A stretch of DNA of 64,000 nt. It comes from a virus. Its lineage: Duplodnaviria > Heunggongvirae > Uroviricota > Caudoviricetes. The position numbers and the translations under genes were made by a program. Under the pieces are notes generated by a model. That model did no database searches and was not told where the DNA came from. It worked only from the letters and a program-made list of their open reading frames with translations. Below are positions 1 to 64,000 of the stretch, one piece after another; positions within the stretch are counted from its first letter, which is position 1; each line of letters opens with the position of its first letter. The stretch covers positions 44,572 to 108,571 of IMG/VR virus record IMGVR_UViG_3300031555_002573; one strand, written 5' to 3'.

Positions 1-837
1 CAAGATAATATTCCAATAACTTGTCCACATCACAAAGGAGGAAAGGAAAATAAGCCTTCCTGCTTTGTATATTGTAGAAAAGATAACGATAAGGTTGAGT
101 ATGGTAGAGTTCACTGTTTTACTTGCGGATATAGTGTGAACTTACCTAAATTTGTAGGAGATTGTTTCAACCAATCTGAAGAGTTCGGAAAGTCTTGGCT
201 AGTACAACGATTTGGGTCATCTCTATTGATAGACTCAGATTATTTAGAGCCGATAGTGTTAGACCACCCTAAAAAACATTATATGGATGAGAGGATATTA
301 AATAACTATATGTATTATCATCCATATATGTGGAAAAGGGGATTGTCCAAAGAGGTTGTGGATAGATTTGGTGTTGGGTATGATAAAGAATACAATGCCA
401 TAACTTTCCCTGTTTGGGATGCTAATGATAACTTAGTTATGATTACATCAAGAAGTGTGTCCAACAAATATTTCCATATAGAAAAGAATAAAGATAAACC
501 TGTTTATTTATTAAATTTTATAAAGAGAGATAAGATAAATAAGGTTTATGTTACGGAATCACAGATTAACGCTCTTACTCTGTGGAGTTGGGGGTATCCA
601 GCCATAGCTCTTTTTGGAACAGGTAGTTCTTATCAGTATGACATATTAAATGGGTCAGGGATAAGAAATTATGTTTTATGTTTTGACGGAGATGAGGCCG
701 GCTTAAAAGGAAGAGACAGATTTATAAAAAACATAAGAAAAGATGTTTTGATATCCACTATTTCTATCCCTATGGGTAAGGATGTTAATGATTTGACTAA
801 AGAACAATTTGAAAACTTAGAAGAAATTTTTATGTAA
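1..837 (+). CDS. DNA primase (DnaG-like, CHC2 zinc finger plus TOPRIM), 5' end outside the window
   Basis: The reading frame continues upstream of nt 1 (..CPHHKGGKENKPSC..VHCFTCGY = CHC2 Zn finger). TOPRIM-like YVTESQINALTLWSWGYPAIALFGTG and CFDGDEAG are present. Confidence 0.7.
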   Translation, partial: QDNIPITCPHHKGGKENKPSCFVYCRKDNDKVEYGRVHCFTCGYSVNLPKFVGDCFNQSEEFGKSWLVQRFGSSLLIDSDYLEPIVLDHPKKHYMDERILNNYMYYHPYMWKRGLSKEVVDRFGVGYDKEYNAITFPVWDANDNLVMITSRSVSNKYFHIEKNKDKPVYLLNFIKRDKINKVYVTESQINALTLWSWGYPAIALFGTGSSYQYDILNGSGIRNYVLCFDGDEAGLKGRDRFIKNIRKDVLISTISIPMGKDVNDLTKEQFENLEEIFM

Positions 838-873
838 CATTAGTTGACTTTTATGTCAACTTGTAGTATAATA
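838..873 (+). promoter_or_regulatory. conserved extended promoter (TTGACT, 17 nt, TATAAT) with a GTTGAC/GTCAAC palindrome over the -35
   Basis: Member of the 19-copy family; -35 at 844-849, -10 at 867-872. Confidence 0.6.
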
Positions 874-907
874 TAATTACTAATTATTAAAAAGGAGATT
901 TTTATTT

Positions 908-1678
908 ATGGCAAAAGTAAGTTTTGACACAGCAGTATCGAATATGAATAACGATACTAACAATGGTAACTCTGTAGGATTTTTCACATTGAAGAATGAT
1001 GGAGATGAGGCTATTGTTAGAATTATGCACGATAGTGTGGATGATTTTGACATTGTTAGTCTTCATCCGGTGAATCTTGGAGGAAAGTTCAGAACAGTTA
1101 ACTGTATTCGTGAGCCTCGTGAGCCGATTGATAATTGCCCTTTGTGTAAGAATGGCACAAAAATTCAATCTAAGATTTTTATTCACATGATTCAGTACAC
1201 TGTTACACCTGAGGGAAAGATTGAGGCAAAGCCTGTTGTGTGGGAGCGTTCTATCTCTTATGCAACTAAGTTGAAGAACGATATTGATGAGTATGGCCCT
1301 CTCTCTAATTGTATCTTTAAGATTAAGAGAAATGGTAAGCCTGGCGATATGCAAACTACTTATGATATGAAGTTGGGCAACCCTAATATGTATAATGAGG
1401 CTTCCTATCCTAAGATTGAAGGTGCATTCACTAATTATACCGCTTGTGGTACAGTGGTTATGAATAAGAACTATGATGAATTGGTCACTTTTGTGACTAC
1501 CGGAGCTTTCCCAGAGAAGCCTCAAAATAATACAAATACAACTGTTTCTAATGTCCCTCCCAGAGCCGCTATGGATGTCATCGTGGATGATGAACCACAA
1601 ACTAATCGAGCACCTTGGGACCCCACCCCCGGTACTAATACCTATACCACTCCTAATAGACCCACTCGCTATTATTAA
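908..1678 (+). CDS. hypothetical protein with a CPLCKNG Cys pair
   Basis: ATG after an AAAGGAG RBS; 256-aa ORF; no recognisable family. Confidence 0.55.
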   Translation: MAKVSFDTAVSNMNNDTNNGNSVGFFTLKNDGDEAIVRIMHDSVDDFDIVSLHPVNLGGKFRTVNCIREPREPIDNCPLCKNGTKIQSKIFIHMIQYTVTPEGKIEAKPVVWERSISYATKLKNDIDEYGPLSNCIFKIKRNGKPGDMQTTYDMKLGNPNMYNEASYPKIEGAFTNYTACGTVVMNKNYDELVTFVTTGAFPEKPQNNTNTTVSNVPPRAAMDVIVDDEPQTNRAPWDPTPGTNTYTTPNRPTRYY

Positions 1679-1696
1679 TAGCGAGGAGGGTTGCTA

Positions 1697-3136
1697 ATGA
1701 TGGATTCACTATGGGGTGAGGACTTTAAGGTTGAAGAAACCCCAAAAGTAGCAAAAAAGATTGTAAATAAGATAAACAATCCTAAAGGTGTAAGTAAATC
1801 AAAAAGCTCTAAAAAGGTTGTTGTAGCATTGGATGAACAAATGGACCTTATTAGAGCCGAGGTACATAGGATACTAGGTAAGTACAAAGACAACACAATA
1901 GTAATCAAGACGAAAGAGCAATTAAAAGATTATATTGATAAGTCAATTAAAAATGGAATTATCGCCATTGATACTGAAACTAACAATAGTCTTGACCCCA
2001 TTACATGTAAGTTGATGGGTCCTTGTATCTACACTCCGGGTGAGAAGAATGCCTACATACCAATTAATCATATTAACCCAAATACAAGGGAAAGATTAAG
2101 CTGGCAATTGACAGAGCAAGATATCTACGAGGAATTTGATAGGCTTGTTGATACTCTTATTATAATGCACAATGGTAAGTTCGACTATCAAGTTATTAAG
2201 TGTACAACAGGTAATAAACTTAAGGTATATTGGGATACAATGATAGCTACTCGAATTCTTAATGAGAACGAAAAAAGAGCTGGCTTGAAAGAACAATATA
2301 TTGATAAAATAGACTCCTCTATTGAAAAATATGACATTGAGCATCTGTTTAAGGGATTAGAGTATGCAATCTTTGAACCTGAGTTGTTTGCTTTGTATGC
2401 CGCTACTGACGCTTATATGACTTATAAGTTGTATTTGTGGCAAAAGAAACAGTTTGATAAGGCAGAGCATAAAAAGTTGTTAAGATTGTTTCTTGATGTT
2501 GAAATGCCCATTATGGAAGTTGCAGCTGAAATGGAACTCACAGGCATTGAGATAGATAAGGAATATGCTCAAAGATTGAGTGATAAATATCATAGAATGC
2601 TTGACAATGTACAAGCAAAGATTGATGCTCAATTGGATGAATATAAAGATGTTATTGCACAGTGGAGACTTACTGATGAGGCAAATTTCCATACGAAGAG
2701 TGATAAACCAGATAAAAATGGTGAATATAAACTAAAAAAGTCCAAGAGTGAACAACTTAAAAGCCCTCCTGAACTTACAAGTCCGTCACAATTTGCTATA
2801 CTTCTTTACGATGTATTAAAGATTCCCCCAATAGACAAAGATAATCCAAGGGGTACCGGCGAGGATATCATAAAGAAAATAGACAACCCTTTATGTGCTC
2901 TTGTGTTGGAACAACGAGGAATCGATAAACTTATTGGTACATATATTGATAAGTTACCTGGGTGTGTAAATGAAAAAACAGGTAGACTTCATGCTCACTT
3001 TAATCAGATGGGAACTGAAACTGGACGATTTAGTTCGAGTGACCCAAACCTTCAAAATATTCCATCTCACGAAAAAGCGATTCGTATGATGTTTAAGGCG
3101 AGAGATGGGTATGTTATGGTCGGAAGTGACTTCAGT
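1697..3136 (+). CDS. polA: DNA polymerase I family, exon 1 (3'-5' exonuclease domain and N-terminal part of the polymerase domain)
   Basis: Exo I IIAIDTETNNSLDP, Exo II NGKFDYQV and Exo III YAATDAYMTYKLY are present, followed by RLHAHFNQMGTETGRFSSSDPNLQNIP. The ORF then runs into a stop right after DFSLQ, exactly where motif A DYSQIELR is expected. Confidence 0.8.
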
Positions 3137-4239
3137 TTACAAAATGTTGGCTGAAGTAAAACTAACTTAAGTCAGTGAACACTTATAGTAGTGGTTCATA
3201 TTATAAGTCAATACTGAGCAAAGATTTTACTCAAAAAGATTTAAAAATTGATTTTGTTGAGAAAAGTCATAAAAATTTACACTAAATTATATGTAGAAAT
3301 AATTTTAAAGGTGTGAATAATAATGACTATCTACAAAATAACGAACAATATAAACGGAAAGGTATATATTGGACAAACCATACAAAAATTAAGTTCGAGA
3401 TACAGTAACCACTTACAACGAGCAAATAGAGGAGTTAACACTCGACTTTATAATGCTATGCGTAAATACGGTACAATGAATTTCACGATTGATGTTGTGG
3501 AAGAGATTGATGACACTGTTGACAATCCAAAGATGGTTCTTGATGAAAGGGAAAAATATTGGATTGATTATTATCAATCTTATGGTAAGAAAGGATATAA
3601 CTCAACAGTTGGTGGGGATGTAAATCCAATGAACTGTGAATATTCTAAAAACAAACACGACTCTAAAATGAGAAGTGAAAGTGTTAGAAAATCCATATCA
3701 GACTCTTTAAAAGAATACAGGAGGCAGCACCCATTTTCAGAAGAGCACAGAAAAAGATTGTCTCAAAGTGCTATGGGAAACCACAACTTTGGTACTGGTG
3801 ATACCCGTTCTATTGGTGTCTACTGTATAGATAAAGATGGTGAAAGAAGAGAGTTCCATTCGATAAAGGATGCCACTGTGTGGTGGTTTGATACATATAA
3901 ACCTTTTGGTGATAAATATGTTCTTATAACTCTACAACGAAAAATAAGAGCCTCAATAGATAAGAAAAAGAAATTTGATATTGATTGGTTTAAAATTGAG
4001 TAAAATTTGTGTGAAGAGACTATCGAAAGCGTATATTAAGTAGGGATATTTAATAAAGTAAGTGAGTAGAGTACAGCCCAAGTGGGTTAGCTTACTAATG
4101 AGATTAGTTAGTAGTAAGTCTATTAAATGGAAACAGTTAGATAAGTATATAGAAAGACCTTTTATATACTTATAAGAGATAGTCCAATTACTATGGTGAC
4201 ATAGGAAGATTGTGGGAACGACAATCAAAATTTTAAAAG
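3137..4239 (+). mobile_element. putative group I intron in the DNA polymerase gene (about 1.1 kb) carrying a GIY-YIG homing endonuclease ORF
   Basis: Exon 1 frame ends ..GSDFS(t). The exon 2 frame opens at 4240, after a G, with QQEPRLLSGYSGDEN. The joined product DFS|QQEPRLLSGYSGDE matches Pol I motif A DYSQIELRILAHLSGDE. Boundaries were inferred by frame and homology only. Confidence 0.5.
3323..4003 (+). CDS. GIY-YIG homing endonuclease (intron-encoded)
   Basis: N-terminus IYKITNNINGKVYIGQT ... SSRYSNH ... LYNAM ... E..W is a classic GIY-YIG module; own RBS. Confidence 0.8.
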   Translation: MTIYKITNNINGKVYIGQTIQKLSSRYSNHLQRANRGVNTRLYNAMRKYGTMNFTIDVVEEIDDTVDNPKMVLDEREKYWIDYYQSYGKKGYNSTVGGDVNPMNCEYSKNKHDSKMRSESVRKSISDSLKEYRRQHPFSEEHRKRLSQSAMGNHNFGTGDTRSIGVYCIDKDGERREFHSIKDATVWWFDTYKPFGDKYVLITLQRKIRASIDKKKKFDIDWFKIE

Positions 4240-5274
4240 CAACAAGAACCAAGACTCTTGAGTGGCTACTCAGGTGATGAAAATATGATAAATGCATACA
4301 AACAAGGTAAAGACCTATATGCCACTATCGCTTCCAAAATTTATCACAACGATTATTGGGATAATATGGAGCATTTACAAGATGGTACAGCAAGTCCTGA
4401 AGGTAAGAAAAGAAGAAGTTCTGTTAAAGGACTACTACTTGGAATCCTTTACGGAATGGGGGCACAATCTATTGCTAATACAATTAAGGGAACGTATGAA
4501 GAGGCACAAAAGATTATCGATGACTTCTATCGAGAGTTTCCTAAGGTAAAAAGATGGATTGATGAGACCAACGAATACGCTAAAGCTTATGGATATGTGG
4601 AGGATATGTGGGGCAGAAGACGAAGATTGCCTGACATACAAATGCCAAAATACATTGTTAGTGTGTATGGAGAAAATAATAATAGTCTTGAGTTTAATCC
4701 CATAATCGGTGCAAAGAATATTGTTAAAAAAGAAAAACATCCAAAAGTGGCACTTTATGAATCTTTGTTGGATAAGGCAAAAACACTTAAGGATGTAAAT
4801 AAGATAAAAAGTGATGCAAAAAGAGATGGTGTAGTTATTCAAGACAATGGTGGATACATAAGTAGAGCAGAGAGACAATGTGTAAACGCTCGTGTCCAAG
4901 GTGGGGCGGCAACAATGTCTAAAAAGGCAATGATAAAAGTTTATCATGATGAGGAGCTTAAAAATCTGGGATTTAGATTGATGCTAGCTGTTCATGATGA
5001 GTTAATCGGAGAGTGTCCACGAGAAAATGCTAATAGGGTGGCGGACAGACTTTGTGAGATTATGAAAGTGTCTGCCCTACCAGAGTGCATTACACCATTC
5101 AAATGCGACCCCACGATAGAAGGTGTTTGGTATGAAACTGATTACTCTGATGTTATTAGAGAAGAGTACCAATCCTACTTGACCACAATGAGTAAAGAGG
5201 AAGCATTCAATAAACTATGTGAGATTCATTGTGAGTGTACTCATTCACAATTGAGAAATTTTATAGATAACTAA
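4240..5274 (+). CDS. polA: DNA polymerase I family, exon 2 (motif A remainder, motifs B and C)
   Basis: LSGDENMINAYKQGKDLYATIASKIY matches Pol I after motif A; RRSSVKGLLLGILYGMG matches motif B; VHDELIGE matches motif C. Confidence 0.75.
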   Translation, partial: QQEPRLLSGYSGDENMINAYKQGKDLYATIASKIYHNDYWDNMEHLQDGTASPEGKKRRSSVKGLLLGILYGMGAQSIANTIKGTYEEAQKIIDDFYREFPKVKRWIDETNEYAKAYGYVEDMWGRRRRLPDIQMPKYIVSVYGENNNSLEFNPIIGAKNIVKKEKHPKVALYESLLDKAKTLKDVNKIKSDAKRDGVVIQDNGGYISRAERQCVNARVQGGAATMSKKAMIKVYHDEELKNLGFRLMLAVHDELIGECPRENANRVADRLCEIMKVSALPECITPFKCDPTIEGVWYETDYSDVIREEYQSYLTTMSKEEAFNKLCEIHCECTHSQLRNFIDN

Positions 5275-5285
5275 AAGGAGACAAA

Positions 5286-6416
5286 ATGGAAAAATTTATT
5301 ATTCGCTCAGAAGACTTGAAAGATGTATGTAGCAAGATTCTAACTGCAGTAGATAGCACCGAGCTATCCCTTGTAACTGAGACCCTTGAACTTATTGCAA
5401 AGGAAGATATTCTTACTGTTGGCGTTACCAATAGGGAGTACTTTGCAGAAGTAAAGTTCCAATTAGAAGATGTTCAGGATTTCCACGCAACAGTTAATGC
5501 TATGTTGTTCTTGAAGTTGGTGTCCCAAATTACAACTGACACCATTACATTAGGTGTGGAGGGCAACTCTCTTATCGTGAAGGGAAATGGTACCTATAAG
5601 TTGCCACTTATTTTTGATGGAGAAGAACTTCTCACCCTTCCTAAAATTGAAATCGAGAACCCTACCGCAACCTTCCCCATTAGTGCTGACACGCTAAACA
5701 GTATTCTACAATATAATAGCAAGGAACTTACAAAGGGCACTATTTCTAGACCAATCCAAAAATTGTATTATATGGATGAACTTGGTGCTATTACCTTTAC
5801 AAGTGGTGCTTGTGTGAACAGTTTCACCTTGCCTCAACCTGTCAAAGTTCTTTTTAATGGTAGACTTGTCAAACTCTTTAAGCTATTCAAAGAGGGCAAT
5901 GTAGAGTTTACTCTTGGTTATGATGCAATCAGTGATGAGATTATTCAAACTAAGGTTAGATTTAGCAATGGAGAAGTTTCTATTACTGCCATACTCTCTT
6001 GTGATGACACACTTGTAAATCAAGTGCCTGTTCAAGGAATCAGGGGTAGAGCAAATAATGAATACCCATACTCTATCAATATTAGTAAGGCGGCATTACT
6101 TCAAACCATTAACAGACTTACTCTATTTAACAACACAGATAATGCTTTTGCCAAACCTTATGGCACCATTGAATTTAAAGATAAGTGTATGGTAGTATAC
6201 GATGCTAAACATGAGAATTGTGAGGAACTCGATTACACCAATGAATCATCTAATGTAGAGGGTGTGTACGAGGCAGTGTTTAATCTATCCGACCTTAAGA
6301 CCACTCTTGATACATGTGTGGAACCTTACCTTTGTATGAGTTTTGGTGATAGCTCAGCGATGGTCATCTCTAGAGGAAATATTAAAAATGTTATTCCAGA
6401 GGTTAAATTAGTTTAA
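5286..6416 (+). CDS. hypothetical protein, possible sliding clamp or processivity factor
   Basis: 376 aa (beta-clamp size) immediately downstream of the polymerase; no motif verifiable by eye. Confidence 0.3.
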   Translation: MEKFIIRSEDLKDVCSKILTAVDSTELSLVTETLELIAKEDILTVGVTNREYFAEVKFQLEDVQDFHATVNAMLFLKLVSQITTDTITLGVEGNSLIVKGNGTYKLPLIFDGEELLTLPKIEIENPTATFPISADTLNSILQYNSKELTKGTISRPIQKLYYMDELGAITFTSGACVNSFTLPQPVKVLFNGRLVKLFKLFKEGNVEFTLGYDAISDEIIQTKVRFSNGEVSITAILSCDDTLVNQVPVQGIRGRANNEYPYSINISKAALLQTINRLTLFNNTDNAFAKPYGTIEFKDKCMVVYDAKHENCEELDYTNESSNVEGVYEAVFNLSDLKTTLDTCVEPYLCMSFGDSSAMVISRGNIKNVIPEVKLV

Positions 6417-6417
6417 T

Positions 6418-7266
6418 ATGATTAATGTAGAATCTATAGCCAATAAATTTAGAAACAGAGAATCAAAAGCTAAAGATATTTTTGACATACGAGAAGTCAG
6501 CAAAGAGATTGCTTATGACTTTATTAGGCAATACCACTATTTGGGTGATGCTAAATTCTTCTCTATGTATAACTATGGGTTATTTATACGGGGGACAAAT
6601 GAGTTGGTGGGGTGTGCCACCTACTCATTGCCCCAAGGCACGGAAGCATTGAAGGGATGGTTTGGTTTAGAATGTAATGACATTAGCGTTATGGAGTTAA
6701 CCAGACTATGTATGTTGCCAACTTTGAATGGTACAAACGCTACCTCATATCTTTTAAGCAATTCCATAAAAATGCTCAAGAATCATAAGGTCAGAGCGGT
6801 AATAACTTTGGCAGATGCGAGTAGGCATGTAGGTTCAATTTATCAAGTGTGTAACTTTAAATATTATGGATTGGCGAAAACAGCCAAGGATTTTTATAGA
6901 GATGATGGGGCTGTGAATCCAAGAGGAAAAACAGGCTCGATGATGGGAGTATATCTTCCAAGAACTAGGAAACATAGATATGCATACATACTAGATAAGA
7001 CACTTAAGTGTTTATATGAAGAAGAGGTTAGACCCACAACAGATGAAACACACACAACTTTGTGTTGTGATAGCGAGTTTGTAGTATATGACAATAGATA
7101 TGATAAATGGTATACATGTCCAAAATGTTGCACCCATATGATTGAGATTAACTCACAACAAGTTGATATGGTGATGAGTTCTGCCAATAAAAAAGAGTGT
7201 GTGGAGCAACTAATAAGAGAGATTGCACCAAAGCAACAATTGATGGAAGAAGTCTCGTTGTTTTGA
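6418..7266 (+). CDS. hypothetical protein (HYLG...ELTRL...ASRHVGSIYQVCNF core plus C-terminal CC..CPKCC zinc ribbon), possibly an acyltransferase-fold DNA-modification protein
   Basis: Motif pattern reminiscent of a GNAT/Mom-like acyltransferase fold; lies directly upstream of a DNA methyltransferase. Weak call. Confidence 0.3.
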   Translation: MINVESIANKFRNRESKAKDIFDIREVSKEIAYDFIRQYHYLGDAKFFSMYNYGLFIRGTNELVGCATYSLPQGTEALKGWFGLECNDISVMELTRLCMLPTLNGTNATSYLLSNSIKMLKNHKVRAVITLADASRHVGSIYQVCNFKYYGLAKTAKDFYRDDGAVNPRGKTGSMMGVYLPRTRKHRYAYILDKTLKCLYEEEVRPTTDETHTTLCCDSEFVVYDNRYDKWYTCPKCCTHMIEINSQQVDMVMSSANKKECVEQLIREIAPKQQLMEEVSLF

Positions 7267-7275
7267 GGAGGATGT

Positions 7276-8058
7276 ATGGTTGATTTAAAATTAGGTGACA
7301 ATAAAATAGTTCTTAAACAACTTGAGAGCGAGTCAATAGATTTTGTTGTCACCTCTCCCCCATATGATAACTTAAGAACTTATGATAATACGATGGATTG
7401 TTGGGGATGGGATGATTTTACAACAATTGCAAATGAATTATATCGAGTTATGAAACTTGGTGGCGTAGTTGTTTGGGTGGTGGGTGATGCTACAATCGAT
7501 GGCAGTGAAACTGGCACATCTTTTAAACAAGCATTGTATTTTAAAGAAGTTGGGTTCAATTTACATGATACAATGATTTATCATAAAGAGAATTATACAC
7601 CACTTACTCATAATCGATATGAGCAATGTTTTGAGTATATGTTTGTCCTTAGTAAGGGAAGACCTAAAACCTTTAATCCCATCAAGGTAAAATCAAAATT
7701 GGGTGGCAAGGTAGAAAAATACAGAAAAACCCAAACGGATGATAGGCAAGCTATTCGTGTCAGACATGATGATGAGTATTTTGTTATCAATGATACAAAG
7801 ATACATCCAAATATTTTTACCTATACTTGCGGGCAAGCAAAATCAGGACATCCAGCCGCATTCCCTGACGAACTTGCAAGGGATATGATTGAATCTTGGA
7901 CAAATGAGGGTGATGTGGTACTTGACCCATTTATGGGTAGTGGCACCACGGGTAAGTTTGCGGTGGCAATGAAAAGAAACTTTATAGGTATTGAGATAGT
8001 AGAAAGGTATTATGAGATTGCCAAATCCAGAATTGGTAACTCTAATGTCTTATGGTGA
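7276..8058 (+). CDS. DNA methyltransferase, beta class (N4-cytosine or N6-adenine)
   Basis: Motif IV VVTSPPYDN lies before motif I VLDPFMGSGTTGKFA (beta order); HPAAFP. Confidence 0.8.
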   Translation: MVDLKLGDNKIVLKQLESESIDFVVTSPPYDNLRTYDNTMDCWGWDDFTTIANELYRVMKLGGVVVWVVGDATIDGSETGTSFKQALYFKEVGFNLHDTMIYHKENYTPLTHNRYEQCFEYMFVLSKGRPKTFNPIKVKSKLGGKVEKYRKTQTDDRQAIRVRHDDEYFVINDTKIHPNIFTYTCGQAKSGHPAAFPDELARDMIESWTNEGDVVLDPFMGSGTTGKFAVAMKRNFIGIEIVERYYEIAKSRIGNSNVLW

Positions 8059-8064
8059 TGACTT

Positions 8065-8529
8065 GTGGCAAAGAATTATGGAAAAGAATTTGAGCAAAAG
8101 TTCAAAGAAGATTTTTTAAAAATTGCGAATTCCACCATAGATAGACTCTACGATGTGACCACTGGATATAAATCAATAAAACAAGTGTCAGATTTTATTG
8201 GGTATATTTATCCAAATATTTTTTATATCGAATGCAAGTCCCACAGAGGAGCATCCATTCCAATGGACAATATCACCCAATATGATAAGCTAAAAGAGAA
8301 GATAGGAATATCAGGTGTAAGGGCAGGAGTTGTCCTTTGGTTGATAGATAAGGATAAAGTAATGTACATCCCAATGTCAACTATAAAGAAACTGAAAGAA
8401 GATGGAGAAAAATCCATTGGAATAAGACACTTAAATGACTATAACATAATTGAAATACCCTCTACTAAAAAGAGGGTATTTATGGATAGTGACTATACAA
8501 TTTTAAAATCCTTGAAGGAGGGCGAATAA
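8065..8529 (+). CDS. RecU-like Holliday junction resolvase (PD-(D/E)xK)
   Basis: SDFIGYIYPNIFYIECKSH resembles the RecU catalytic D..E.K segment. GTG start. Confidence 0.4.
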   Translation: MAKNYGKEFEQKFKEDFLKIANSTIDRLYDVTTGYKSIKQVSDFIGYIYPNIFYIECKSHRGASIPMDNITQYDKLKEKIGISGVRAGVVLWLIDKDKVMYIPMSTIKKLKEDGEKSIGIRHLNDYNIIEIPSTKKRVFMDSDYTILKSLKEGE

Positions 8530-9014
8530 TGACAAGTTCAGTAGCAAAGGCATTAGATAATATCGATAAGACTTATGCTGATTTAATTGAAGTAGCAAAC
8601 GACATATTTGAAACTACCACAAAAGAAATTGATGCACTTATGGATGGTGCCTATGTTGACATTGAAAAAATGTCAAATGATGCCATTAGAGACTTAATGT
8701 TAAAGCTTTCTTTGAAATCCTATACTTTTAGTGAAATAAAAGAAAAATCAGCATTTAAGGCCACTCTTGGCGAAGTGACAAGAAAAGAAATATACGCTGA
8801 AAACTTTAATAATAGTGAAGGCACTGTAGCAGTCAGAGAGAATACAGCAATTCTTAATACTGGAGCAGAAATCTTGGCAGAAGAGATTTATGCCCTTGTT
8901 GCAAGTATGCTAAAAACTAAGCTGGAAGAAACACATAGAGTCGTAAGCACACTTCAAACCATTCTTATGACAAGAATGCAAGAAGCTAAGTTAACAACAG
9001 TAGATATTCAGTAA
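8529..9014 (+). CDS. hypothetical protein
   Basis: GGAGGG RBS followed by ATG; 161 aa. Confidence 0.55.
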   Translation: MTSSVAKALDNIDKTYADLIEVANDIFETTTKEIDALMDGAYVDIEKMSNDAIRDLMLKLSLKSYTFSEIKEKSAFKATLGEVTRKEIYAENFNNSEGTVAVRENTAILNTGAEILAEEIYALVASMLKTKLEETHRVVSTLQTILMTRMQEAKLTTVDIQ

Positions 9015-9025
9015 GGAGATATTAA

Positions 9026-10174
9026 ATGGCTTCAATTTCAGATATTGCAAAGAAACTAAATAGAGCTTATAAAAATGAAAAATTAGCATTGACAGCAAAT
9101 GTTATTCCTGCATACAAAAGATTGTCTTGTAATGATTTGGGCGCTGACTTCCCACTATATGGTGGGTTGCCTTATGGTAGAATTGTAACAGTTTCTGGAA
9201 AGGAACACAGCGGTAAAACAACTGGAGCGTGCACATTCTTATCGGCTTATCAAAGAGCAAATCCAGATAGGACTTGTATTTTCGTTGATGTTGAACATTC
9301 TCTAGACAAAGAGTTTCAAGCTGCTATGACCGGCCTTGACCTAACTAAACTTCTTTATGTTAACCCAGAAGGAATGTCAGGAGAGCAGATTATGGATGCT
9401 ATTCTTGAATTCCAAGATGCTGATGATGTTGGAATGATTGTGCTTGACTCTATTGCAGCCCTTGTATCTTCGAGAGACTACGATAGTGATATGGAAAAAG
9501 ATAATGGTATGGCAGGTGGTATTGCTAAACCTCTCGCCAAATTCATTAGAAAAATGCTTGATACACTTGCTGCAAAGGATAACATTCTGTTGCTCATTAA
9601 CCAAGTGAGACAAGTGGGTACCACCTTTACTGGGGCTGCAATTTATGATGAGCCTGGTGGACACGCACCTAAGTATTACGCATCAGTTAAGTTAAGATTT
9701 GGCACAAGAACCTTTACGAATGGTGACAAGGTGGATGCTAGGGATGGTGAAAATGCCGATGGATTTAGATTGACATTTGCTACTACCAAGAACAAGACAG
9801 CCTCTACACAAAGAGGTGGTGGTTTCTTAACTTATCGATATGATACGGGTCTTGATTGGTCATTTGACTTGCTAGAAGTTGCGATTAAGTATGAATTTAT
9901 CTCAAGACCAAACAACATGACTTATATTCTTGTAAATCTTGAAACTGGTGAGACATATAAGGATGAGGATGGAAATGACCTTAAATTTGTTGGTAAGCAG
10001 AAATTAAAGGATTTCTTAAATAGTAATGTTGAATTCCAAGTTCAATACCTCGAAATGCTAAATAGACATATTCAAGCAAATGCTAATCAATATGGAAGTT
10101 TGCTTGATGAGAGAACACTGGCCAAGATTAAAGCAGAAGAGAGTAGTGTGGAGAAGGAACAGGATGATGAATAA
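9026..10174 (+). CDS. RecA/UvsX-like recombinase
   Basis: Walker A GKEHSGKTT; IVLDSIAAL matches RecA strand-exchange motifs; 382 aa. Confidence 0.65.
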   Translation: MASISDIAKKLNRAYKNEKLALTANVIPAYKRLSCNDLGADFPLYGGLPYGRIVTVSGKEHSGKTTGACTFLSAYQRANPDRTCIFVDVEHSLDKEFQAAMTGLDLTKLLYVNPEGMSGEQIMDAILEFQDADDVGMIVLDSIAALVSSRDYDSDMEKDNGMAGGIAKPLAKFIRKMLDTLAAKDNILLLINQVRQVGTTFTGAAIYDEPGGHAPKYYASVKLRFGTRTFTNGDKVDARDGENADGFRLTFATTKNKTASTQRGGGFLTYRYDTGLDWSFDLLEVAIKYEFISRPNNMTYILVNLETGETYKDEDGNDLKFVGKQKLKDFLNSNVEFQVQYLEMLNRHIQANANQYGSLLDERTLAKIKAEESSVEKEQDDE

Positions 10175-10530
10175 TGCCACAAAGAAGGCAAAGGGAAGAT
10201 AAAATTCAACCTACAAGGCACTATTCAAAAGCACAAGAGACAAAAGTGGCATCTAAATTTAATGGGGAAAGAACATTGAATTCAGGTGCCACCCCTTTTC
10301 AAAAGGGAGATGTGACTACAAATAAAATAATTATAGAATGTAAAACTAAAGTTAAGCCATCTGAAACAATAACCATTCATAAGGAATGGTTAGAAAAGAA
10401 TGAAAAAGAAGCACTATTTATGGGTAAACCTTATAGTGCACTTGCCTTTAATTTTGGTCCAAATGAGAAAAACTACTACATAGTGGATGAGTATATGTTT
10501 GATATGATAAGGGAGAAAATAGATGATTGA
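10174..10530 (+). CDS. Hjc-like PD-(D/E)xK nuclease (putative resolvase)
   Basis: The GER..NSGA..GDV..IIIECKTK pattern matches the Hjc ER-SG-D-E.K motif. Confidence 0.4.
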   Translation: MPQRRQREDKIQPTRHYSKAQETKVASKFNGERTLNSGATPFQKGDVTTNKIIIECKTKVKPSETITIHKEWLEKNEKEALFMGKPYSALAFNFGPNEKNYYIVDEYMFDMIREKIDD

Positions 10531-11047
10531 CGATTTAATGAGAGATGAGTATGATGACTATTTGGCAAAACACATTAACGCAGTGAAAGTTGCTTTCTCT
10601 TGGATTTGTGCTAACTTACCCTCTTTGGTTGAAGAATATGACGCAGATGTTCTAGGGGAACGCATTGGAAAGCACGATAACTCAAAGTGGGATGATGAGG
10701 AGTATTTTGCCTATTGTGAGTATTTCTATGGTGACAGAACACCTGATGTAAGTAATGACTTCGATTTTGCTTGGTTACATCATCAACATAATAACCCACA
10801 TCATTGGCAACATTGGTTGTTAAGAGAAGATGAGGGTGATTTAAAAGCTCTTGAAATGCCTTACCTTGATGTAATAGAAATGGTGTGTGACCATTGGGCA
10901 TTCAGTTGGGTAAAGAATAATTTACATGAAATATTCGATTGGTATGAAGCTAACAAGGATAAGATGGTTTTACACGAAAATACTCGAACATTATATGAGA
11001 CTATTTTAAACGAAATAAAAAATAAATTAGACTCAAAAATTAGTTGA
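10523..11047 (+). CDS. hypothetical His-rich protein
   Basis: HHQHNNPHHWQHW; 174 aa. Confidence 0.5.
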   Translation: MIDDLMRDEYDDYLAKHINAVKVAFSWICANLPSLVEEYDADVLGERIGKHDNSKWDDEEYFAYCEYFYGDRTPDVSNDFDFAWLHHQHNNPHHWQHWLLREDEGDLKALEMPYLDVIEMVCDHWAFSWVKNNLHEIFDWYEANKDKMVLHENTRTLYETILNEIKNKLDSKIS

Positions 11048-11072
11048 CTTTTTGAGGATTATCATTATAATA
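11040..11072 (+). promoter_or_regulatory. conserved extended promoter (TTGACT, 16 nt, TATAAT)
   Basis: attagTTGACTtt..cattTATAATaat. Confidence 0.6.
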
Positions 11073-11128
11073 ATAACAAAGGGTGGCATAAATATGTACC
11101 CAAAAAACTTGTAAAGGATGACTAAAAG

Positions 11129-11455
11129 ATGACAAAAATTGAAATTCTGAAAATGACGGACGACAAGTTGGACGAGGCCATTAAAATTCAAGGCACTAAG
11201 TATGACCGTAAGCGTAAGTTGAGTGATTCTATTCTTAAGAAAATCAAGAAATTGGCTAAGAACAATACATACTATGAAATTGCTAAAGAGTTGGGATTGA
11301 GCCCTAACATTGTTCGATATCATGCCGACCCCGTGTGGAAGGCTCACTTTAATGCTACAAGAGATGGTAAGCATTGTGGCAAAGATAAAATCACTGTTAA
11401 AAATCGTGTTGAGTACAAGAGAAGTCTGGTAGCCGCAGGTAAGATTGGCATTTAA
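11129..11455 (+). CDS. putative helix-turn-helix DNA-binding protein
   Basis: NNTYYEIAKELGLSPNIVRYHA is HTH-like. Confidence 0.45.
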   Translation: MTKIEILKMTDDKLDEAIKIQGTKYDRKRKLSDSILKKIKKLAKNNTYYEIAKELGLSPNIVRYHADPVWKAHFNATRDGKHCGKDKITVKNRVEYKRSLVAAGKIGI

Positions 11456-11523
11456 TTGACATTTATAAGGCTGGCAAGACCAACACATCTTGCCAGCCTA
11501 TCTTGGTTTTGGAGGACATTAGT

Positions 11524-12159
11524 ATGCTTACAAAAGAACAAATTTTATCTAATAGAGAAGAGTTTTTGACACTCATAAAGTCTATCAATAGAGAGGGTGC
11601 AGATATTGATAGACTTGTTAAAAAGTTGGAATGCTCTGATTTTTTTATTGCCCCATCATCTACCAAATATCATTGTAATTATGAGGGTGGATTGTGTGAG
11701 CACTCTTTAAATGTGTATAAAAATTTTGTCACCCTAGCAAATAGCAAGACAAATTTGGACGCTTGTTGCTATGATGAGAATACTGTTAAAATTATTACCT
11801 TGCTTCATGATATTAGTAAGATGAACATCTATGAGAAAACAGCTAAGAATGAAAAGGTATATTGTGAAGATGGGGATAAATATGATTCTCTAGGCAAGTT
11901 CAAGTGGGTGACCACTATGGGGTGGGGCCTAAAAGAGCAAAGGTTTACCTATGGTAGCCACGAAATGACCTCTGAATTCATTGCAAGACAATTTATACCT
12001 CTAACGATTGATGAGAGTGTTGCTATTTTGCATCATATGGGTGGCAGAAATTGGGATAGCGCCCAAGATAACATTACTGAAATTTTTGGACAATATCAAG
12101 TTGCTACCCTGCTTCATTTAGCAGATATGTTGGCATCCTATGTAGACGAGAGGGATTAA
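11524..12159 (+). CDS. HD-domain phosphohydrolase
   Basis: H...HD...H pattern: EHSLNV, LLHDISK, LHHMG. Start chosen at the ATG after the GGAGGA RBS. Confidence 0.5.
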   Translation: MLTKEQILSNREEFLTLIKSINREGADIDRLVKKLECSDFFIAPSSTKYHCNYEGGLCEHSLNVYKNFVTLANSKTNLDACCYDENTVKIITLLHDISKMNIYEKTAKNEKVYCEDGDKYDSLGKFKWVTTMGWGLKEQRFTYGSHEMTSEFIARQFIPLTIDESVAILHHMGGRNWDSAQDNITEIFGQYQVATLLHLADMLASYVDERD

Positions 12160-12160
12160 T

Positions 12161-12532
12161 ATGAATCCTTTGGTTAAGACACAATTGGATAAAATTAGGG
12201 GGGTAGACTTGCCCCCCTATGATGACAACACCTTGGTAATAAATATAGATAAAATGTCTTCGACTATGAATGAGTTGAGACAAGATGAATGTTATCTAAT
12301 ATCTGTTGAGGACTACATATTGAATCCCCCGGATGGGTTTACACTTCATACAAATTGGAACAATAATAAAATTCCTAAGCATAAAGTTATGAAGGTAGAT
12401 GTCTCAAAGGTTATGGGAAAGATGATTAAAGTGAATGCAATAGGATATGACTTGAAAAGCAATCGTGACATTCCAGAATCTTGGGAGGGTTGGTTGCCAG
12501 AGAAATCAATTAAAGTTATTGAGAGGTTATAA
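12161..12532 (+). CDS. hypothetical protein
   Basis: 123-aa ORF, tightly packed with its neighbours. Confidence 0.5.
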   Translation: MNPLVKTQLDKIRGVDLPPYDDNTLVINIDKMSSTMNELRQDECYLISVEDYILNPPDGFTLHTNWNNNKIPKHKVMKVDVSKVMGKMIKVNAIGYDLKSNRDIPESWEGWLPEKSIKVIERL

Positions 12533-12534
12533 AA

Positions 12535-13554
12535 GTGGCAGAAAGTTTAGCAGTTAAATATAGACCTAAAGATTGGTCAGAGGTGTGCGGACAAGGTTCT
12601 GTGATAAGAATTTTAGAGAGACAACTTCAACTTAATGAATTGAAAAATGTATACTTGTTTTCAGGTGCATCAGGTTGTGGCAAAACCACCCTTGCTCGTA
12701 TTTTTGCAAACAAAATAAATAATTACATAGGAACACCAAATGAGATAGATGCAGCTTCAAATAATGGTGTTGATAATGTTAAGGCAATTATTAAATCCGC
12801 ACAAGAAAGGTCTATTGATAGTAAATATAAGATATTCATAATAGATGAGTGTCATATGATTACTACTCAAGGTTGGAATGCCTTTCTTAAGTGTATTGAA
12901 GAACCTCCTGCATTTACTATTTTTATCTTTTGTACTACCGACCCTCAAAAGATACCTGCAACTATATTGAATCGTGTACAAAGATTTAATATTACTCGTA
13001 TCAATGTGGATAAGGTAAGGGATAGATTAAGATACATATGTCAACGAGAAGGATTTACTAACTATGAGGAATCCACTGACTACATTGCTAAAATTAGTGA
13101 TGGTGGAATGAGGGATGCTATATCCACATTGGAAAAATGTGCTGGATATTCCACTGATTTATCTATTAACAATGTGTTAGAATCACTTGGTAATTATTCT
13201 TATGACACCTTCTTCACCTTAATAAATGGTATTATTGATGGTAAAGAATGCGAAGTTTTAAAAGTTCTTGATGAGTTCTACAAGGCAGGCAATGATTTAA
13301 GACTATTTGTGGATATGTTCTTATCTTTTTGTCTTGATGTGTCTAAATATATAGTGTTCCAATCAACAGATATGATTAAGATTCCTTCAAGTATGGAGCC
13401 AACAATTAGAAACTCTACTAATTTTAAAGATTCACTCAATTACTATATGTATGTGGTGAATCAACTTCTTGACTTGAAGAATATGCTCAAAAATGATACT
13501 AGTATGAAGTCCACCATTGAGGTAATGTTCTTGAAAATGACGAGGATGCAATAA
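12535..13554 (+). CDS. clamp loader AAA+ ATPase (DnaX/gp44-like)
   Basis: Walker A GASGCGKTT; Walker B IFIIDECH; sensor LNRVQRF. Confidence 0.7.
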   Translation: MAESLAVKYRPKDWSEVCGQGSVIRILERQLQLNELKNVYLFSGASGCGKTTLARIFANKINNYIGTPNEIDAASNNGVDNVKAIIKSAQERSIDSKYKIFIIDECHMITTQGWNAFLKCIEEPPAFTIFIFCTTDPQKIPATILNRVQRFNITRINVDKVRDRLRYICQREGFTNYEESTDYIAKISDGGMRDAISTLEKCAGYSTDLSINNVLESLGNYSYDTFFTLINGIIDGKECEVLKVLDEFYKAGNDLRLFVDMFLSFCLDVSKYIVFQSTDMIKIPSSMEPTIRNSTNFKDSLNYYMYVVNQLLDLKNMLKNDTSMKSTIEVMFLKMTRMQ

Positions 13555-13556
13555 TT

Positions 13557-14261
13557 ATGTGGGGATATTATGGCAGTAAAAGTAAAATAATTGATTATTA
13601 TCCAAAACCTATGTACAATAAAATTATAGAACCATTCGCAGGGACAGCACAATATTCCTTGAAGTATTTCGAAAATGATGTTGTGTTAGTTGATAAATAT
13701 GATGTGATAGTAAGATTGTGGAAGTGGCTACAGCAGTGCTCAAAAAAAGACATATTATCTTTGCCTACTCTGGAGTATGGACAAAGTGTTGACGATTTTA
13801 CTTTTGATTGTGAAGAAGCAAAATGGCTTATTGGATTTATAATAGTTGGTGCATCTACAGTGCCAAAGAAGCATCCGAGTAAATGGAAGACCATTATAAG
13901 ACCAAACACCCAAGACTATAAGTTGAATATGATTGCAAATAGTTTATATAAGATAAGGCATTGGGACATTAGATTGGGTGATTATTCCGACTTAGATAAT
14001 TGTAGGGCAACTTGGTTTATAGACCCACCGTACCAAGTAGGTGGAGAATATTATAAACATAGTAATAAAGGAATCAATTATTCAGAGTTAGCTACTTGGT
14101 GTAGGGGCAGGGAAGGTCAAGTGATTGTGTGTGGTAATACAGGAGACTCTTGGTTGGATTTTAAACCTCTAACTAATATGCGAGGAAGTATGAAGAATTC
14201 AATTGAGTGTATTTGTGAATTGAATGATAGAAGTTCTTTTGATTATTCTAAATTGTGGTGA
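13557..14261 (+). CDS. DNA adenine methyltransferase, Dam-like (alpha class)
   Basis: Motif I IIEPFAGTAQ is N-terminal and WFIDPPYQ (DPPY) is C-terminal. Confidence 0.6.
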   Translation: MWGYYGSKSKIIDYYPKPMYNKIIEPFAGTAQYSLKYFENDVVLVDKYDVIVRLWKWLQQCSKKDILSLPTLEYGQSVDDFTFDCEEAKWLIGFIIVGASTVPKKHPSKWKTIIRPNTQDYKLNMIANSLYKIRHWDIRLGDYSDLDNCRATWFIDPPYQVGGEYYKHSNKGINYSELATWCRGREGQVIVCGNTGDSWLDFKPLTNMRGSMKNSIECICELNDRSSFDYSKLW

Positions 14262-15064
14262 TATATATGATAAAAGGACAAGAAAAACTATGCAAAAAAA
14301 TAGACTCACACACAATGGATACATTTCCAAGAACCTTATTACTTCTTGGTGAATATGGTAGTGGAAGGCACTCCATAGTTAAGTATATCGCTGATAGGTT
14401 TAAGTGTGAGGTAGAGGACATATCAGGTAAACTTACATTAGAGTACATAGATACCATAAATCAAAGAGTAACACCTATGATTTATGTGATTGACTCTAAA
14501 GAGTTAACAATTAAAAATGAAAATGTGATTTTGAAATTCCTTGAAGAACCCCTCAAAAATGCATTTATAGTGGTTTTAAGCGAGAATAAATACAATATCA
14601 TCCCTACAATATTAAATAGATGCTTGGTGTGGGAGTTGGAGACATATAATATGTCACTTTTAAGACAATTTATTTCAAGTGATGTAGATGTTGAAGTGTT
14701 GCTTAGGGTGGCAACCACTCCTGGAAAGGTGATAAAATACCAAACATACCCAATTGATGAGATGATAAAATTGGCAACCAAAATTTTTACTAATATTGGG
14801 AAAGCAAACATTGCTAACGCATTGACTTTAAGTAAGTATGTAGCTTTTAAGGACGAGAAAGATAAGTTTGATTTTAACTTATTTCTGGATGTTTTGTTGA
14901 TGGTTAGTAGAGACTTGTGCCATAGCAAGTTTGACAAATGTTTTCAAATATATGGGTTAACAAATGAATTGAACAACAATAAATACTTATTTAATGTCGA
15001 TAAAAAAGCATTGTTTGAGCATTATTTGGTTGAGTTGAAATTATTAACAATAGGAGATAGGTAA
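14255..15064 (+). CDS. clamp loader subunit, delta-prime-like (degenerate AAA+)
   Basis: LLLLGEYGSGRHS degenerate P-loop; ILNRC resembles the SRC motif. Confidence 0.45.
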   Translation: MVIYMIKGQEKLCKKIDSHTMDTFPRTLLLLGEYGSGRHSIVKYIADRFKCEVEDISGKLTLEYIDTINQRVTPMIYVIDSKELTIKNENVILKFLEEPLKNAFIVVLSENKYNIIPTILNRCLVWELETYNMSLLRQFISSDVDVEVLLRVATTPGKVIKYQTYPIDEMIKLATKIFTNIGKANIANALTLSKYVAFKDEKDKFDFNLFLDVLLMVSRDLCHSKFDKCFQIYGLTNELNNNKYLFNVDKKALFEHYLVELKLLTIGDR

Positions 15065-15065
15065 T

Positions 15066-15848
15066 ATGTTTGAAAAAGTGAATAAGAGCCATCCTGATAA
15101 GGTGGCAGATAGAATTGCAGGCGCAATCGTAGACCTTGCTTATTCTAAACAATACAACCCAAAGATAGCGGTGGAAGTACTCATTGGACACGGGGTGTGT
15201 CATATTATTTCCGAATCTTCTGTGTCTTTTGTGAAAGATGAAGTTGAGCCTATTGTGGCAAGAATTGCAGGAAATGTTGAGGTGGATTTTGTAAGTGTGC
15301 CTCAAGATGAGCATCTTGCAAACAATCAATGTAAAGAGGTTAGATGTGGCGATAATGGTATCTTCAAGGGTGTGCCCCTTACTGATGAGCAGAAAAAACT
15401 ATCATCTATTGCTAAAGGAATTCATTCAAAATACCCAACAGATGGTAAGTATATTATTAATGGAGACCAACTTATTATTTGCCAAAGCAATGCTAAAAAT
15501 GAAGAACTGAAATTGATGTATCCTAACGCTATTATTAATCCATTGGGAGAGTGGACAGGTGGTACCAATGTGGATACGGGTGCTACCAATAGAAAACTTG
15601 GAAGTGATATGGCGGATAGTGTTACTGGTGGAGGTCTACACGGCAAGGATTTATCTAAAGCAGATGTATCTGTCAATATCTATGCATTTCTTAAAGCACA
15701 AGAAACTAACACACCTGTTGAGTTGTTTTGTGCTATAGGTGATAAAGAAATTGATGGAAAGCCATATTCCGAAGTGGTTGAGATTGCAAGGGAGTATATT
15801 AAGTCCGTGGGTGGATTTGAAAAATTCGCAGAGTGGGGAATAGTTTAA
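15066..15848 (+). CDS. metK: truncated S-adenosylmethionine synthetase homologue (MetK-like, 260 aa)
   Basis: KSHPDKVADRIAGAIVD matches MetK N-terminal GHPDKxxDQISDAxLD; DTGATNRKLG and GGGLHGKDLSKADVSVNIYA match the MetK DxGxTGRK and GGGAFSGKDPSKVDRS loops. About 120 aa shorter than bacterial MetK. Confidence 0.55.
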   Translation: MFEKVNKSHPDKVADRIAGAIVDLAYSKQYNPKIAVEVLIGHGVCHIISESSVSFVKDEVEPIVARIAGNVEVDFVSVPQDEHLANNQCKEVRCGDNGIFKGVPLTDEQKKLSSIAKGIHSKYPTDGKYIINGDQLIICQSNAKNEELKLMYPNAIINPLGEWTGGTNVDTGATNRKLGSDMADSVTGGGLHGKDLSKADVSVNIYAFLKAQETNTPVELFCAIGDKEIDGKPYSEVVEIAREYIKSVGGFEKFAEWGIV

Positions 15849-15868
15849 ATATTACAGGGGGATAAACA

Positions 15869-16783
15869 TTGACATTGCAAGAACTTAAAGAATCTATTGA
15901 GGGTGGCACATTCCAACCAACTACAATGATTATTGTTAGTGAGGACAAGTTTATCCCTCTTTTATATATTCATGAGATTTCAAAAAACTTTGATTACTCA
16001 ATTTCTTATATTGATTCTCTTAATGAGTTGCTTAACATAAATGATGATATTTTTGGTGGAGTGGATGAGCCTACATCAGATTTGGTTATATTTAATACAG
16101 AATTAGTTGACTTTTCTGATGAATTGTTGTATAATAAAAATAACATAATCGTAATTGCTAATAAGATAGATAAAGCATCTAAAAAATTCTACGATGGAAT
16201 GATTATTGAGGTGCCTAAGCTTGATGACTGGCAAGTTAAAGACATGGTTTATTCATTCGCGAGTGGTGTAAACACAAAAAGTTTGGATTGGTTGATACAT
16301 AACTGTAATGGGGATGTTAATAGATTATATCAAGAGTCTATTAAACTTTCTATATTTAATGAGCAAGAGAGAAACAATGTATTTGAAGAGATGGTAGAGG
16401 ATGGGGCGTTCAATGACTTATCCTCTAATACCATATTTAATTTTACTAACGCTATTCTTAAAAAAGACATAAATAGTTTACGAGCTATTTATGAGGAGAT
16501 TGAAAACATTGATATAAATGATTTTGGTCTGCTAACAATTCTATATAACAACTTTTTAAATGTAATAAACATCCAACTTGGTATAAATCCTACCGCAGAA
16601 TCATTGGGAATGAAGCCAGGGCAATTCAATGCAATAAGGCATAATTGTGGATATTATAGTAATTCACAATTAGTAGGGATATTTAAAATGCTTACTGATA
16701 TGGATAGAAAGATAAAGATGGGTGAATTCCCCACCAATATTATGAGAGATTATCTTATTTTAAGCGTTTTGTCTCAAAAATAA
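15869..16783 (+). CDS. hypothetical protein (possibly a delta-like clamp loader subunit)
   Basis: 304 aa; TTG start after a GGGGGA RBS; position within the clamp-loader cluster. Confidence 0.4.
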   Translation: MTLQELKESIEGGTFQPTTMIIVSEDKFIPLLYIHEISKNFDYSISYIDSLNELLNINDDIFGGVDEPTSDLVIFNTELVDFSDELLYNKNNIIVIANKIDKASKKFYDGMIIEVPKLDDWQVKDMVYSFASGVNTKSLDWLIHNCNGDVNRLYQESIKLSIFNEQERNNVFEEMVEDGAFNDLSSNTIFNFTNAILKKDINSLRAIYEEIENIDINDFGLLTILYNNFLNVINIQLGINPTAESLGMKPGQFNAIRHNCGYYSNSQLVGIFKMLTDMDRKIKMGEFPTNIMRDYLILSVLSQK

Positions 16784-16801
16784 CTACACAAGGAGAATCT
16801 A

Positions 16802-17302
16802 ATGATAGAATTAAATAAGGTATACAACATTGATTGTGTAGAAGGACTTAAACAAGTAGATGATAACTCTATTGATTTAATCGTAACTTCTCCTCCATAC
16901 AATGTGGGCATTGATTATGATACGTGGAAAGATGAAATGCCTTGGCAAGACTACCTCAATTGGTGCAAAAAATGGCTAAATGAGTGCTTCAGAGTCCTCA
17001 AAGATGATGGAAGAATATGTATAAACCATTATATAGCATTCAGCTCTCCTTTTGAAGATACTTGTCAATTCCCTCTTATGGACTTTAGAACTTTAATGAC
17101 AGAAATTGGGTTTAATGTACATAAACTTGCTATATGGGATGACAGAACGATGAATAAATACACTGCTTGGGGAAGTTGGCAAAGTGCATCAGCGCCTAAT
17201 ATAATGACGCCTTACGAGGGTATTCTTATTGCATATAAAAAGCAATGGGGTAAAATTAATAAGGGAGAGTCCACTATTACTAAAGAACAATTCATAGAAT
17301 AA
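16802..17302 (+). CDS. DNA methyltransferase beta class, N-terminal part (motif IV SPPY), ends at a TAA
   Basis: IVTSPPYNVGIDYD; AAGGAGA RBS. Confidence 0.65.
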   Translation: MIELNKVYNIDCVEGLKQVDDNSIDLIVTSPPYNVGIDYDTWKDEMPWQDYLNWCKKWLNECFRVLKDDGRICINHYIAFSSPFEDTCQFPLMDFRTLMTEIGFNVHKLAIWDDRTMNKYTAWGSWQSASAPNIMTPYEGILIAYKKQWGKINKGESTITKEQFIE

Positions 17303-17681
17303 GCATAGGTTTAATTATAAAAACACAGATGCCAATAATTTGGGAGATAAGATACTAAATATTTCCAGAAAGAACACTCACCCCACGGTAAAACCAACAG
17401 AACTTATGCAATACCTAATTCGTCTTGTAACTCCTAATGGCGGAACAATTCTTGACCCCTTTAATGGTAGCGGTAGTACAGGTAAGGCTGCTATGTATGA
17501 AAATAGGGAAAGAAATAAAGATTATAAGTACATAGGAATTGAACTTACTGAAGAATACTTGCCAATTGCAAAGGCAAGAATTGAATACCCTTTAACTTGT
17601 GTACTACATAATGACAAGAAAGAATCAAAGGTAAAAGAACAACCGACTACTGAACAAAACAAAGAAGTAAACTTATGGTGA
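17298..17681 (+). CDS. DNA methyltransferase beta class, C-terminal part (motif I), in the +1 frame relative to 16802..17302
   Basis: NTHPTVKPTELMQYLIRLVTPNGGTILDPFNGSGSTGKAA. The frame is open from 17298 and overlaps the upstream TAA. Confidence 0.55.
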   Translation, partial: NKHRFNYKNTDANNLGDKILNISRKNTHPTVKPTELMQYLIRLVTPNGGTILDPFNGSGSTGKAAMYENRERNKDYKYIGIELTEEYLPIAKARIEYPLTCVLHNDKKESKVKEQPTTEQNKEVNLW

Positions 17682-17685
17682 TAAA

Positions 17686-18738
17686 ATGAAATTGTTGATA
17701 TATGCTGACCCTCATTGGAGTTCCTACTCCTCTATTGTAAGAAGTAGAGGAGAGAAATACTCCACAAGACTTGAAAACTTAATTAAGACAATGAATTGGA
17801 TAGAAGTAGAGGCAGTAACAAAAGGTTGTGATGTCATTGTATGTCTAGGTGACTTTTTTGATAAGAGTGAACTTAATTCTGAAGAAGTTACATCATTACA
17901 AGAAGTAGCTTGGTCGGAGATTCCACATTGGTTTATTGTGGGTAATCATGAAATGGGAAGAGGAAATCTTGAACATAGTTCTTCTCACTTATTCAACTTA
18001 TTGCCGACTGCCTCTGTAATAGATGAGGTAAAGTTTTTTAACACTAATGATACTACTATAGTATCAATTCCTTATATACTTGAAAGCAACAGAAAACCAC
18101 TTAAAGACTACCTTGGGAATTATCCCCTAAAAGAAAATGTCATTATATTAAGTCATAATGACATAGCGGGTATTCAAATGGGTCAATTTGTATCAACCAC
18201 AGGGTTTTCTATTGAAGAGATAGAAGAAAATTGTAATTTATTTCTTAACGGACATTTACATAATGACACAGAGATAGGTAATAAGATTATCAATGTAGGT
18301 AATATAACGGGACAAAACTTTAGTGAGGACGCATTTGCTCATACTCATAAAGCACTTATACTTGATACTGATGGAAAGAGTTTGACCCCTGTTGTAAATC
18401 CGCACGCTATGAATTTCTATAAAGTAGATTTAACTAATTGTAGACCTACCATAGATGATAAGAATATCCAAGATGCACTATCAAGTCTTAAATATCCTGC
18501 CGTAGCAACAATTAAAATAAATCCTGATATAAATTTTATTGTAAGAGATTTATTAACAACTTGTGAAAATATAATTGAATGTAGACTTATTACTGATGGT
18601 GTTAAGGGTGATGAACCTATTGAGAGCATTAGTAATGAAATAAATCTTGACCATATTCAAAAATTTCAAATGTATGTTATTGAGAATATAGGTAAAGATG
18701 AATTAACCTTAAATGAATTAGAAAGGGTGTCTAAATAA
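17686..18738 (+). CDS. sbcD: SbcD/Mre11-like nuclease
   Basis: Calcineurin-like motifs DPHW, GDFFD, GNHE, SHND and GHLH. Confidence 0.75.
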   Translation: MKLLIYADPHWSSYSSIVRSRGEKYSTRLENLIKTMNWIEVEAVTKGCDVIVCLGDFFDKSELNSEEVTSLQEVAWSEIPHWFIVGNHEMGRGNLEHSSSHLFNLLPTASVIDEVKFFNTNDTTIVSIPYILESNRKPLKDYLGNYPLKENVIILSHNDIAGIQMGQFVSTTGFSIEEIEENCNLFLNGHLHNDTEIGNKIINVGNITGQNFSEDAFAHTHKALILDTDGKSLTPVVNPHAMNFYKVDLTNCRPTIDDKNIQDALSSLKYPAVATIKINPDINFIVRDLLTTCENIIECRLITDGVKGDEPIESISNEINLDHIQKFQMYVIENIGKDELTLNELERVSK

Positions 18739-19040
18739 TGGACATTAAATTTAAGAAATTACATATTGAGAATTTTATGTCTATTGGTGAAGCAGACATT
18801 GACCTTTCTGATAGAGCATTTACACTTATTGAAGGTGTAAACAATAATGAAAATGATAACGCAAGAAGTAATGGTTCTGGTAAGAGTTCTATTTTTGAAT
18901 CTTTAGTGTGGACTCTTACAGGAACTACAATGCGTGGAAATAAAGATATTGTAAACTACAATGGTAACGGAGCCTGTAAAGTTGTACTCACACTCAATGT
19001 TGATGGTGATGAGTATGTAATTGAAAGAGGTGTAGACTAA
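18738..19040 (+). CDS. sbcC: SbcC/Rad50-like ATPase, exon 1 (Walker A)
   Basis: NGSGKSSIFESLVWTLTG Walker A; ends ..YVIERGVD then a stop. Confidence 0.7.
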   Translation: MDIKFKKLHIENFMSIGEADIDLSDRAFTLIEGVNNNENDNARSNGSGKSSIFESLVWTLTGTTMRGNKDIVNYNGNGACKVVLTLNVDGDEYVIERGVD

Positions 19041-19935
19041 CATTTTTTCAATAACTCATATACAAATATTGTATATACTATTGAAGTATATTTTAAGGAG
19101 TATATGATTTATGTACGGATACATTTATAAAACCACAAATATATGTAATGGAAAAATTTATATAGGTCAGCACAAATCACCTGAATTTTGTGGTAATTCA
19201 TACATAGGCAGTGGTAAAAAATTACTGTGTGCCGTGAAACATTATGGAGAAGATAGCTTTAGAGTTGAACTTATTGAATCAATTGAGAGAGAAGAACTGA
19301 TGGATGAAAGAGAAATTTACTGGATACAATATTATGATTCAACTAACCAAGAAATAGGTTATAATATATCGTCAGGTGGCAATTGTAACCGAACTATGAA
19401 AGGCAAACTACATCCAATGTATGGTGTAAGCAGGTATGGTGCTGACAACCCATCTTATGGTAAACACTGGTGGACAAATGGTGTGATAAATAAGATAAGT
19501 AAAGAGCGTCCAGGTGATGGGTGGTACAAAGGGGTTTCTGACACCTTAAAACAAAAACATTCAGAATGTAGAAAAGGTAGAGACGCTTGGAATAAAGGAC
19601 TTACTAAATCTACGGACGACAGATTAAATGGTAATAAGAATCCTCGTTCAAAAGAATTCAAACTTAATCTATCTAAATTAAATAGTGGTTCAGGCAACCC
19701 AATGTATGGAAAAGCAGGATATTTAAAATACAGATATATTTATGATAATAAAGAATTTTTAGGCAAGGGTGAACTAATTGAATATTTAAAAAACAATGGG
19801 TTCCCAACATTCAATGCTAATAATATTGATAGTATAGTTAAAGGTAAACCGTTGAGAAAATTTCCTGAATTAAAAGGTAAAATAGAACGAATAACCTTAA
19901 GTAAAGATGAAATCATTGAGGTAAGAAAAAAGTGG
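19035..19935 (+). mobile_element. putative group I intron in sbcC (about 0.9 kb) with a GIY-YIG homing endonuclease ORF
   Basis: The Rad50 homology (compare T4 gp46 ..YYIKRGQKP|NVFEITVNGT..) resumes at 19932 with KYLKIQKNGVD after a 0.9-kb gap occupied by a GIY-YIG ORF. Boundaries are approximate. Confidence 0.45.
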
Positions 19936-19947
19936 GAAAATACTTAA
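19111..19947 (+). CDS. GIY-YIG homing endonuclease (intron-encoded)
   Basis: YGYIYKTTNICNGKIYIGQHKS ... EIYWIQYY; repeated WxxG/NKG DNA-binding modules. Confidence 0.8.
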   Translation: MYGYIYKTTNICNGKIYIGQHKSPEFCGNSYIGSGKKLLCAVKHYGEDSFRVELIESIEREELMDEREIYWIQYYDSTNQEIGYNISSGGNCNRTMKGKLHPMYGVSRYGADNPSYGKHWWTNGVINKISKERPGDGWYKGVSDTLKQKHSECRKGRDAWNKGLTKSTDDRLNGNKNPRSKEFKLNLSKLNSGSGNPMYGKAGYLKYRYIYDNKEFLGKGELIEYLKNNGFPTFNANNIDSIVKGKPLRKFPELKGKIERITLSKDEIIEVRKKWENT

Positions 19948-21497
19948 AAATACAAAAAAATGGGGTAGACATAAGTGGAAAAGGGTTGAGGCAAAGTGAA
20001 TCATTACTTGAAGAATACCTCCCTGACCTGACATCTTCTCTTATTGGTTCAGTAATTGTTCTTGGACAAGGACTACCTCAAAAGTTTACTAATAATAGTC
20101 CTTCAGGTCGTAAAGAAGTGCTTGAAAAACTATTTAAGTCTGACTTTATGATTCAAGACTTAAAAGATAGAATTTCAACCCGTAAGGGTGAACTTAATGA
20201 AGAATTAAGAAAAGTGCAAGATAGTAAATTAGTGGCACTTACTAAATTAGAAAGTGCGATTGATACTATAAATCTTAATAATGCAAAACTTAAACAACTA
20301 CAAGAACAGGATAGCCTTGAATTTGAGGCTGATGTACTTCATAAAGAGATTCTTGAGATTGAAGAACGACAAATTCAACTGAAAGATGAGATTGATACAT
20401 ACACAATTAAAAGAGACGATGCTAACACAAAAATATCCGCAGCTAAAATTAGAAAAGCAGAGATAATCAGTGAGATTGACAAGGATTATGAATCAACAAA
20501 AGAGTTTGCTACGGATGGTATAAATGTTTGTAAAGTTAAACTAAATTTAGCAGAAACTGAATATAGAAAAGTTAAAGATATTAAAGATGTTTGCCCCACT
20601 TGTGGTCAAAAATTACCTGAAGTTCACAAACCAGATTTAAAACCCTATGAAAAAGCAATTAACGATGCGTTGGCAGACCTTGGGCATTGGAACGAACAGT
20701 TAGATAATATTAAGACAGAAATTGCGAATAAGAAAGTAAGTAGTACAAAAGAACTCGAAGAAGATATTGTACTTTGTGAAAAAGAATTACTTGAATGTTC
20801 ACTTAAAATAGATGAACTTAAAAATAGATATAGCAATAATGATAGAGCTCTAATAGAGAAAAGAAGATTATTTGATGAGAATATGTCTTTACAAAAAACC
20901 CGACATATTCAAATTCAACAACTACTTGAAGAGATAGAGAAGAAAGAGACATTAAAATCTAACGAGGAGATACATATAAATAACCTTCAAATTTCCGAGG
21001 AAGAGATAAATAATAGATTAGGTATTATAAGTAAATTTAATACAGTAATTACAAGAGATTTCCGTGGTTATTTACTCAACGATATTATTGTATATATAAA
21101 TAGTAGAGCAAAAGAATATTGCGAAGATGTGTTTGGTACAGACTTAATTGACTTTTCTCTGGACGGCAATAACTTACTCATAAGCTACAATGGTAAAGAG
21201 TATGAAGCGTTATCGGGAGGAGAAAGGCAAAAAGTTGACCTTATTATTCAATTTGCAATAAGAGATATGCTTTGTAGACATACATCTTTTTCAAGTAATA
21301 TAATCGTAATGGATGAGATTTTCGATAATTTAGATGATATTGGTTGTCAAAAAATTATAGATTTGATTACTAAAAAGTTGTATGATATAAGTAGTATATT
21401 TATTATTTCTCATCACGGAAATGAATTGAATATTCCGTATGATGATGTAATAAAAATTGAAAAAGATAATAATGGAATAACTAGGTTGTGTAATTAA
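19932..21497 (+). CDS. sbcC: SbcC/Rad50-like ATPase, exon 2 (coiled coil, zinc hook, ABC signature, Walker B)
   Basis: Zinc hook CPTCGQKL; signature LSGGERQ; Walker B IIVMDEIFDNLD; H-loop ISHH. Confidence 0.75.
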   Translation: MGKYLKIQKNGVDISGKGLRQSESLLEEYLPDLTSSLIGSVIVLGQGLPQKFTNNSPSGRKEVLEKLFKSDFMIQDLKDRISTRKGELNEELRKVQDSKLVALTKLESAIDTINLNNAKLKQLQEQDSLEFEADVLHKEILEIEERQIQLKDEIDTYTIKRDDANTKISAAKIRKAEIISEIDKDYESTKEFATDGINVCKVKLNLAETEYRKVKDIKDVCPTCGQKLPEVHKPDLKPYEKAINDALADLGHWNEQLDNIKTEIANKKVSSTKELEEDIVLCEKELLECSLKIDELKNRYSNNDRALIEKRRLFDENMSLQKTRHIQIQQLLEEIEKKETLKSNEEIHINNLQISEEEINNRLGIISKFNTVITRDFRGYLLNDIIVYINSRAKEYCEDVFGTDLIDFSLDGNNLLISYNGKEYEALSGGERQKVDLIIQFAIRDMLCRHTSFSSNIIVMDEIFDNLDDIGCQKIIDLITKKLYDISSIFIISHHGNELNIPYDDVIKIEKDNNGITRLCN

Positions 21498-21498
21498 A

Positions 21499-22332
21499 AT
21501 GTTTTTTGATAAGCCTGATATACGATATGTAGATATGTGTATCTACATAGACAATAATGCCTATACGAGTAAATGTGAAAATGATTTGATATATGAGTAC
21601 TTATATCATATTATAATGATGCTATCTGTTAAGTGGGATTATTTTGATTCTGTGAAGACTGCGGATGACTTCAGTTTATATGCTGCCTCTGTGTATTATA
21701 TGAGACTGAAAGATAAAAGACAATTTGAGGAAAATTCCTCTATAGAGCCTATAAGAAGTATACTAAATTACATCAAAAAAACTTTATACTCTATAAAGGC
21801 AAGTTATATTAAAAAATACTTAAAAGAACAAAACACCGTTGGGGAGGACCAATTACTGTCATTGGACCTGGATGGGTTTAGATGTTTTGCTAGTCATCTA
21901 ATATCTCCTCTTGACAAATGTGACTTTAGTTATTGTCTTGAGGATATTCAATATGTTATAAAGGACACATTGAAAACAGTTCCCTATAAGAAAAACTCTG
22001 TAATGTATCATAATATATATATTAGTTGTATATTAAGTTTTTTGAATTCTATCACCTTAAGAAACAGTGTGTTAAAAAGAATAAATAATTTTAAAAGGCC
22101 CACTAGTTTAACGGATGACTTATTAGAAAGTTTATATTTGAGAGAGAGATATAATTCAGTAATTTTATATCATCTTGATGATAGTATGAAAAACTATATT
22201 GCGATACTGACTAACAAAATTAGAGTCACTATAGCCAAGGAGTTATCATATACAATTCATAAAAGTATGCCGTCTTGTGTAAATATGAAAAATCTACTTA
22301 TGTCAAATACTTTTGAGGAGGATGATTGCTAA
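21499..22332 (+). CDS. hypothetical protein
   Basis: 277-aa ORF. Confidence 0.5.
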   Translation: MFFDKPDIRYVDMCIYIDNNAYTSKCENDLIYEYLYHIIMMLSVKWDYFDSVKTADDFSLYAASVYYMRLKDKRQFEENSSIEPIRSILNYIKKTLYSIKASYIKKYLKEQNTVGEDQLLSLDLDGFRCFASHLISPLDKCDFSYCLEDIQYVIKDTLKTVPYKKNSVMYHNIYISCILSFLNSITLRNSVLKRINNFKRPTSLTDDLLESLYLRERYNSVILYHLDDSMKNYIAILTNKIRVTIAKELSYTIHKSMPSCVNMKNLLMSNTFEEDDC

Positions 22333-22334
22333 TA

Positions 22335-22712
22335 ATGAGTATAAAAAGTGAATTAGACAAATTAAAGACAGAAGATATTTATTCAATGTTAATGTTCACC
22401 CTTTATCAATGTAGAAAAACAAATGAGTATTCCGCTATTAGTGAATTGTCTTATATTTTAGATGAAAAAAATCTTTTGAATTTGTGTGAGTACTTTGGCG
22501 GTCTAACTATAACTGTCCCTACTATTGAAGAGTTAGAGTTGTTGTTAAGTGGATTGACAGCCTATAAGAGTATCGTGATAGACAGATGCCTAGTTGAAGA
22601 ATATTTTGACTCTTTGAATCAACACAAGGATAGAGTGGAAAAAATTAAAGATGTATATCTAAAAATAGTGGATGTTATGAAAGATTTTTCTTTCGGAGAA
22701 TGTGATGTTTAA
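22335..22712 (+). CDS. hypothetical protein
   Basis: ATG after a GGAGGA RBS. Confidence 0.5.
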   Translation: MSIKSELDKLKTEDIYSMLMFTLYQCRKTNEYSAISELSYILDEKNLLNLCEYFGGLTITVPTIEELELLLSGLTAYKSIVIDRCLVEEYFDSLNQHKDRVEKIKDVYLKIVDVMKDFSFGECDV

Positions 22713-22893
22713 TAGTAGACTGGAAAAAATTCGTGAAAATCTTTCTTATAGACATCGAGATAAATCAGATATAATGGAAGAGGCTATTAAAGTCAGATTA
22801 GATAAATCCTTGACAACATATACAAAAACATTAGATGCTGGTGTATCGTACATGTCAGTTAAAGATGAGATAAGAGTAATAAAAAAATTGTAG
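22702..22893 (+). CDS. hypothetical small protein
   Basis: 63-aa ORF with overlapping start. Confidence 0.35.
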   Translation: MMFNSRLEKIRENLSYRHRDKSDIMEEAIKVRLDKSLTTYTKTLDAGVSYMSVKDEIRVIKKL

Positions 22894-22903
22894 GTGAAAA
22901 CAA

Positions 22904-23230
22904 ATGAGCAAACTTATAGAGGATATATCCGCTATAACCACTTTACCAATAAAGACACTAGACAGATTGTTTGATAAGGGAGCTGAGTGTATATGTCATT
23001 CAGTACTAGAAAGTAAACTTAATGGAGAATCTGTTTGTAGTATAGATATATCTGTTGGGGAAATAAAAGTGATTATTAGTAACGATACTATTTCATACAG
23101 ATTTATACCATCAAATAAATTAGAAGCGATGCTTGTAGACACTATTGTAAATAATAATGACCCACTTGTAAAAGATATTGAAGATACATTAATAAATAGA
23201 ATTCTAAATACATATAAGGATTTGGTTTAA
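22904..23230 (+). CDS. hypothetical protein
   Basis: 108-aa ORF. Confidence 0.5.
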   Translation: MSKLIEDISAITTLPIKTLDRLFDKGAECICHSVLESKLNGESVCSIDISVGEIKVIISNDTISYRFIPSNKLEAMLVDTIVNNNDPLVKDIEDTLINRILNTYKDLV

Positions 23231-23231
23231 T

Positions 23232-23723
23232 ATGAGCGGTGATATGATTGTGAAAACTGATGGGCTTGATGAATCAATTTCTAAAATAGCACAAGAAATC
23301 ATAAATGAGAATGATGTTGATTCTATTAAAGACCTAACACACTTGTTCAATCTTAATCAAGCCAAGAAAAATGTTATAAGAGTAATAAAGTTGAATGGAT
23401 TGTTGGACACTGTGTCCGATAAAATCATTGAGAGATTTGAAAAATATCCTGATAATTTTAGTAGTGCGGATTTGTTGAATTATTTACAGGTCACCCAAAC
23501 TGCTATAGATAAGGCAAATAAAAATTTAAATCTTGTAGATGACACTCCTGTAATTCAAGTAAATCATAATAATCAATTAAATGTAAATATAATTGATACA
23601 TATGATAGAGAATCTAAAGAGCGTGTTCTCGACTATATAAAATCTGTGTTGGCCAATTCAACTGACTCAAATGATGTTTCGGAATACATTGAAATAAAAG
23701 ACGAGGTAGATAATGATGAATGA
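23232..23723 (+). CDS. hypothetical acidic protein
   Basis: 163-aa ORF. Confidence 0.5.
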   Translation: MSGDMIVKTDGLDESISKIAQEIINENDVDSIKDLTHLFNLNQAKKNVIRVIKLNGLLDTVSDKIIERFEKYPDNFSSADLLNYLQVTQTAIDKANKNLNLVDDTPVIQVNHNNQLNVNIIDTYDRESKERVLDYIKSVLANSTDSNDVSEYIEIKDEVDNDE

Positions 23724-24915
23724 ATATTTGATACCATTGGATGGGGAGTCCTTTGACGAATATCGTTTAAGAGTTTATAAAGCAAAACAACTTGGAGAAT
23801 GCAATCTTCGTTGGACAGACATCGCTGAAATGTTTGGGGAATCTTTTGGTGTGTTCAAGGATGAGAGTAAATGGAGAAAAGAAGCAAAAGAAATGCTAAT
23901 AGCTAATGTTGAAAATGTTACCTCGGAAGAGGAAAGCATAAAAGAAGACTTAAAAGAGCTGATTCTTAAGTACAAGAAAGAAAGAGTTAAGCTTTCTGAT
24001 GAACGTGTGCAAAATAATGCCTATATCAGAGGAATCTCAAGAGAAGAAACAATCAAAGAGATTGCGTTAAAAGTTGCTCAAGAGATGAGTAGCAAGAAAA
24101 TTCTAGACACCAATTTTATTAAGTCTGTGTATACCCATACAGATGATTGTGAGGGTATTTTACAATTGTCCGATTGGCATTATGGTATTGATATTAATAC
24201 ATACTGGAATGTATTTAACACAGAGGTGTGTAAACAAAGAGTTTCTAAATTGCTAAAAGAGACCATTGAGTTTTGTAATTTCTTTGGTGTTCATAAGATG
24301 CATATTGTAAATCTATCAGATTTAATTTGTGGTAGAATACACTATACATTAAGACTTCAGTCTCGTATTGATGTAATAACTCAAATTATGGATGTATCTG
24401 AGATATTGGCAGAGTTTATCTCAGAACTAACATCAAATGATATATTTGTTGAATACTATGATTGCTTGGACAATCATAGTAGATTGGAGCCAGATAAGAG
24501 TGCTTCATTAAATTTGGAATCACTTGCTAGAATTACTCCTTGGTATCTTAAGGAAAGATTGAAAAATAATCCAAATGTAAGAATAAACGCCAACTATTAT
24601 GATGAAGACATAATTGATTTTGAGGTTATGGGATATAAAGTTGGAGGTGTTCACGGGCATAAAGATAAGCCTTGCAAGGTCGTAGAGGGACTAACTTTAA
24701 TGACTAAGCAAAATTTCGATTTAATTTTAACTTCACATTTACACCATTTTAATAGTGATGAAAAGAATGAAGTTGTAGTGGTTAGTAATGGGTCACTAAT
24801 GGGTACTGATTACTACGCAAAGGACTTGAGATTAAGTTCAGTACCATCCCAAAATATTATTTTAGTCAATAATAAAAGTGTTATAGACTACATCCATCGT
24901 GTTGTCTTGAAATAA
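23713..24915 (+). CDS. hypothetical protein with a C-terminal metallophosphoesterase-like domain
   Basis: GGVHGHKDKP, SHLHHF and GSLMGTD resemble calcineurin-like phosphoesterase motifs. Confidence 0.35.
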   Translation: MMNEYLIPLDGESFDEYRLRVYKAKQLGECNLRWTDIAEMFGESFGVFKDESKWRKEAKEMLIANVENVTSEEESIKEDLKELILKYKKERVKLSDERVQNNAYIRGISREETIKEIALKVAQEMSSKKILDTNFIKSVYTHTDDCEGILQLSDWHYGIDINTYWNVFNTEVCKQRVSKLLKETIEFCNFFGVHKMHIVNLSDLICGRIHYTLRLQSRIDVITQIMDVSEILAEFISELTSNDIFVEYYDCLDNHSRLEPDKSASLNLESLARITPWYLKERLKNNPNVRINANYYDEDIIDFEVMGYKVGGVHGHKDKPCKVVEGLTLMTKQNFDLILTSHLHHFNSDEKNEVVVVSNGSLMGTDYYAKDLRLSSVPSQNIILVNNKSVIDYIHRVVLK

Positions 24916-25016
24916 TATTGTATAAACATATATAAGCACTCATATAAATCTATAAGTCAAAAAAAGTAAGTCCCATTAAATTGGGTAAGTCTTAAACATG
25001 TAAGGAGATTATAAAT

Positions 25017-25427
25017 ATGAGATTTTATTCAGACGAATTAAAGAGATTTTTTGAAACCGAGGAAGAGTGTCTTTCTGCAGAAGAACAGGCAAGAGTTGCC
25101 GCTGAGGAAAAGAAGGTAACGAAAGCTAAACTTGCAAAAGCAGTTGAAGATGCGGATAAAGCACTTGACAAGGCATATGAAAATCTTAAATTAGCTGAGG
25201 AACAAGTAGCAAAACTACAAAAAGAATATGATGATAAAGTAGATGCTATTATGACTCCCGCACACGATGAGATTAAAGCGTGTGCAAAAGCAAGAGCAGA
25301 AGCAATTAAAGATTTCAATGATAATTTTGGTGCATATACCACCACATATAGTGGAAATAAAGCAATTCAAGAACTTGATAAGCTTGATAGTATGATTAAT
25401 CAATTCTGGAAAAGATTTTATTTCTAA
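25017..25427 (+). CDS. hypothetical coiled-coil protein
   Basis: Strong AAGGAGA RBS; followed by an intrinsic terminator. Confidence 0.55.
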   Translation: MRFYSDELKRFFETEEECLSAEEQARVAAEEKKVTKAKLAKAVEDADKALDKAYENLKLAEEQVAKLQKEYDDKVDAIMTPAHDEIKACAKARAEAIKDFNDNFGAYTTTYSGNKAIQELDKLDSMINQFWKRFYF

Positions 25428-25490
25428 TAAAAAATAAAGAGTGCTTATAAATAAAGATAACATCGGGAGATTAGTTGCAGAATTATAGAT

Positions 25491-25530
25491 TAAAAGTCAG
25501 GGTTATGCAACACTTAACCCTGACTTATTT
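25491..25530 (+). terminator. rho-independent terminator
   Basis: agtcagggtta...taaccctgact hairpin followed by tattttt. Confidence 0.6.
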
Positions 25531-25548
25531 TTAAGTAGGAGAAGAATT

Positions 25549-25884
25549 ATGGCTGTAAAACACATAAAAGAATATTATGAAAAAGTATGTACCCAATACA
25601 TACAAATGAATGAAGAATTGAAAGATTTTCAAAAAGAGGTAGAGAACGGCATTGTAGAACCTGAAAGAATTGAAAATCTTAAAAAGATTATAGAACCACT
25701 AAAAAATAATTATATGACACTATCCTGGGTTATGTTTTTGTTAAACAAGCCAACTAGAGAGTCAAAAAGAGGTGGCTATGAAAAAAGAATGACAAAGTTC
25801 ACATCTAAATTAGACACCTCATTTAATGACCAAGGAATCATAACCCAAAATGAAAAAGTACTAGATGAATTAGGTAGGTTGTGA
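25549..25884 (+). CDS. hypothetical protein
   Basis: 111-aa ORF with an AGGAGAAG RBS. Confidence 0.5.
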   Translation: MAVKHIKEYYEKVCTQYIQMNEELKDFQKEVENGIVEPERIENLKKIIEPLKNNYMTLSWVMFLLNKPTRESKRGGYEKRMTKFTSKLDTSFNDQGIITQNEKVLDELGRL

Positions 25885-26156
25885 TGTATATGGAAAAGTT
25901 TTTAAGTGACATAGGAATAGAACAAGTTGGACATTACACAAATAATAATTCTTATGTCATTGACATTGAAGATTCAGATGAGTATGGAAAATTTTATAGT
26001 AGGTTTGACAAGAGTGGTCTTGTGGAAGAGGATGATGATGCCAGTACAATAACTCTACACAACTCAAACATTATTTTTAGGTCAGATGATTTTCAATTTA
26101 ACTTAATCGCAGATTTTGACCAAGACACATATAAATTAGTTGCAAGAGAACTTTAA
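25881..26156 (+). CDS. hypothetical protein
   Basis: 91-aa ORF. Confidence 0.45.
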   Translation: MMYMEKFLSDIGIEQVGHYTNNNSYVIDIEDSDEYGKFYSRFDKSGLVEEDDDASTITLHNSNIIFRSDDFQFNLIADFDQDTYKLVAREL

Positions 26157-26168
26157 GGAGATGAATTA

Positions 26169-26855
26169 ATGGATATTATTACTGATATTGATAAGCTATC
26201 TGTTAGAGCAGATGAGGTTGATGTTAGAAAAGAAAATTCGTTGATAAGAGAAATTGTTGTAGAATTAAAAAAGACAATCAGAGAAAACAATTTAACAAGT
26301 CTTTCCTCTACACAACTTGGATATGATAAAAGAGTTTTTGTTATCAACTTTAATGGAGAATTAAGAGCATTTGTAAATCCTGTAATTACAGAGGTAAAGG
26401 GATTTGAGTTGTCTAGAGAGACATGTCCCAGCATTCCTGATAAGACTTTCATTAGACCCAGACATAATGACATTAGAGTGATGTATCAAACACCTCTTGG
26501 GAAGATTGAATCAAAACAATTTTTAGGATTGGCGGCAAAGATATTTCAACATGAGATTGACCATCTTGATGGATTATTATTGTCAGATATAGGTCTTGAA
26601 ATTGATGACGATTTTGATAATGCCTCAGATGAGGATAAGATGAAAGTTATTCAAATGTATCTAGACTCATTGGATATCAGACAAAAAGAGATGAACAAAG
26701 AAATTGATAATGATAAAGAATTGAAGCAACTTTCAGATGGAATTAAATTTATGGAAAAAGTTAAGAAAGGAGAAGTTCAGATAGAAAGAGTTCCTGTTGA
26801 AAAAGATAACGACACGGAATCCTCAACTTCTGACACAGACAATGAAAATGAGTGA
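26169..26855 (+). CDS. def: peptide deformylase-like protein with an acidic C-terminal tail
   Basis: Motif I-like LSSTQLG, motif II-like RETCPSIP and motif III QHEIDHLDG (HExxH). Confidence 0.55.
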   Translation: MDIITDIDKLSVRADEVDVRKENSLIREIVVELKKTIRENNLTSLSSTQLGYDKRVFVINFNGELRAFVNPVITEVKGFELSRETCPSIPDKTFIRPRHNDIRVMYQTPLGKIESKQFLGLAAKIFQHEIDHLDGLLLSDIGLEIDDDFDNASDEDKMKVIQMYLDSLDIRQKEMNKEIDNDKELKQLSDGIKFMEKVKKGEVQIERVPVEKDNDTESSTSDTDNENE

Positions 26856-27330
26856 TAAAGAAAAAGAAATAGTATTAGATACTATTCAACTTAAAAAGAT
26901 TACAACAGATTATAACTCAAAAAGTAAATATGTACCAGCTCAATCTGAGCCCATCTACATAGATGGTGCGGTCGAAGTAGGACCTTGTATCGTGGTGGGA
27001 GATGGTATTACATCGGTGGAAGGTCTCATAGTCAACGGCAAAGCTTTTCAAGTGTCTGCTGATGTGAGTGAGGCAATTACCAATTCTGTACAGAACGTTA
27101 CATCGCAGTCAAATTTTGGCTACTCAGTAGTGACCCCACAAGAAGATGAAGTTTCTGGTGATTTGGAAGACCCAGAAAAATTAGCCAAGATTGGACATTC
27201 ACACACACTTTCTTATGACACCTTAAAGAAGCTCGGAGTTAGAAAAATACATTCTGGTACTGAAGAGCCTACTGATGACTTTGGTGAAGTAGGAGATATT
27301 TATATTAAATATCAAAGCAGTGGCGAGTAA
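26842..27330 (+). CDS. hypothetical protein
   Basis: ORF overlapping the deformylase 3' end; start chosen at an internal ATG. Confidence 0.45.
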   Translation: MKMSDKEKEIVLDTIQLKKITTDYNSKSKYVPAQSEPIYIDGAVEVGPCIVVGDGITSVEGLIVNGKAFQVSADVSEAITNSVQNVTSQSNFGYSVVTPQEDEVSGDLEDPEKLAKIGHSHTLSYDTLKKLGVRKIHSGTEEPTDDFGEVGDIYIKYQSSGE

Positions 27331-27342
27331 GGAGGGGTATTA

Positions 27343-28809
27343 GTGGCTTCTACAACATCGAGCACAACAGGAAATTGGGTTCCTTTCGGTGGTGACTATC
27401 CATATGCTGCGTACGGGTATGGAGACTCAGTAAAATTTTATATTAAATTTTATTATAATACTTCCTCAACCCCAACTGAAGCTTATTTTAGAGCAGAATT
27501 CAATCATCCAACAGCTAAAACAGGCGCCTACACAGATTTCTTTTTTCTATATTTTCCAGCAGGGGCAGAAATAACAAGTAGTAATATATTGCATAATGGC
27601 GGAGATGGGACATCCACTGCCTATAACTATCAAAGAGTTATACCTGGAAATGTATACTTTAAAGTGCCTAAGAGCATAGATGCCAAAACAGTTACTATAC
27701 CGGAATTTTGGATTTGTAATCAGGGCAGACAATTTTCTCCTGTAAATAAGTTTAGGGTGGATGCTTTTGAGAAGGGTGGAACAAGAACACAGTATTGTAC
27801 CAAATACACCAGTAAGTCAAGCTCTAATCCAGGCGAGAGAAAATTACCTGAGTATACCAACGCTCCTGTGATTGAAAAACTTGATAAGCCGACTATACTT
27901 AATGCACGACAAATTAATAATAATTTACATATTGAGTATAAATTACCAAACGACTACCAAAATGGAAATGCAACAAATAAACTTACAAAAGCCTATGTGT
28001 ATTGGTCTCTATCCGGTAATATAGAATCTGCTGGTAATATGATGGCATTAAGCACTGACAAAAAGGACAGGCAAAGTTCAGTAGATATAAAAATTCCTTT
28101 TTACAATGGTAAAGATGAAAAGGAAACTCCAATAGCTTTCTCAATTTCAGTTCAAGGAGAATATTATGCCCCAGTTAATGCCACTCCTAAAACTGTAGAT
28201 TGCAAATACTACATACCCCCAACATTAATGTCAGGAGGTAAGTTATATGTTGGAGACAATGAAGGGAATGAACTTTCTGGCAATATAATAGCAACTCCTG
28301 ATGCACATTATTGGTATTATCCTAATGAGGCTTCTAAAGGAAATGGAAATTCCCCTGTATCTTATAAACATAGCTTATACATAATTACTTATGATAAAGA
28401 GAGTTTAGAAATAGAGCCACAAACGACATATATTACTTCAATAACACAAGAAGAAAGTGTTTCTCTAATTGATGTTTCAAAAGTATTAGAAGATATATCA
28501 TCCCAACCATTAGACCCCGGTAAATTTATTCAATTTAAATCTGAAGTATGGACAAAGTGGCCAGATGAGAATGGTAATCTTGTAGAGTATCGCAGTGATA
28601 AATACTCAACTGCTGTGTCCAATATGATAGAAATAGTTCCGGGAGGACCTATCATTATAAAATTGTCAAAGGATAAAATTATACACGGTATACCTTATGT
28701 TAAACACACAACAAATAGTGAGGACGAGGTTGATGGTGGAGTGTGGTCGCTTGGAACTGATGTATATATCAAAACAAAAAATAACAAGTGGGAACATTCT
28801 GTAGAGTGA
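27343..28809 (+). CDS. hypothetical large protein (488 aa)
   Basis: GTG after a GGAGGGG RBS. Confidence 0.55.
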   Translation: MASTTSSTTGNWVPFGGDYPYAAYGYGDSVKFYIKFYYNTSSTPTEAYFRAEFNHPTAKTGAYTDFFFLYFPAGAEITSSNILHNGGDGTSTAYNYQRVIPGNVYFKVPKSIDAKTVTIPEFWICNQGRQFSPVNKFRVDAFEKGGTRTQYCTKYTSKSSSNPGERKLPEYTNAPVIEKLDKPTILNARQINNNLHIEYKLPNDYQNGNATNKLTKAYVYWSLSGNIESAGNMMALSTDKKDRQSSVDIKIPFYNGKDEKETPIAFSISVQGEYYAPVNATPKTVDCKYYIPPTLMSGGKLYVGDNEGNELSGNIIATPDAHYWYYPNEASKGNGNSPVSYKHSLYIITYDKESLEIEPQTTYITSITQEESVSLIDVSKVLEDISSQPLDPGKFIQFKSEVWTKWPDENGNLVEYRSDKYSTAVSNMIEIVPGGPIIIKLSKDKIIHGIPYVKHTTNSEDEVDGGVWSLGTDVYIKTKNNKWEHSVE

Positions 28810-28812
28810 GGG

Positions 28813-29430
28813 TTGATTAAAATGAATTTTATTTATTTAAGGGGAATAATAAAAAACATAAGACCTTCTCATTCTATCGGTGGAATAGTCTTTAACAAAG
28901 CAGATTTAATTGTAAAAAGAAATGATGGCACAGAAGATTTAGTTGTTGTAAAGTTTAAGCAATTTAGTCTTAACTGTCAAGAAGATTCAGAAGTAGAATT
29001 AATTGGAAATATCAGGTCTTTCTCACAACAAGTGGAAGGAAAAAATAAGGTTGAGATTTATGTATTCTCATACTTTGATGATGTTCCAAATAATGATATG
29101 TATAGTAATGTGACCAATATTGCTAAATTAGATGGTAAGATTTGTAAAAAAGATATTATCAGAACAACTAAAAATGGGAAGCATTATATTCATTTTATAG
29201 TTGCCAACAATTTAATTTTGGAAGATAATCAAAAATTAAATAGTTATATACCGTGTGTTGCTTGGGGAGAATTGGCTAAAACTATATCAGAGTTCTATAA
29301 CATAAATGACTCAGTTCATATTGAAGGACAACTACATAGTAGAGAGTACAAGAAGAAAATAGATGAAAACAATGTAGAACTTAGAGTAGCACATGAATTT
29401 GCTACCTTATCTATAGAGAAAGTGATATAA
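28813..29430 (+). CDS. hypothetical protein
   Basis: 205-aa ORF. Confidence 0.5.
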   Translation: MIKMNFIYLRGIIKNIRPSHSIGGIVFNKADLIVKRNDGTEDLVVVKFKQFSLNCQEDSEVELIGNIRSFSQQVEGKNKVEIYVFSYFDDVPNNDMYSNVTNIAKLDGKICKKDIIRTTKNGKHYIHFIVANNLILEDNQKLNSYIPCVAWGELAKTISEFYNINDSVHIEGQLHSREYKKKIDENNVELRVAHEFATLSIEKVI

Positions 29431-29786
29431 TGAATTTTGAATATCTTATAAAAATAAAGAAGGAAGATTCTATTGACATTGAAAATGTAGGCAATTGTGC
29501 TATTGATGTTTTCAATGATATGGGATTTGAGTGGATACTTTTAATAAGTACTGATGAAGGCATTACCGAAATACTAGAGTATGGGCCTATTGTTCCTGAT
29601 ATAGAAAAACTTCCAAACAGTGTTTCATACACATATGATAGAATTAATTATAGTCAATCAAAAATAAGCACAAGAATAGATAAATTTTTGAATGCCGGAT
29701 ATAGAATGATTACCCAAGCCAGTGAGATTTCAAAAGAAGAAGCTAAAGAAAAAATGAGAAATTTGGTGAGTTATGTATGTTGGTAA
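29430..29786 (+). CDS. hypothetical protein
   Basis: 118-aa ORF. Confidence 0.5.
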   Translation: MNFEYLIKIKKEDSIDIENVGNCAIDVFNDMGFEWILLISTDEGITEILEYGPIVPDIEKLPNSVSYTYDRINYSQSKISTRIDKFLNAGYRMITQASEISKEEAKEKMRNLVSYVCW

Positions 29787-29983
29787 GTAAAGATACAATT
29801 AAAGACAGAAATGGAAAAATACTTGGTTTTGTGGAGACAGACCATTTAGGCAACAAAACGGCAAGAGATTTTTATGGTAGAATCCTTGGCACTTATAGTA
29901 AAACATCGAGACTAACTAAAGATTTTTATGGTAGAATTGTGGCTCACGGAGACGCCACAACTGGTCTTTTGTATAGAAAATAA
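29777..29983 (+). CDS. hypothetical small protein with a duplicated DFYGRI(L/V) motif
   Basis: ARDFYGRILGTYSKTSRLTKDFYGRIVAHG; a 17-nt direct DNA repeat underlies it. Confidence 0.45.
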   Translation: MLVSKDTIKDRNGKILGFVETDHLGNKTARDFYGRILGTYSKTSRLTKDFYGRIVAHGDATTGLLYRK

Positions 29984-29989
29984 TAATAA

Positions 29990-30026
29990 AAATAACTACT
30001 GACTAAAAATCAGTAGTTATTTTTAT
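29990..30026 (+). terminator. rho-independent terminator
   Basis: aactactgactaaaaatcagtagtt hairpin followed by atttttatt. Confidence 0.6.
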
Positions 30027-30027
30027 T

Positions 30028-30061
30028 ATAGTTGATTTTTATTTGTTTTTAATATATAATA
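30028..30061 (+). promoter_or_regulatory. conserved extended promoter (TTGATT, 17 nt, TATAAT)
   Basis: tatagTTGATTttt..TATAAT; first of a tandem pair. Confidence 0.55.
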
Positions 30062-30130
30062 TAATTATACTAAATAGGTACAGTTGATAAGAAGTTTACT
30101 AATGGCACTTGTAAATTTATTTGATGTAAG

Positions 30131-30164
30131 TTTAAATAAAATAGTTGATTTTTTTTATTTTAAT
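30131..30164 (+). promoter_or_regulatory. conserved extended promoter (TTGATT, 17 nt, TATAAT)
   Basis: aaatagTTGATTttt..gatTATAAT; second of the tandem pair, upstream of 30211. Confidence 0.55.
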
Positions 30165-30210
30165 GATTATAATATAAGTATAGACTTAATTAATTGAGAG
30201 GAAGATTTTT

Positions 30211-30555
30211 ATGTTTATTTGTTTGAAGTGCGGCGAAGTTTTTCTTGAACCCGGTACTTATCGTGAAAAACATCCTTACGGAGACACCTACGCAGAGGAG
30301 CTCTTTGCTTGTTGTCCGGAATGTTCAGGAGAAATTACCGAGGCATCTCAATGTTCTCAATGTGGAACCTATGTTCCCGACCATGATATTAATGGTAGTA
30401 TTTGCGAGGAATGTATGATGGACAACAAGAAGTGTATTGCTAAAGCTATCGCCAACTTGTTCACAAAAGAAGAGTTTAATAATCTTCCTGATGATATTTT
30501 TGATGACATTTGGGAGAATGTAGAAAATGCCTATAAGGAAGAGGTTAATCAATGA
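30211..30555 (+). CDS. Cys-rich zinc-ribbon protein
   Basis: CLKCGE...CCPECSGE...CSQCGT...CEEC. Confidence 0.55.
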   Translation: MFICLKCGEVFLEPGTYREKHPYGDTYAEELFACCPECSGEITEASQCSQCGTYVPDHDINGSICEECMMDNKKCIAKAIANLFTKEEFNNLPDDIFDDIWENVENAYKEEVNQ

Positions 30556-30809
30556 TTAATATTAAAGAAACGATTGATGGACTGAAATCCTACTCATTCA
30601 AAACAAAAGTAATTTTAGATGCGACAAAACTATTAGAAGGATTATTAGAGGAAAAGGCACTTCAACAATCACATTGGGAAATAAACCCAGACGGATACTA
30701 TCCTTATTGTGCCTTGTGTGGTGAAGAGCCGAGGGGCGGTTATATGACACCACATTGTCCAAATTGTGGGGCAGAAATGCTCAACAAATATGATACTCAT
30801 AATAAATAA
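30552..30809 (+). CDS. Cys-rich zinc-ribbon protein
   Basis: CALCGEEP...CPNCGA. Confidence 0.5.
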   Translation: MINIKETIDGLKSYSFKTKVILDATKLLEGLLEEKALQQSHWEINPDGYYPYCALCGEEPRGGYMTPHCPNCGAEMLNKYDTHNK

Positions 30810-30820
30810 GGAAAGTTAAT

Positions 30821-30979
30821 ATGAAGCCTTTTATGTCTAATGAGTGTTATCACCCACATTGTATGAGAACAGATTGTGACAAATGTATTTACTATACTCC
30901 TAAATTCTTGGGCATTAAAGTTCCTATTTGGTTGACAAAGATTTTTTACTACATAGAAAATAAATTAACTAGGAGGTAA
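30821..30979 (+). CDS. small Cys/His-rich protein (52 aa), below the ORF-track length cutoff
   Basis: AAGGAAAG RBS then ATG; CYHPHC...CDKC. Confidence 0.35.
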   Translation: MKPFMSNECYHPHCMRTDCDKCIYYTPKFLGIKVPIWLTKIFYYIENKLTRR

Positions 30980-30984
30980 CTATT

Positions 30985-31203
30985 ATGATGTATGTTAGAA
31001 TTAAATCCTACAAGGAAGGCGTCTTTACTGGATGTGAGCAGCTGTACTCTAACTGTAATACGCTTGACGAAGGCATTCAGAAATTTAGAAGAGATTATCC
31101 TGAGCACGAAAGTTGTTTGATTATTTCCGAGTATTATGACGCTGAAGAAGAGTGCAATAAAGAACACTTTGAAGTATGTAAGGCTTGCGGTTGTGTTCAT
31201 TGA
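30985..31203 (+). CDS. small Cys-rich protein
   Basis: AGGAGG RBS; CKACGC. Confidence 0.5.
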   Translation: MMYVRIKSYKEGVFTGCEQLYSNCNTLDEGIQKFRRDYPEHESCLIISEYYDAEEECNKEHFEVCKACGCVH

Positions 31204-31213
31204 GAGGTGATAG

Positions 31214-31622
31214 TATGCAAGTTGTTCTTGACTTGAAAGACTTCTGCCGAAAAGCTCCTAACTCTGATGAGCGGGATTACAATGAGCAGTTCTATCGCTA
31301 CAATATCACGGATATGGGAGAGGTTGTAGCAGTTGTATGGTTTGCTCAGATGGTTGACAGTGGTAACATCTATTCTGTCAGCGTAGCCATCAAAGATGAA
31401 GTTGTCCGTGATATCTGCGAAGTATTTGTGCGTTGCGGATTGTCTCGTGACATATACTATCCCAGTGACTTTCACATATCGTTGTTGAGCAAGAGACTCA
31501 ACACTCAAAACTTTGATGACTTTAAGATGGCTCTTGATGCAGCATATGAGATTGTTAATAAAGTAATGACTATATTCGATTCTCCCGAACACCTCAATCC
31601 TTACAAGGAGGCACATAAGTAA
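31214..31622 (+). CDS. hypothetical protein
   Basis: ATG after a GAGAGGTG RBS; the track ORF begins upstream at an alternative start. Confidence 0.5.
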
Positions 31623-31816
31623 TGAGTACTATTCTGTTGTTATACTATCGAGCACCTTATGTGGATGAGCCTGAACTGATTTGTGCTTGTGACTCACAGG
31701 ATGCAGTAAATAAGAAGATATATCAACTACGCTATATGCATCCTGACGCTTATATTGATATCAATAGATTTGAAACTATCAGAGTAGAGCATTTCAAAGG
31801 AGTTGTAACAAACTGA
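31622..31816 (+). CDS. hypothetical small protein
   Basis: 64 aa; paralogous to 35136..35330 (LLYYR...LxCxCD...YxxRFETxxxxHFK). Confidence 0.5.
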   Translation: MSTILLLYYRAPYVDEPELICACDSQDAVNKKIYQLRYMHPDAYIDINRFETIRVEHFKGVVTN

Positions 31817-31962
31817 TGTATTGCAATGTTAAAGGCTGTAAGTATAACAGCAATGGTTACTGTGAGATTATTAACTACATCACAATCAGTGAAGATGGTG
31901 AGTGCGAAGACCGGTTTATTGTTAATAACTACAATTATAAAGATGTAGATGAAGATGAATAA
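31816..31962 (+). CDS. small Cys-rich protein (48 aa)
   Basis: MYCNVKGCKYNSNGYCE...GECEDRF; overlapping start. Confidence 0.35.
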   Translation: MYCNVKGCKYNSNGYCEIINYITISEDGECEDRFIVNNYNYKDVDEDE

Positions 31963-31995
31963 ATGCAAAGAGTATTGAAACTCATGAGGAGGAAT

Positions 31996-32310
31996 ATGAT
32001 GAATAACTATGGAAAGTTTAGAGCTTTAGATGTCAGGGAGCTTATCGAACTTACAAGTTTAGCTGGAACTGTCTATAACTCTCATATTCAAATGCAAATT
32101 GAATCTCAACTAAAGATAGTTGTTATCGCTAATCGTGTTGACAGTAACGAGAGATGTCGTATCGTATTTACTAAACCTGACCCTGACATTGTACAGTTTA
32201 TAGGGAAAACAAAATACTATGGGTATGAAGGCCCTTGGGAAACGATTGTCCCAGGTGACGTCTTTGAAATAAAAGAAACTAATACATATGATATAGTAAC
32301 TATCTTGTAA
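31996..32310 (+). CDS. hypothetical protein
   Basis: ATG after a GAGGAGG RBS. Confidence 0.5.
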   Translation: MMNNYGKFRALDVRELIELTSLAGTVYNSHIQMQIESQLKIVVIANRVDSNERCRIVFTKPDPDIVQFIGKTKYYGYEGPWETIVPGDVFEIKETNTYDIVTIL

Positions 32311-32323
32311 GGAGGAATAATAG

Positions 32324-32539
32324 ATGGCAAATGTAAAAACTTGTAAAATTGAATTTATTCTGGAGGACAATGAACTTACAATGAATAGCTGGAACGATGG
32401 CTTTGATGTCCTTCAGATTATCGGGTTACTTGAGCGCAAGAAAGATGACTTGTTGACTCAAATCAGAGACTCTGCTAACTTTGACCGCAAGTGTGTTACT
32501 GATGACGGCGTAATTGATATCACAGAGAAAGAGAAGTAA
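32324..32539 (+). CDS. hypothetical small protein
   Basis: GGAGGAATAATAG RBS. Confidence 0.5.
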   Translation: MANVKTCKIEFILEDNELTMNSWNDGFDVLQIIGLLERKKDDLLTQIRDSANFDRKCVTDDGVIDITEKEK

Positions 32540-32540
32540 C

Positions 32541-32891
32541 ATGCAGTATTATGTTATTAGAGATGCTGACACTGGCATGTATTGGCGTGGCAAAGGCGTT
32601 AACAAGTGGGGACAATACTATAACCAATGTAGTATATTCCGTATTAGAGGTCAAGCTGAGTCAAGCTTACGAGAGATACAGATAAGAGATGCTAAGAACG
32701 CTGAAATAGTTCCTATTACAATTCATGAGGAAGCGTTTTGGGTAAAGCCTTCTCTAGGGTCTCAAGAGTTCTGCAGTAACTGCAAACTTACTGCTAAAAT
32801 GATATTCGGTATACTTCCTCCGTTCTGTCCTCATTGTGGCAGTCCTATGAAAGAAGAAGTATACAAATTGTATGAGGAGGACACTAAGTAA
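32541..32891 (+). CDS. Cys-rich zinc-ribbon protein
   Basis: CSNC...CPHCGSPM. Confidence 0.45.
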   Translation: MQYYVIRDADTGMYWRGKGVNKWGQYYNQCSIFRIRGQAESSLREIQIRDAKNAEIVPITIHEEAFWVKPSLGSQEFCSNCKLTAKMIFGILPPFCPHCGSPMKEEVYKLYEEDTK

Positions 32892-33289
32892 TGAACATCA
32901 CAACTATAGCTGAAAAATATCGCAACGGCGACTATAATCATCCCATCAAGTATGGAAATAAAGTATCTGCGAACTATGTATTTGATGAGGAACTGTCTGT
33001 TCGTCGTAATCGTGAAATGGTAGAAGAGCATAATGCAAAGGTAGAAGCAGAAAAGAAAGAAGCTTATGCTAAACAAGCAGAACTGACTAAGCAACTTGCT
33101 CATGATGTTACTTGCTATATTACAGAGAACTATTATGTTGATTATCAAGTAGCAAGTAAGATTGAACGCTTCTGCTATGATAAGTATTACTCTGACGTTT
33201 ATGATTACCTCAGCCAGATTGATACTATTGCAGAATTTGTTGAAGGTATTATTTCTACTATGAAAGATGAGGGCATTCTTAATGTCTGA
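32891..33289 (+). CDS. hypothetical protein
   Basis: 132-aa ORF. Confidence 0.5.
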   Translation: MNITTIAEKYRNGDYNHPIKYGNKVSANYVFDEELSVRRNREMVEEHNAKVEAEKKEAYAKQAELTKQLAHDVTCYITENYYVDYQVASKIERFCYDKYYSDVYDYLSQIDTIAEFVEGIISTMKDEGILNV

Positions 33290-33467
33290 AAAAGTTGAAA
33301 TTGTTAGATGTATTAACTGCATCTATTCTAAGCCCATTGATACAACTATGCCTCCTTATAAGTATTATCGTCCCGAGTGCATTATTTGTCAATGTGAAGA
33401 CGTGGTTGGAGATGAGCCGATGGTTTATCTTCCTAATCATTTTTGCAGCTTTGGTAAGGAGAAATAA
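33282..33467 (+). CDS. small Cys-rich protein
   Basis: CINC...CIICQC. Confidence 0.4.
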   Translation: MSEKVEIVRCINCIYSKPIDTTMPPYKYYRPECIICQCEDVVGDEPMVYLPNHFCSFGKEK

Positions 33468-33468
33468 A

Positions 33469-33654
33469 ATGTTTAAGAAATACTTTGAAAAAAGAAATAA
33501 ATTCAAATGCCCCTACTGTTCCGCAGATATTGAATTAGGATTGTGGGAATGGTTGAAGTGTCCACATTTCTTTGATATCTGGAGATTTGTTACATGTCCT
33601 GTTTGTAAAATAAAACTTTGGATGAAGAGAGTGAAACCGGATGACAACAATTGA
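33469..33654 (+). CDS. small Cys-rich protein (61 aa)
   Basis: CPYC...CPH...CPVC; starts at the ATG after a GGAGAAATAAA RBS. Confidence 0.4.
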   Translation: MFKKYFEKRNKFKCPYCSADIELGLWEWLKCPHFFDIWRFVTCPVCKIKLWMKRVKPDDNN

Positions 33655-33847
33655 ATGGATTATTATCTGTGTAGCTATCTGTGGTGCTCTTATCGGTTGT
33701 GTCAGTACTTATGCTGTTATGAAGGCTGCTGAACAACGAAAGTGCTTACATAACTTTGTTGAAGTTCTCCGTGTTGATGCTCCTGGCGTACATAAGGTAG
33801 CTTATATCTGCGAAAAATGCGGTAAAGTAAAGAAGGTGCACCTCTAA
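33641..33847 (+). CDS. small membrane protein with a C-terminal CEKCGK motif
   Basis: N-terminal hydrophobic helix. Confidence 0.45.
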   Translation: MTTIEWIIICVAICGALIGCVSTYAVMKAAEQRKCLHNFVEVLRVDAPGVHKVAYICEKCGKVKKVHL

Positions 33848-34036
33848 ATGAGTAAAGTAAGATATTTTAGAAATAGATACCTACCAGACCTAGAAGCATC
33901 TATCAATAAGTTTATTAAGGATAAAGATGTAATCAATGTATCATGTGCTGTTGTTGAGGACGGCTTTGGTCTTCAGTATATATCTATTGTAGCTTATAGG
34001 GAGTATCATAATAACAACGGAGGCGATGTTGATTGA
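33848..34036 (+). CDS. hypothetical small protein
   Basis: 62-aa ORF. Confidence 0.4.
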   Translation: MSKVRYFRNRYLPDLEASINKFIKDKDVINVSCAVVEDGFGLQYISIVAYREYHNNNGGDVD

Positions 34037-34521
34037 GTGTACATAAATGTCCAATATGTGAAGGAAGGGGACAAGTGCCAGCAGGATTTTACTATACATA
34101 TAAATCCTCTACTGTGGTGAATACCTGCCCTGAAACTTGTAGGAGCTGTAATGGTAAAGGTGTTATCTTTGATACAGATTGTTTCTATCCGTATACTAAC
34201 ACACCCCTACCTGATGATTACACATTCGATTACGGCACAATTTGTGCTAGTAATAGTTGTTCCAATTGTGGCCATAATGACTGCGGAATGGTAGATACTT
34301 CAAATACTGTTAAGTATAAGTGTGCACTAACTAACGAATGGCACGAAGCAGGACACACGTGTAAAGATTGGTGTGGGCAATGCTTAAAGTTATTTACAGG
34401 AACTGATGTACCCGACATTTCAGATTATATTTCACTCACAAACTTAAATGCTACAGGAACGGAGGAGAGTACTGTTGAATTCGTCAATGGAACAAACACA
34501 ACAGAACAAACCGCTGACTGA
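34033..34521 (+). CDS. Cys-rich protein with DnaJ-type CxxCxGxG zinc-finger repeats
   Basis: CPICEGRG and CRSCNGKG; many further Cys pairs. Confidence 0.5.
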   Translation: MSVHKCPICEGRGQVPAGFYYTYKSSTVVNTCPETCRSCNGKGVIFDTDCFYPYTNTPLPDDYTFDYGTICASNSCSNCGHNDCGMVDTSNTVKYKCALTNEWHEAGHTCKDWCGQCLKLFTGTDVPDISDYISLTNLNATGTEESTVEFVNGTNTTEQTAD

Positions 34522-34747
34522 AGAATCAATGGCGGAAATGGTGTATGAAAAACTTAATGAAGCATATCGTAAAGGCTATAACGATGCTTGTGACGTTGTT
34601 TCAGAAGTGCTGATGTCTCACGCAAATGATTTCGGCGACCAGAAGATTAAGATGGTTGTAGAGGGATTAGCGAGTACAATCAAAAAATGTCATCTTAAAG
34701 AAGATTGTAAACATCTTGTAGGAACAGGAGAGATGAATAATGAGTAA
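34487..34747 (+). CDS. hypothetical small protein
   Basis: In-frame ATG inside the track ORF 34448..34747. Confidence 0.4.
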   Translation: MEQTQQNKPLTEESMAEMVYEKLNEAYRKGYNDACDVVSEVLMSHANDFGDQKIKMVVEGLASTIKKCHLKEDCKHLVGTGEMNNE

Positions 34748-34895
34748 CAATGAAACTGATAAGAAAGTAACTATTAAGCGTAGAGGCGATGGTGTTTACG
34801 ATATCTATGTCAACGATAAACTTGTAGAAAGTAAGGGCTCAGCTCGTTCTGCAAGTGAGTTTGTAGAAGCTGTACTTAGTGAGGACTTCAAATGA
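34740..34895 (+). CDS. hypothetical small protein (51 aa)
   Basis: Overlapping ATGA junctions at both ends. Confidence 0.35.
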   Translation: MSNNETDKKVTIKRRGDGVYDIYVNDKLVESKGSARSASEFVEAVLSEDFK

Positions 34896-35125
34896 GTAGA
34901 CTGAGTACAAACACTAAAATTGTTTACTGTGCTGTTTACTATACGGAAGATGGATTTGGGGTGCGAGAAAACGATAATGAATCCATTGACTATGATTTTG
35001 AGGACGATGCTATTGATGCTGCTAAGATGTATTGTTCTATGATGAACGAGAATATGATTAATATAAATAGCAGTAAGCATTATTTCGCTCGAATTGAGAA
35101 GAGGATTGTTCCGATTTATTGTTGA
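34892..35125 (+). CDS. hypothetical small protein
   Basis: 77-aa ORF. Confidence 0.45.
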   Translation: MSRLSTNTKIVYCAVYYTEDGFGVRENDNESIDYDFEDDAIDAAKMYCSMMNENMININSSKHYFARIEKRIVPIYC

Positions 35126-35135
35126 GGTGAGTTAA

Positions 35136-35330
35136 GTGACTACAACAAATGTTCTCTTGTATTACAGGACTAAATCAGGTGATAGAATTCTTCTTTGCTC
35201 TTGTGACACAGATAATATTGCTCAGAAAAAGAAGATTGAATACTACACAGAGTATCCAGATATGTTTTCTTTTCTTGAACGATTCGAGACTCAAATTATT
35301 ATACACTTCAAAGAGGAGGACTTCAAATGA
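35136..35330 (+). CDS. hypothetical small protein, paralogue of 31622..31816
   Basis: LLYYRTKSGDRILLCSCDTDN...ERFETQIIIHFK compared with LLYYRAPYVDEPELICACDSQD...NRFETIRVEHFK. Confidence 0.5.
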   Translation: MTTTNVLLYYRTKSGDRILLCSCDTDNIAQKKKIEYYTEYPDMFSFLERFETQIIIHFKEEDFK

Positions 35331-35500
35331 ACAACATGGAGTATATCCGTAACTTGATGGTTATACATAGAGACTTAGCTCACCACATTACTGACTCAAC
35401 AAAAGTCAAATTTGATGAAACAATTTCTGCCGCCATTCTAGCGCTTAGTAGATGTGAAGAATTAACAGAGAAGGAAGTTAAAGAAAATGAAATGCCCTAA
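35327..35500 (+). CDS. hypothetical small protein (57 aa)
   Basis: ATGA overlap with the upstream gene. Confidence 0.35.
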   Translation: MNNMEYIRNLMVIHRDLAHHITDSTKVKFDETISAAILALSRCEELTEKEVKENEMP

Positions 35501-35699
35501 ATACATCAAAGAAGCATTACGACAAAGAGCTAATCACGCAGCGAGGTTCACTGAACTTGATGTTATGATTGGTGAGTGGTTAGAAAAGAATCACTTAATT
35601 GACGAAGTTGAAGACTATGATATCTACGGCGGTTGTGAAGCATATTGTAATCCTGATTCATCTTCTGCTAGAATATTGGAGGTAATTGAAAATGCCTAA
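35487..35699 (+). CDS. hypothetical small protein
   Basis: 70-aa ORF. Confidence 0.45.
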   Translation: MKCPKYIKEALRQRANHAARFTELDVMIGEWLEKNHLIDEVEDYDIYGGCEAYCNPDSSSARILEVIENA

Positions 35700-35940
35700 C
35701 ATCACAGTTCCTAACTTTGATTCTGACAGTGAAATTGCTGTTTTCGTGAAGGATAGTTCACCTTGTACTCTTGGAAGTACTTTCGGAGTGATGAGAGATG
35801 AACTTATTGAAAAGATTCAACTTGAGGAAAAGAAATATGCATTAACTGAGCGGGAAAAGATTTTTGTAGACGCCATCTATGATTTACTAGATGTATTAGA
35901 TAGAGACCTTATTCAAAGAGTCAGCTCAAGGATGAGATAA
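35686..35940 (+). CDS. hypothetical small protein
   Basis: 84-aa ORF. Confidence 0.45.
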   Translation: MKMPNITVPNFDSDSEIAVFVKDSSPCTLGSTFGVMRDELIEKIQLEEKKYALTEREKIFVDAIYDLLDVLDRDLIQRVSSRMR

Positions 35941-36047
35941 TAGATATTACTATTGTCTTGTGATTAGTGATGTCTTTCTTACTATTGGAACTACTATGGG
36001 CAATTTGAAATAAATGATATGAAAATTTTAGACTATTAATTTTTTTA

Positions 36048-36081
36048 ATAGTTGACTTTCTTTCTAAGAAGTAGTATAATT
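36048..36081 (+). promoter_or_regulatory. conserved extended promoter
   Basis: taatagTTGACTttc..gtagTATAAT. Confidence 0.6.
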
Positions 36082-36114
36082 ATAACACAACAAGAGGAAA
36101 GAAGGTACTATATT

Positions 36115-36453
36115 ATGTATGAGTTTAAAGATTTTGTCCCCGCTAATAAGATTTGGCCCAACGCTACTGCTCCTGTTTACAAAGGTGTTAAGTCTGGTCT
36201 CTGCACTGGTTGGTGCATTGAGCTGAATACTTGGAAGGGTGAAACCTTCTGGCATTCCTGCACTTTTGCCTATGGCACTCCTGAGGAATTGTTTAACGAT
36301 GATTTCTGGACTTGGTGTTTTGAGGAACACGGCTGGACTCCTACTGGTCGTATCTCCTTCCGTGGGTACTACATTGAGGAGTATGATTGTGGTGAGCGTG
36401 ATTACTACTACATCGAGTGTGACGAAAATGGTAACATACTGAAGGGGGAATAA
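36115..36453 (+). CDS. hypothetical Cys/Trp-rich protein
   Basis: ATG after an AAGAGGAAAGAAGG RBS, downstream of the promoter at 36052. Confidence 0.5.
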   Translation: MYEFKDFVPANKIWPNATAPVYKGVKSGLCTGWCIELNTWKGETFWHSCTFAYGTPEELFNDDFWTWCFEEHGWTPTGRISFRGYYIEEYDCGERDYYYIECDENGNILKGE

Positions 36454-36455
36454 TC

Positions 36456-36593
36456 ATGGCTAGACTTATAAATTTCTGGATAATGCGGTCTTGCGGTTAT
36501 GAATGTAGTCACTGCGGCTCACTGAGTGATGAGCCTATTGAGTTGTGTCCGTGTTGTGATTCTGATATGGAAGAGTACGACGAGGAGGAATGA
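36456..36593 (+). CDS. small zinc-ribbon protein (45 aa)
   Basis: CGYECSHCGS...CPCCDSDM. Confidence 0.35.
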   Translation: MARLINFWIMRSCGYECSHCGSLSDEPIELCPCCDSDMEEYDEEE

Positions 36594-36596
36594 ATA

Positions 36597-37073
36597 ATGA
36601 CCCTTGTAGAAAAAAGACAATTAAGACACCCGAATACTCATACTTTTATGTATTATAATGCTAATCCTAAAAATAAGATAACTACGGACTGTGTTATCAG
36701 AGCGTTATGTACAGGGATGAGAAAAGAATACAATGAAGTAGTTTTAGAACTTGCTAAAATGCAATGTGAGACTGGGTACGATGATGGCGATGTGTCTCTC
36801 ATTGATAGATACTTGAAGAAAAACGGTTGGACAAGATGTAAACAACCTAGAAAGAAAGACAATAAAAAGTATACAGGGGAAGAGTTTTGTCTTAAGCTTC
36901 AGCATCCCATTTATTGTGAAGAATTGACTTCGTTGCCTAATGAATTCGATTGGCAACATGTGATTGCAAATATTGGAGGACATCACATTGTAGCCATTGT
37001 GGATGGCAAAGTACATGATATATGGAATTCTACACATAAATCTATCGGCACTGTCTGGGTTAAAGAATACTAA
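36597..37073 (+). CDS. putative NlpC/P60 or papain-fold cysteine hydrolase
   Basis: TDCVIRALC (Cys) and HHIVAIVDGKVHD (His-x9-His) resemble NlpC/P60 catalytic segments. Confidence 0.3.
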   Translation: MTLVEKRQLRHPNTHTFMYYNANPKNKITTDCVIRALCTGMRKEYNEVVLELAKMQCETGYDDGDVSLIDRYLKKNGWTRCKQPRKKDNKKYTGEEFCLKLQHPIYCEELTSLPNEFDWQHVIANIGGHHIVAIVDGKVHDIWNSTHKSIGTVWVKEY

Positions 37074-37145
37074 CCCAGACTTTATTTTTATAACATCTTT
37101 ATTGTATATAATTATACAAATATTTTTATAAGGAGACTCACAATA

Positions 37146-39440
37146 ATGAAAGTTATTAAAAGAAACGGTGATAGAGTAGAGTTTGATATTGAAAAAGTTA
37201 GGTCCGCAATAACAATTGCCAACGACAGTGTTGAGCCTGCCTATAAGCGTATTACAAAAACTTTAATAAATCAAATTACAGATGAAATTTCTGATGAATA
37301 TACAAGCAAAAATAGAACAAAGTCAGTTGAGTATATTGCTGACCAAGTAGAAAAGAAACTTGTACAGTACAATGCCTACGATGTTGCGAAAGAATACATT
37401 ACATACAGATATCTACACACAATGGCTCGTAGTAAGTATGATGACTTGATGGATGCTATTAAAGTAAAGTTGGGAGCAGAGGATGTTCAAAATCAAAACG
37501 CTAATGTTGACGAGCATTCATTTGGCGGTCGTGTAGGTGAGATGGCTAACTTAATCAATAAACAATTTGCTCTAGATTATCTGCTATCTGATATGGCAAG
37601 ACAGAATCATCTGAATAATGAGGTTTATATTCATGATTTAGATGCTTACGCGGTGGGTAGTCACAACTGTATGTCTATCCCCTTTGACCACTTACTTGAA
37701 AATGGATTTAACACTCGTCAGACTGATGTAAGACCTGCGGGGTCTGTTAACACAGCTTTTCAACTTGTAGCTGTAATATTCCAACTTCAAAGTTTACAAC
37801 AGTTTGGTGGGGTCAGCGCTACACATATAGACTGGACATTAGCGCCGTATGTGCGATTGAGCTTCTTGAAGCACTACAATATGTTAGTTGATTTCATTCA
37901 ATCTATCCCATTTATAGGTAAACTGTCAAAAGTTAAAAAACGACAAGTTCTTGACCCCAAGTCAGTGTCAATCAATGACGAGAATGTTTACAGTAGAAAA
38001 GGACTATTCAATAAACTAGTACACAGATATGCTAAAAAGCTTACATATAAAGAGGTGTATCAAGGCGCTGAAGGTCTATATCATAATCTGAATACATTAC
38101 AAAGTAGAAGTGGTAACCAACTTCCTTTCACTTCTATTAACTACGGTACTTGTACAACAGAAGAAGGAAGAATGATTACTAAAGCATTGTTAGAGGTAAG
38201 CATCAGGGGTCTTGGAGAAAAGAGAAGAACTTCAATCTTCCCTTGTGGCATCTTTCAATGTGCTAAAGGTGTAAATAGAAAACCTGGTGACCCAAACTAC
38301 GATTTGTTTAAGTTAGCTTTGAAGTCAACATCACAACGATTATACCCTAACTACGCTAATGTAGATTGGTCAGGTAATGCTGGTTATGATGTTAATGACC
38401 CAAGAACTTATTTCTCTACTATGGGATGTCGTACTGCTAATGGTTGGGATGTTAATGGATTGGGTCAACAAAAGGATGGCAGGGGAAATATCTGCCCTGT
38501 GACAATTATCCTACCTACATTAGCTATGCAAGCTAAAGAACGATTTGAACGCATCTGTAGAGGTGAGGAAGAGGAGCCTATTGGTGCAGAGGGATTTGAT
38601 GCTGTTGACTACTTCTTGATGCTACTTGATGTAAAGATACACGAGGCTAAAGATATGTTAATTGAACGCTTCGAGTGGATTTGTTCTCAATCCCCAGAGG
38701 CTGCAAAGTTCATGTACGAGAACAATGTTATGGCAGGGTATATTCCAGAGGAAGGAATTCGTTCTGCTCTCAAGCACGGCACATTGGCTATTGGACAACT
38801 CGGACTTGCTGAAACACTACAGATTCTTATCGGTTGTGACCACACAGAAGAAAGAGGAATGGATGTAGCTAAAAAGATAGAGGAGTTATTCAAGACCCTT
38901 TGTGCGGAGTTTAAGAAAGAGTACAACCTTAACTTCGGTGTCTATTTCACACCGGCTGAAAATCTTTGTAAGACAGCAATGATGAAATTCAAAGAAACGT
39001 ATGGTGTAATTCCGAATGTGTCAGACAAGGATTTCTTTACGAACAGTATGCATGTTCCTGTATGGAAAAATATTTCAATCTTCGACAAGATTGATGTTGA
39101 AGCACAACTAACTGGTTACAGTAGTGCAGGGTGTATCACATATGTAGAACTTGACACTACAACAAAGAATAATCTTGAAGCATTAGAGACCATTGTTAAC
39201 TATGCTATGGATAAAGACATTCCGTATTTTGCTATCAACATTCCGAATGACTTCTGTGTAGATTGTGGATATACAGATGAATTTGAAGATGAGTGTCCTG
39301 AATGTGGAAGCAAGAACATTATGCAGTTAAGACGAGTGACCGGTTATTTGACAGGAAATTATACTACTGCATTTAATTCTGGTAAGATTCAGGAAGTAAG
39401 AATGAGAGTAAAACATGGCTATGAAAAATCGGATTGTTAA
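37146..39440 (+). CDS. nrdD: anaerobic (class III) ribonucleoside-triphosphate reductase NrdD
   Basis: 764 aa; N-terminal ATP-cone-like segment; C-terminal CxxC...CPECGS zinc site and glycyl-radical motif RRVTGYL. Confidence 0.8.
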   Translation: MKVIKRNGDRVEFDIEKVRSAITIANDSVEPAYKRITKTLINQITDEISDEYTSKNRTKSVEYIADQVEKKLVQYNAYDVAKEYITYRYLHTMARSKYDDLMDAIKVKLGAEDVQNQNANVDEHSFGGRVGEMANLINKQFALDYLLSDMARQNHLNNEVYIHDLDAYAVGSHNCMSIPFDHLLENGFNTRQTDVRPAGSVNTAFQLVAVIFQLQSLQQFGGVSATHIDWTLAPYVRLSFLKHYNMLVDFIQSIPFIGKLSKVKKRQVLDPKSVSINDENVYSRKGLFNKLVHRYAKKLTYKEVYQGAEGLYHNLNTLQSRSGNQLPFTSINYGTCTTEEGRMITKALLEVSIRGLGEKRRTSIFPCGIFQCAKGVNRKPGDPNYDLFKLALKSTSQRLYPNYANVDWSGNAGYDVNDPRTYFSTMGCRTANGWDVNGLGQQKDGRGNICPVTIILPTLAMQAKERFERICRGEEEEPIGAEGFDAVDYFLMLLDVKIHEAKDMLIERFEWICSQSPEAAKFMYENNVMAGYIPEEGIRSALKHGTLAIGQLGLAETLQILIGCDHTEERGMDVAKKIEELFKTLCAEFKKEYNLNFGVYFTPAENLCKTAMMKFKETYGVIPNVSDKDFFTNSMHVPVWKNISIFDKIDVEAQLTGYSSAGCITYVELDTTTKNNLEALETIVNYAMDKDIPYFAINIPNDFCVDCGYTDEFEDECPECGSKNIMQLRRVTGYLTGNYTTAFNSGKIQEVRMRVKHGYEKSDC

Positions 39441-40026
39441 TATAACATTAAAATCTATCGGGGCAGGAATGTGTATAGCTTTAGGGCTATACGCATTTCT
39501 ACACTTAGATGCTATACTTGGAAGTTTTGTGTTCTCAGTTGGACTGCTTAGTGTGTTTACACTTAACTTCAACTTATACACAGGACTTGTTCCTTACGCG
39601 TCTATTAAATCTATACCGATGCTCGTTCATGTTGTAGCAGGAAATGCTATTGGATGTCTTATAATGTTGTTGTTACCACATTTGAACTCTGCTGATGTTA
39701 TTGCTGCCAGTAAACTATCTGAACCGTTGTTAGTAGTTTTTGTTGAAGCAATTATGTGCAATATTCTTATCTATATTGCAGTGGAAGCAAACAAACAGCA
39801 TAATACTATAACAGTAATACTATCAGTAGCAACATTTATAATATGTGGGTTTGAACACAGTGTAGCAAACATAGCACTATTCACTGCTGCGAGAATGTTT
39901 TCTATTGATATGTGTGTGCACTTGTTGATTACTATTGCTGGAAATGCCTTCGGCGGAATCCTTATTAGAAAGGTACATTGTGGATTAGATGAGAATAGCA
40001 AAGATAGAAAAAGACTCGTTGAATAA
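39415..40026 (+). CDS. formate/nitrite transporter (FNT) family channel-like membrane protein
   Basis: Multi-TM protein; CGFEHSVANI matches the FNT FEHS(I/V)AN motif; AGNAIGC and AGNAFGG match GNxxG; 203 aa, short for the family. Confidence 0.45.
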   Translation: MAMKNRIVNITLKSIGAGMCIALGLYAFLHLDAILGSFVFSVGLLSVFTLNFNLYTGLVPYASIKSIPMLVHVVAGNAIGCLIMLLLPHLNSADVIAASKLSEPLLVVFVEAIMCNILIYIAVEANKQHNTITVILSVATFIICGFEHSVANIALFTAARMFSIDMCVHLLITIAGNAFGGILIRKVHCGLDENSKDRKRLVE

Positions 40027-40498
40027 TGGCCCAGGCGTTAGACTTGTAGTGTGGTGTCAAGGGTGTTCCATCAGATGTGAAGGTTGCCATAATCCTGAGA
40101 CTTGGGATATGTTTGGTGGCAGAGAGATGACATATGGTGACATTGAGGAAATTATACAATACTTAAATAATGATTATGTGTCAGGTATAACATTTTCAGG
40201 TGGACATCCTCTTGAGCACTACAACATAGACTATGTAGAGTGCCTTGCACAATTAGTAAAAAGGAGATGCCCAGGTAAGACAATATGGTTATACACAGGG
40301 TTAGAGCTTGATTACAAGAAGATAATCAATGACAGCAAGTTGCTAAGTTGTTTAAGTTTTTGTGATGTTGTCGTAGATGGGCCTTATGTTCAATCTCTAC
40401 GAGATACTAGATTGGCTTTTAGAGGCAGTTCAAATCAAAGATTGATTGATATATCGGAAACATTAAAACAGAAAAAGATAATACTATGGAAAGAATAA
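39989..40498 (+). CDS. nrdG: anaerobic ribonucleotide reductase activating protein NrdG (radical SAM)
   Basis: CQGCSIRCEGCHNPETW cluster. Confidence 0.75.
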   Translation: MRIAKIEKDSLNNGPGVRLVVWCQGCSIRCEGCHNPETWDMFGGREMTYGDIEEIIQYLNNDYVSGITFSGGHPLEHYNIDYVECLAQLVKRRCPGKTIWLYTGLELDYKKIINDSKLLSCLSFCDVVVDGPYVQSLRDTRLAFRGSSNQRLIDISETLKQKKIILWKE

Positions 40499-40522
40499 CA
40501 TAAATTGTTATTCTTTCTTTTT
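40488..40522 (+). terminator. rho-independent terminator
   Basis: agaataacataaattgttattct hairpin followed by ttcttttt. Confidence 0.5.
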
Positions 40523-40525
40523 ATT

Positions 40526-40559
40526 ATAGTTGACTTTTGATTATATATACTATATAATA
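40526..40559 (+). promoter_or_regulatory. conserved extended promoter
   Basis: tatagTTGACTttt..TATAAT; first of a tandem pair. Confidence 0.55.
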
Positions 40560-40615
40560 CATATAAAAGAAATAGCTCAAATGTGTTATTAATTAAATAA
40601 AATAACTTTATTTAA

Positions 40616-40649
40616 TTAGTTGACTTTTAATTCGAATATTATTATAATA
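40616..40649 (+). promoter_or_regulatory. conserved extended promoter
   Basis: aattagTTGACTttt..atTATAAT. Confidence 0.6.
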
Positions 40650-40684
40650 TATGTGTAGATTATGTAGACAAGGATAATAAGAAA

Positions 40685-40927
40685 ATGAGAGAATTTACAG
40701 TATATGCATTTCATACAAAAACTAAGGATTTTCGTGTTGTGTATGAGTATGTTGAGACAGCTGATGATGCAATGTTGTTGAGTCAGTTGGCTATGGAAAG
40801 AAAGGGCCCTGAAGAAATAATTCTTGTTACACCTGGTAGCAATAAGGGTATAACTAAGTATCCTGAGCTATATAAGAAAGCATTAGAACTTGAGAAGAAA
40901 GTTATTGAGTATATGGAGGAGGATTAA
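40685..40927 (+). CDS. hypothetical small protein
   Basis: Downstream of tandem promoters; 80 aa. Confidence 0.5.
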   Translation: MREFTVYAFHTKTKDFRVVYEYVETADDAMLLSQLAMERKGPEEIILVTPGSNKGITKYPELYKKALELEKKVIEYMEED

Positions 40928-40929
40928 CT

Positions 40930-41274
40930 ATGTATGAGGAAATGAGACTTAGACCTGATGGTGAAATAGTTCGTGTGTACAGTATTACTGGAGATTTGGC
41001 GACTATATGGTGTGAGTCACTGTTTGTTAGGGCGAATCAGGGTTGGAAGCAAGTTAAAGTGACTAAGCTTGTTCCAAAGGAGTATGACTTACATAACACC
41101 GATTTTATAAGTAAGACTCAAGAAGCAAAAGCTAAGAAACGCATGCGCCTTGAGGACGCCACTTGGAAAACAAGTGACGGTCTTTTGTGGCGACACGTTG
41201 ATATTAAAGAAGCAATCCAGCATGAACTTAAACTAATGAATGAAAAGGAGGGGAATGCAAATGAGACGGTATAA
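40930..41274 (+). CDS. hypothetical protein
   Basis: 114-aa ORF. Confidence 0.5.
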   Translation: MYEEMRLRPDGEIVRVYSITGDLATIWCESLFVRANQGWKQVKVTKLVPKEYDLHNTDFISKTQEAKAKKRMRLEDATWKTSDGLLWRHVDIKEAIQHELKLMNEKEGNANETV

Positions 41275-41635
41275 AAATCATAAATCCACAGGCTATGGAG
41301 TTTATGTTCTACTTTTTGTAGTAATTGTAATTGTATTTTGTTTAGCTAATCTAAGTTCCCTTGTAACCAATGAGTACAACAATCTTGTTGTAACAGATAA
41401 ATCGTACTCCGGAAGTGAAGACGGGTTTATTGTATGGATGGAAGATTTAGATGGTACTCAATATGAATTTTCAAACAACGATGTGTGGTTGCGAGGCAAG
41501 TTTGATTCAACTACAGTACAAGGAAATCTGAAAGTTGGCTCTACATATAGAATTAAAACATGTGGCTGGAGAATTCCTTTATTCAGCTGTTATGAAAATA
41601 TCATTGAATATGAATTGATTGAAAGTGAGGATTGA
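41261..41635 (+). CDS. membrane-anchored hypothetical protein
   Basis: AAGGAGGGG RBS; N-terminal TM helix. Confidence 0.5.
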   Translation: MRRYKNHKSTGYGVYVLLFVVIVIVFCLANLSSLVTNEYNNLVVTDKSYSGSEDGFIVWMEDLDGTQYEFSNNDVWLRGKFDSTTVQGNLKVGSTYRIKTCGWRIPLFSCYENIIEYELIESED

Positions 41636-41641
41636 TACATA

Positions 41642-42805
41642 TTGATTATTGATGGTAAGAGAGCACTAGCTTATGTTGCTACTCTAGATGAGATTAAACC
41701 CATTGAGGGTTATGACAGAGTACAACACGGAAGAACTTCTGGTTGGTGGTGTATCATCAACAAAGCGGATGAGATGAACGTTGGGGATAAAATTGTTTAC
41801 TTTGAAGTAGACAGTAAAGTTCCTGCAACAGAGCAGTTTGCATTCTTGGGGAAGCGTAATTACAAGATTAAGACTCTCAAGATGTGTAAAGTACTTAGTC
41901 AAGGTCTTATTATGCCCTTGTCTGCATTTCCACAGTTTAATTATGAAAAGACCTCGGTCGGAACCGATTTGACTGAAGCTCTTGGAGTGAAGTATGCGGA
42001 GGCGGAAGATGAGTCCCGTAAGAACGGTAACCCTAATGCTAAGTATGAGTCGATGAAGGCACGCCATAAAAACCTATTTAAGAAGCCTTGGGCAAAGTGG
42101 ATGATGAAACGAGCTTGGGGTCGTAAAGTAATGTTCTTCTTCTTTGGTAAGAAGAAAGATAACCCTCGTGGGTTCCCATCATTCGTTTCTAGGACAGATG
42201 AAGAGCGAGTTGAGAATCAACCTTGGCGTATCGGTGATGGCAAAGAGTATCTTTGTACTGAAAAACTTGATGGGACTTCTTGTACTTATGCACTTGAGAG
42301 AAAAGGCAGAAATAAGTTTGAGTTCTATGTGTGCTCTCGTAATGTAAGACAAAAAGATGAAACTCAAGAATGTTATCACGACCACAACATATATTGGGAC
42401 TTGGCATTCAAGTATAACATTGAGGAACATCTTAAAGAGTATCTAGATATATTCCCCGACAGAAAATGGGTATGTATTCAAGGAGAAGGCGTTGGAACGG
42501 TACAAGGTAATCCTCTAAAGTTAAAAGAAGATGACTTGTATGTGTTCAACCTCAAAGACTCTTTAAGAGGTAGATACAGTTCTCAAACTGGCAAAAAGTT
42601 CATTGAGGATTGGGGTATGAAATGGGTACCGATTATTGGCATTGTAAAGATGCCTGATACAATGGAAGAACTTAAGGCACAAGCAACTGGACCTTCTCTG
42701 GTAAATCCTGATGTCCTTCGTGAGGGATATGTATATAGAACTCTGGATGGTCAAGAGAGTTTCAAGAATGTTTCAAATGAATATTTACTTAAACATAATG
42801 GTTAA
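41642..42805 (+). CDS. RNA ligase-like nucleotidyltransferase (Rnl1 type) with an N-terminal extension
   Basis: Motif I EKLDGTS (KxDG), EGVG...LKLK, and motif IV REGYVYR followed by FKN. Confidence 0.4.
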   Translation: MIIDGKRALAYVATLDEIKPIEGYDRVQHGRTSGWWCIINKADEMNVGDKIVYFEVDSKVPATEQFAFLGKRNYKIKTLKMCKVLSQGLIMPLSAFPQFNYEKTSVGTDLTEALGVKYAEAEDESRKNGNPNAKYESMKARHKNLFKKPWAKWMMKRAWGRKVMFFFFGKKKDNPRGFPSFVSRTDEERVENQPWRIGDGKEYLCTEKLDGTSCTYALERKGRNKFEFYVCSRNVRQKDETQECYHDHNIYWDLAFKYNIEEHLKEYLDIFPDRKWVCIQGEGVGTVQGNPLKLKEDDLYVFNLKDSLRGRYSSQTGKKFIEDWGMKWVPIIGIVKMPDTMEELKAQATGPSLVNPDVLREGYVYRTLDGQESFKNVSNEYLLKHNG

Positions 42806-42819
42806 AGGAGAAAGATAAA

Positions 42820-43746
42820 ATGGCACTTGGATGGATTTTTGGTTTACTGTTTTTTGCTGCTATGGTTGTAGCATCTGTGTTCTGTGGTATTGGGTACTAC
42901 AAAGCATATGATGCGTATGATGACAATGAAGCAAAGCCACATAAGCGTAAAGGTAATCTATGCCTGCTTACAACTATTGTAATGCTGATTCTGTTCATTT
43001 GTGTACCGTTTAGCTTCCATACTGTTGACACAGGTGAGGTCGCAGTTGTGAAGTTTATGGGTAAAGTAAATGATGTTAAGACTCCAGGTACTTACTGGGA
43101 TTTCTGGATGTTTAATAGTTATCAAACTTATGACGGCAAAGTGCAGAACATTGATATCAACACAGCAGCATATTCTAGTGACGCACAGACAATGACAATT
43201 TCAATGACTTTGCAGTATCAAGTTATGACAGATAAAGTGACTAATATTGCATCCCAGTATGGTTCACTTGACGCGCTGACAACTCGAATCAATTCTATTG
43301 CAACTGAGAAGACTAAATCAGTACTTTCCGGACATAAGGCGATGGATATTATTGCTAATCGTCAGGATATGTCCCCCGCAGTTGAAGAAGCTATTCGTGA
43401 TGCAATCGGTGAAGAGTATTTTGTTAATGTGGTAGCTGTAGTACTGACTGATATTGAATTTAGTGAACAGTTTGAGACCGCCGTTGAAGAGAAAATGATT
43501 GCGGAACAGGCAAAGCTGAAAGCTGACTATGAGAACGAGACTAAGATTGCAAAGGCAGAGGCCGACGCTAAAGCAAAGATTATGGCAGCCGAAGCTGAAG
43601 CAAAAGCTAATGAGCTTCTTGAGAAGACATTGACCGATAAAATTCTTCAAGAAATGTACATCGACAAGTGGGATGGTAAGTTGCCTGATGTTATGACTGG
43701 CGACAACACAGGAGTAATGATTCCTTATTCTGCTGACGAAGAGTAA
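42820..43746 (+). CDS. SPFH/band-7 (prohibitin/flotillin-like) membrane protein
   Basis: N-terminal TM helix; FHTVDTGEVAVVKFMGKV...TPGTYW matches the SPFH domain start; C-terminal Ala/Glu/Lys-rich coiled coil. Confidence 0.5.
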   Translation: MALGWIFGLLFFAAMVVASVFCGIGYYKAYDAYDDNEAKPHKRKGNLCLLTTIVMLILFICVPFSFHTVDTGEVAVVKFMGKVNDVKTPGTYWDFWMFNSYQTYDGKVQNIDINTAAYSSDAQTMTISMTLQYQVMTDKVTNIASQYGSLDALTTRINSIATEKTKSVLSGHKAMDIIANRQDMSPAVEEAIRDAIGEEYFVNVVAVVLTDIEFSEQFETAVEEKMIAEQAKLKADYENETKIAKAEADAKAKIMAAEAEAKANELLEKTLTDKILQEMYIDKWDGKLPDVMTGDNTGVMIPYSADEE

Positions 43747-43803
43747 GTATAGATATTATATTGACAATAAAGAATTAAAACATAAATAAAGGAGATTATA
43801 AAA

Positions 43804-44145
43804 ATGATTAAAGAATTCCCGATTGAAAAATATAAATTTGTCGTTGCCGGCAATAAAATTGTCGCTATTTCCACCTATGCTGGAAAGATTGTTAGAGGTG
43901 TTGCGAAGTGTGACCCCAATGATGTCTTTAACCTTGAAGAAGGTAAGAAGTTGGCAGCCGCACGATGTGATGAAAAAGTAAATTCTCGACGGCTCCGTCG
44001 TGCTCAAAACAATGTTAAGTGGTATAAAGAGCTTATTGAGTATTATAACTCTCAACTGCGAAAGGAACAAGAGTTTGAGCGAGAGGCAAAAGAGGCATAC
44101 AATAAGTCTTGGAATAAACTGGTGAAGATTCAAGGTGAAATGTAA
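43804..44145 (+). CDS. hypothetical protein
   Basis: AAAGGAGA RBS. Confidence 0.5.
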   Translation: MIKEFPIEKYKFVVAGNKIVAISTYAGKIVRGVAKCDPNDVFNLEEGKKLAAARCDEKVNSRRLRRAQNNVKWYKELIEYYNSQLRKEQEFEREAKEAYNKSWNKLVKIQGEM

Positions 44146-44147
44146 TA

Positions 44148-44630
44148 ATGAAATTTGAAAAAATAGGATATCTTCAATTTAAGGCAGATAAGCTTGATGC
44201 TCTTATTGATTATGAGAGCATCAAACTCCCGAAAAGAGCGACAAAATACTCTGCTGGTTATGATATTTATAGCATTAGTGATTTTACGCTACATCCGGGG
44301 GAAACAATTAAGTTGCCTACTGGACTTAAGATGGAAATTGATGAAGACAAATTTCTGTTAATTGCTCCTCGTAGTGGTCAAGGATTTAGTTACAAGGTAC
44401 AACTATACAATACTGTTGGTGTAATTGATTCAGATTATTATAATAATAAGAACAATGATGGTCACATTTGGGTAAAGTTGTACAATGATTCTCCTGAGGG
44501 TAAAGTGCTTGAAGTACATAAAGGGGATGCCATTTGCCAAGGAATTATTCTTCCCTATTATAAAGTAGAGGGTGACATTTCACATGAGGAGCGAGAAGGT
44601 GGATTTGGGTCTACTTCGAGTATGATTTGA
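44148..44630 (+). CDS. dut: dUTPase
   Basis: AGYDIYS, PRSGQG, GVIDSDY and REGGFGSTS motifs. Confidence 0.75.
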   Translation: MKFEKIGYLQFKADKLDALIDYESIKLPKRATKYSAGYDIYSISDFTLHPGETIKLPTGLKMEIDEDKFLLIAPRSGQGFSYKVQLYNTVGVIDSDYYNNKNNDGHIWVKLYNDSPEGKVLEVHKGDAICQGIILPYYKVEGDISHEEREGGFGSTSSMI

Positions 44631-44654
44631 GAATAATCAAGGGGTTAATGTGTA

Positions 44655-44876
44655 ATGACTTATGAAATTCCAATGACTGTAAAAGAGTGGTTTGATGCAT
44701 ATTTTTGTTCTAACTTTGAAGATTTTAAAGTATTCACGGGTGGAATTATTTATATGATTGAAAAGTCAGGACAAATGACTTTGATATTTATTGAAGCACT
44801 AGAGGACCTTACAAAATACTATAATAAAAATGTTGTACAAGTTGATGGGTGTAATAGATTAATTTTCAAGGAATAA
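44655..44876 (+). CDS. hypothetical small protein
   Basis: GTG start after an AAGGGG RBS. Confidence 0.4.
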   Translation: MTYEIPMTVKEWFDAYFCSNFEDFKVFTGGIIYMIEKSGQMTLIFIEALEDLTKYYNKNVVQVDGCNRLIFKE

Positions 44877-44884
44877 ATATATCA

Positions 44885-45091
44885 ATGACATATAGAGAGT
44901 TATTAAATAAGTTAAGTGATGAAGAGTTTGGGCAAGCAATAATTGATGATGTAGTGCTACACATGTCTTGTAATTGTTCCATAGTTGATGGGAAGCCGGT
45001 TTGTCCATATGAGATAGGGGATTGCTTAAAATGCGTTGTAAGACTATTGTCCTCTGATGTAGATGATATAGAGGCCATAAATAGTCTATAA
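44885..45091 (+). CDS. hypothetical small Cys-containing protein
   Basis: 68-aa ORF. Confidence 0.4.
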   Translation: MTYRELLNKLSDEEFGQAIIDDVVLHMSCNCSIVDGKPVCPYEIGDCLKCVVRLLSSDVDDIEAINSL

Positions 45092-45121
45092 TTAAAAAAA
45101 ATTATTTTACTTTTATTAAAA

Positions 45122-45156
45122 AATAGTTGACTTTTAGAGTTTTTTGTAGTATAATA
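45122..45156 (+). promoter_or_regulatory. conserved extended promoter (18-nt spacer)
   Basis: aaatagTTGACTttt..gtagTATAAT. Confidence 0.55.
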
Positions 45157-45189
45157 TGAGTACAAACTAAACAAAGGGGACTACATATT

Positions 45190-45402
45190 ATGATGAGCAA
45201 GAAGTCTAAAAGAAATGTTCGACTTGGCTTGATTGTGATAAAAAATGTTCTTAAGTTTTTATACACAATTTCTGCCATAGCGTTGTTGTTATGGATTGGA
45301 TTTTCTATCATAGAAGTGTGGATTCAAAACTGGAATATGTCAAGTGAATCTCCCAATGTATATTCCTCTTTTAATGTGTTTGAAGTCCTGTTCAAAGTGT
45401 AA
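45190..45402 (+). CDS. small membrane protein
   Basis: AAAGGGGA RBS; hydrophobic core; immediately downstream of the promoter at 45126. Confidence 0.45.
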   Translation: MMSKKSKRNVRLGLIVIKNVLKFLYTISAIALLLWIGFSIIEVWIQNWNMSSESPNVYSSFNVFEVLFKV

Positions 45403-45900
45403 GTACATAACTATTAGTAAGATTTATCCGTAGTGAGTATAAAGCCATATCGAGTATGCTACAATGTACAAACTCAAGGAAACGGGAAAGACGATTAGTT
45501 TAAAGTAAGAACGCTGGGTAACAATCGCAGAGATTTCGGTGAGCCTAAGTCCGATATCGTCTGAACCAATAACCATCTGTACAATGGTTGAATTGAGAGT
45601 AGCAGAGTTTAGTGTTCATGGTGTAGAGGTAGCACGCTGGCCATAGAGGGTCGGAGGGTTGGGTTCGAATCCTGATGACACGACCGAAAAGAAAAACTCT
45701 TAAAAGTACAGAGATATGAAAAAGCAAGGTAACAGTATAGAACTTGGTCGGTATAATTAATGAGTGAAAATAATCTATGAAAGTGATTATTAGAAAAAGA
45801 CCGTTGGAAGTGGTTGCAAACACGAACCCAACCCTTGCTCCTAATGGTGAAAGTCCATTAGCGGACACAATTTAAAAATAAATTGTATAAAAATAAATAA

Positions 45901-45935
45901 ATTAGTTGATTTTTATACAAATATGTACTATAATA
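45901..45935 (+). promoter_or_regulatory. conserved extended promoter driving a transcript with no ORF
   Basis: attagTTGATTttt..acTATAAT. Confidence 0.55.
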
Positions 45936-46485
45936 TGTTTGTAAATTGGTTAGGGCCAAGCAGAAAGTAGACCCAAAGAGCTAATAGCTGTCGCCCCCAA
46001 TTTCATATATGCCATTCTAGTAACGGCAATTACTAGTGAGGATGTTGCCGAATCCAAAAGGTTATGCACTCACCACAAGTTAATAGTGCACAGACAGCTC
46101 GCCTGTTGAGGAGTGAAGAACAAGTTGAAGCCCGCATGAAACTTGTCACCAGAATCTGATGGTAAAGAGGAAGGTTAATCGCGGCGGGATATATTGTAGC
46201 GGTGCAAATCCGATATATTCTGGATGGATGCGCTGTGGAATAGACGAGTAGTTGGTTTTCCTAACGGTGAATACAAGCTTGTTTCCACCCAGAATGAATC
46301 CGCCAAGGCGGCGGGAAATTAAGGACAGCAGGAAAGCTCTCGCATTAGTATAGGTGACAATGGAATAACTTGTTCTAATGTAGAAGCCGTAAGTACTCAG
46401 TAATGAGATACGCGGGACTTTGTTGAGAGACAGAGCTTTGGGTAGCCAGTGGGAAAAGCTATCATTTATATATTATTTTATTAAA

Positions 46486-46520
46486 ATAGTTGACTTTTTG
46501 TAGAGTTTGATGTATACTAT
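46486..46520 (+). promoter_or_regulatory. conserved extended promoter (TTGACT, 18 nt, TATACT)
   Basis: aaatagTTGACTttt..tgTATACT. Confidence 0.5.
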
Positions 46521-46670
46521 ATACACAGTTAATATTCCTTTAACAACAGTGGGAAACGAGAACAAGCGGACTCGTGGATGTAGGATGGGTAGGTTTTCTA
46601 CATCAATAATTGTATATAATATTACTAGTGAAGATACAACAAATAGTTAGTGTGCTACTCATATCTATAT

Positions 46671-46757
46671 GCGGGATTGGTGGAATAGGCAGACACAAGG
46701 GACTTAAAATCCCTCGGTGGTGACATCGTATCGGTTCAAGTCCGATATCCCGCACCA
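46671..46757 (+). tRNA. tRNA-Leu(TAA), CCA encoded
   Basis: GCGGGAT/ATCCCGC acceptor; anticodon arm AGGGA-CTTAAAA-TCCCT; long variable arm; T arm ATCGG-TTCAAGT-CCGAT. Confidence 0.8.
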
Positions 46758-46820
46758 ATGTCGAAGTTTGCTAGAGTTCGTCGCGACTTTAACCCTAAAC
46801 TAGCTCTTCCTTTCGTAAAT

Positions 46821-46897
46821 GCAAGAGTAGTTCAACGGGTAGAATATAGTAGCCTTACAAGCACTATCTATTGGTTCGAATCCAATCTCTTGCACCA
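46821..46897 (+). ncRNA. tRNA-like gene with an aberrant anticodon region (possibly a degenerate tRNA-Val(TAC))
   Basis: Perfect acceptor GCAAGAG/CTCTTGC, D arm and T arm ATTGG-TTCGAAT-CCAAT, CCA encoded. Positions 27-43 do not form a 5-bp stem; an ATAGT/ACTAT stem encloses the 12-nt loop AGCCTTACAAGC. Confidence 0.4.
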
Positions 46898-46919
46898 TAC
46901 ATACTGTTTATTATAATAT

Positions 46920-46994
46920 GGCCCGGTGGTCAAGCGGTTAAGACACCGCCCTTTCACGGCGGTAACACGAGTTCGATTCTCGTCCGGGTCACCA
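46920..46994 (+). tRNA. tRNA-Glu(TTC), CCA encoded
   Basis: GGCCCGGTGGTCAAGCGGTTAAGACACCGCCCTTTCACGGCGG...; near-identical to the Bacillus tRNA-Glu. Confidence 0.85.
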
Positions 46995-47524
46995 TAACAA
47001 TGTAGATGCTAATATAGGCGGCGCGAAAAGGGTATAATGAAAAGTTATGCTAGTGGACATGTCGTTACCACCGAGAAGCGGGAACTGCTCCTATGGCTGT
47101 AGGTTCCTTACATTGTTTAGGCACAATAAGGTGTAATGAGCCTGTTGAAGTTGAAATGATATATACTTCTTCGGTACTGATACTTATCATGTGTTGTGTT
47201 TGAGGTTATTCCTACTACCTGTACCATAAACAGGGGAAGAGTTAGAGTGTAGGAACAGAATATGTAGCGTATATACATAAGGTCGCTAATAGATGATAAG
47301 ATTGTACTAACAACAATCTAATGCGCGATGAGTATCAGATATTAGTGGGCTGTATAAACTATAATAACTGAATAGTATGATACGAGGCGGCTGGCCCAGT
47401 AGGGTACATTGAACTAAATCGTAGTGTTAGTTCCTGTTGATAGGATGCGGTGAGGCGATGGCAGACCAACTTAAACTTTTGAAGTGTCTTGGCCATTAGT
47501 AGTTGATTACGACTAAAGTTATTG

Positions 47525-47598
47525 TAGTAGATATGCGGGATTGGTGTAATGGTAGCACAACAGCCTTCCAAGCTGTTGGTGCCAGTTCAAATCTGGTA
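47525..47598 (+). tRNA. tRNA-Gly(TCC), CCA encoded
   Basis: Anticodon arm ACAGC-CTTCCAA-GCTGT; discriminator U. Confidence 0.8.
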
Positions 47599-47632
47599 TC
47601 TCGCTCCAAGTAATTAAAAAATATTTTTTATA

Positions 47633-47665
47633 ATAGTTGACTTTTTGTAAAAAATATTGTATAAT
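47633..47665 (+). promoter_or_regulatory. conserved extended promoter
   Basis: taatagTTGACTttt..tgTATAAT; upstream of the Met-Gln-Ile-Val tRNA group. Confidence 0.6.
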
Positions 47666-47690
47666 ATATAGTGTTCTAAATAATAGATAA

Positions 47691-47767
47691 GGGCCTTTAG
47701 CTCAGTTGGTTAGAGCCCCCGGCTCATAACCGGTCGGTCGTAGGTTCGAGTCCTACAAGGCCCACCA
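47691..47767 (+). tRNA. tRNA-Met(CAT), elongator type (or Ile2), CCA encoded
   Basis: GGGCCTT/AAGGCCC acceptor (G1-C72); loop CTCATAA. Confidence 0.8.
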
Positions 47768-47773
47768 ACAACA

Positions 47774-47849
47774 TTGAGGTGTAGTCCAACGGTTAGGACA
47801 ATGGACTTTGACTCCATTGATGTAAGTTCGATTCTTGCCACCTCAGCCA
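47774..47849 (+). tRNA. tRNA-Gln(TTG), CCA encoded
   Basis: U1-A72 acceptor TGAGGTG/CACCTCA; anticodon arm ATGGA-CTTTGAC-TCCAT. Confidence 0.8.
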
Positions 47850-47983
47850 ACCCACAGTATAGTTGTGTTTAGAATTATTAATTAGAAGCATATCTGATGG
47901 GAAGGATATGCGGAAGGGTACAAAGAAGACTATACCGGATTTGTAAATTAAGTGTCGTTGCTTACCCCTCAACGAATGTACAT

Positions 47984-48059
47984 GCACCACTAACTCAATG
48001 GTTAGAGTACCTGGCTTATATCCAGTTAGTTCGGGGTTCGAATCCCTGGTGGTGTACCA
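47984..48059 (+). tRNA. tRNA-Ile(TAT), CCA encoded
   Basis: Anticodon loop CTTATAT on a CTGG/CCAG stem; T arm CGGGG-TTCGAAT-CCCTG. Confidence 0.65.
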
Positions 48060-48130
48060 ATACGGAAGCTGAAGATTATGGGTTCAGTAGTGTAGGAGTT
48101 TCGGAAGGTTGACTTCTACAGCGTACATAT

Positions 48131-48207
48131 GCGGGATTAGCTCAGCTGGTTAGAGCACCTGCCTTACAAGCAGGGGGTCATTGGTTCGAGTCCAATATCC
48201 CGCACCA
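48131..48207 (+). tRNA. tRNA-Val(TAC), CCA encoded
   Basis: GCGGGAT...CCTGC-CTTACAA-GCAGG...ATTGG-TTCGAGT-CCAAT. Confidence 0.85.
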
Positions 48208-48470
48208 GTTAAATTAGAATAACTGTAATTGAGGGATGGAAAAGTCTAATAGGGTTGAGGTCTTACAGTGTTGTAAGTGAGTCAGCTTGGAGACTCAAGA
48301 GGATGTGGAGAGGTCAGCGTCTAAGTGACACAAGATTAGCTTATGAACGCGTGGTAAATCTTATTGGATGGGGCACTAGATAGGATGTGCTAAGGAGTAG
48401 GAGTAATACCTATGCCTACTGTGTAAATTATAGTTATCTAGTTTAATTTTTAAAGACAATATATTCATAT

Positions 48471-48553
48471 GCCGATGTGGTGGAATGGCAGACACGCCTG
48501 TCTTAGGAGCAGGTACGAAAGTGTGAAGGTTCGAGTCCTTTCATCGGCACCAA
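48471..48553 (+). tRNA. tRNA-Leu(TAG), CCA encoded
   Basis: Loop CTTAGGA; long variable arm; acceptor GCCGATG/CATCGGC. Confidence 0.8.
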
Positions 48554-49268
48554 TCGGGAATCCCGGGTACTTATTAGTTCATACCGGTAAGTAAGCAATG
48601 TCCCGACCCCAAGAGGTCAAGCCCCTCTGTACAAGGCTATGCGGCACTGTCCGAAACCAAGCAGCGTTTGTAAGTATACTCGTTAAAACTTTCCGCGATT
48701 CAGTTTGTTTGTAGTTGTTACCGCGTTCCAGTGTAAGAGGAATAGATAAAGACTTCAACTGCTCGGATTTGTTTACTCCGATGAAGCATCATAAGGAATC
48801 CAATGATGGTAAACAAAATAAGGTGCCACGAAGCTTTATCAATTTTGATAAGGATTGTTACCCAAAGTACAAGGGAGTGCAGAAGCAGTGGTAAATGGAG
48901 CGGAATGAACAGCCTTATTTTTGAATAATGTGCCGCATTCACCTCAACAATTCGTCGAAAGATGTTGGTGTTACGAAACGGCTAAGTGGAATTTGAGAGA
49001 CAGCATTATTCTGTGGTATCAAGATATCTTGACTAAGTGAGTAACATTCAGTTACGATGCCACAATAGACTTGCCATAGGTCGAGATACCTTCGAGGCTT
49101 GGAGCAACGAAGTAAAATAAAGTCCCCAAGATGTTACTAGGTCAGAACAACTAGTCGCCGCAAGGTAGAGCACAAGTGTTAGAGGTCGATAGGGTATATG
49201 GCACGAGCCCGATTAGGTAATGACAAGGCGTGTAAATGTGCAGAATCGCGAAAAACCTCCGCTTATAT

Positions 49269-49348
49269 CTAGGTGTTGGGGAGTTTGGTCACCCCGCCAG
49301 TTTTGGGAACTGGAGAACTCGTGAGTTCGAATCTCACCACCTAGACCA
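49269..49348 (+). tRNA. tRNA-Pro(TGG), CCA encoded
   Basis: C1-G72 acceptor CTAGGTG/CACCTAG; anticodon arm CCAGT-TTTGGGA-ACTGG. Confidence 0.75.
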
Positions 49349-49614
49349 GCCGGAAGAGATGGTCCTTCATCACCCTCACTTCACAAGGTAGCTCTTGTAT
49401 AAAGAAGAATGATGAACACATTTTTGGTTTGATGTAAGACTTTCTATGAGGTTAAGAAAGAAAGGAAACTCATGTTGCAACAGGGTTGGTAAACCTCTCT
49501 AACGGGAGAAAGCTTCCAATATATGTGCAGATTGATATCGGATTATATCGGGGAGGAGTCATTACCTCTTGGGGACGCCCTTGGCAGGTTCAAGTCCTGC
49601 ACTGTACACTATAT

Positions 49615-49691
49615 GCAGATGTAATTCAGTTGGTTAGAATGCTCGTCTGATACGCGAGTCGTCAATGGTTCAAATCCATTCATCTGCACCA
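49615..49691 (+). tRNA. tRNA-Ile(GAT), CCA encoded
   Basis: Anticodon arm CTCGT-CTGATAC-GCGAG; T arm AATGG-TTCAAAT-CCATT. Confidence 0.8.
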
Positions 49692-49745
49692 TTTAGATGT
49701 AATTTCGTTGAAAGTACTATATATTATTTTTAACGAAATGAGTAT

Positions 49746-49819
49746 GCGGGTATAGTTTAATGGTAAAACCCCTGCCTTCCAAGCAGATGATGACAGTTCG
49801 ATTCTGTTTACTCGCTCCA
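49746..49819 (+). tRNA. tRNA-Gly(TCC), second copy, CCA encoded
   Basis: Loop CTTCCAA; acceptor GCGGGTA/TACTCGC. Confidence 0.75.
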
Positions 49820-49994
49820 ATAAGTGAATAGCGACTTAGTTAACTGTTGCAACAGTTACAAACTGCTTGTGGGATGCGAAACCCCTGAAGTATAACTCAC
49901 TACAATACATGGAGGAAAAAGCCATCAATGGACTTCTGCAAGATGTAAAATACAGGAGGTAAAGGTTGTTATTAGTGAGATGACAATCATATAT

Positions 49995-50079
49995 GGATGA
50001 GTTGCATAGTGGCAATTGCAGCGGACTGTAAATCCGCCGTCTCACGACTACGCTGGTTCGAGTCCAGCCTCATCCACCA
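49995..50079 (+). tRNA. tRNA-Tyr(GTA), CCA encoded
   Basis: Anticodon arm GCGGA-CTGTAAA-TCCGC; long variable arm; T arm GCTGG-TTCGAGT-CCAGC. Confidence 0.85.
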
Positions 50080-50420
50080 GAGGGAAGTTGACTTTGAGTA
50101 TTTCAAACACACCTACTAATAGTGGTAGTAAATACTATACATGGGTTGATTTGCACGGGGCAAATAAGTAGTATAATAAGTACAGAAGTAAAAACTGCGG
50201 AAGAAACCGCCAAGCGGGTCCGAACCGGTGTAGGATGGACGAGTCTCTCTGGAAAGTTATATGAAAAAAGAGCGGTTCGAGTCCGTTATAACCCACCACT
50301 GGTAGAAATGTTAGCAAAAGAAGTCACTACCTCAAACGATTGTATCAACTTAATAAGTGTAGATTATTCGGTATCAAATTGACGGATGTGCGGTTAGCCG
50401 ACCTTAAGGTGTTATATACG

Positions 50421-50520
50421 GATAAGTAAACTGAAATGGGTACAGTAGGGTAATTGCCTGTACGGTTCGATTCCGTCTTGGTCTTGGCAGATATGCTGGT
50501 TCGAGTCCAGTCTTATCCAT
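50421..50520 (+). ncRNA. tRNA-like element (about 100 nt) with a perfect acceptor stem, D arm and two T-arm-like hairpins, no canonical anticodon arm, no encoded CCA
   Basis: GGATAAG...CTTATCC acceptor; D arm ACTG/CAGT; hairpins ACGG-TTCGATT-CCGT and GCTGG-TTCGAGT-CCAGT. Confidence 0.35.
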
Positions 50521-50603
50521 CAAATAAGCCCTGTCCGTGGTAAAAGTCGGTAAAGAGGTGTAATCCCACCAGGCAATTAAATAAGTGAGTTAAAAGATTA
50601 TTT

Positions 50604-50679
50604 GGGGGAGTAGCCTAACGGCTAGGCACACGACTTTTAATCGTGACCACGTAGGGTTCGACTCCCACCTCCCCCACCA
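50604..50679 (+). tRNA. tRNA-Lys(TTT), CCA encoded
   Basis: GGGGGAG/CTCCCCC acceptor; anticodon arm CACGA-CTTTTAA-TCGTG; weak T stem. Confidence 0.75.
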
Positions 50680-50825
50680 GGCGCTGATAGGTAGCAAATA
50701 ATAGCAGCGACAGTGGGCACTACAAAGTGTGTTAACAAACTAATATGTGTGGTAACCGAGTACCTTAAGCGGTGTTAAATATGGAGACATGGGTTAGAGG
50801 ATTAAATCACCTCTCTCCATATATG

Positions 50826-50908
50826 GCTATGTAACTCAATCGGTAGAGTTTTTCGGTACCACTTAACAAAGAGTTGTTAGTTGCAAGTTCGAGTCTTGCC
50901 ATAGCCAA
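50826..50908 (+). ncRNA. tRNA-like element lacking an anticodon arm
   Basis: Acceptor GGCTATG/CATAGCC, D arm ACTC-AATCGGTA-GAGT and T arm GCAAG-TTCGAGT-CTTGC are canonical. The 33 nt between them contain only a TAACAA-AGAG-TTGTTA hairpin. No CCA. Confidence 0.4.
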
Positions 50909-50922
50909 ATATTTTTTATTTA

Positions 50923-50956
50923 ATAGTTGATTTTCAAATTATTTTATTGTATAATG
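50923..50956 (+). promoter_or_regulatory. conserved extended promoter
   Basis: taatagTTGATTttc..tgTATAAT; upstream of tRNA-Arg. Confidence 0.55.
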
Positions 50957-51007
50957 AATATGTCAAGTGAGTTTGAACACATCACTATGCTACCAATATT
51001 AATATAT

Positions 51008-51085
51008 GCGCCCTTAGCTCAGCAGGAACAGAGCATCTGCCTTCTAAGCAGAGGGTCGGGGGTTCGAGTCCCTCAGGGCGTGCCA
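51008..51085 (+). tRNA. tRNA-Arg(TCT), CCA encoded
   Basis: Anticodon arm TCTGC-CTTCTAA-GCAGA. Confidence 0.8.
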
Positions 51086-51291
51086 TTTGCAGGTAGCTCC
51101 TGCTGATTTGAGAGGACAGTATTGCCCTCAATAAGAATGACAATGACATACTACAATATGTTTTAGTGACATAATCAGCTGTAACGATGTGCTACTGTCG
51201 TGTACGAGTATTAGAACAAACGGCACAATGACGGTATGATAGGATAGGCTCCTTGATGGGATGTATTGTATTGTGTAAGTATACTTGATAT

Positions 51292-51384
51292 GGAGGAGTA
51301 CCCAAGTAGGTGAAGGGGCGAGTTTGCTAAACTTGTAGGTCGGAGTAATTCGGCGCGGGAGTTCGAGCCTCCCCTCCTCCGCCA
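51292..51384 (+). tRNA. tRNA-Ser(GCT), CCA encoded
   Basis: 3-bp D stem; loop TTGCTAA; long variable arm; T arm GGGAG-TTCGAGC-CTCCC. Confidence 0.8.
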
Positions 51385-51563
51385 GCTGTCGTACATGGAC
51401 GTCGCGACATTAAATGCAGATAAGCACACAAGAAGGTTGATGTCCCGTTTCAATTGATTTGGGAGTTAAAATCAAAGGTTCTTAGCTATTCCAGAAACTA
51501 AGCGTAAGTGAGAATGAAAGTGCACGCATTGTGTAACATGTAGTACGAGAAGCTACCTTATAC

Positions 51564-51652
51564 GGAGGAGTAGCGAAGTGGTCATAACGCGGCGGTCTTG
51601 AAAACCGTTTGTCCGAAAGGACACGTGGGTTCGAATCCCACCTCCTCCGCCA
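51564..51652 (+). tRNA. tRNA-Ser(TGA), CCA encoded
   Basis: Loop CTTGAAA; variable-arm hairpin GTCCGAAAGGAC; T arm GTGGG-TTCGAAT-CCCAC. Confidence 0.8.
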
Positions 51653-51671
51653 CAAGTAAACACAGATAGAG

Positions 51672-52490
51672 GTGATTTCTATGTATAGAGGATGTATCCC
51701 ATCTAAGGTTGATATCAGAGATTATAAAATTACATATTCTGCTTCTGATGTTCTACCTGCTAAGTTCAGATTAACAAAACTTCCCAAAGTAAAAGACCAG
51801 AAGTGTGTTAATTCTTGTGTAGCTCACGCTACAAGTACTATTTTAGAATACTTTGATTATCAAGATGGAAAAGGTCATGAACTATCCACAAACTTTCTTT
51901 ATGGTGGACAAAAAAAGTTGTGTGGTTACGAGGGACAAGGAATGTATCTTAGGGATGCGTGTGAAATTGCGAAAGATTATGGTGACCCGATAGAATCCTT
52001 GTGTAAGGGAAATGATGAGGTTCCTGATTCTTGGGCAGTAGCAGAAGAAGCACTTGATAATCAAGAGGCGTTGGACAACGCTAAATTTTTCAAAATAAAA
52101 TCTTATTATAGATGTGATAACATAGGTGCCATCAAGAAAGCCGTTCATAAATATGGTCCTGTTCTTGTTTGTATAAAATGGTATAATGATTTTTCAGTTG
52201 ATAGTACAGGAGTAATTCACAGTACACAAACAGGAGACTACGGATATCATGCCGTGATTATTTATGGATGGAATGACAAAGGATTTTACATTCAAAACTC
52301 TTGGGGTAGAAACTGGGGAAAGAATGGCAGAGCAATTCTTCCATATGAAATTCCAGTTGAAGAGGGAAGAGTATTGATTGATGATTCTATTGACATTGAT
52401 AAAAAAGATGTTGTTGTTCCAAAAAGAAACTCTTTGTTAGACATCTTTTGCAAAATTGCCAACTGGATTATTAATTTATTTAAAAAATAA
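51672..52490 (+). CDS. papain-like C1 family cysteine peptidase
   Basis: QKCVNSCVAHAT (Gln/Cys), GYHAVIIYGW (His) and NSWGRNWGKNG (Asn-Ser-Trp-Gly) in canonical order; GGAGGTG RBS. Confidence 0.55.
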   Translation: MISMYRGCIPSKVDIRDYKITYSASDVLPAKFRLTKLPKVKDQKCVNSCVAHATSTILEYFDYQDGKGHELSTNFLYGGQKKLCGYEGQGMYLRDACEIAKDYGDPIESLCKGNDEVPDSWAVAEEALDNQEALDNAKFFKIKSYYRCDNIGAIKKAVHKYGPVLVCIKWYNDFSVDSTGVIHSTQTGDYGYHAVIIYGWNDKGFYIQNSWGRNWGKNGRAILPYEIPVEEGRVLIDDSIDIDKKDVVVPKRNSLLDIFCKIANWIINLFKK

Positions 52491-52498
52491 TTTTTATA

Positions 52499-52532
52499 AT
52501 AGTTGATTTTTTAGTTTTTTTATTGTATAATA
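52499..52532 (+). promoter_or_regulatory. conserved extended promoter
   Basis: taatagTTGATTttt..tgTATAAT; upstream of tRNA-Thr and tRNA-Ala. Confidence 0.55.
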
Positions 52533-52608
52533 ATATATGGTGCTTAAAGGTAAGATAAGACATATGTGCTTATGAAGCGTTTTGACCATAACTCGAAACG
52601 AATCACAT

Positions 52609-52684
52609 GCTGGATTAGCTCAGTTGGTAGAGCAACGCACTTGTAATGCGTAGGTCGTCAGTTCGAGTCTGACATCCAGCTCCA
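52609..52684 (+). tRNA. tRNA-Thr(TGT), CCA encoded
   Basis: Anticodon arm ACGCA-CTTGTAA-TGCGT. Confidence 0.85.
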
Positions 52685-52687
52685 TAT

Positions 52688-52763
52688 GGGCCCGTAACTC
52701 AGCTGGGAGAGTGCCACCCTTGCAAGGTGGAAGTCGTGAGTTCGAATCTCATCGGGTCCACCA
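52688..52763 (+). tRNA. tRNA-Ala(TGC), CCA encoded
   Basis: Anticodon arm CCACC-CTTGCAA-GGTGG. Confidence 0.85.
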
Positions 52764-53548
52764 TGTTGTACCTTGAAAGATGAATACATACTAACTCAGT
52801 GCTAAACAACGAATACGCTTTCGTTGCTGAGAAAGGTTGAATGTGCTGGGAACACACGAAGACGGATACGTTGGATAGTTCGCCGGACTCTAATTCGTGA
52901 GGGTTAGAGGTAAGAGGTTGATAGCCCAAACACAAGACCTTGTACTAGAGTTATTCCCAAATAAGGGCAGAATGTGTATCGTGGGAACAATAGAAAGATT
53001 GAGTGAACAGCTCTTTCCGAATCCAAGTTAGGGTTTAGCCGGTGACTGTATCAAACCTTGGAAATACCAACAATCCCATTGGTCGTGAAGCATAGAAATA
53101 TGTGTATAAGATATGCATGTCATCTCCAAGTAGCCGAAGACCTTGACAAACTGATAAATTATCTACTTGAGATAGTAAATAATTTTCTGAACAGACGGTG
53201 AAAGGTACAGGTAACCAGACCTGTGGTAGCTCGTGTGGAAAGCGGCGGATATCTAATCCGTGCGGCTAACTCCTCGTGGCAAGAAGTTAGAGGTCGCTCC
53301 TCGAAGCTCAGACTTGTCATCTACATAGCTTAATATATTTGAGAATAATTGTAGCAACCCGAAGGGGTAGTAGATGTATTTGTCTTTCAGGGTACAATTT
53401 ACAATACATAGACCTGTTGGTTATGCTTACTATAAGAGTAGTTCAGCTCATTACTTGATGAAATTATAAGTAAGAAACACAGTAGATGCTAGCTCTATTT
53501 TCTTCGGAAGCAGGTCATTGGCCAGGGGATGCGTCCTTTGGCTTATAT

Positions 53549-53622
53549 CGCAGTGGTGGAGCAATGGTAGCTCATCGGGCTCATAATCCGAAGACGAGGT
53601 TCGAATCCTACGACTGCACCCA
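53549..53622 (+). tRNA. initiator-like tRNA-Met(CAT) with irregular acceptor and T stems, CCA encoded
   Basis: TGGAGCAATGGTAGCTCATCGGGCTCATAATCCGA closely matches the Bacillus tRNA-fMet core. C1 x A72 mismatch; only 3 bp in the T stem. Confidence 0.5.
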
Positions 53623-53771
53623 GCTTTTTAGGTTTATACACATTGTTTACAGTTAAGCATATCAAACTACAAACAAGTGGGTGTATTTACTAGTTTTCTA
53701 CCATAAGATGTAAACTAGTCGGTGGTTATGAAGTACCTGTGGAATACCGTCATAGAAAAACTTCATTATAT

Positions 53772-53859
53772 ATCCGAATGGTGTAAGGTAGCATATCACA
53801 GAGTGCTCTAAAAGAGACGAGATTGTGAGGATGAGGTTCGAGTCCTCTTTCGGGTACCA
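53772..53859 (+). ncRNA. tRNA-like element with acceptor, D and T arms and CCA but no anticodon arm
   Basis: ATCCGAA/TTCGGGT acceptor; D arm TGGTGTAAGGTAGCAT; T arm TGAGG-TTCGAGT-CCTCT; ACCA 3' end. No 5-bp stem plus 7-nt loop anywhere in the 37-nt central region. Confidence 0.35.
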
Positions 53860-54097
53860 AACTTCTTTGGTATAGTATAATGCGTCTTATCTATGCAATC
53901 CAAGGCTATGATAAGCGACCTATAACAGAAGACAAATTGATGCATCAATCGTTTCACCAAGGTGTGAGCGTGTCAACATTCCAAGAGTAAGAACTTTGGT
54001 TGAGGAATGAGAAGTTTATTTATATAAAGAATGAACAGTTAGCAACGCTTGAGGTAACCTTATAAAAACTCAGCCCTGCTACCATATGGCTCCATAG

Positions 54098-54174
54098 TAC
54101 AGTTGGTCAGTACGCTAGCCTGTCACGCTAGAGGTCGCGGGTTCGAACCCCGCTGGAGTCGCCAATCTTCCATA
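54098..54174 (+). tRNA. tRNA-Asp(GTC), CCA encoded
   Basis: Anticodon arm CTAGC-CTGTCAC-GCTAG; discriminator G. Confidence 0.85.
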
Positions 54175-54199
54175 ACTAATTTCTATAATTTTCTATTTA

Positions 54200-54233
54200 A
54201 TAGTTGAAATAATTTACAATATGTAGTATAATA
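54200..54233 (+). promoter_or_regulatory. conserved extended promoter (TTGAAA -35)
   Basis: taatagTTGAAAtaa..gtagTATAAT. Confidence 0.5.
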
Positions 54234-54262
54234 AATACGAAGTAAAAACAAGGAGAGTACTT

Positions 54263-54571
54263 ATGGAAACTACAAATCATTGGAATAGTAGAAATGATAG
54301 ACTCGCGTTCATTCAGAAAGAAATTGGAATTGGTAAGCCTGTTAAAACATTTAAGTGGGACAAGGGGCATCCTAATGGTCCAGAGCTACATACTATAACT
54401 GATACTGGAATTATTATCATTAGAAATGCTCTAACCAATAAACTTGTAACTACTTTAATTGCAAGGCCCGGACAAATAAAAAGATACTATGACAAACTAA
54501 AGACTGAAGTTCCGGAATTCATAATGAAACTTGCTTATGAACACGAGCAAAAAGGTTATAATTACATATAA
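54263..54571 (+). CDS. hypothetical protein
   Basis: AAGGAGAG RBS; downstream of the promoter at 54204. Confidence 0.5.
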   Translation: METTNHWNSRNDRLAFIQKEIGIGKPVKTFKWDKGHPNGPELHTITDTGIIIIRNALTNKLVTTLIARPGQIKRYYDKLKTEVPEFIMKLAYEHEQKGYNYI

Positions 54572-54584
54572 AATTATTATTAAA

Positions 54585-54618
54585 ATAGTTGACAAACAAC
54601 TCTATTAAGAGTATAATA
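54585..54618 (+). promoter_or_regulatory. conserved extended promoter (TTGACA, 17 nt, TATAAT)
   Basis: aaatagTTGACAaac..gagTATAAT; upstream of tRNA-Asn. Confidence 0.6.
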
Positions 54619-54655
54619 AATAGCATAGTAAACAAACTGCTATGCTATTAGATAT

Positions 54656-54732
54656 TCCCCTGTAGCTCAGCTGGTGGTAGCATCTGACTGTTAATCAGAG
54701 GGTCGCTGGTTCAAGTCCGGCCGGGGGAGCCA
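54656..54732 (+). tRNA. tRNA-Asn(GTT), CCA encoded
   Basis: Anticodon arm TCTGA-CTGTTAA-TCAGA; preceded by a 10-bp leader hairpin. Confidence 0.8.
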
Positions 54733-55003
54733 GGGTGTGTAAGAAAGCAAATGTGCCCACACACGTTGTCAATAAAAAGGGAAATGTGCAGTTTCGGCTA
54801 CTTCAACCGACCAATTAAATATCATCACTGTCGCCCAGTTTCTCTGACAAAATCACAATAAGTAGTGTTAATTCGTTGTACATTTCTCTTTCCTCCTTCG
54901 ATTTTATTGAACTCAAAAAATAACAACACTCCTTTCGTTTTTATGTTTACAACACTACTGGCGACAGTTTATTTTTATATTAAAGAGGGTTATATGCAAA
55001 AAA

Positions 55004-55551
55004 TAGTTGTTTCAGATATGGACGATGTGCTTGTTGATTTAATACCTGCTTGGGTTGATTTGTTGAATAAACAACATAATAGAAATGTAAATTATAAAGA
55101 TATTACTGAATGGGATATGCATATTTCATACCCAGGACTAACTGACAAAGAATTGTTCGGTGTGCTTAACACAGAAGAACTTTGGAAGAGTGTTCAACCA
55201 AAAGTAAATGCTGTTGAAGGCGTAAAAAGATTTATAGATGATGGTTATAAATTTTATGTCTGTACAGCTTCTCACTACAAGACGATAGCTAATAAAATGA
55301 CACATGCACTTTTCCCTTATTTTAATCTAAATTACCAAGACATAATTGTATGTCACGACAAACATCTAATACACTGTGACTATATAGTAGACGATAACCC
55401 CGAAAATCTAAAACATAGTTCGGCAATTAGGTTTTTAATGGATACTCCACATAATCAAAAAGCAGATATGCATCATTACGATTTTAGAGTATCTTCTCTA
55501 TTGGATATGTATAATATTATAAAGGAGTTGGAAAGACTAGAAAATGAATAA
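55004..55551 (+). CDS. 5'(3')-deoxyribonucleotidase (HAD superfamily, NT5C family)
   Basis: IVVSDMDDVLVD matches VLVDMDGVLADF; FYVCTASHYK...DKHLIHCDYIVDDNPENL matches FICTSPIKMFKYC...DKTVVSADLLIDDRPD of NT5C enzymes. Start set at the ATG after an AGAGGG RBS. Confidence 0.65.
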
Positions 55552-55768
55552 AATCAAAGTAATGTTAGACACTGGAACAGATTGTGCTAACTTCGTGCAA
55601 ATTGCTAACACTATCAATGAACCAGTATTTCTTGAAGATGGCTCTAGTTATAGGGTAAATGCGAAATCTCTTATGGGAGTTATGTATGGCAAGCACGAAT
55701 TTACAGAACTTTATGTAATAAGTGATAACGAAAATATTGCTACAAAATTTTTAAGATTCATTGTTTGA
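55544..55768 (+). CDS. hypothetical small protein
   Basis: 74-aa ORF. Confidence 0.45.
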   Translation: MNKIKVMLDTGTDCANFVQIANTINEPVFLEDGSSYRVNAKSLMGVMYGKHEFTELYVISDNENIATKFLRFIV

Positions 55769-55771
55769 AAT

Positions 55772-55804
55772 AAGTGCCTATAACAATTGGCACTTATTTT
55801 TTTA
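55772..55804 (+). terminator. rho-independent terminator
   Basis: aagtgcctataacaattggcactt hairpin followed by attttttt. Confidence 0.65.
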
Positions 55805-55808
55805 TTTA

Positions 55809-55842
55809 ATAGTTGATTTATTTTAATAATTATAATATAATA
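55809..55842 (+). promoter_or_regulatory. conserved extended promoter
   Basis: taatagTTGATTtat..TATAAT. Confidence 0.5.
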
Positions 55843-55872
55843 TACTTACAGTAAGGAAGGGGAGAGACAAAT

Positions 55873-56208
55873 ATGAAGCGGTATTTGATTAAGGAAATTT
55901 CTACTGGGACAGAAAACAATCCTAGTTTTGCTGGAGTCAAGAATACATATTACTTGGGTAAAGGTCATTCCACCAATGTTGGACGCATGGTTATTGAGAA
56001 TGATGTGAGTTCCGACAGATTGGATTTTGCTATTCAATATCTTGCACGAGAGTACGGATACGAATCTGAACGAGCATGTAAGATTGGTATTGCAGCCGAG
56101 AAGAAACGTTCTGATGAAGAGACAGCACAGTGGCGTCATCACACCTTTGAATTGGAAGTTTTTGAAGTGGAGGTGTTCAACAATGACTCGAAAAGAATTA
56201 TTAAATAA
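55873..56208 (+). CDS. hypothetical protein
   Basis: AAGGAAGGGGAGAG RBS. Confidence 0.5.
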   Translation: MKRYLIKEISTGTENNPSFAGVKNTYYLGKGHSTNVGRMVIENDVSSDRLDFAIQYLAREYGYESERACKIGIAAEKKRSDEETAQWRHHTFELEVFEVEVFNNDSKRIIK

Positions 56209-56449
56209 ACTTGAAGAGGTTTTCAGCAATGGCCTCTATGCAGGTATGATAGTATTCAGAAGTCCTGTTGATATGAAGCTTTATGAGAGACACATCTATG
56301 CGGATTACAACGCGGAAGTAGTTTTGTGGTTAGACTCAGTTTGTAAGTTCTATGAAGAGTACAATATGGAGTATATAGCATACCTTAACAATGGGATTTA
56401 CAAAGAGAATAAATTTCAGATTACTGAGGAGGATTGTACTGATGAATAA
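56183..56449 (+). CDS. hypothetical protein
   Basis: Internal ATG (MTRKELL) of track ORF 56027..56449, overlapping the upstream gene end. Confidence 0.45.
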   Translation: MTRKELLNKLEEVFSNGLYAGMIVFRSPVDMKLYERHIYADYNAEVVLWLDSVCKFYEEYNMEYIAYLNNGIYKENKFQITEEDCTDE

Positions 56450-56744
56450 AACGGAATTTATGCGTAAACTTGAGAGTATTGATGCCAAGTTTGCTAATGT
56501 GTCAATCACAGAAAATGAGTATAAAATTATTGAGTATGTGTATAATTGGCATCCGTCTATCGATGCCGTAAGAGGAAAAGAACAGATTGCCTATTTATAC
56601 TGTGAATTTGGTATGTCTCTTATAAACGATATGGTGAACACTGCGACGGCGGCTATGGAAGCTGAACAAGAAATGATGAAAGCTAAAGAAGCCTATGAGA
56701 TTGCAGTAATGAACTACAATAAATTAAAACAAGGTACTCATTAA
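56442..56744 (+). CDS. hypothetical protein
   Basis: MNKTEFMRKL start overlapping the upstream stop. Confidence 0.45.
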   Translation: MNKTEFMRKLESIDAKFANVSITENEYKIIEYVYNWHPSIDAVRGKEQIAYLYCEFGMSLINDMVNTATAAMEAEQEMMKAKEAYEIAVMNYNKLKQGTH

Positions 56745-56753
56745 AAATAATTA

Positions 56754-56999
56754 TTGAAAGGTTTGGTATTTATTATGTGTTGCTTGATTGCTTTTATGTT
56801 GTCATTCTTTTCTGTTCTACTCAATATATCAGAAATTACAGGATGGTTCAAGGGCGTATTCATTATTATTATGATTCTGTTAGTATGGGTAGGATACATA
56901 GTCGAGGAAAGACAATATGATAAAATTAAAAATTTAGAAGAGGAGCTTTCCTCTATGAAGGACAAAATTTCTAGTTTGGAAGAACATAATAAGAAATAA
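56754..56999 (+). CDS. small membrane protein with a C-terminal coiled coil
   Basis: Two hydrophobic helices then EELSSMKDKISSLEEHNKK. Confidence 0.45.
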   Translation: MKGLVFIMCCLIAFMLSFFSVLLNISEITGWFKGVFIIIMILLVWVGYIVEERQYDKIKNLEEELSSMKDKISSLEEHNKK

Positions 57000-57014
57000 A
57001 ATAATTTTTATTTA

Positions 57015-57049
57015 ATAGTTGATTTATTATGTTAAATGCGGTATAATAT
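57015..57049 (+). promoter_or_regulatory. conserved extended promoter (18-nt spacer)
   Basis: taatagTTGATTtat..cggTATAAT. Confidence 0.55.
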
Positions 57050-57079
57050 ATTTACACTAAAGAAAAGGAGAAATGTAAA

Positions 57080-58012
57080 ATGAGTCACGAAGTAGAAACT
57101 ATGTTCAGTGTTAGAGAGGTGCCGTGGCACGGTCTGGGTACCATTGTTCAGGATGCCCCTACTTCCAAGGAGGCAATTAAACTCGCTGGTTTGGATTGGA
57201 AAGTTGATAGTCAACCGATTTTCACAGAACACCAAATCGAAATTCCTAACTACAGGGCAAATGTTAGAGATAGTGATAACAAAGTTCTCGGCATTGTTAC
57301 TAATCGTTATCAAATTGTACAAAATAGTGATGCCTTTGATTTCACAGACTCCTTGATTGGAGAAGGTTGTAAATATGAAACTGCCGGGTCTTTGTTTGGG
57401 GGTAAGAAAATTTTCTTGCTTGCCAAACTGCCGGAAAGAAAAATCTTGGACGATAGCTTTGACCCCTATATCTGCTTTACCAATTCTCACGATGGTATGG
57501 GAGCCATTCGTGCTTGTATGACTCCTGTTCGAGTTGTTTGTAATAATACTTTGAACTTGGCACTCTCTACTACTAAGCGTCAATGGTCTACAAAACATGT
57601 GGGTGACCTCGATAGCAAATTGAGTGAGGCTCAACACACTCTTCAACTTGCTAATTCCTATATGGATGATTTGGCAGTAGTTGCTGACAAATTGGCAAAT
57701 ACAAAGATTACCGATGAGAAGATTATGGAATTGCTCAATGAGTTGTTCCCCATCGTAGAAACTGACAGTGACCGTAAAAAGAACAATGCCAAAGAAATGC
57801 AAACTCGATTTATGACATGTATGTTTGCTCCTGACATCCTTAAATTCAAGGGTACGGCATGGCAAGCAGTTCAAGCGGCCAGTGATTTTGCCACTCACAT
57901 CGCCCCTAAAAGAATGACCGACACCTATCAAGAGAACAACTTCAACAGAGTTCTTGATGGTCACATCATCATCGACAAAGTATTTGAAGAAATGATGAAG
58001 AAAGTAGCATAA
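57080..58012 (+). CDS. hypothetical protein (N-terminus resembles phage/plasmid DUF932-type proteins)
   Basis: AAAGGAGAAATG RBS; the minus-strand ORF of equal length is judged to be a frame shadow. Confidence 0.5.
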   Translation: MSHEVETMFSVREVPWHGLGTIVQDAPTSKEAIKLAGLDWKVDSQPIFTEHQIEIPNYRANVRDSDNKVLGIVTNRYQIVQNSDAFDFTDSLIGEGCKYETAGSLFGGKKIFLLAKLPERKILDDSFDPYICFTNSHDGMGAIRACMTPVRVVCNNTLNLALSTTKRQWSTKHVGDLDSKLSEAQHTLQLANSYMDDLAVVADKLANTKITDEKIMELLNELFPIVETDSDRKKNNAKEMQTRFMTCMFAPDILKFKGTAWQAVQAASDFATHIAPKRMTDTYQENNFNRVLDGHIIIDKVFEEMMKKVA

Positions 58013-58013
58013 A

Positions 58014-58047
58014 ATAGTTGATTTTTAATAAGACTTGTTATATAATA
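58014..58047 (+). promoter_or_regulatory. conserved extended promoter embedded in an 18-bp perfect inverted repeat
   Basis: aaatagTTGATTttt..TATAAT; palindrome arms at 58028-58045 and 58058-58075. Confidence 0.55.
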
Positions 58048-58092
58048 TACTTGTTAGTTATATAACAAGTCTTATTTTAGGAGGAACAAGTA

Positions 58093-58635
58093 ATGAAGCC
58101 GTTGGAGAAGGACATAATCATCAAAGAGGCAATCAATACTAAACCCGGAACTATCACTCGAATTTGCTATATGAGTGAGCAAAAGGTCAAGGCTTCCTAC
58201 AAAAAGCAAGGATGGAAAGTTTTTAAGGTAACTGAAACTTCCGCTAGACTTGGGGTTAACTATGGTCACATTGCCTCTGTAATTGCTCGTAAGGCAGAAG
58301 AGCAACTTATTGAAACTGCTCAAAGAGTTAATAACTATGAGTGGGTAGTTGAAAATAAGGTGAGATACAACAACAATACTGGCAAATATTATTTGTTTAC
58401 CGCTAATTTTAATAATGGTCATAATACTAAATCTTTTTATATTGTGACTAATGAAGAAGAAAACTTTGTAACTGTTGTGGATGATTTGAAAAACAGTAAC
58501 TTTGAGTATTTGATGCTTCCCTCTCAATGGACAACTTCAAATACTCACAATGAAGTAAAAACTATCTCTTTTGAGAACATCTATAGAATTGGCTCGGCAG
58601 GTATGTCTATAACAAAAGATTCTATAGCTATGTAA
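58093..58635 (+). CDS. hypothetical protein
   Basis: AGGAGGAACAAGTAATG RBS. Confidence 0.5.
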   Translation: MKPLEKDIIIKEAINTKPGTITRICYMSEQKVKASYKKQGWKVFKVTETSARLGVNYGHIASVIARKAEEQLIETAQRVNNYEWVVENKVRYNNNTGKYYLFTANFNNGHNTKSFYIVTNEEENFVTVVDDLKNSNFEYLMLPSQWTTSNTHNEVKTISFENIYRIGSAGMSITKDSIAM

Positions 58636-58658
58636 ATATAGTTTAGGAGGTATTTATA

Positions 58659-59432
58659 GTGAAGATTATTTATAATATGAGAAAATATAAATATAAATTA
58701 AAATCAATTTTTATGTGTCTTCTTATTTTGGTCGCTGTATGTAATACCATAGGATTTTTTAAGTACAAGTCGTTGTACAAAGACCACTCCGAAAACTTAC
58801 ACTCTACTTTGATTTCTAATGAGGCACTAAAAAATCAATTACAACTATTACAAGATGATATTTCAAAGTTGGAATCCACATTGTATGAGAGGGATAATCA
58901 ACTTGAAGATAGCGCCAATAAAGTGGAAGAATTAAAAAATAAAAATAAAACTTTGTTGAAAAATTCTGCTAATAATATTTCTTATCCGGATAAAACATAT
59001 ATTCAATCTACATATATTTGGGTGTATCTTACTGACACTTTAGGCCTAAGCAAATATGTGGCAGCAGGAATTCTTGGAAATATTATGGTTGAAGTTGGCG
59101 GACAATCTCTGGATATTTCTAGGTACTCATGTGGGTACTCTTCTAACAAAGAGTATTATGGCATTTGTCAGTGGTCAAAACATCGTAAGGATAGATTATT
59201 CAAAGATTTTGGATACTCTCTTGAGGCTCAACTTAAGTTTTTGTCCGTGGAGATATTTGAAGAAATTCCAGAAAATACAGGATTCTATGAATTGACTGAC
59301 GAAAAAGAAGTTGCTCTATACTTTGCCAAAAATTATGAGCGTTGCAATACTAGAAGTTATAAATTGAGGCAACAATGTGCGACAAAAGCATTAGAATACT
59401 TTACGAATAATTCTAATTCACTTTTTTGGTGA
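58659..59432 (+). CDS. membrane-anchored coiled-coil protein with a phage tail lysozyme-like (G-L/I-x-GN...QW) C-terminal domain
   Basis: N-terminal TM helix; GILGNIMVEVGGQSLD...YYGICQWSKHRKDRL resembles the phage tail lysozyme family. Confidence 0.4.
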   Translation: MKIIYNMRKYKYKLKSIFMCLLILVAVCNTIGFFKYKSLYKDHSENLHSTLISNEALKNQLQLLQDDISKLESTLYERDNQLEDSANKVEELKNKNKTLLKNSANNISYPDKTYIQSTYIWVYLTDTLGLSKYVAAGILGNIMVEVGGQSLDISRYSCGYSSNKEYYGICQWSKHRKDRLFKDFGYSLEAQLKFLSVEIFEEIPENTGFYELTDEKEVALYFAKNYERCNTRSYKLRQQCATKALEYFTNNSNSLFW

Positions 59433-59483
59433 ATATCATTGAATTTGTTAATAGGAAAAGTTTATGTAGAAGGGGTGGAATAA

Positions 59484-60545
59484 TTGTCAGAGTATGTTGG
59501 ATGGACACTATTCGACAAAGTAATCATAGTTGCTAAAAGAGAGTACAAATGGGATTTTAATCAACATAAAACTGTTGAAGGAGAGTTACAAGGATACATA
59601 GTTGACCCAAGTAACAAGAAGATGCTAGAGTCTGCTATCAGTTGGGGAACAGTTACTAGAAGGCTTGATGAAAAAGATGAGCACGGCAGATACATCTATG
59701 AAAAGATAGAGCCAGCTCAATATGAATTTGACAATGAAGATTTCTCTCTGGAGCTACTTGATTGTGCTGAAGGCAGCAGTCAAGGTGGCAAGTTAAGTTT
59801 TTGGAATTGTTTAGTGACTAAAGGCGAGTATAGATTTAAGGTAGGTATTGCATCTAATCTATTGCTTGAACTCTTGAAGAGCTCTACATTCCGAAATGGT
59901 GTGTGTTTACATAAAGTGTTCTTTGCCCGATGTAAGGGTGGAGTAGGGATGCTACACAAGGATATGGAAGCATATAAAGAAGCCATCGCTGATATGGATA
60001 AAAAGGAAGCTGTTAAATCAGCTAAGAAAACAAGTAAGTGGGAAGTTGGTTGTAATTATGTCACTCTTACGGAAGATTCAATGTATCTGTGCACAGCTTA
60101 TAGATGGTTAAAACCTTTGTACAGAAGGACCCTATACCGATTTGACGAGTTTATAGGCTATGAGAAACTGTCTAAACCAGAGCGAGTACACATTACTGCT
60201 GACACAAGTTCTGTCTACAAAGATATAAGTTCTTATTTTAATTCAAATCGGTACTTACATGAAAGAGATAAATGTCCTTCTCGCATGAGAGGTAGTTTAC
60301 AACTGAATGTTGATATTGATAATGAATTTATTGATAAGTATTTCTTTGATAAAGCAATTGAAGAATTACAGAGTCAACTGAGTTACATCAACGATTGTAA
60401 GAAAAAGAACTGGAGCTACAACCTCTACTCTCTTCGTGATGTGGGGCTGAGTTCTTCTGCTGAGTCTTATGATACACCCGAAGAGGTTAAAAGATTAATC
60501 GCAGAATGCGGATTGGAGTATAAAGAAGATGGACAGAAGAGTTAA
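59484..60545 (+). CDS. hypothetical protein
   Basis: 353-aa ORF; TTG start after a GAAGGGGTGG RBS. Confidence 0.5.
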   Translation: MSEYVGWTLFDKVIIVAKREYKWDFNQHKTVEGELQGYIVDPSNKKMLESAISWGTVTRRLDEKDEHGRYIYEKIEPAQYEFDNEDFSLELLDCAEGSSQGGKLSFWNCLVTKGEYRFKVGIASNLLLELLKSSTFRNGVCLHKVFFARCKGGVGMLHKDMEAYKEAIADMDKKEAVKSAKKTSKWEVGCNYVTLTEDSMYLCTAYRWLKPLYRRTLYRFDEFIGYEKLSKPERVHITADTSSVYKDISSYFNSNRYLHERDKCPSRMRGSLQLNVDIDNEFIDKYFFDKAIEELQSQLSYINDCKKKNWSYNLYSLRDVGLSSSAESYDTPEEVKRLIAECGLEYKEDGQKS

Positions 60546-60828
60546 GAAATTTTATAGCAAATATCCTTTGTTTAAGAGAGCGTTTGAAGATGGTAAAGAT
60601 GTTTATGCGGTTGCTGCATCTATTATGTTTAATTGTGAATATGAGGATTGTTTAGAGTACAAAAAAGGTAAACCTTTCCCTGAAGGGAAATATCGAAGAA
60701 CGGTAGCAAAAAAGATTTTATGTGCTATGTATTTTTCTACTAAGAGAAAATATCATAATGTGGCATTTGATATGATTGAACGCTTTGATTTTAATGGGTA
60801 TAAACTGGAGGCAAAAAGAGACGTATGA
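60529..60828 (+). CDS. hypothetical protein
   Basis: 99-aa ORF. Confidence 0.45.
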   Translation: MDRRVKKFYSKYPLFKRAFEDGKDVYAVAASIMFNCEYEDCLEYKKGKPFPEGKYRRTVAKKILCAMYFSTKRKYHNVAFDMIERFDFNGYKLEAKRDV

Positions 60829-61538
60829 AAGTAACTTTAACTAGAATTACAAATGACCCTATTCTTGCCATTGAGGAGGCTGCAAGTAATTGCTATGATA
60901 GTATTCCTGATGGCAGTGGAAAGATTATGAAGCATTGCATCAAGTCAGGACATCAAAGTGTCCTCGAATTTTGTGACTTCACTTTTCACATTGAAGGAAT
61001 TAGCAGAGCACTGTCACACCAGTTAGTAAGACATCGTATTGCAAGTTATGCACAACGTAGCCAGAGGTATTGTAGTGAAGACGGATTTGCTTATGTAACT
61101 CCAAAATCTATTTCTACTAGTGAACGAGCAAACTATATCTACAATGAGCTAATGGAAAAAATTGAGGAATATTATGAGACACTACAATCCCTTGGTATTC
61201 CTAATGAGGATGCTCGTATGGTACTTCCTAACGCTTGTGAAACTATCATCGAAGTTAAAATGAATCTTCGTACTCTTATGAACTTCATGAATGAGCGTTT
61301 GTGCACTTGTGCTCAATGGGAAATTCGTGAAATGGCATTAGCTATGAAAAAAGCAGTTGTAGAGCAAGTTCCTCAACTGGAGGAGAATCTTGTTCCTAAA
61401 TGTGAGCGATTTGGTAAAGAGTTTGGTTTCTGTATGGAGACAAAACAACGCAGAGAAGCTCTCAAATGCAATCGACATCCTCGTCTTGCTGATGTTTTTG
61501 AAGATTATCATAACTACAAGGATATGCAGGAAAGTTGA
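60825..61538 (+). CDS. thyX: flavin-dependent thymidylate synthase ThyX
   Basis: ThyX signature QLVRHRIASYAQRSQRY (RHRxxSxxxxSxR). Confidence 0.8.
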   Translation: MKVTLTRITNDPILAIEEAASNCYDSIPDGSGKIMKHCIKSGHQSVLEFCDFTFHIEGISRALSHQLVRHRIASYAQRSQRYCSEDGFAYVTPKSISTSERANYIYNELMEKIEEYYETLQSLGIPNEDARMVLPNACETIIEVKMNLRTLMNFMNERLCTCAQWEIREMALAMKKAVVEQVPQLEENLVPKCERFGKEFGFCMETKQRREALKCNRHPRLADVFEDYHNYKDMQES

Positions 61539-61544
61539 TTTAAT

Positions 61545-61790
61545 ATGAAAGAGAAACTATACTTATATGCAGCAAAAGACACCGTGACTGGAAAACTTGT
61601 CTCTGATATCACTAATCCGAAGCGTAAGTATTGGGATAAGAAAGGCAACGCAGTTAAAGCTATTGATAGCTATAATCGCAGTTATGCAAATAGAAATGTT
61701 CCAACATACATCTCTAATAAAGGTGCACACAATATTGTTGAGTTAGTAACATTTGAGCTTATGGAGGTACATAATGAAAGTAACAATTGA
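61545..61790 (+). CDS. hypothetical small protein
   Basis: 81-aa ORF. Confidence 0.45.
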   Translation: MKEKLYLYAAKDTVTGKLVSDITNPKRKYWDKKGNAVKAIDSYNRSYANRNVPTYISNKGAHNIVELVTFELMEVHNESNN

Positions 61791-62343
61791 GATGGACAAT
61801 CTTCAGTCGGTGATTGAAGGCGCGGTTAAGAAGAATACTGGCGAGGTAATTGAAGATTGGGTACGACAGACAACCACATCAATTCTCGATAGGGACTACA
61901 AAGAGGTCATTGAAGAAGTTGTCACTTCTAAGATGAAAGAGTGTATCGATACATATATCAGTAACTATCAACTCGCTGTTGGAGGAGGTTTTGAAGGAAC
62001 TCCTATTCAATATTACACTCCGCATGAATACATCAATAAGATTATCAGTGACACTTTCCGTGATAAGAAGTTTACTACTTATGTTGAGAGACCTTATGGT
62101 GGTAAAGATAAGAAAGAAGTTACTTTCGGGGAGTTAATCAAAGACATTCTTAATCCTACACTTGAAATTCAACGTCATATGGAATCTTTAGCAAAAGGTG
62201 TTAAGAGTGAAGTTAACATACTACTTAAGAAAGAATATGATAAGTCTTTGCAGAATGCGTTGTCTGGTGTTATAATGGATGTTATTATGCAAAACCAAGA
62301 GTTCAAGAATATCAATGATAATATCAAGAGACTTGGTGATTAA
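61774..62343 (+). CDS. hypothetical protein
   Basis: ATG after a GGAGGTACATA RBS. Confidence 0.5.
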   Translation: MKVTIEMDNLQSVIEGAVKKNTGEVIEDWVRQTTTSILDRDYKEVIEEVVTSKMKECIDTYISNYQLAVGGGFEGTPIQYYTPHEYINKIISDTFRDKKFTTYVERPYGGKDKKEVTFGELIKDILNPTLEIQRHMESLAKGVKSEVNILLKKEYDKSLQNALSGVIMDVIMQNQEFKNINDNIKRLGD

Positions 62344-62345
62344 CT

Positions 62346-62525
62346 ATGCGTGGGGAAATCATCGAAAATTATACGACTTGTGAATACTGTGAGCGAACTT
62401 ACTACGAATGGGACACCGGATATGAAGAATATGGGTGCACTCTTGGTGACAGTAATCCTGATGAAACACCTTGTTGTCACGACTGTTGTCCACTAAATTG
62501 TAAGTATGAGGTGAAAAGCGATTGA
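62346..62525 (+). CDS. small Cys-rich protein (59 aa)
   Basis: CEYCE...CCHDCCPLNC. Confidence 0.35.
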   Translation: MRGEIIENYTTCEYCERTYYEWDTGYEEYGCTLGDSNPDETPCCHDCCPLNCKYEVKSD

Positions 62526-62827
62526 TAATTGTTTATTATGACGATAAAGATAAGCAAGAAAATATATTAGCTACAATTGAGACTATTAAAGAAGCCACGA
62601 AAGAACCCATCATAGCCATTCCAAAAAACTATGATGTACTATTAAATTGCTCCTTTGACCAATTGGCTACCCTTAAAGGAATTATAGACACAGCGCTTGG
62701 CTTGAAATTAAGTCTTGGAGCTGCTAATTCGACTGACAAAGAGTTGCCATCCATTGATGAAGAGACTGATGATTTTGAAAAAAATCATCCCAACGTAACA
62801 TTTATAGATAGTAAAAATATTCATTAA
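62522..62827 (+). CDS. hypothetical acidic protein
   Basis: 101-aa ORF followed by a terminator hairpin. Confidence 0.45.
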   Translation: MIIVYYDDKDKQENILATIETIKEATKEPIIAIPKNYDVLLNCSFDQLATLKGIIDTALGLKLSLGAANSTDKELPSIDEETDDFEKNHPNVTFIDSKNIH

Positions 62828-62835
62828 AAGTTAAA

Positions 62836-62873
62836 ATAAATCAACTATTTTTAAATAAGTAGTTGATTTATTT
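62836..62873 (+). terminator. intrinsic terminator hairpin overlapping the -35 of the next promoter
   Basis: aaataaatcaact...agttgatttattt inverted repeat followed by a T-rich tract. Confidence 0.45.
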
Positions 62874-62892
62874 TATTTATTGTAGTATAATA
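62859..62892 (+). promoter_or_regulatory. conserved extended promoter
   Basis: agtagTTGATTtat..gtagTATAAT. Confidence 0.55.
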
Positions 62893-62956
62893 CAAATACA
62901 TTAAATAGATATTTTTGAAGAATAAACCGCTGTAGAAGAAACGGAGTTTGACAACA

Positions 62957-63301
62957 ATGACTGAATATATCTGTTGTCGCAAATGCGATTCACCGTATTG
63001 TGTTGGATGTAACTTAAAGACATTAGAAACAATGTTAGAAGACGGTAGATTTGATTGTCTTATGGACAACAACCATACTATCAACCCAACTGCTGATGTG
63101 GAAAAGGTACGACATGGTGTGTGGATAGAGCACCACAGACAATCTTATCTTGTTCATCCTATGATATATGATGAAGATGGTCCTATACTTCAGGACTATG
63201 TTAGTTATGAATGTTCTGAGTGTGGTAGAACGGAGAGCAAGAAAGAACCTTATTGTCACTGCGGGGCAAAGATGAATGGAGGTAGTAATGAGCAAGAATA
63301 A
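62957..63301 (+). CDS. Cys-rich zinc-ribbon protein, paralogue of 63288..63647
   Basis: CCRKCDSPYCVGC...CSECG...EPYCHCGAKMNGG. Confidence 0.5.
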   Translation: MTEYICCRKCDSPYCVGCNLKTLETMLEDGRFDCLMDNNHTINPTADVEKVRHGVWIEHHRQSYLVHPMIYDEDGPILQDYVSYECSECGRTESKKEPYCHCGAKMNGGSNEQE

Positions 63302-63647
63302 AGAATATGCTGAGCGTGAAGAGTTGGTAGAGTTTCTGAAGGTTGAAATACAACAATGTGAGGCCGAACTTGCGGAAAGCGACGGAGAGGATGACCGCTA
63401 CGAACAAGCGGTTGAGAGCAGAATGCTTGGACTTGTGGAAGTGTTGAGAAAAGTCACGAACACAACTCCTGCTGATGTAGCAGAAGTATGTCACGGGGAG
63501 TGGATTGAAGAAGAACAAGAAGTAGAATTCTATGGTTGTATTGACAAGCAAACTTTCTACAGATGCTCCTTGTGTGGCAGATATGAAGATAAGCAAGAGC
63601 CGTACTGCAATTGTGGTGCGAAGATGGATGGAAGTGGTGAGGGATAA
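63288..63647 (+). CDS. Cys-rich zinc-ribbon protein, paralogue of 62957..63301
   Basis: CSLCGRYEDKQEPYCNCGAKMDGSG; GGAGG RBS. Confidence 0.5.
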   Translation: MSKNKEYAEREELVEFLKVEIQQCEAELAESDGEDDRYEQAVESRMLGLVEVLRKVTNTTPADVAEVCHGEWIEEEQEVEFYGCIDKQTFYRCSLCGRYEDKQEPYCNCGAKMDGSGEG

Positions 63648-63946
63648 TGGGATATAGGCATTATTTTCATAGTGTACCGAAAACAGAAATTGCAGAAATA
63701 AAACAATGTAAGACAAACGAGGAGTTTTGCAGCTGGGCAAAAAGCAAGGATTACAGCAGAGACGATGAGTTTGTTTCGGTTTACAATATCGGAAAAGAAT
63801 TATACGAACTTGGGAAATATGTTGATTGGGCTTTTGAGATGCAAGAGAACAACGAAAGCATATTTGGTGATAAAGGGTTAGAAGAAATGTATTCCGATTA
63901 CTGCCCCTGTGATATGCACAAAAGAAGATTTCCTTTTTGCGATTAA
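63647..63946 (+). CDS. hypothetical protein
   Basis: 99-aa ORF. Confidence 0.45.
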   Translation: MGYRHYFHSVPKTEIAEIKQCKTNEEFCSWAKSKDYSRDDEFVSVYNIGKELYELGKYVDWAFEMQENNESIFGDKGLEEMYSDYCPCDMHKRRFPFCD

Positions 63947-64000
63947 CAAATACAAAGAAAAAGTTGTCGCATATTATAAGGGTCTTTTAGAGGGGGATAA

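Follow-up and report, generated by a model that had tools for sequence, protein, structure and literature searches.

The 64,000 nucleotides of phage DNA analyzed here (referred to as the window) contain a family A DNA polymerase gene in two parts, 1697-3136 and 4240-5274, which are separated by 1,103 nt (3137-4239). The intervening sequence is very probably a mobile group I intron, whose insertion point in polymerase motif A (D-F-S|Q-Q-E) is the boundary of the Ser and Gln codons. A polymerase gene split at motif A by an insert of roughly 1.1 kb had been predicted at the outset, and the coordinates given then hold. All features described below are located on the plus strand. The split, the helices, the homology to bona fide group I introns, the covariation, the alleles with and without the intron, and a signature of transfer are observed in the sequences; exon ligation as well as activity and target of the encoded endonuclease are deduced from them.

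In the proposed model, the intron RNA would fold after transcription into a compact core composed of P1 and P3-P9, with a P7.1/P7.2 extension and without P2. Its internal guide would form P1 with the last bases of exon 1, including U3136·G3150, and P10 with the first bases of exon 2. Two transesterifications, the first one initiated by free guanosine and the last one involving the terminal G4239, would then join U3136 to C4240, and the spliced mRNA would be translated to an intact polymerase of 824 aa. The P6 loop region bears a GIY-YIG homing endonuclease gene that is predicted to use its own ribosome-binding site. By analogy with I-TevI, the enzyme would cut intron-less polymerase alleles near the insertion site in mixed infections, and recombinational repair would copy the intron into the cut alleles.

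The Interrupted Polymerase Gene

Exon 1 (1697-3136) starts with ATG at 1697, preceded by a Shine-Dalgarno (SD) sequence GAGGAGG (1683-1689) 7 nt upstream. It encodes the 3'-5' exonuclease domain (Pfam DNA_pol_A_exo1, 1.8e-15) and the polymerase domain up to Asp-Phe-Ser of motif A, corresponding to positions 19-160 of the DNA_pol_A profile; its last codon is Ser (AGT, 3134-3136). The original prediction let the frame stop directly after DFS. It actually continues for five further codons (LQNVG) before it meets TGA at 3152-3154. Exon 2 (4240-5274) opens with CAA CAA GAA, the codons for Gln-Gln-Glu of motif A, and ends with the stop codon; it matches DNA_pol_A from position 161. The profile is thus unbroken over the junction, and both exons are long open frames which include every polymerase region matched by Pfam. 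Inspection of sequence and reading frames revealed no start codon with an SD sequence at the 5' end of exon 2. The first candidate start is TTG at 4258, whose use would remove Gln-Gln-Glu from motif A.

Six intron-less relatives (L004, L005, L006, L007, L109, and L110) encode D-F-S-Q-Q-E-P-R without interruption (VGSDFSQQEPRLL). Intron-less relatives, among them the two nearest ones with 81% and 86% amino acid identity, read DFS|QQEPRLL; in L109 and L110 the intron-less junction sequence is GACTTTTCT|CAACAGGAACC. Based on the continuity of the Pfam profile (160|161), the six contiguous intron-less relatives, and the fold z-score of P1 (see below), we conclude that the split of the gene is not a product of chance. 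A megablast search of GenBank phages with the whole gene gave zero matches.

Predicted Ribozyme Architecture

The intron and its terminal G4239 (omega G) were delimited by a partial Rfam match, a custom covariance model, folding, and a script which checks the pairings. P1 (3129-3157) is formed by the exon end ACUUCAGU (3129-3136) and the internal guide GCUGAAGU (3150-3157). All eight pairs are made, with U3136·G3150 at the 5' splice site just where pairing around the 3' U of exon 1 had been expected, and the fold z-score against shuffled sequences is -4.0. A further guide segment in the P1 loop, UGUUG (3145-3149), pairs at five of five positions with CAACA (4240-4244) of exon 2, forming P10. 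The terminal G4239 agrees with the splice junction as originally proposed; the base following it is C, not A.

From the end of P1 (3157) to the start of P3 (3162) there is only AAAA, which leaves no P2. The 5' strand of P3, CUAACU (3162-3167), pairs completely (6/6) with AGUUAG (4135-4140). P4 (UCAGUG 3172-3177/UACUGA 3212-3217) encloses P5 (3181-3190/3199-3208), both as given by the minimum-free-energy fold. The 5' strand of P6, GCAAA (3218-3222), is tentatively paired with UUUGU (4006-4010), the register being uncertain, and is followed by the P6a hairpin (3223-3268; z-score -3.6). The P7 strands, the second element named as a check in the original prediction, are GACUAUC (4018-4024), invariant in an alignment of 29 introns, and GAUAGUC (4178-4184), which pair at seven of seven positions; P7 lies within the conserved AAGAGAUAGUCC element aligned by Rfam. 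Between P7 and the 3' strand of P3, a peripheral extension (4025-4134) was delineated by BLASTN matches to Staphylococcus phage introns, motif search, and family alignment. It consists of the P7.1 hairpin (4034-4055) and a P7.2 region, with the conserved GAGUAGAGUACAGCC at 4064-4078. The P8 hairpin of 14 bp (4141-4173) has a z-score of -6.6 and covaries both in the 29-intron family and in the same-site introns. The remaining part (4174-4239), supported by the partial Rfam match, the custom model, and scripts, comprises J8/7 and the 3' strand of P7, P9 (4191-4195/4200-4204) with a GUGA loop, the fully paired P9.1 (4208-4213/4221-4226), the tail, and G4239.

Altogether, pairing is complete in P1, P10, P3, P4, P5, P7, P8, P9, and P9.1, and the helices follow the canonical order with the P3/P7 pseudoknot. 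The minimum-free-energy fold of the intron with the ORF deleted returns P1, P4, P5, P6, P7.1, P8, P9, and P9.1.

Described IA2 members typically have a P2 between P1 and P3. The P7.1/P7.2 insertion characteristic of this class is present in the window's intron, with homologues in the introns of Twort-like and other phages, while P2 is absent here as well as in the same-site introns of L157, L200, L212, L217, and L224. Owing to the missing P2, the intron is IA2-like and is not strictly filed under IA2.

Covariance Model Searches

Of the sequence-level checks suggested in the original prediction, all are favorable except the plain Rfam scan, which does not recover the intron: with the whole window, the region 3050-4350, or the 5' part (3100-3340) as query, Intron_gpI (RF00028) gave zero group I matches. 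Applied to the 3' part alone, it reached 31.8 bits (E = 1.2e-6), which is below the gathering score of 50 bits. We attribute the miss to the 783-nt ORF-carrying loop and the missing P2. Likewise, Rfam found nothing at E ≤ 1e-3 on the same-site introns of L157, L200, L212, and L224, and only a partial P4-P6 match on that of L217. Among these misses are the 243-nt introns without an ORF.

The group I core was recovered with a covariance model of our own (R1), constructed from 29 independent phage group I introns with the window left out. Within Rfam's reach are the R1 source loci L108, L053, L077, L080, and L018, with six Intron_gpI matches of 55-83 bits. On the 64 kb, R1 yields a single match, at 4012-4212, with 103.9 bits and E = 8e-22, and beyond the intron at 3137-4239 the window contains no further R1 matches or copies of the J8/7-P7 motif. 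The initial reading as a putative group I intron is therefore substantiated by P1, P10, P7, the terminal G4239, the R1 match, and homologues at the same site with compensatory changes.

The Endonuclease Gene

The GIY-YIG ORF predicted in the insert was confirmed at 3323-4003 (226 aa), within the P6 loop region, as was its own ribosome-binding site, GGUG (3310-3313) upstream of ATG. The protein matches Pfam GIY-YIG with 35.1 bits (cut-off 22.6), PHROG homing endonuclease families with E-values down to 6e-27, and the structures 1LN0/1MK0 of the I-TevI catalytic domain with 7e-5. In the latter alignment, the equivalents of Tyr6, Tyr17, Arg27, His31, Glu75, and Asn90 are kept, and His40 of I-TevI is replaced by Asn. 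The C-terminal part shows weak Pfam matches to NUMOD3 (E = 0.13) and an I-HmuI NUMOD-like domain (E = 0.058). Residues 92-215 represent a module shared with enzymes of L115 (7e-26) and L156 (4e-33), which have another N-terminal domain. The polymerase survey revealed a free-standing ORF in L164 with 51% identity over the full length, and a whole-protein search of viral contigs returned relatives in the N-terminal domain only, with at most 47% identity.

The SD sequence of the endonuclease is located in the 3' arm of a hairpin (3275-3318; z-score -3.2), which may play a regulatory role by sequestering the ribosome-binding site. A weak promoter-like sequence, TTTACA-16-AATAAT (3276-3303), overlaps the 5' arm of this hairpin. 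In the search for an intron-internal endonuclease promoter, promoter-like sites were no more common than in shuffled sequences.

Homologous Introns at the Same Site

At the identical Ser|Gln position, homologues of the intron occur in five further phage polymerase genes. Those of L157/L158 and L200/L210 are 243 nt long and have no ORF, that of L212 is 958 nt long and contains a GIY-YIG ORF, and those of L217 and L224 are ORF-bearing. Among the same-site introns P3, P4, P8, and P9 covary, i.e., their sequences vary and pairing is kept. P3 has six different sequences in the six introns, every one of them fully paired, and the four sequence variants of P4 are all paired. In L212, an exon codon is changed from TTC to TAC, together with a matching change in the guide.

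The same intron is found at the same site in the related phage contig L149. The intron is 98% identical between the two phages, with its non-coding parts conserved to 99-100%, whereas identity amounts to just 76% in exon 1 and 65% in exon 2 and falls within approximately 10 nt on the upstream side of the junction and 21 nt on the downstream side. This discrepancy indicates a recent transfer of the intron, as judged by sequence comparison. Together with the lack of the intron in the nearest relatives, it lends indirect support to homing by the endonuclease. The ribozymes show three differences, two of which turn G·U into G-C: 3201 U to C in P5, the sole change in the 5' part, and 4049 U to C in P7.1. 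The third one, 4165 U to G, costs P8 one of its A-U pairs. An identical stretch at 3038-3075 was considered as a co-conversion tract and rejected, given the intervening differences at 3121-3126 and the high conservation of the protein in this region.

Split Polymerase Genes of Related Phages

In related phages such as L001, L115, L156, L164, and L171, the polymerase is split near the site of the window's intron into separately initiated ORFs with endonuclease genes in between; the closest relative of the window's endonuclease is a free-standing gene of this kind. The split genes carry stop-containing gaps of 5-15 nt exactly at the position of the window's intron. These gaps have the stop codon first and usually a repeat of the Ser codon last, as in L164 (TCG TGAGTTCG CAA). 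Split alleles are furthermore marked by an extra C-terminal segment and a mini-ORF, both of which are absent from the window. The extra segment of the N-terminal pieces was examined as a split-intein half and discarded: a conserved nucleophile at its first position and a terminal His-Asn are both missing, and Pfam gives no match.

The window's intron and the cassettes of the split genes may represent alternative vehicles of one endonuclease family targeting the Ser|Gln junction of motif A, an idea we put forward tentatively and consider somewhat doubtful. Were it true, the presence of a GIY-YIG gene in an intron lineage that also occurs without an ORF (L157, L200) would mean that a free-standing endonuclease invaded an intron residing at its own target, or the reverse. 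The gap alleles, being broken by 5-15 nt at the same phosphodiester, would then need gene-60-like translational hopping for a functional polymerase.

Alternative Explanations

These relatives bring up an alternative in which the polymerase gene was broken up by a free-standing homing endonuclease gene, its halves being made as separate polypeptides that associate with no RNA splicing involved. Phages with a polymerase split near this position, such as the five named above, with endonuclease genes between the pieces, and the 51% identity to the free-standing enzyme of L164 would fit such a scenario. Nevertheless, we regard it as highly improbable for the window. Against it stand the full set of ribozyme core helices in the window, with P1 and P10 fitting the junction exactly, and the 5' end of exon 2, where there is no start codon with an SD sequence and where initiation at TTG 4258 would cost motif A its Gln-Gln-Glu. 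Neither the additional C-terminal segment nor the mini-ORF of the split alleles occurs here, and it is the non-coding intron that is conserved with L149 where the exons have diverged.

Very unlikely as well is a decayed intron, which would have lost splicing and left the polymerase gene as a pseudogene or the phage dependent on another polymerase. The sub-threshold Rfam score and the lack of P2 could be taken in this sense. P2, however, is missing from all six same-site introns, and its absence is therefore a trait of the lineage and not a sign of decay. Moreover, the core helices are all intact, two of the three positions at which the ribozyme differs from that of L149 change G·U into G-C, the exons maintain long open frames with all Pfam-matched polymerase regions, and the same arrangement persists in two phage genomes of approximately 142-152 kb that are otherwise diverged. 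An intein or other protein-level insertion has a precedent in this polymerase family, namely in Clostridium phage CS19 at GAK|TGRFSSS, and is ruled out here by the reading frames: the exon 1 frame runs into a stop after five codons and is closed through the insert, and the endonuclease ORF begins at a start codon of its own. The reading that we adopt is that of a mobile group I intron.

Comparison with Known Systems

The original prediction likened the arrangement to introns of SPO1-, Twort-, and T4-like phages, which is appropriate as to the kind of element. It does not extend to the insertion site, nor to the endonuclease, which is not of the HNH type as in the SPO1 and Bastille polymerase introns. 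Like the T4 td intron with I-TevI, the window's element is an IA-type group I intron in an essential gene of DNA metabolism, with a GIY-YIG ORF looped out of the P6 region, a homologous catalytic domain, and a ribosome-binding site that may be sequestered in a hairpin. It differs from td in its host gene, DNA polymerase instead of thymidylate synthase, and in the missing P2, and the C-terminal DNA-binding part of its endonuclease is not recognizably that of I-TevI. With Twort-type IA2 introns of Staphylococcus phages (orf142, Kayvirus/Silviavirus), it has in common the P7.1/P7.2 extension and the GAGUAGAGUACAGCC...UUAAAUGGAAA elements. Along this line, BLASTN and R1 link it to introns of the phages Machias (terminase, 122.7 bits) and qdsa001 (110.8 bits). 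In contrast to the Twort-type introns, host gene and site are different, the 5' half is diverged, and P2 is lacking.

The mobile bypass cassette of T4 mobA/gene 60 (bioRxiv 10.1101/2022.08.31.505936) resembles the split genes of the relatives rather than the window. ORF1 of these genes has a C-terminal extension and is followed by the endonuclease gene; ORF2 has a short N-terminal extension and a copy of the deleted host segment, followed by the stop-containing gap. Endonucleases of these cassettes and that of the window are of one family, and the window has an intron instead of a gap. The gaps of the relatives differ from that of T4 in comprising 5-15 nt, not 50, and bypass is putative in their case. 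Programmed translational bypass, known from T4 gene 60, may have in the gap alleles a second family of sites that is independent of it.

Taken alone, the window's intron is a further mobile group I element of a phage replication gene, and a correct annotation would list a single polymerase instead of two fragments. A compact, P2-less lineage, which occupies the motif A site in at least six phage lineages, escapes the Rfam group I model. With introns that lack an ORF, introns that bear an endonuclease, and free-standing endonuclease cassettes with short gaps, this one site provides a natural series for the association of endonucleases with introns. The context of the intron, i.e., the cassettes of the relatives, is more interesting than the intron itself.

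Polymerase introns have been described at site 674 in SPO1, SP82, Bastille, and Pf-WMP3, at 676 in phiL7, and at 881 in PhiI and W31 (PMC3428280). These self-splicing introns of IA2 type resemble the window's IA2-like, presumably self-splicing intron in carrying a homing endonuclease and in interrupting a functionally conserved part of a family A polymerase. According to our own mapping, the window's insertion corresponds to Ser707|Gln708 of motif A in E. coli Pol I numbering and thus differs from 674, 676, and 881; its endonuclease is of the GIY-YIG type, whereas theirs are HNH nicking enzymes. The Bastillevirinae intron paper gives no insertion-site positions for comparison. Close to the classical 674-676 sites, at NPNL|QNIP, L001 contains an intron without an ORF (1060-1293), which Rfam detects with 76.5 bits.

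A group I intron inside motif A of the polymerase gene

According to the ORF table and the raw sequence, a family A DNA polymerase gene on the plus strand is divided into two pieces. Exon 1 starts at ATG 1697, with the Shine-Dalgarno (SD) sequence GAGGAGG 7 nt upstream, and ends in GAC TTC AGT (Asp-Phe-Ser, 3128-3136); exon 2 opens at 4240 with CAA CAA GAA CCA AGA (QQEPR) and closes the gene at 5274. The 1,103 nt between them enclose a 226-aa ORF (3323-4003) on the same strand, whose predicted GIY-YIG identity agrees with Pfam (35.1 bits, cut-off 22.6). The exon 1 frame, originally read as stopping directly after DFS, actually continues for five codons (LQNVG) up to a TGA at 3152-3154, and unspliced RNA would encode a 485-aa product ending in ...DFSLQNVG. 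Exon 1 covers positions 19-160 of the Pfam DNA_pol_A profile and exon 2 those from 161 onward. Thus, as judged by the protein family model, the original prediction placed the junction exactly; only the base at 4240 is C and not A. Joining U3136 to C4240 restores the conserved sequence exactly.

Relatives retrieved with the spliced protein comprise the viral contigs L004-L007 and the metagenome contigs L109 and L110, the latter two being the closest (81% and 86% amino-acid identity). Each of these relatives carries an uninterrupted ...VG(S/A)DFSQQEPRL..., and in a wider survey 47 of the 67 non-duplicate polymerase loci of the clade are contiguous at the Ser|Gln point.

Helices of the intron were identified by eye, followed by a scripted check of pairing; all lie on the plus strand. 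P1 is formed by 3129-3136 (ACUUCAGU) and 3150-3157 (GCUGAAGU), such that U3136 at the splice site stands opposite G3150, in accordance with the pairing anticipated around the 3' U of exon 1. UGUUG (3145-3149), directly 5' of the guide, pairs with CAACA (4240-4244) as P10. P3 (3162-3167/4135-4140), P4 (3172-3177/3212-3217), P5 (3181-3190/3199-3208), a tentative P6 (3218-3222/4006-4010), the P6a hairpin (3223-3268), P7 (4018-4024/4178-4184), P8 (4141-4173), P9 (4191-4204) and P9.1 (4208-4226) complete the structure, and G4239 is the terminal intron base. P1, P10, P3, P4, P5, P7 (likewise anticipated), P8, P9, and P9.1 are fully paired and in canonical order. Minimum-free-energy folding of the ORF-deleted RNA found P1, P4, P5, P6, P7.1, P8, P9, and P9.1 unaided, and individual hairpins beat shuffled controls with z-scores of -3.2 to -6.6. 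The endonuclease ORF and its leader lie between the P6a hairpin and the 3' strand of P6, and thus within the loop region of P6, an arrangement known from the T4 td intron.

The suggested scan with Rfam Intron_gpI returned no match on the whole window, the whole intron, or its 5' part alone; on 3990-4270 alone it gave 31.8 bits (E 1.2e-6) against a gathering score of 50, in an alignment that takes in the AAGAGAUAGUCC element and P9. BLASTN matched 3991-4184 to unannotated gaps in split genes of the Staphylococcus phages Machias (terminase) and qdsa001 (Silviavirus), and the qdsa001 gap scores 42 bits with Rfam. The motif GAGUARAGUACAGCC led to 45 intron cores from viral contigs, with Rfam scores of 55-83 bits for six Intron_gpI matches in five source loci. 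In an alignment of 29 such phage cores, from which the window was left out, P7 is invariant and P8 and P9 covary. The covariance model derived from it, R1, has a single match on the 64-kb window (4012-4212, 103.9 bits, E 8e-22); the 3' half of the intron therefore clearly belongs to a family of phage group I introns that have a P7.1/P7.2 extension.

Introns at the same site in distant polymerase genes

The polymerase survey also revealed introns at precisely the Ser|Gln position of other polymerase genes that are only distantly related. Those of loci L157/L158 (L157 3758-4000) and L200/L210 (L200 2298-2540) comprise 243 nt and no ORF; the 958-nt intron of L212 harbors a GIY-YIG ORF in the same loop as the window's, and those of L217 (754 nt) and L224 (788 nt, 3213-4000) harbor other ORFs. 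R1 picks up four of the five at 41-63 bits and misses that of L224, whose last base appears to be A (...GGAACUA|CAACAAG) in place of the usual G and in which the conserved GAGUAGAGUA element is missing. Common to all is the exon end ...CAGU|U(U)A... together with the guide GGCUGAAGU or a variant that matches. In L212, a Phe-to-Tyr codon change in the exon (UUC to UAC) is accompanied by a corresponding change in the guide. A per-helix check showed that every helix pairs in every same-site intron, P3 through six different sequences and P4 through four. Since P1 and P3 are separated by AAAA alone in all of them, they form an intron lineage without P2. Rfam RF00028 did not detect the ORF-less members (L157, L200) at E <= 1e-3, and so the standard model seems to overlook this compact lineage without P2.

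In L217 and L224, P5 has a CUAAG...UAUG motif resembling the 11-nt receptor for GAAA tetraloops, and P9 is capped by a GAAA loop; in the window intron, L9 is GUGA and P5 an A-U-rich helix. Just upstream of its GIY-YIG ORF, the L212 intron bears a perfect TTGACA-17-TATAAT promoter-like site (~3140-3175), which suggests that endonuclease genes of this lineage may be transcribed independently.

The endonuclease and intron mobility

The N-terminal 93 residues of the endonuclease align to I-TevI catalytic domain structures, with equivalents of Tyr6, Tyr17, Arg27, His31, Glu75, and Asn90 retained and His40 replaced by Asn. In PHROGs, the protein falls in homing endonuclease families, and its C-terminal half gives weak NUMOD-type matches. 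The endonuclease's nearest relative among those found, with 51% full-length identity (3e-76), is a free-standing GIY-YIG ORF of locus L164; it is located between two pieces of a split polymerase gene, some 130 nt before the same Ser|Gln site. By itself, the C-terminal module recurs at the corresponding position in L115 and L156, on endonucleases whose N-terminal domain is a different one, and the enzyme of the L212 intron is related to the window's in the N-terminal part only. The window's endonuclease therefore looks like a modular enzyme whose putative DNA-binding module is linked to this region of the polymerase.

The protein belongs to a five-member 90% cluster, one member of which is encoded in the same arrangement on the 151.7-kb contig L149. 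There, the intron is 98% identical over 1,103 nt, exon 1 76% and exon 2 65%, and identity decays within about 10 nt on the upstream side of the junction and 21 nt on the downstream side. Three differences affect the ribozyme: two changes from G·U to G-C (P5, P7.1) and one broken A-U pair (P8). Given the contrast between intron and exons and the absence of the intron from the closest relatives, the pattern is as would be expected of recent horizontal transfer by homing.

The sequence analysis shows how the gene is built, the helices of the ribozyme, its homology and covariation, alleles with and without the intron, and the transfer signature; the mechanism that follows we infer from what is established for group I introns and enzymes of the I-TevI type. 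Guanosine would start splicing, and 3136 would be joined to 4240. The endonuclease would be translated from its own RBS, possibly restrained by a hairpin (3275-3318) that buries the SD; it would cut intron-less alleles near motif A, and repair would copy the intron into the cut allele.

Split polymerase alleles in relatives

At 14 of the 67 loci, a short insert is found exactly at the Ser|Gln junction, in 11 distinct sequences of 5-15 nt. The first Gln codon lies at 3597 in L164, 3098 in L115, 4192 in L113, 5345 in L116, 2732 in L001, and 4001 in L156, L160, L171, L174, L194, and L231 (locus coordinates). A stop codon opens all 11 distinct inserts and a Ser codon closes eight, five times identical to the pre-stop Ser codon and three times sharing two bases with it; five inserts are out of frame, and a start codon is lacking from four in-frame inserts. 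Such inserts follow the grammar of translational hopping seen at T4 gene 60, with hopping itself as a candidate reading.

In the inspected gap alleles, the polymerase N-terminal ORF upstream has an added segment of ~60-70 aa with the motif GWK.VKELSVGD, for which Pfam gave no match. Often an endonuclease gene of GIY-YIG, HNH-like, or LAGLIDADG type lies upstream of the gap, and a short ORF (e.g., MKKSIKTRVPYTLVGSDFS) re-encodes the polymerase segment up to it (...Y.LVGSDFS). The order is extended N-terminal ORF, endonuclease gene, mini-ORF, gap, and rest of the polymerase, with cassette-like split genes at L115 421-4129, L164 1084-4622, L156 2117-5068, L171 1332-5050, and L001 35-3757. L187 and L205 have a split polymerase without a gap, and in L202 the extra segment is fused in frame. 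The same layout has been described for the T4 mobA/gene 60 bypass cassette, composed of C-terminal extension, endonuclease, N-terminal extension, copy of the deleted host segment, and a bypass insert conferring protection from the endonuclease, in a paper from which DNA polymerase is absent (bioRxiv 10.1101/2022.08.31.505936). If ribosomes hop the gaps, the window intron and the relatives' gaps would be two ways to interrupt the same endonuclease target.

A polymerase encoded by genes in pieces is a real arrangement in relatives, but it does not fit the window, in which a complete and conserved ribozyme is present, signals for initiation at exon 2 are lacking, and the hallmarks of the split alleles are missing. 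A dead intron that no longer splices is an unlikely alternative; nothing in the structure suggests it.

Comparison with known polymerase introns and further elements

Phage family A polymerase genes are classic hosts of group I introns, and we rate the window intron as another member of this known class. Three sites have been listed in E. coli numbering, 674 (SPO1, SP82, Bastille, Pf-WMP3), 676 (phiL7), and 881 (PhiI, W31), all with HNH endonucleases (2012 paper, PMC3428280). The window site, Ser707|Gln708 by our own mapping onto DYSQIELR, differs from all three, and its endonuclease is GIY-YIG instead of HNH. Near the classical SPO1/phiL7 sites, locus L001 carries an ORF-less group I intron (1060-1293) at NPNL|QNIP (Rfam 76.5 bits).

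An intein in the window is ruled out by the reading frames. Like the L001 intron, two further selfish elements are located slightly upstream within the same polymerase region: L116 has an in-frame intein-like insert (~1800-3033) ending in ...VHN|C, and the polymerase CDS of Clostridium phage CS19 (L151) a LAGLIDADG intein at GAK|TGRFSSS.

Elsewhere in the window, an array of 23 tRNA genes (46671-54729), all on the plus strand, contains a full-length ROOL RNA (52771-53389; Rfam 288.9 bits, E 3e-65). Contigs with the same proteins indicate a phage genome of approximately 142-152 kb.

Follow-up and report, generated by a model that had tools for sequence, protein, structure and literature searches.

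Why should a phage carry a gene for a formate/nitrite (FNT) family channel between the genes for its anaerobic ribonucleotide reductase (nrdD) and the activase of that enzyme (nrdG)? This arrangement lies in the window (the whole stretch of DNA analysed here, 64 000 nucleotides), which contains phage replication genes and 23 tRNAs on one strand. Relatives sit on IMG/VR contigs of 60-290 kb, and the source is a large gut-type phage; by megablast the operon had no match among deposited phages. The features of the locus are as follows:

37053..37080, plus strand: terminator-like hairpin with a T-run at the end of the upstream gene (10-bp stem, tail TTTATTTTTA)
37103-37112, plus strand: putative promoter -10 region before nrdD, TG..TATAAT (read from the sequence only)
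37130-37135, plus strand: putative ribosome-binding site AAGGAG before nrdD (likewise read from the sequence only)
37146..39440, plus strand: nrdD, 764 aa (ORF list, Pfam and NCBIfam)
39415..40026, plus strand: FNT-family ORF between nrdD and nrdG, 203 aa (ORF list, Pfam PF01226)
39989..40498, plus strand: nrdG, 169 aa (ORF list, TIGR02491, Fer4_12, Radical_SAM, phrog_626)
40488..40518, plus strand: terminator-like hairpin with a T-run at the nrdG stop codon (hairpin scan)
40530-40558 and 40620-40648, plus strand: two near-consensus promoters for the gene after nrdG (promoter scan)

The ORF list reproduces both overlaps given in the original prediction, namely 26 nt between nrdD and the FNT gene (39415-39440) and 38 nt between the FNT gene and nrdG (39989-40026). 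The prediction had also made the FNT gene a member of an operon, and this agrees with the overlapping genes, with the absence of a convincing internal terminator and with the terminator-like hairpins flanking both ends, which we read as the 5' (37053..37080) and 3' (40488..40518) boundaries of the nrdD-FNT-nrdG unit. A terminator-like match inside the FNT gene (39935-39956) has a poor T-tail and was taken as a chance occurrence. The putative -10 region of nrdD was missed by the consensus promoter scan because a good -35 element is absent. The best reading of the locus is a single three-gene phage operon whose members would be co-expressed; the gene overlap suggests that the FNT gene is probably translationally coupled as well. 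Its start at 39415 is backed by a relative (L253) in which the preceding sequence, GAGAGTAAAACATG, is identical and the ORF has the same full length.

Is the middle ORF a genuine FNT channel? Against the Pfam profile PF01226 (Form_Nir_trans; the FNT family is TCDB 1.A.16) it scores 67.4 bits (E = 1.6e-18, profile positions 15-233 of 240), well above the curated gathering cut-off of 34.6 bits. The signature motifs on which the family assignment had first been based were found again: FEHSVAN lies in G145-F-E-H-S-V-A-N152, and GNxxG occurs as G76-N-A-I-G80 and as G176-N-A-F-G180. The assignment had further implied a multi-TM protein of FNT topology. The AlphaFold (AF2) monomer model (pLDDT 92.8) bears this out, with six TM helices of which TM2 and TM5 are each split into half-helices (residue numbers of the model):

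2-29: TM1
33-49 and 55-61: TM2a and TM2b
64-86: TM3
91-101: short helix, which bears K100
105-127: TM4
131-144 and 149-158: TM5a and TM5b
164-189: TM6
193-203: disordered tail, part of the 38-nt stretch (final ~12 codons) that is dual-coded with nrdG

The top Foldseek matches of this model are all FNTs (TMq about 0.75-0.86 to HSC, FocA and NirC), and a profile search of the PDB with the phage protein retrieved FNT channels only (FocA, 4e-23; HSC, 7e-21; NirC, 8.5e-19). The scores with narrower models were low: 42 bits with the TIGR00790 'fnt' subfamily model (cut-off 232), 37.5 bits with the FocA equivalog TIGR04060 (cut-off 290.1) and 24.3 bits with the NirC equivalog NF008595 (cut-off 293); PHROGs has no family for the protein. 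Judged by family and by modelled fold, the middle ORF is a genuine but unusually short FNT channel, which would be expected to assemble as a pentamer. By its score below the TIGR04060 cut-off and its lack of the N-terminal gating helix, it is not a FocA orthologue. The conserved basic C-terminal tail (NSKDRKRLVE) was considered as an NrdD-docking element; it is confined to a sub-clade with the 38-nt nrdG overlap and is modelled with low confidence, and the idea was dropped because dual coding with the N-terminus of NrdG is the simplest source of the tail.

Does the enzyme encoded next to the channel use formate? NrdD matches the Pfam NRDD and ATP-cone models (6.9e-146), with the ATP-cone at the N-terminus, and is predicted to be a class III (anaerobic, glycyl-radical) ribonucleoside-triphosphate reductase; its key residues are C175, M426-G-C428, N448, the glycyl-radical G733 and the Zn-site cysteines 704, 707, 717 and 720. 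Its closest sequence matches in the PDB are PcNrdD (8p23, at 1.8e-115), StNrdD (9d3x, an NrdD1) and the T4 enzyme (1h78). It is far (1e-9) from NrdD of T. maritima, which has been placed in the NrdD2 subtype with a third active-site cysteine (PMC4493059). In PcNrdD, which requires formate, Asn435 replaces this third cysteine (PMC11226230); Asn448 of the phage enzyme occupies the same position, which in thioredoxin-type enzymes is held by the third cysteine, and is equivalent to N435 of PcNrdD and N311 of T4 NrdD. Its active site assigns the phage NrdD to the formate-dependent type (NrdD1), and by homology to PcNrdD, StNrdD and T4 NrdD its turnover would require formate. C175, C428 and N448 are common to all 43 scorable FNT-linked NrdDs, although this count, which could not be set against phage NrdDs of the thioredoxin type, discriminates weakly. 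A cysteine two residues past Asn448 (Cys450) is also conserved in this NrdD clade. NrdG reaches 168 bits with TIGR02491 (1.1e-49; cut-off 126), also matches Fer4_12, Radical_SAM and phrog_626, and is the predicted radical-SAM activase, through which NrdD acquires its glycyl radical.

The pairing of channel and reductase was then considered across viruses and bacteria. Linkage was counted from tblastn coordinates, ORF-based calls having missed the FNT gene or chosen antisense ORFs at some loci. By this measure nrdD or nrdG lies within 5 kb of the FNT gene in 42 of 79 IMG/VR viral loci versus 2 of 80 bacterial loci. The 42 linked viral loci show at least three gene orders (D-G-F in 19, D-F-G in 15, others in 8), and 29 of the 53 viral FNT clusters formed at 60% identity are linked to nrdDG. 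Phage FNTs are polyphyletic and interleaved with bacterial FNTs, which implies repeated capture. The FNT-nrdDG pairing arose independently and recurs in many uncultured phage lineages. It cannot be regarded as an ordinary bacterial layout, since among the 80 bacterial loci it is represented only by L150, a Tenericutes-like MAG in which a fragmented nrdD is followed by nrdG and FNT, and by a remnant in L155.

The 80 loci in IMG/VR whose NrdD is most closely related to this one were compared: in 70, nrdD and nrdG are directly adjacent with no FNT gene nearby, in 6 the order is nrdD-nrdG-FNT, and 4 show nrdD alone. The FNT gene had been described as inserted between nrdD and nrdG, and the term is justified because in these close relatives the two genes are typically adjacent, with FNT in the middle in none of the 80. 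Since 37 of the 79 viral FNT loci have no nrdD or nrdG inside 5 kb and an FNT gene accompanies just 6 of the 80 nearest relatives of NrdD, the channel must be dispensable for most such phages. Class III reductases are common in phages of anaerobes: an NrdD match is present in 2306 of 50 697 deposited phage records. Any FNT match is present in 6, NrdD-FNT adjacency in none of the 50 697, and no nrdD or nrdG was found in the fetched flanks of the FNT-bearing records MT839063, MT838410, Enterococcus phage and Phass-1. No description of a phage FNT paired with nrdD turned up in our literature searches.

What does the channel carry? Alignment with FocA of Salmonella/E. coli equates F75/L79/L89/T91/K156/N172 with F40/L44/L54/T56/K100/N116 of the phage protein, and V175/F202/E208/H209/N213 with I119/F141/E147/H148/N152. 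In this alignment the FocA pore residue set is retained: the central pore histidine and its partner threonine (H209 and T91 in FocA; H148 and T56 here), two hydrophobic constrictions (F40/F141 and L44/L54/I119) and the Lys/Glu pair of the vestibule (K100/E147). F40, L54, T56, F141 and H148 are invariant in all 152 unique short FNTs. The same pore residues are, however, common to formate, nitrite, hydrosulfide and lactate FNT channels. A substrate call from these residues or from the nearest solved structure was rejected, as all FNT subfamilies share the residues and score alike (in the Foldseek order, HSC stands slightly above FocA). Because pore residues do not discriminate FNT substrates, the substrate has to be drawn from gene context.

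Bacterial relatives supply part of this context. In 15 of 80 such relatives, Rfam confirmed a ZMP/ZTP riboswitch that lies upstream of the FNT gene on its own strand, 4 times directly before it. Formate-THF ligase is encoded in two of the three annotated operons of this kind, and the three jointly also carry SHMT, PurH, PurM, PurE, PurB, IMP cyclohydrolase and IMPDH; such a purine/C1 context of ZTP riboswitches is a known formyl-THF/formate regulon (PMC2864571). The window FNT shares only 29-37% identity (tblastn) with the bacterial proteins linked to ZTP riboswitches, and one phage FNT with the order F-D-G (L055) falls within the ZTP-linked cluster. This context, together with the NrdD partnership, suggests that formate would be the substrate.

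A working channel for another monovalent anion or weak acid (nitrite, hydrosulfide, acetate, lactate, bicarbonate), with nrdDG merely in a shared 'anaerobic infection' block, appears rather unlikely to us. HSC, LCIA and NirC score about like FocA in the Foldseek and profile searches, the FocA and NirC equivalog models both remain far under threshold, the sole viral FNT discussed previously was read as a nitrite transporter (PMC8115048), and dUTPase and further nucleotide genes do cluster close by. Against this, nitrite- or sulfite-reductase genes adjoin none of the examined loci. The only recurrent neighbours are NrdD/NrdG in phages and, in bacteria with ZTP riboswitches, purine/C1 genes that include formate-THF ligase; NrdD and formate-THF ligase both consume formate. 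Unless there is a functional tie to NrdD/NrdG specifically, repeated adjacency in several gene orders would be difficult to account for.

On balance, and with moderate confidence, we favour the reading, close to that of the original prediction, that the FNT protein is a co-expressed formate channel feeding reductant to the phage class III reductase. During anaerobic infection the channel would insert into the host membrane, across which formate, either as such or as formic acid, could then equilibrate. Per dNTP made, one formate would be oxidised to CO2 by the phage NrdD, so the cytoplasm would act as a formate sink and net flux would run inward. Reductant for phage DNA synthesis could in this way be secured from formate-rich gut or rumen surroundings, with no reliance on the pyruvate formate-lyase or the FocA of the host, to the presumed benefit of the phage. 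FNTs are bidirectional, and the inward direction of flux is our assumption.

The channel might instead work mainly outwards, or as a pH/weak-acid valve that relieves formate and acid build-up or re-routes host fermentation. E. coli FocA exports formate in fermentation and takes it up again only when the pH is low (PMC8914244). At neutral pH, FocA works mainly as an exporter. The N-terminal helix by which FocA binds PflB/TdcE and is gated (PMC5600444) is absent from the phage protein, which therefore may be constitutively open. Export of the co-substrate of an enzyme encoded on both sides of the channel gene would nevertheless be counter-productive, and ZTP, a signal of formyl-THF shortage, turns on the bacterial relatives, a situation in which formate has to be gained rather than lost. 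We consider an outward channel or valve improbable.

Considerably less probable is co-option for a non-metabolic role, for example in membrane depolarisation, in superinfection exclusion or in the timing of lysis. Small phage multi-TM proteins often serve in this manner, and nearly half of the viral FNT loci (the 37 noted above) do not adjoin nrdDG; yet the five pore residues invariant over 152 sequences would be needless in a holin-like protein, and lysis genes are not associated in the neighbour clusters. As for selection, comparison with a 92%-identical relative (L255), with the dual-coded ends left out, gave dN/dS = 0.098 at dS 0.39, and the gene is intact in D-F-G-order relatives down to 53% identity; the phage FNT is under purifying selection. 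Phage-encoded, derived from cells and under such selection, it qualifies as a phage auxiliary metabolic gene. Its sporadic occurrence, in 6 of the 80 nearest NrdD relatives, could suggest a recently captured host gene hitch-hiking neutrally with no phage role, but the low dN/dS, the intact distant relatives and the 29 independent linked viral clusters already disfavour this explanation, to which we give hardly any credence.

If the channel does supply formate to NrdD, it would represent an auxiliary metabolic gene of a new class, dedicated to electron-donor supply for DNA-precursor synthesis, and would tie the productivity of gut and rumen phages to formate. To our knowledge, the source of the stoichiometric reductant has so far not been treated as an issue for phages with class III reductases. 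Formate is a key interspecies electron carrier in the gut and rumen. More tentatively, it is possible that for large phages in strict anaerobes reductant is a bottleneck in addition to nucleotides, and that gut and rumen phages acquired a minimal formate channel without a gate on repeated occasions, to run their own class III reductase on extracellular formate made by the community; phage DNA replication would then depend on interspecies formate cross-feeding. By analogy with the docking of PflB by FocA, the mini-FNT may even dock NrdD at the membrane, forming a formate-to-reductase metabolon. Beyond phages, the ZTP-riboswitch control of short FNTs encoded near formate-THF ligase suggests that the response of bacteria to formyl-THF stress has an arm for formate uptake, and these FNTs of ~200 aa offer a minimal scaffold without the FocA gating helix that should be useful for work on FNT gating mechanisms.

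Several known systems resemble parts of this locus. Phage T4 has homologous NrdD and NrdG and shares the formate-type chemistry; the class III reductase operons of T4 and other phages, in contrast, include no transporter. The best Foldseek match of the phage FNT is the hydrosulfide channel HSC/FNT3 of the Firmicute Clostridioides difficile (PDB 3TDO and mutants; E = 8e-8, TMq 0.82, 23% identity, 268 aa). HSC is linked to the asrABC sulfite reductase, and asrABC-type sulfite-reductase genes were found near none of the examined FNT loci.

A virus-encoded FNT beside an enzyme that uses the transported anion has been interpreted as an auxiliary metabolic gene before: in the focA-nirA pair of a marine T4-like cyanophage, known from a single scaffold, the FNT was read as a nitrite transporter (PMC8115048, Gazitua et al. 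2021). That FNT is nearly a copy of its host counterpart (86% identity to Prochlorococcus) and is partnered with nirA, whereas the present one is a divergent mini-FNT of gut/rumen-type phages, found in at least 29 lineages and partnered with a class III reductase. Clostridia of the gut and rumen also have short FNTs (L102, L166, L157 and others), which belong to the same clade as the phage protein (~29-37% identity, median ~210 aa), have identical pore residues and also stand in a formate-consuming context (formate-THF ligase). They differ in being cellular, riboswitch-controlled and partnered with Fhs and purine enzymes, in place of the NrdD that accompanies the phage FNT.

A further comparison is with FocA of E. 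coli, Salmonella and Vibrio (PDB 3KCU, 3Q7K and 3KLY), which has the same fold as the phage FNT model (TMq 0.75-0.86) and the same central histidine, Omega-loop threonine, two hydrophobic constrictions and Lys/Glu pair. The phage protein is shorter (203 aa versus 280-285 aa), with trimmed loops, and FocA residues 1-29, which form the N-terminal helix, are without counterpart in it: its TM1 starts at residue 2 and the alignment begins at FocA 29-30. Both the phage FNT gene and focA, in the focA-pflB operon, adjoin the gene of a glycyl-radical enzyme whose reaction involves formate, but PflB, the partner of FocA, produces formate, whereas NrdD, the partner of the phage FNT, would consume it.

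The gene for NrdD, a class III anaerobic glycyl-radical ribonucleotide reductase, and that for its radical-SAM activase NrdG are separated in the window by an ORF that the original prediction took for a formate/nitrite channel (FNT). The coordinates it gave and the overlaps of 26 nt (with nrdD) and 38 nt (with nrdG) agree exactly with the ORF list, and the FNT motifs it named are present in the protein (FEHSVAN at residues 146–152, GNxxG at 76–80 and 176–180). The features of the region are as follows:

37053–37080: terminator-like hairpin and T-run, closing the gene before nrdD
37146–39440, + strand: nrdD, 764 aa (ORF list; Pfam/NCBIfam; NRDD, E = 6.9e-146; N-terminal ATP-cone)
39415–40026, + strand: FNT, 203 aa (Form_Nir_trans, PF01226, E = 1.6e-18, 67.4 bits)
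39989–40498, + strand: nrdG, 169 aa (TIGR02491, 168 bits; cut-off 126)
40488–40518: terminator-like hairpin and T-run on the nrdG stop codon

The FNT start codon is supported by a comparison locus (L253, 75% identical) which shares both the upstream sequence GAGAGTAAAACATG and the full-length reading frame. Given the overlaps, the flanking hairpins and a strong AAGGAG ribosome-binding site in front of nrdD, the three genes look like one transcription unit. Two near-consensus promoters past the nrdG terminator would serve the next gene; they are identical (40530–40558 and 40620–40648; sigma-70 type, TTGACT-17-TATAAT, 11/12 matches) and stand 90 nt apart in an AT-rich spacer, and a third copy is found at 36052–36080. 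A 158-aa phrog_3754 protein is encoded directly upstream of nrdD (36597–37073); its homologues hold the same place in L002 and L016, and an ORF of matching size (158 aa) occupies it in L253.

The HMM score of the FNT protein is nearly twice the Pfam gathering score (34.6), and a profile built from it and 29 homologues (A1) matched FNT channels exclusively when searched against the PDB (the formate channel FocA of Vibrio, E = 4e-23; LCIA, 6e-21; the hydrosulfide channel HSC of C. difficile, 7e-21; the nitrite channel NirC, 8.5e-19; PfFNT, 3e-11). The expected topology was also recovered: the AlphaFold2 model computed on the A1 alignment (pLDDT 92.8, pTM 0.87) has six TM helices (residues 2–29, 33–49/55–61, 64–86, 105–127, 131–144/149–158 and 164–189), of which TM2 and TM5 are each broken in two, the hallmark of FNT channels. 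Its top Foldseek matches in the PDB are FNT channels only (TMq 0.76–0.86), with HSC first. All pore-lining residues of Salmonella FocA, mapped via a HMMER alignment, have counterparts in the window FNT (FocA/window: F75/F40, L79/L44, L89/L54, T91/T56, K156/K100, N172/N116, V175/I119, F202/F141, E208/E147, H209/H148 and N213/N152); F40, L54, T56, F141 and H148 are invariant among 152 unique short FNTs. Unlike FocA (280–285 aa), however, the protein is devoid of most of the loop length and of the N-terminal cytoplasmic helix (FocA 1–29), the binding and gating element for two glycyl-radical enzymes, PflB and TdcE (PMC5600444). Its scores fall below the cut-offs of the NCBIfam equivalogs FocA (37.5 bits, cut-off 290) and NirC (24 bits, cut-off 293), which places it within the FNT family but outside the characterised subfamilies; PHROGs holds no family for it. 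The gene is under purifying selection, with dN/dS of 0.098 at dS 0.39 relative to the 92%-identical L255 (dual-coded ends excluded) and of 0.09–0.26 relative to more distant relatives.

A protein search returned 29 short FNTs (185–235 aa), and all phage-like contigs inspected for the closer members had the order nrdD-FNT-nrdG. A comparison of synteny in other phages, a check suggested by the original prediction, showed that the linkage recurs in several gene orders. A pattern scan of IMG/VR yielded 79 FNT loci, which were scored for nrdD or nrdG within 5 kb (tblastn with the NrdD and NrdG of the window): nrdD-nrdG-FNT in 19, nrdD-FNT-nrdG in 15, other arrangements such as F-D-G, F-D, F-G, G-F and D-F (initials for FNT, nrdD and nrdG) in 8, and neither gene in 37. 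After clustering at 60% identity, 29/53 viral FNT clusters were linked to nrdD/G. For bacteria, a scan covering 185 579 species genomes gave at least 484 FNT loci, and of the best 80 only two showed the same linkage. In identity-based clustering the phage FNTs are not a single clade: bacterial FNTs are interleaved with them (the nearest bacterial relative of those of L018–21 is at 60% identity), and FNT and NrdD similarities are incongruent across loci: FNTs 40–45% identical to that of the window adjoin NrdDs that are merely 28–30% identical, and NrdDs 65–71% identical to its NrdD are accompanied, in another gene order, by FNTs of 31–40% identity. Among the 80 nearest NrdD relatives in IMG/VR (63–68% identity), nrdD-nrdG stands alone in 70 and is followed by the FNT in 6 (D-G-F), whereas 4 have nrdD only and none has D-F-G. 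Together, the linkage counts, interleaving, incongruence and sporadic presence argue that the phage FNT is a sporadic accessory gene, captured from bacteria many times and repeatedly placed against nrdDG; such repeated placement is a signature of selection for linkage. Not all of the 37 unlinked viral loci lack a class III reductase, since at least one of these phages (L033) has nrdD 60 kb off on the same contig (L235; IMGVR_UViG_3300045988_140174) and phage Phass-1 (OQ749652) has FNT and nrdD 27 kb apart (at 89 kb and 60–62 kb).

Two further features of these neighbourhoods were recorded. In 22 viral FNT loci (e.g. L052 4083–4613; L006 2704–3150) a dUTPase gene (cluster c3) is found at most a few genes away from the FNT/nrdDG block, consistent with a nucleotide-metabolism module. 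A cellular-looking locus of an uncultured Tenericutes (UMGS1402; L150 3062–5543) has an intact nrdG and a short FNT; its nrdD is broken up into two ORFs that match only positions 244–532 of Pfam NRDD. The syntenic L155 retains an nrdG remnant only. Either the decay of a bacterial nrdDG-FNT cluster or an alternative genetic code could account for this.

The window comes from a large phage and has nearly all its genes on one strand. It carries 23 tRNA genes (46671–54732, + strand) covering most amino acids, over which local GC rises to 0.41–0.43; such arrays are typical of large phages. PHROG matches include DNA polymerase, sliding clamp, UvsX-like recombinase, SbcCD-like nuclease and RNA ligase. 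The polymerase is seemingly split into ORFs at 1691–3154 and 4258–5274, about 1.1 kb apart, which match successive positions of phrog_17 (627–1014 and 1024–1257); this may reflect the insertion of an intron, an intein or a homing endonuclease. Megablast against deposited phages gave no match, and the nearest NrdD from isolates (64% identical) is that of Thomasclavelia ramosa phages TR-TP1/TP2. Viral contigs with related loci measure 60–290 kb, and bacterial contigs with relatives are almost all human-gut or ruminant MAGs; we infer a low-GC gut or rumen Bacillota as host.

The window NrdD is closest to those of Prevotella copri (1.8e-115), Streptococcus thermophilus and T4. A formate requirement has been demonstrated experimentally for the P. 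copri enzyme (PMC11226230), and that of S. thermophilus is an NrdD1, the formate type (PMC12662201). The T. maritima enzyme, placed in subtype NrdD2 with a third active-site Cys (PMC4493059), is remote (1e-9). The window protein has C175, the finger-loop M426-G-C428 and G733, and its Asn448 aligns with Asn435 of P. copri and Asn311 of T4, at the third-Cys position of thioredoxin-type enzymes. C175, C428 and N448 are common to all 43 readable FNT-linked NrdDs, across three deeply different lineages, which agrees with the formate hypothesis, albeit as a weakly discriminating character. Two residues past Asn448, Cys450 (GRGNIC, about 38493–38495) is kept in 80/80 of the closest IMG/VR relatives and absent from the P. 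copri, S. thermophilus and T4 enzymes. In a number of phages the nrdD gene beside the FNT is interrupted and extends over 3.1–4.3 kb rather than 2.2 kb (L019 693–4977; L022 1147–4436; L023 1910–4984; L037; L059; Thomasclavelia phages PQ571309/PQ571310). In L037 and L059 the break in the alignment falls precisely on the catalytic finger-loop Cys (STMG/C), and the annotation of the Thomasclavelia gene splits it into two parts on either side of an HNH endonuclease; the active site probably hosts an intein or intron.

The neighbours of bacterial short FNTs are heterogeneous; purine genes recur. Of the 80 best bacterial loci (from at least 484), 15 have a ZMP/ZTP riboswitch aptamer upstream on the same strand (motif search, then confirmation with Rfam RF01750 at 46–69 bits, cut-off 39), immediately before the FNT in L142 (1174–1252), L166 (1010–1097), L132 (4850–4932) and L107 (4773–4851). 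In gut and rumen Clostridia such FNT genes stand alone or within purine/formyl-THF operons with formate-THF ligase. Pfam annotation of three of the ZTP-linked loci gave the following gene orders, two of them with the ligase:

L166: ZTP, FNT, serine hydroxymethyltransferase, formate-tetrahydrofolate ligase
L102: ZTP, IMPDH, FNT, IMP cyclohydrolase, adenylosuccinate lyase, AICAR transformylase, formate-THF ligase
L157: ZTP, PurE, unassigned gene, PurM, FNT

The Clostridia MAG contig of L157 also has a Gut-1 RNA match (RF01706, 7130–7210; 57 bits, cut-off 50). According to PMC2864571, the ZTP (pfl-motif) regulon turns on genes restoring 10-formyl-THF, including fhs, which uses free formate; no discussion of an FNT in this regulon was found in the main-text passages of that paper. 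A channel in the regulon would most simply be a formate importer, and ZTP control of short FNTs suggests a formate-uptake arm of the regulon. The ZTP-linked FNTs fall, in 14 of 15 cases, into one cluster that also contains a phage protein from an F-D-G locus (L055). Short FNTs thus have two recurrent partners, the Fhs/purine operons of bacteria and the NrdD of phages, and each of these consumes formate.

We propose that NrdD, NrdG and a minimal FNT, the last probably free of FocA-style gating, would be co-produced from one operon. One formate is oxidised per dNTP (Mulliez et al. 1995, cited by PMC11226230); consumption by NrdD would create a gradient down which external formate or formic acid could flow through the channel. 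On a back-of-envelope estimate, a genome of 150–200 kb, a size seen in related contigs, and a burst size of 50–100 would demand some 1.5–4 × 10^7 dNTPs, which in a cell of 1 fL corresponds to formate at tens of millimolar, far above a typical pool. Formate supply could therefore plausibly be limiting for replication, above all with host pyruvate formate-lyase absent or shut down. For the window FNT, formate as substrate, inward flux, pentamer formation and a benefit to the phage are what we would infer. A formate exporter or pH valve is possible, being conceivable for an ungated FNT, but it opposes the logic of both the flanking enzyme and the ZTP regulon. Transport of another anion (nitrite, HS-, lactate or bicarbonate) is permitted by the structure, HSC being the top Foldseek match; against it, no matching reductase genes were seen near the loci examined, and formate is what the two recurrent partners consume. 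The invariant pore residues make a holin-like or exclusion role unlikely, and the idea of a neutral passenger conflicts with the dN/dS of about 0.1 and the 29 linked lineages.

The literature search found no paper linking FNT to phage or cellular nrdDG, and among deposited phage records NrdD occurs in 2306, an FNT match in 6 and an adjacent pair in 0. Known viral counterparts are a cyanophage scaffold in which focA adjoins nirA, read as a nitrite AMG (PMC8115048), and one 191-aa 'formate/nitrite transporter' of an uncultured siphovirus in BFVD. FNT, NrdD and NrdG are individually known; what is new is that phages repeatedly combine them in an operon, for which there is a coherent rationale open to testing. 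By its presumed function, the nrdDG-linked FNT would be an unexpected class of AMG, bearing on how phage class III reductases obtain their reductant.

Follow-up and report, generated by a model that had tools for sequence, protein, structure and literature searches.

The window, by which we mean the whole 64,000-nucleotide stretch of DNA analysed here, carries on its + strand a candidate RNA gene of ~530 nt (about 45941-46466), located immediately 5' of the first tRNA at the head of the tRNA array of a large uncultured phage, and as judged by sequence and model searches this element is a new RNA family without detectable relation to the curated families. We put the probability that it is a genuine novel structured RNA gene at about 0.9, leaving its mode of action aside, while the fuller proposal, in which the gene is in addition trans-acting, seems probable to us at a distinctly lower level of assurance. 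The general kind, that of large ornate RNAs which phages carry in their tRNA islands, is already known, but no description of an RNA such as the present one was found in the literature. The element consists of two domains:

45947-46175 (approximate), + strand: domain A, an accessory 5' domain of ~230 nt, present in four of nine lineages
46199-46463, + strand: domain B, the conserved 3' core of ~265 nt, present in all nine lineages

The surroundings of the element that matter for its interpretation are as follows:

45427-45877: the 'up' RNA unit, just upstream of the element
45906-45934, + strand: sigma-70-type promoter of the RNA gene, a pattern match at 10/12 consensus positions
46490-46518, + strand: following promoter of this family, TTGACT-17-TATACT, taken as the 3' boundary of the element
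46671: tRNA-Leu, the first tRNA downstream of the element
51672-52490: papain-like protease gene, 5 kb from the window copy of the element
52771-53389: a genuine ROOL RNA (288.9 bits, Rfam), ~6 kb downstream of the element

The first-pass annotation had described a stretch that follows a consensus promoter, ends at the next promoter, is raised in GC and neighbours tRNA genes, and in all of these respects the description holds. The promoter has its -35 hexamer TTGATT at 45906-45911 and, after a 17 nt spacer, its -10 hexamer TATAAT at 45929-45934, from which the transcription start is inferred to lie at ~45941-45943, and it belongs to a family (AATAGTTGAyTTTT..TATAAT) with nine copies over 45-56 kb, including both promoters that flank the element (families D2 and D6). 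The downstream promoter is predicted to drive the tRNA-Leu/Cys/Glu unit, which is the next transcription unit 3' of the element. No + strand terminator-like element was found after the RNA, where the terminal hairpin B-P7 is followed by AU-rich sequence. Over 45936-46489 the G+C content amounts to 0.431, and over 45950-46460 to 0.456, whereas the window as a whole has 0.356 and the flanking AT-rich spacers have about 0.27-0.33; the ROOL RNA, at 0.42, is close to the element. The tRNA array, at whose head the element sits, comprises 23 tRNAs at 46671-54732 according to ARAGORN. Among the genes of the phage are those for anaerobic ribonucleotide reductase, RNA ligase and dUTPase; the ligase gene has a conserved position a few kb upstream of the element and its product shares no more than 32% identity with those of cultured phages, and the dUTPase is also found on contigs of up to 142 kb, the longest one carrying it. 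Searches of GenBank phages, by blastn in distant mode with the element and by megablast with 16 kb, returned tRNA matches only. Identical copies of the locus are present on several JGI and ENA metagenome contigs, and no paralogue of the element was found elsewhere inside the window.

Homologues of the element were identified in eight further metagenome phage lineages, making nine with the window. Domain B is found in the window and in L027, L028/L029, L030/L031, L032/L064, L033, L034, L067 and L068 (nhmmer E 1e-13 to 1e-90), and domain A in the window and in three other lineages, which consequently hold the full-length homologues:

L034, 1600-2165: full-length homologue
L067, 1945-2545: full-length homologue
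L068, 860-1455: full-length homologue

A covariance model of 147 positions, covering the 3' part of domain B, scores 118-160 bits in the nine lineages (133 bits in the window), and nothing else above 17 bits and no more divergent copies were found with it in 389 kb of related loci. The informative homologues came from ENA/Logan contigs, reached by way of dUTPase and papain-like protease homologues and by two-part DNA patterns, and the strand AUUAAGGACAGYAGG of domain B, when used as a search pattern, likewise recovered homologues. The nearest IMG/VR phages, L001-L013, which were found via the dUTPase gene (dUTPase 69% identical), share the 'up' unit though the element is absent from them, and L014-L019 are exact copies which offer no variation for comparison. 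A protease-based scan of IMG/VR gave already known contigs only, and a domain A pattern had no match in the same collection. In bacterial and archaeal genomes, taken as one per species, one pattern had no match and an 18-mer had 24, which are attributable to chance and unrelated by nhmmer.

The conserved 3' core has the following parts:

46199-46213, + strand: B-P1, T-arm-like hairpin, stem CGG/CCG with closing G-C, loop U-N-N-A-A-N-U (UGCAAAU in the window)
46219-46293, + strand: B-P2, long-range helix, 46219-46228 with 46284-46293 and 46243-46247 with 46279-46283
46300-46311, + strand: B-P3, hairpin, CCGC-CAAG-GCGG, 86.7% paired, no covariation
46318-46332, + strand: invariant unpaired strand AUUAAGGACAGYAGG
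46333-46439, + strand: B-P4, long-range helix, 46333-46340 with 46432-46439, 8 pairs, 7 compensatory, 100% paired
46342-46346 with 46377-46381, + strand: B-P5, inside B-P4
46387-46390 with 46412-46415, + strand: B-P6, inside B-P4
46396-46407, + strand: GUAA-capped hairpin (GNRA tetraloop), inside B-P4
46421-46430, + strand: conserved strand UGNUGAGAGA, inside B-P4
46441-46463, + strand: B-P7, terminal hairpin, conserved loop CAGUGGGAAAR, 7 pairs, 98% paired, 2 compensatory

In the RNAalifold structure of domain B (alignment A4, n=8) 27 of the 53 pairs show compensatory changes, as opposed to 2-8 in slid controls, a contrast which is inflated by the fact that the helices were derived from the same alignments on which the covariation was counted, and which comes from a small comparative set, domain B being covered by 9 sequences (several of which are closely related) and domain A by 4. 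The cells of the alignment pair in 96.2% of cases against 34-42% with slid partners, the covariation score reaches 0.398 where the controls have about 0.05, and none of 500 shuffles reaches the observed values. The main helices are recovered from an alignment of all nine sequences, where single positions of B-P4 show as many as four pair types. The long-range helix B-P2 is supported by 15 pairs, 8 of which are compensatory, and it encloses a variable distal stem as well as the near-invariant strand GGAUGCGCUGUGGAAUAG (46226-46243), whose consensus is GGAUGCRCUGUGGAAUAG. Together with AUUAAGGACAGYAGG, UGNUGAGAGA and CAGUGGGAAAR this makes four near-invariant, purine-rich unpaired strands. In B-P1 the stem is invariant, as are U1, A4 and A5 of the loop in 9 sequences, and from this pattern of letters we take the loop to be T-loop-like. 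As for B-P3, the aligned sequences leave it a weakly supported helix, and three lineages have a stem of 30-40 nt inserted at its site. The two hairpins quoted in the first-pass annotation are both real, since ccgccaaggcgg is B-P3 and gtgcaaatccgatatattctggatggatgcgctgtgg takes in B-P1, the T-loop-like hairpin, together with the 5' strand of B-P2.

The accessory domain is made up of a series of hairpins, of which the following can be aligned:

46017-46036, + strand: A-H3, hairpin, stem CUAGUAA/UUACUAG, loop CGGCAA at 46024-46029, 7 pairs, 100% paired, 4 compensatory
46040-46055, + strand: A-H4, hairpin, stem GGAU/AUCC, loop carrying UUGCCG at 46045-46050
46061-46095, + strand: A-H5, 9 pairs, 100% paired, 4 compensatory
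46097-46114, + strand: A-H6, 5 pairs, 100% paired, 1 compensatory
46120-46146, + strand: A-H7, 5 pairs, 100% paired, 4 compensatory
46148-46175, + strand: A-H8, 3 pairs, 100% paired, 1 compensatory

Alignment A7 (n=4) gives 52 pairs for this domain, with 96.6% of cells paired and compensatory changes in 26 of the 52, compared with 1-4 in slid controls. Any helices in the first ~70 nt of the window copy (45941-46009) are tentative, since this part has no reliable alignment to the other three full-length copies. The loop of A-H3 is complementary to that of A-H4 over six base pairs, the sequences being CGGCAA/UUGCCG in the window, L034 and L067, while in L068 both loops are altered together to CUGCAU/AUGCAG, which amounts to two compensatory pairs with 100% pairing, the covariation in this case coming from one divergent lineage. 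The two hairpins are only three nucleotides apart, and a kissing helix of six base pairs within one molecule looks strained by geometric reasoning (not by computation), so the pairing may be intermolecular or belong to an alternative fold. Indeed the same complementarity could equally reflect kissing of the two loops or, as far as the sequence goes, an alternative hairpin which competes with A-H3 and A-H4.

The first-pass annotation had claimed a large structured non-coding RNA and had suggested an alignment of related phages as a check for covariation, and that alignment bears the claim out, since the helices are kept by compensatory changes in both domains and in a strand-specific manner, with control values of 1-8 over the two. 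The strand follows from invariant G-U/U-G pairs, for example at columns 62/136 of alignment A8 (9/9) and columns 161/191 of alignment A7 (4/4), which the - strand would show as C-A and which hence place the RNA on the + strand. Folding of the single sequence is no better than chance (MFE z = -1.28 for the + strand and -1.69 for the - strand; the ROOL RNA of the same window has z = -2.87), and as the MFE is not significant, the case for structure rests on the comparative data and not on thermodynamics.

A protein-coding role finds no support. The stretch had been described as free of open reading frames, and indeed the start-to-stop ORFs of 45936-46489 reach no more than 33 aa (+ strand) and 43 aa (- strand), ORFs of at least 60 aa are absent from the + strand over 45403-47358, and no conserved small ORF, the finding that had been named beforehand as speaking against an RNA gene, is present in the element or its homologues. 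A recoded genetic code was likewise rejected, since all three stop codons occur throughout every + frame, for which reason reassignment of a single stop opens no frame. The - strand of the window copy does contain a stop-free run of 108 codons without a start codon, and such runs, of 105-132 codons in the four full-length copies, could be taken to indicate that the element is a spurious or antisense ORF or the remnant of a decaying gene or tRNA cluster, its conservation being the result of recent ancestry, all the more so as some homologues are closely related to one another. We nevertheless consider such an absence of function to be barely credible. The - strand frames lack starts and are interrupted, the run being broken in homologues with domain B only so that 38-47 codons are left (interruptions in L030, L032 and L033), they have indels among homologues which are not multiples of three, and they have no Pfam match; the runs reflect the purine-rich + strand. 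Furthermore, sequences which are 30-40% different keep 96% of the pairs by way of double substitutions, and the element has moved intact between three genomic contexts.

These contexts, in all of which the element lies on the tRNA strand within tRNA/ROOL islands, are the following:

Context 1, the window: 'up' RNA, promoter, A+B, promoter, tRNA-Leu
Context 2, L034, L067 and L068: tRNA-Ser(UGA), A+B, papain-like protease gene
Context 3, L027, L028, L030, L032 and L033: B without A, at most ~10 nt ahead of where the 'up' RNA begins

In L034 the protease gene is followed further along by tRNA-Thr, tRNA-Ala and ROOL. The 'up' RNA is a second conserved structured RNA, in which a covarying tRNA-like cloverleaf is embedded, and in L028/L029 the 3' half of a tRNA, ending in CCA, lies immediately before domain B. 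In L030 a weak match to the YrlA RNA (39 bits, E 1.4e-5), which is below threshold, was observed in a separate module upstream of domain B. Since the fold is kept while the neighbours change, the element appears to be a gene in its own right and not a leader. A cis-acting leader or riboswitch for the downstream tRNA-Leu operon in the window, or for the protease gene in L034, L067 and L068, is accordingly a very unlikely alternative. This idea draws on the fact that the element ends about 120-150 nt before the protease gene in these three lineages, with a ribosome-binding site in between, and that the window has no terminator between the element and the next unit. However, what lies downstream varies between a promoter with tRNA-Leu, the protease gene and the 'up' RNA, 5 kb and a separate promoter at 46490 lie between the window copy and the protease gene, and an element of ~530 nt which has neither an expression platform nor a terminator/antiterminator alternative is hardly what would be expected of a riboswitch. 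As regards a riboswitch of any curated class, no Rfam model matches.

The remaining known families fared no better. The first-pass annotation had proposed an Infernal cmscan search against Rfam for GOLLD, ROOL, RNase P, tmRNA and introns, and none of these families was matched: with the 4227 models of Rfam 15 nothing was found on the element, whether with the gathering threshold applied to the entire window or with E<=10 applied to 45400-46700, and the loci of the relatives gave no match to the element at the gathering threshold, nor did four homologue loci at E<=5. ROOL (RF03087), which has a gathering threshold of 99.1 bits, has no match in 45400-46700 at E<=10, and a covariance-model match to GOLLD (RF01998) is absent from the window and the relatives at the gathering threshold and also at E<=10 and E<=5, respectively. 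The candidate likewise has no match to YrlA or Y RNA at E<=10. Neither Rfam (E<=10) nor ARAGORN, which finds no tRNA or tmRNA in 45936-46489, supports an assignment to tRNA, tmRNA, RNase P RNA or group I and II introns. HEARO/omega RNA was rejected for want of an Rfam match and of an adjacent IscB or HNH ORF. A hammerhead reading, based on UGAUGAG, and an RNase P-like core were dropped, since the strand order misfits and no model matches; the order of the conserved strands in domain B does not fit what we take to be the RNase P P4 core. The suggestion that the locus is a candidate for a GOLLD-, ROOL- or HEARO-like RNA accordingly stands as regards likeness in kind and genomic setting, but not as regards membership of these families, to none of which there is a match at E<=10.

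To our knowledge very few bacterial or phage RNA classes are both large (>400 nt) and intricately folded, and nearly all of the large classes that we know to have been studied are ribozymes, ribonucleoprotein cores or, as has recently emerged, RNA-only nanocages. For the present element our best guess, which is a tentative one, is that of an architectural RNA similar to ROOL and GOLLD, an analogy drawn from location, size and architecture alone. The element would be co-transcribed with tRNAs or next to them, and since a terminator is lacking and, in several contexts, a promoter as well, we infer that it is released by RNA processing; those copies which have neither a promoter nor a terminator of their own would probably be trimmed by host nucleases that process tRNA and other RNA. 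It would then act in trans as a folded RNA, in which the T-loop, the GNRA tetraloop, the purine-rich strands and the six-bp loop-loop pairing would build a compact tertiary particle, possibly a homo-oligomeric one, serving some tRNA-related purpose in infection.

The element has several likenesses to known systems. ROOL is like the element a large (500-600 nt) multi-helix RNA, promoter-proximal and on the tRNA strand of phage tRNA islands in rumen and gut metagenomes. ROOL and GOLLD assemble as RNA-only cages by means of kissing loops and A-minor contacts (PMC12286853), and the covarying loop-loop pairing of the element recalls the bridges of ROOL (PMC12286853). It differs from ROOL in that its helices and conserved strands are its own and in that it has a two-domain build with an optional 5' domain. 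With GOLLD it shares the genomic niche and the tRNA or tRNA-like neighbours, GOLLD being able to embed a tRNA (PMC12990946), and a GOLLD-type layout may be seen in the combination of a conserved 3' domain and an optional 5' domain near phage tRNAs, which is a likeness of architecture and not of homology; the element is however ~530 nt as opposed to >800 nt for GOLLD, and the motifs are unrelated. With HEARO, the omega RNA of IscB, the element has in common that it is structured, measures a few hundred nt and lies in mobile DNA, and HNH genes occur in these arrays, but the HNH genes belong to homing-endonuclease families and are absent beside the window copy.

A different possibility, which we regard as a minor though serious one, is that tRNA-like surfaces of the element bind or sequester a tRNA-directed enzyme, whereby it would serve as a protein-binding scaffold or decoy. 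The targets which might be proposed are an anticodon nuclease or another tRNA-targeting defence of the host, RNase P or Z, a complex of the Ro/PNPase type, a modification enzyme or the phage RNA ligase. This would agree with the fact that B-P1 keeps U1, A4, A5 and the closing G-C, as in a tRNA T-arm, with the tRNA 3' half and its CCA directly before domain B in L028/L029, with the YrlA match upstream of domain B in L030, with the position of domain B right next to the 'up' RNA and its cloverleaf in five lineages, and with the conserved RNA ligase gene. In the same vein, the element resembles YrlA and the bacterial Y RNAs (RF02553) in its T-arm-like hairpin and in the adjoining tRNA-like modules; it is however five times larger, it lacks the terminal Ro-binding stem, and no Ro60 gene was identified nearby. 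A TROVE (Ro) domain was not found among the ten window ORFs covered by a partial scan, no partner protein gene is consistently adjacent, and T-loops do not imply mimicry, as they commonly serve as tertiary modules in a wide range of RNAs. In addition, the long-range helices and the invariant unpaired strands are more than a simple decoy needs.

Four near-invariant unpaired strands between covarying long-range helices are typical of catalytic or ligand-binding cores, and domain B is often without a promoter or terminator of its own and flush with neighbouring RNAs, so that it needs processing. Both points would suit a large ribozyme, a novel ribozyme having been named as a possibility in the first-pass annotation, in which domain B is catalytic, acting either in self-excision from a polycistronic tRNA/ncRNA transcript or on tRNA precursors, with domain A as a stabilising periphery. 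We find this improbable, as there is no match to an Rfam ribozyme, including RNase P, group I and II introns, hammerhead, twister and HDV, and as host RNase P, Z or E can account for the processing. A reading of the GGA-rich strands as a CsrA sponge was also considered. A more specific proposal, which we would class as speculation, is that the architectural RNA is an RNA-only multimer bridged by the A-H3 and A-H4 loops, and thus a third ornate phage class, or else that domain B is a new large ribozyme acting on island transcripts, the islands in either case being operons of cooperating but unrelated RNAs, namely the element, the 'up' RNA and ROOL.

The distribution of the element as seen so far is narrow. 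It represents an additional class in the genomic niche of ROOL and GOLLD, and it offers experimental handles in the form of a core which can stand by itself, a 5' domain which may be present or absent, and a frequent fusion to a second novel RNA with a tRNA-like fold. Furthermore, the 'gaps' in the tRNA arrays of this abundant group of gut and rumen phages are a mosaic of exchangeable RNA genes and not spacers, and this mosaic bears on the purpose of phage tRNA islands. ROOL itself co-occurs with the element in the window, in L027 and in L034.

Directly 5' of the main element, the structured RNA gene of about 530 nt at the head of the tRNA array, a second undescribed structured RNA of about 450 nt is found, the 'up' unit (45427-45877, + strand), which belongs to no Rfam family and whose conservation extends over at least 12 lineages of the phage group. 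Its fold, as obtained with RNAalifold, comprises 80 pairs (24 of the 80 compensatory), with a terminal UCCG/CGGA helix as its closing element, and inside it, at 45612-45682, lies a covarying tRNA-like cloverleaf scoring 27.3 bits against Rfam tRNA, slightly under the threshold of 29. In the related locus L026, the copy of the unit is called a 'tRNA-Stop (tta)' by ARAGORN, and in having a tRNA embedded within the RNA the 'up' unit is reminiscent of GOLLD.

The tRNA/ncRNA island is split into many short transcription units by nine copies (45107-55843, + strand) of a promoter family of the form AATAGTTGAyTTTT-spacer-TATAAT.

Further features of the window and of related phages
52771-53389, + strand: canonical ROOL RNA (288.9 bits)
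51672-52490, + strand: papain-family cysteine protease gene (Pfam Peptidase_C1, E 5.6e-15)
46821-46897: tRNA-Cys (ACA), unusual anticodon (ARAGORN)
47984: tRNA-Ile (UAU), unusual anticodon (ARAGORN)
50824-50908: tRNA-Gly (ACC), unusual anticodon (ARAGORN)
49581-49611, 50268-50298, 50492-50522, 53832-53859: sequences resembling a T-arm with an acceptor 3' end (GGTTCGA..CCA)
49087-49257, 49349-49551, 50080-50297, 53575-53771: ORF-free non-tRNA stretches of the array
L030 3330-3478, L024 14702-14834, L021 2417-2553: tRNA genes of 130-150 nt with long insertions, related phages

The ROOL RNA follows tRNA-Thr and tRNA-Ala and is present in the relatives L024, L027 and L034 as well. The protease gene is situated within the tRNA array, a position that it keeps throughout the phage group, and its homologues in metagenomes number more than 400. 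In one relative, L036, the array holds a gene (11422-12981) for a DUF2828/DUF7788 protein, of a family which may be kin to vWA/TROVE (Ro-like) proteins.

The identity of the three tRNAs given unusual anticodons is doubtful; the call for the syntenic gene of L003 is tRNA-Ala. The four GGTTCGA..CCA sites received no tRNA call by ARAGORN or Rfam; they may represent tRNA-like modules, or else tRNAs that are odd, split or degenerate. The ORF-free stretches, conserved in 3-5 related loci according to blastn, may represent additional RNA modules.

Among the relatives, tRNA-like modules also occur 5' of domain B, the conserved 3' core of the main element, namely in L030 (1755-1874), with a YrlA (Y RNA-like) match below threshold (39 bits, E 1.4e-5), and in L028 (11190-11265), where the module is a tRNA 3' half with a CCA end. 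The long insertions in the tRNA genes of L030, L024 and L021 may be introns. In domain B of L033, the variable distal stem of the long-range helix B-P2 has an insertion (about 2960-3000, - strand), and this insertion carries a T-arm-like sequence of its own, TAAGGTTCGAACCCTTA.
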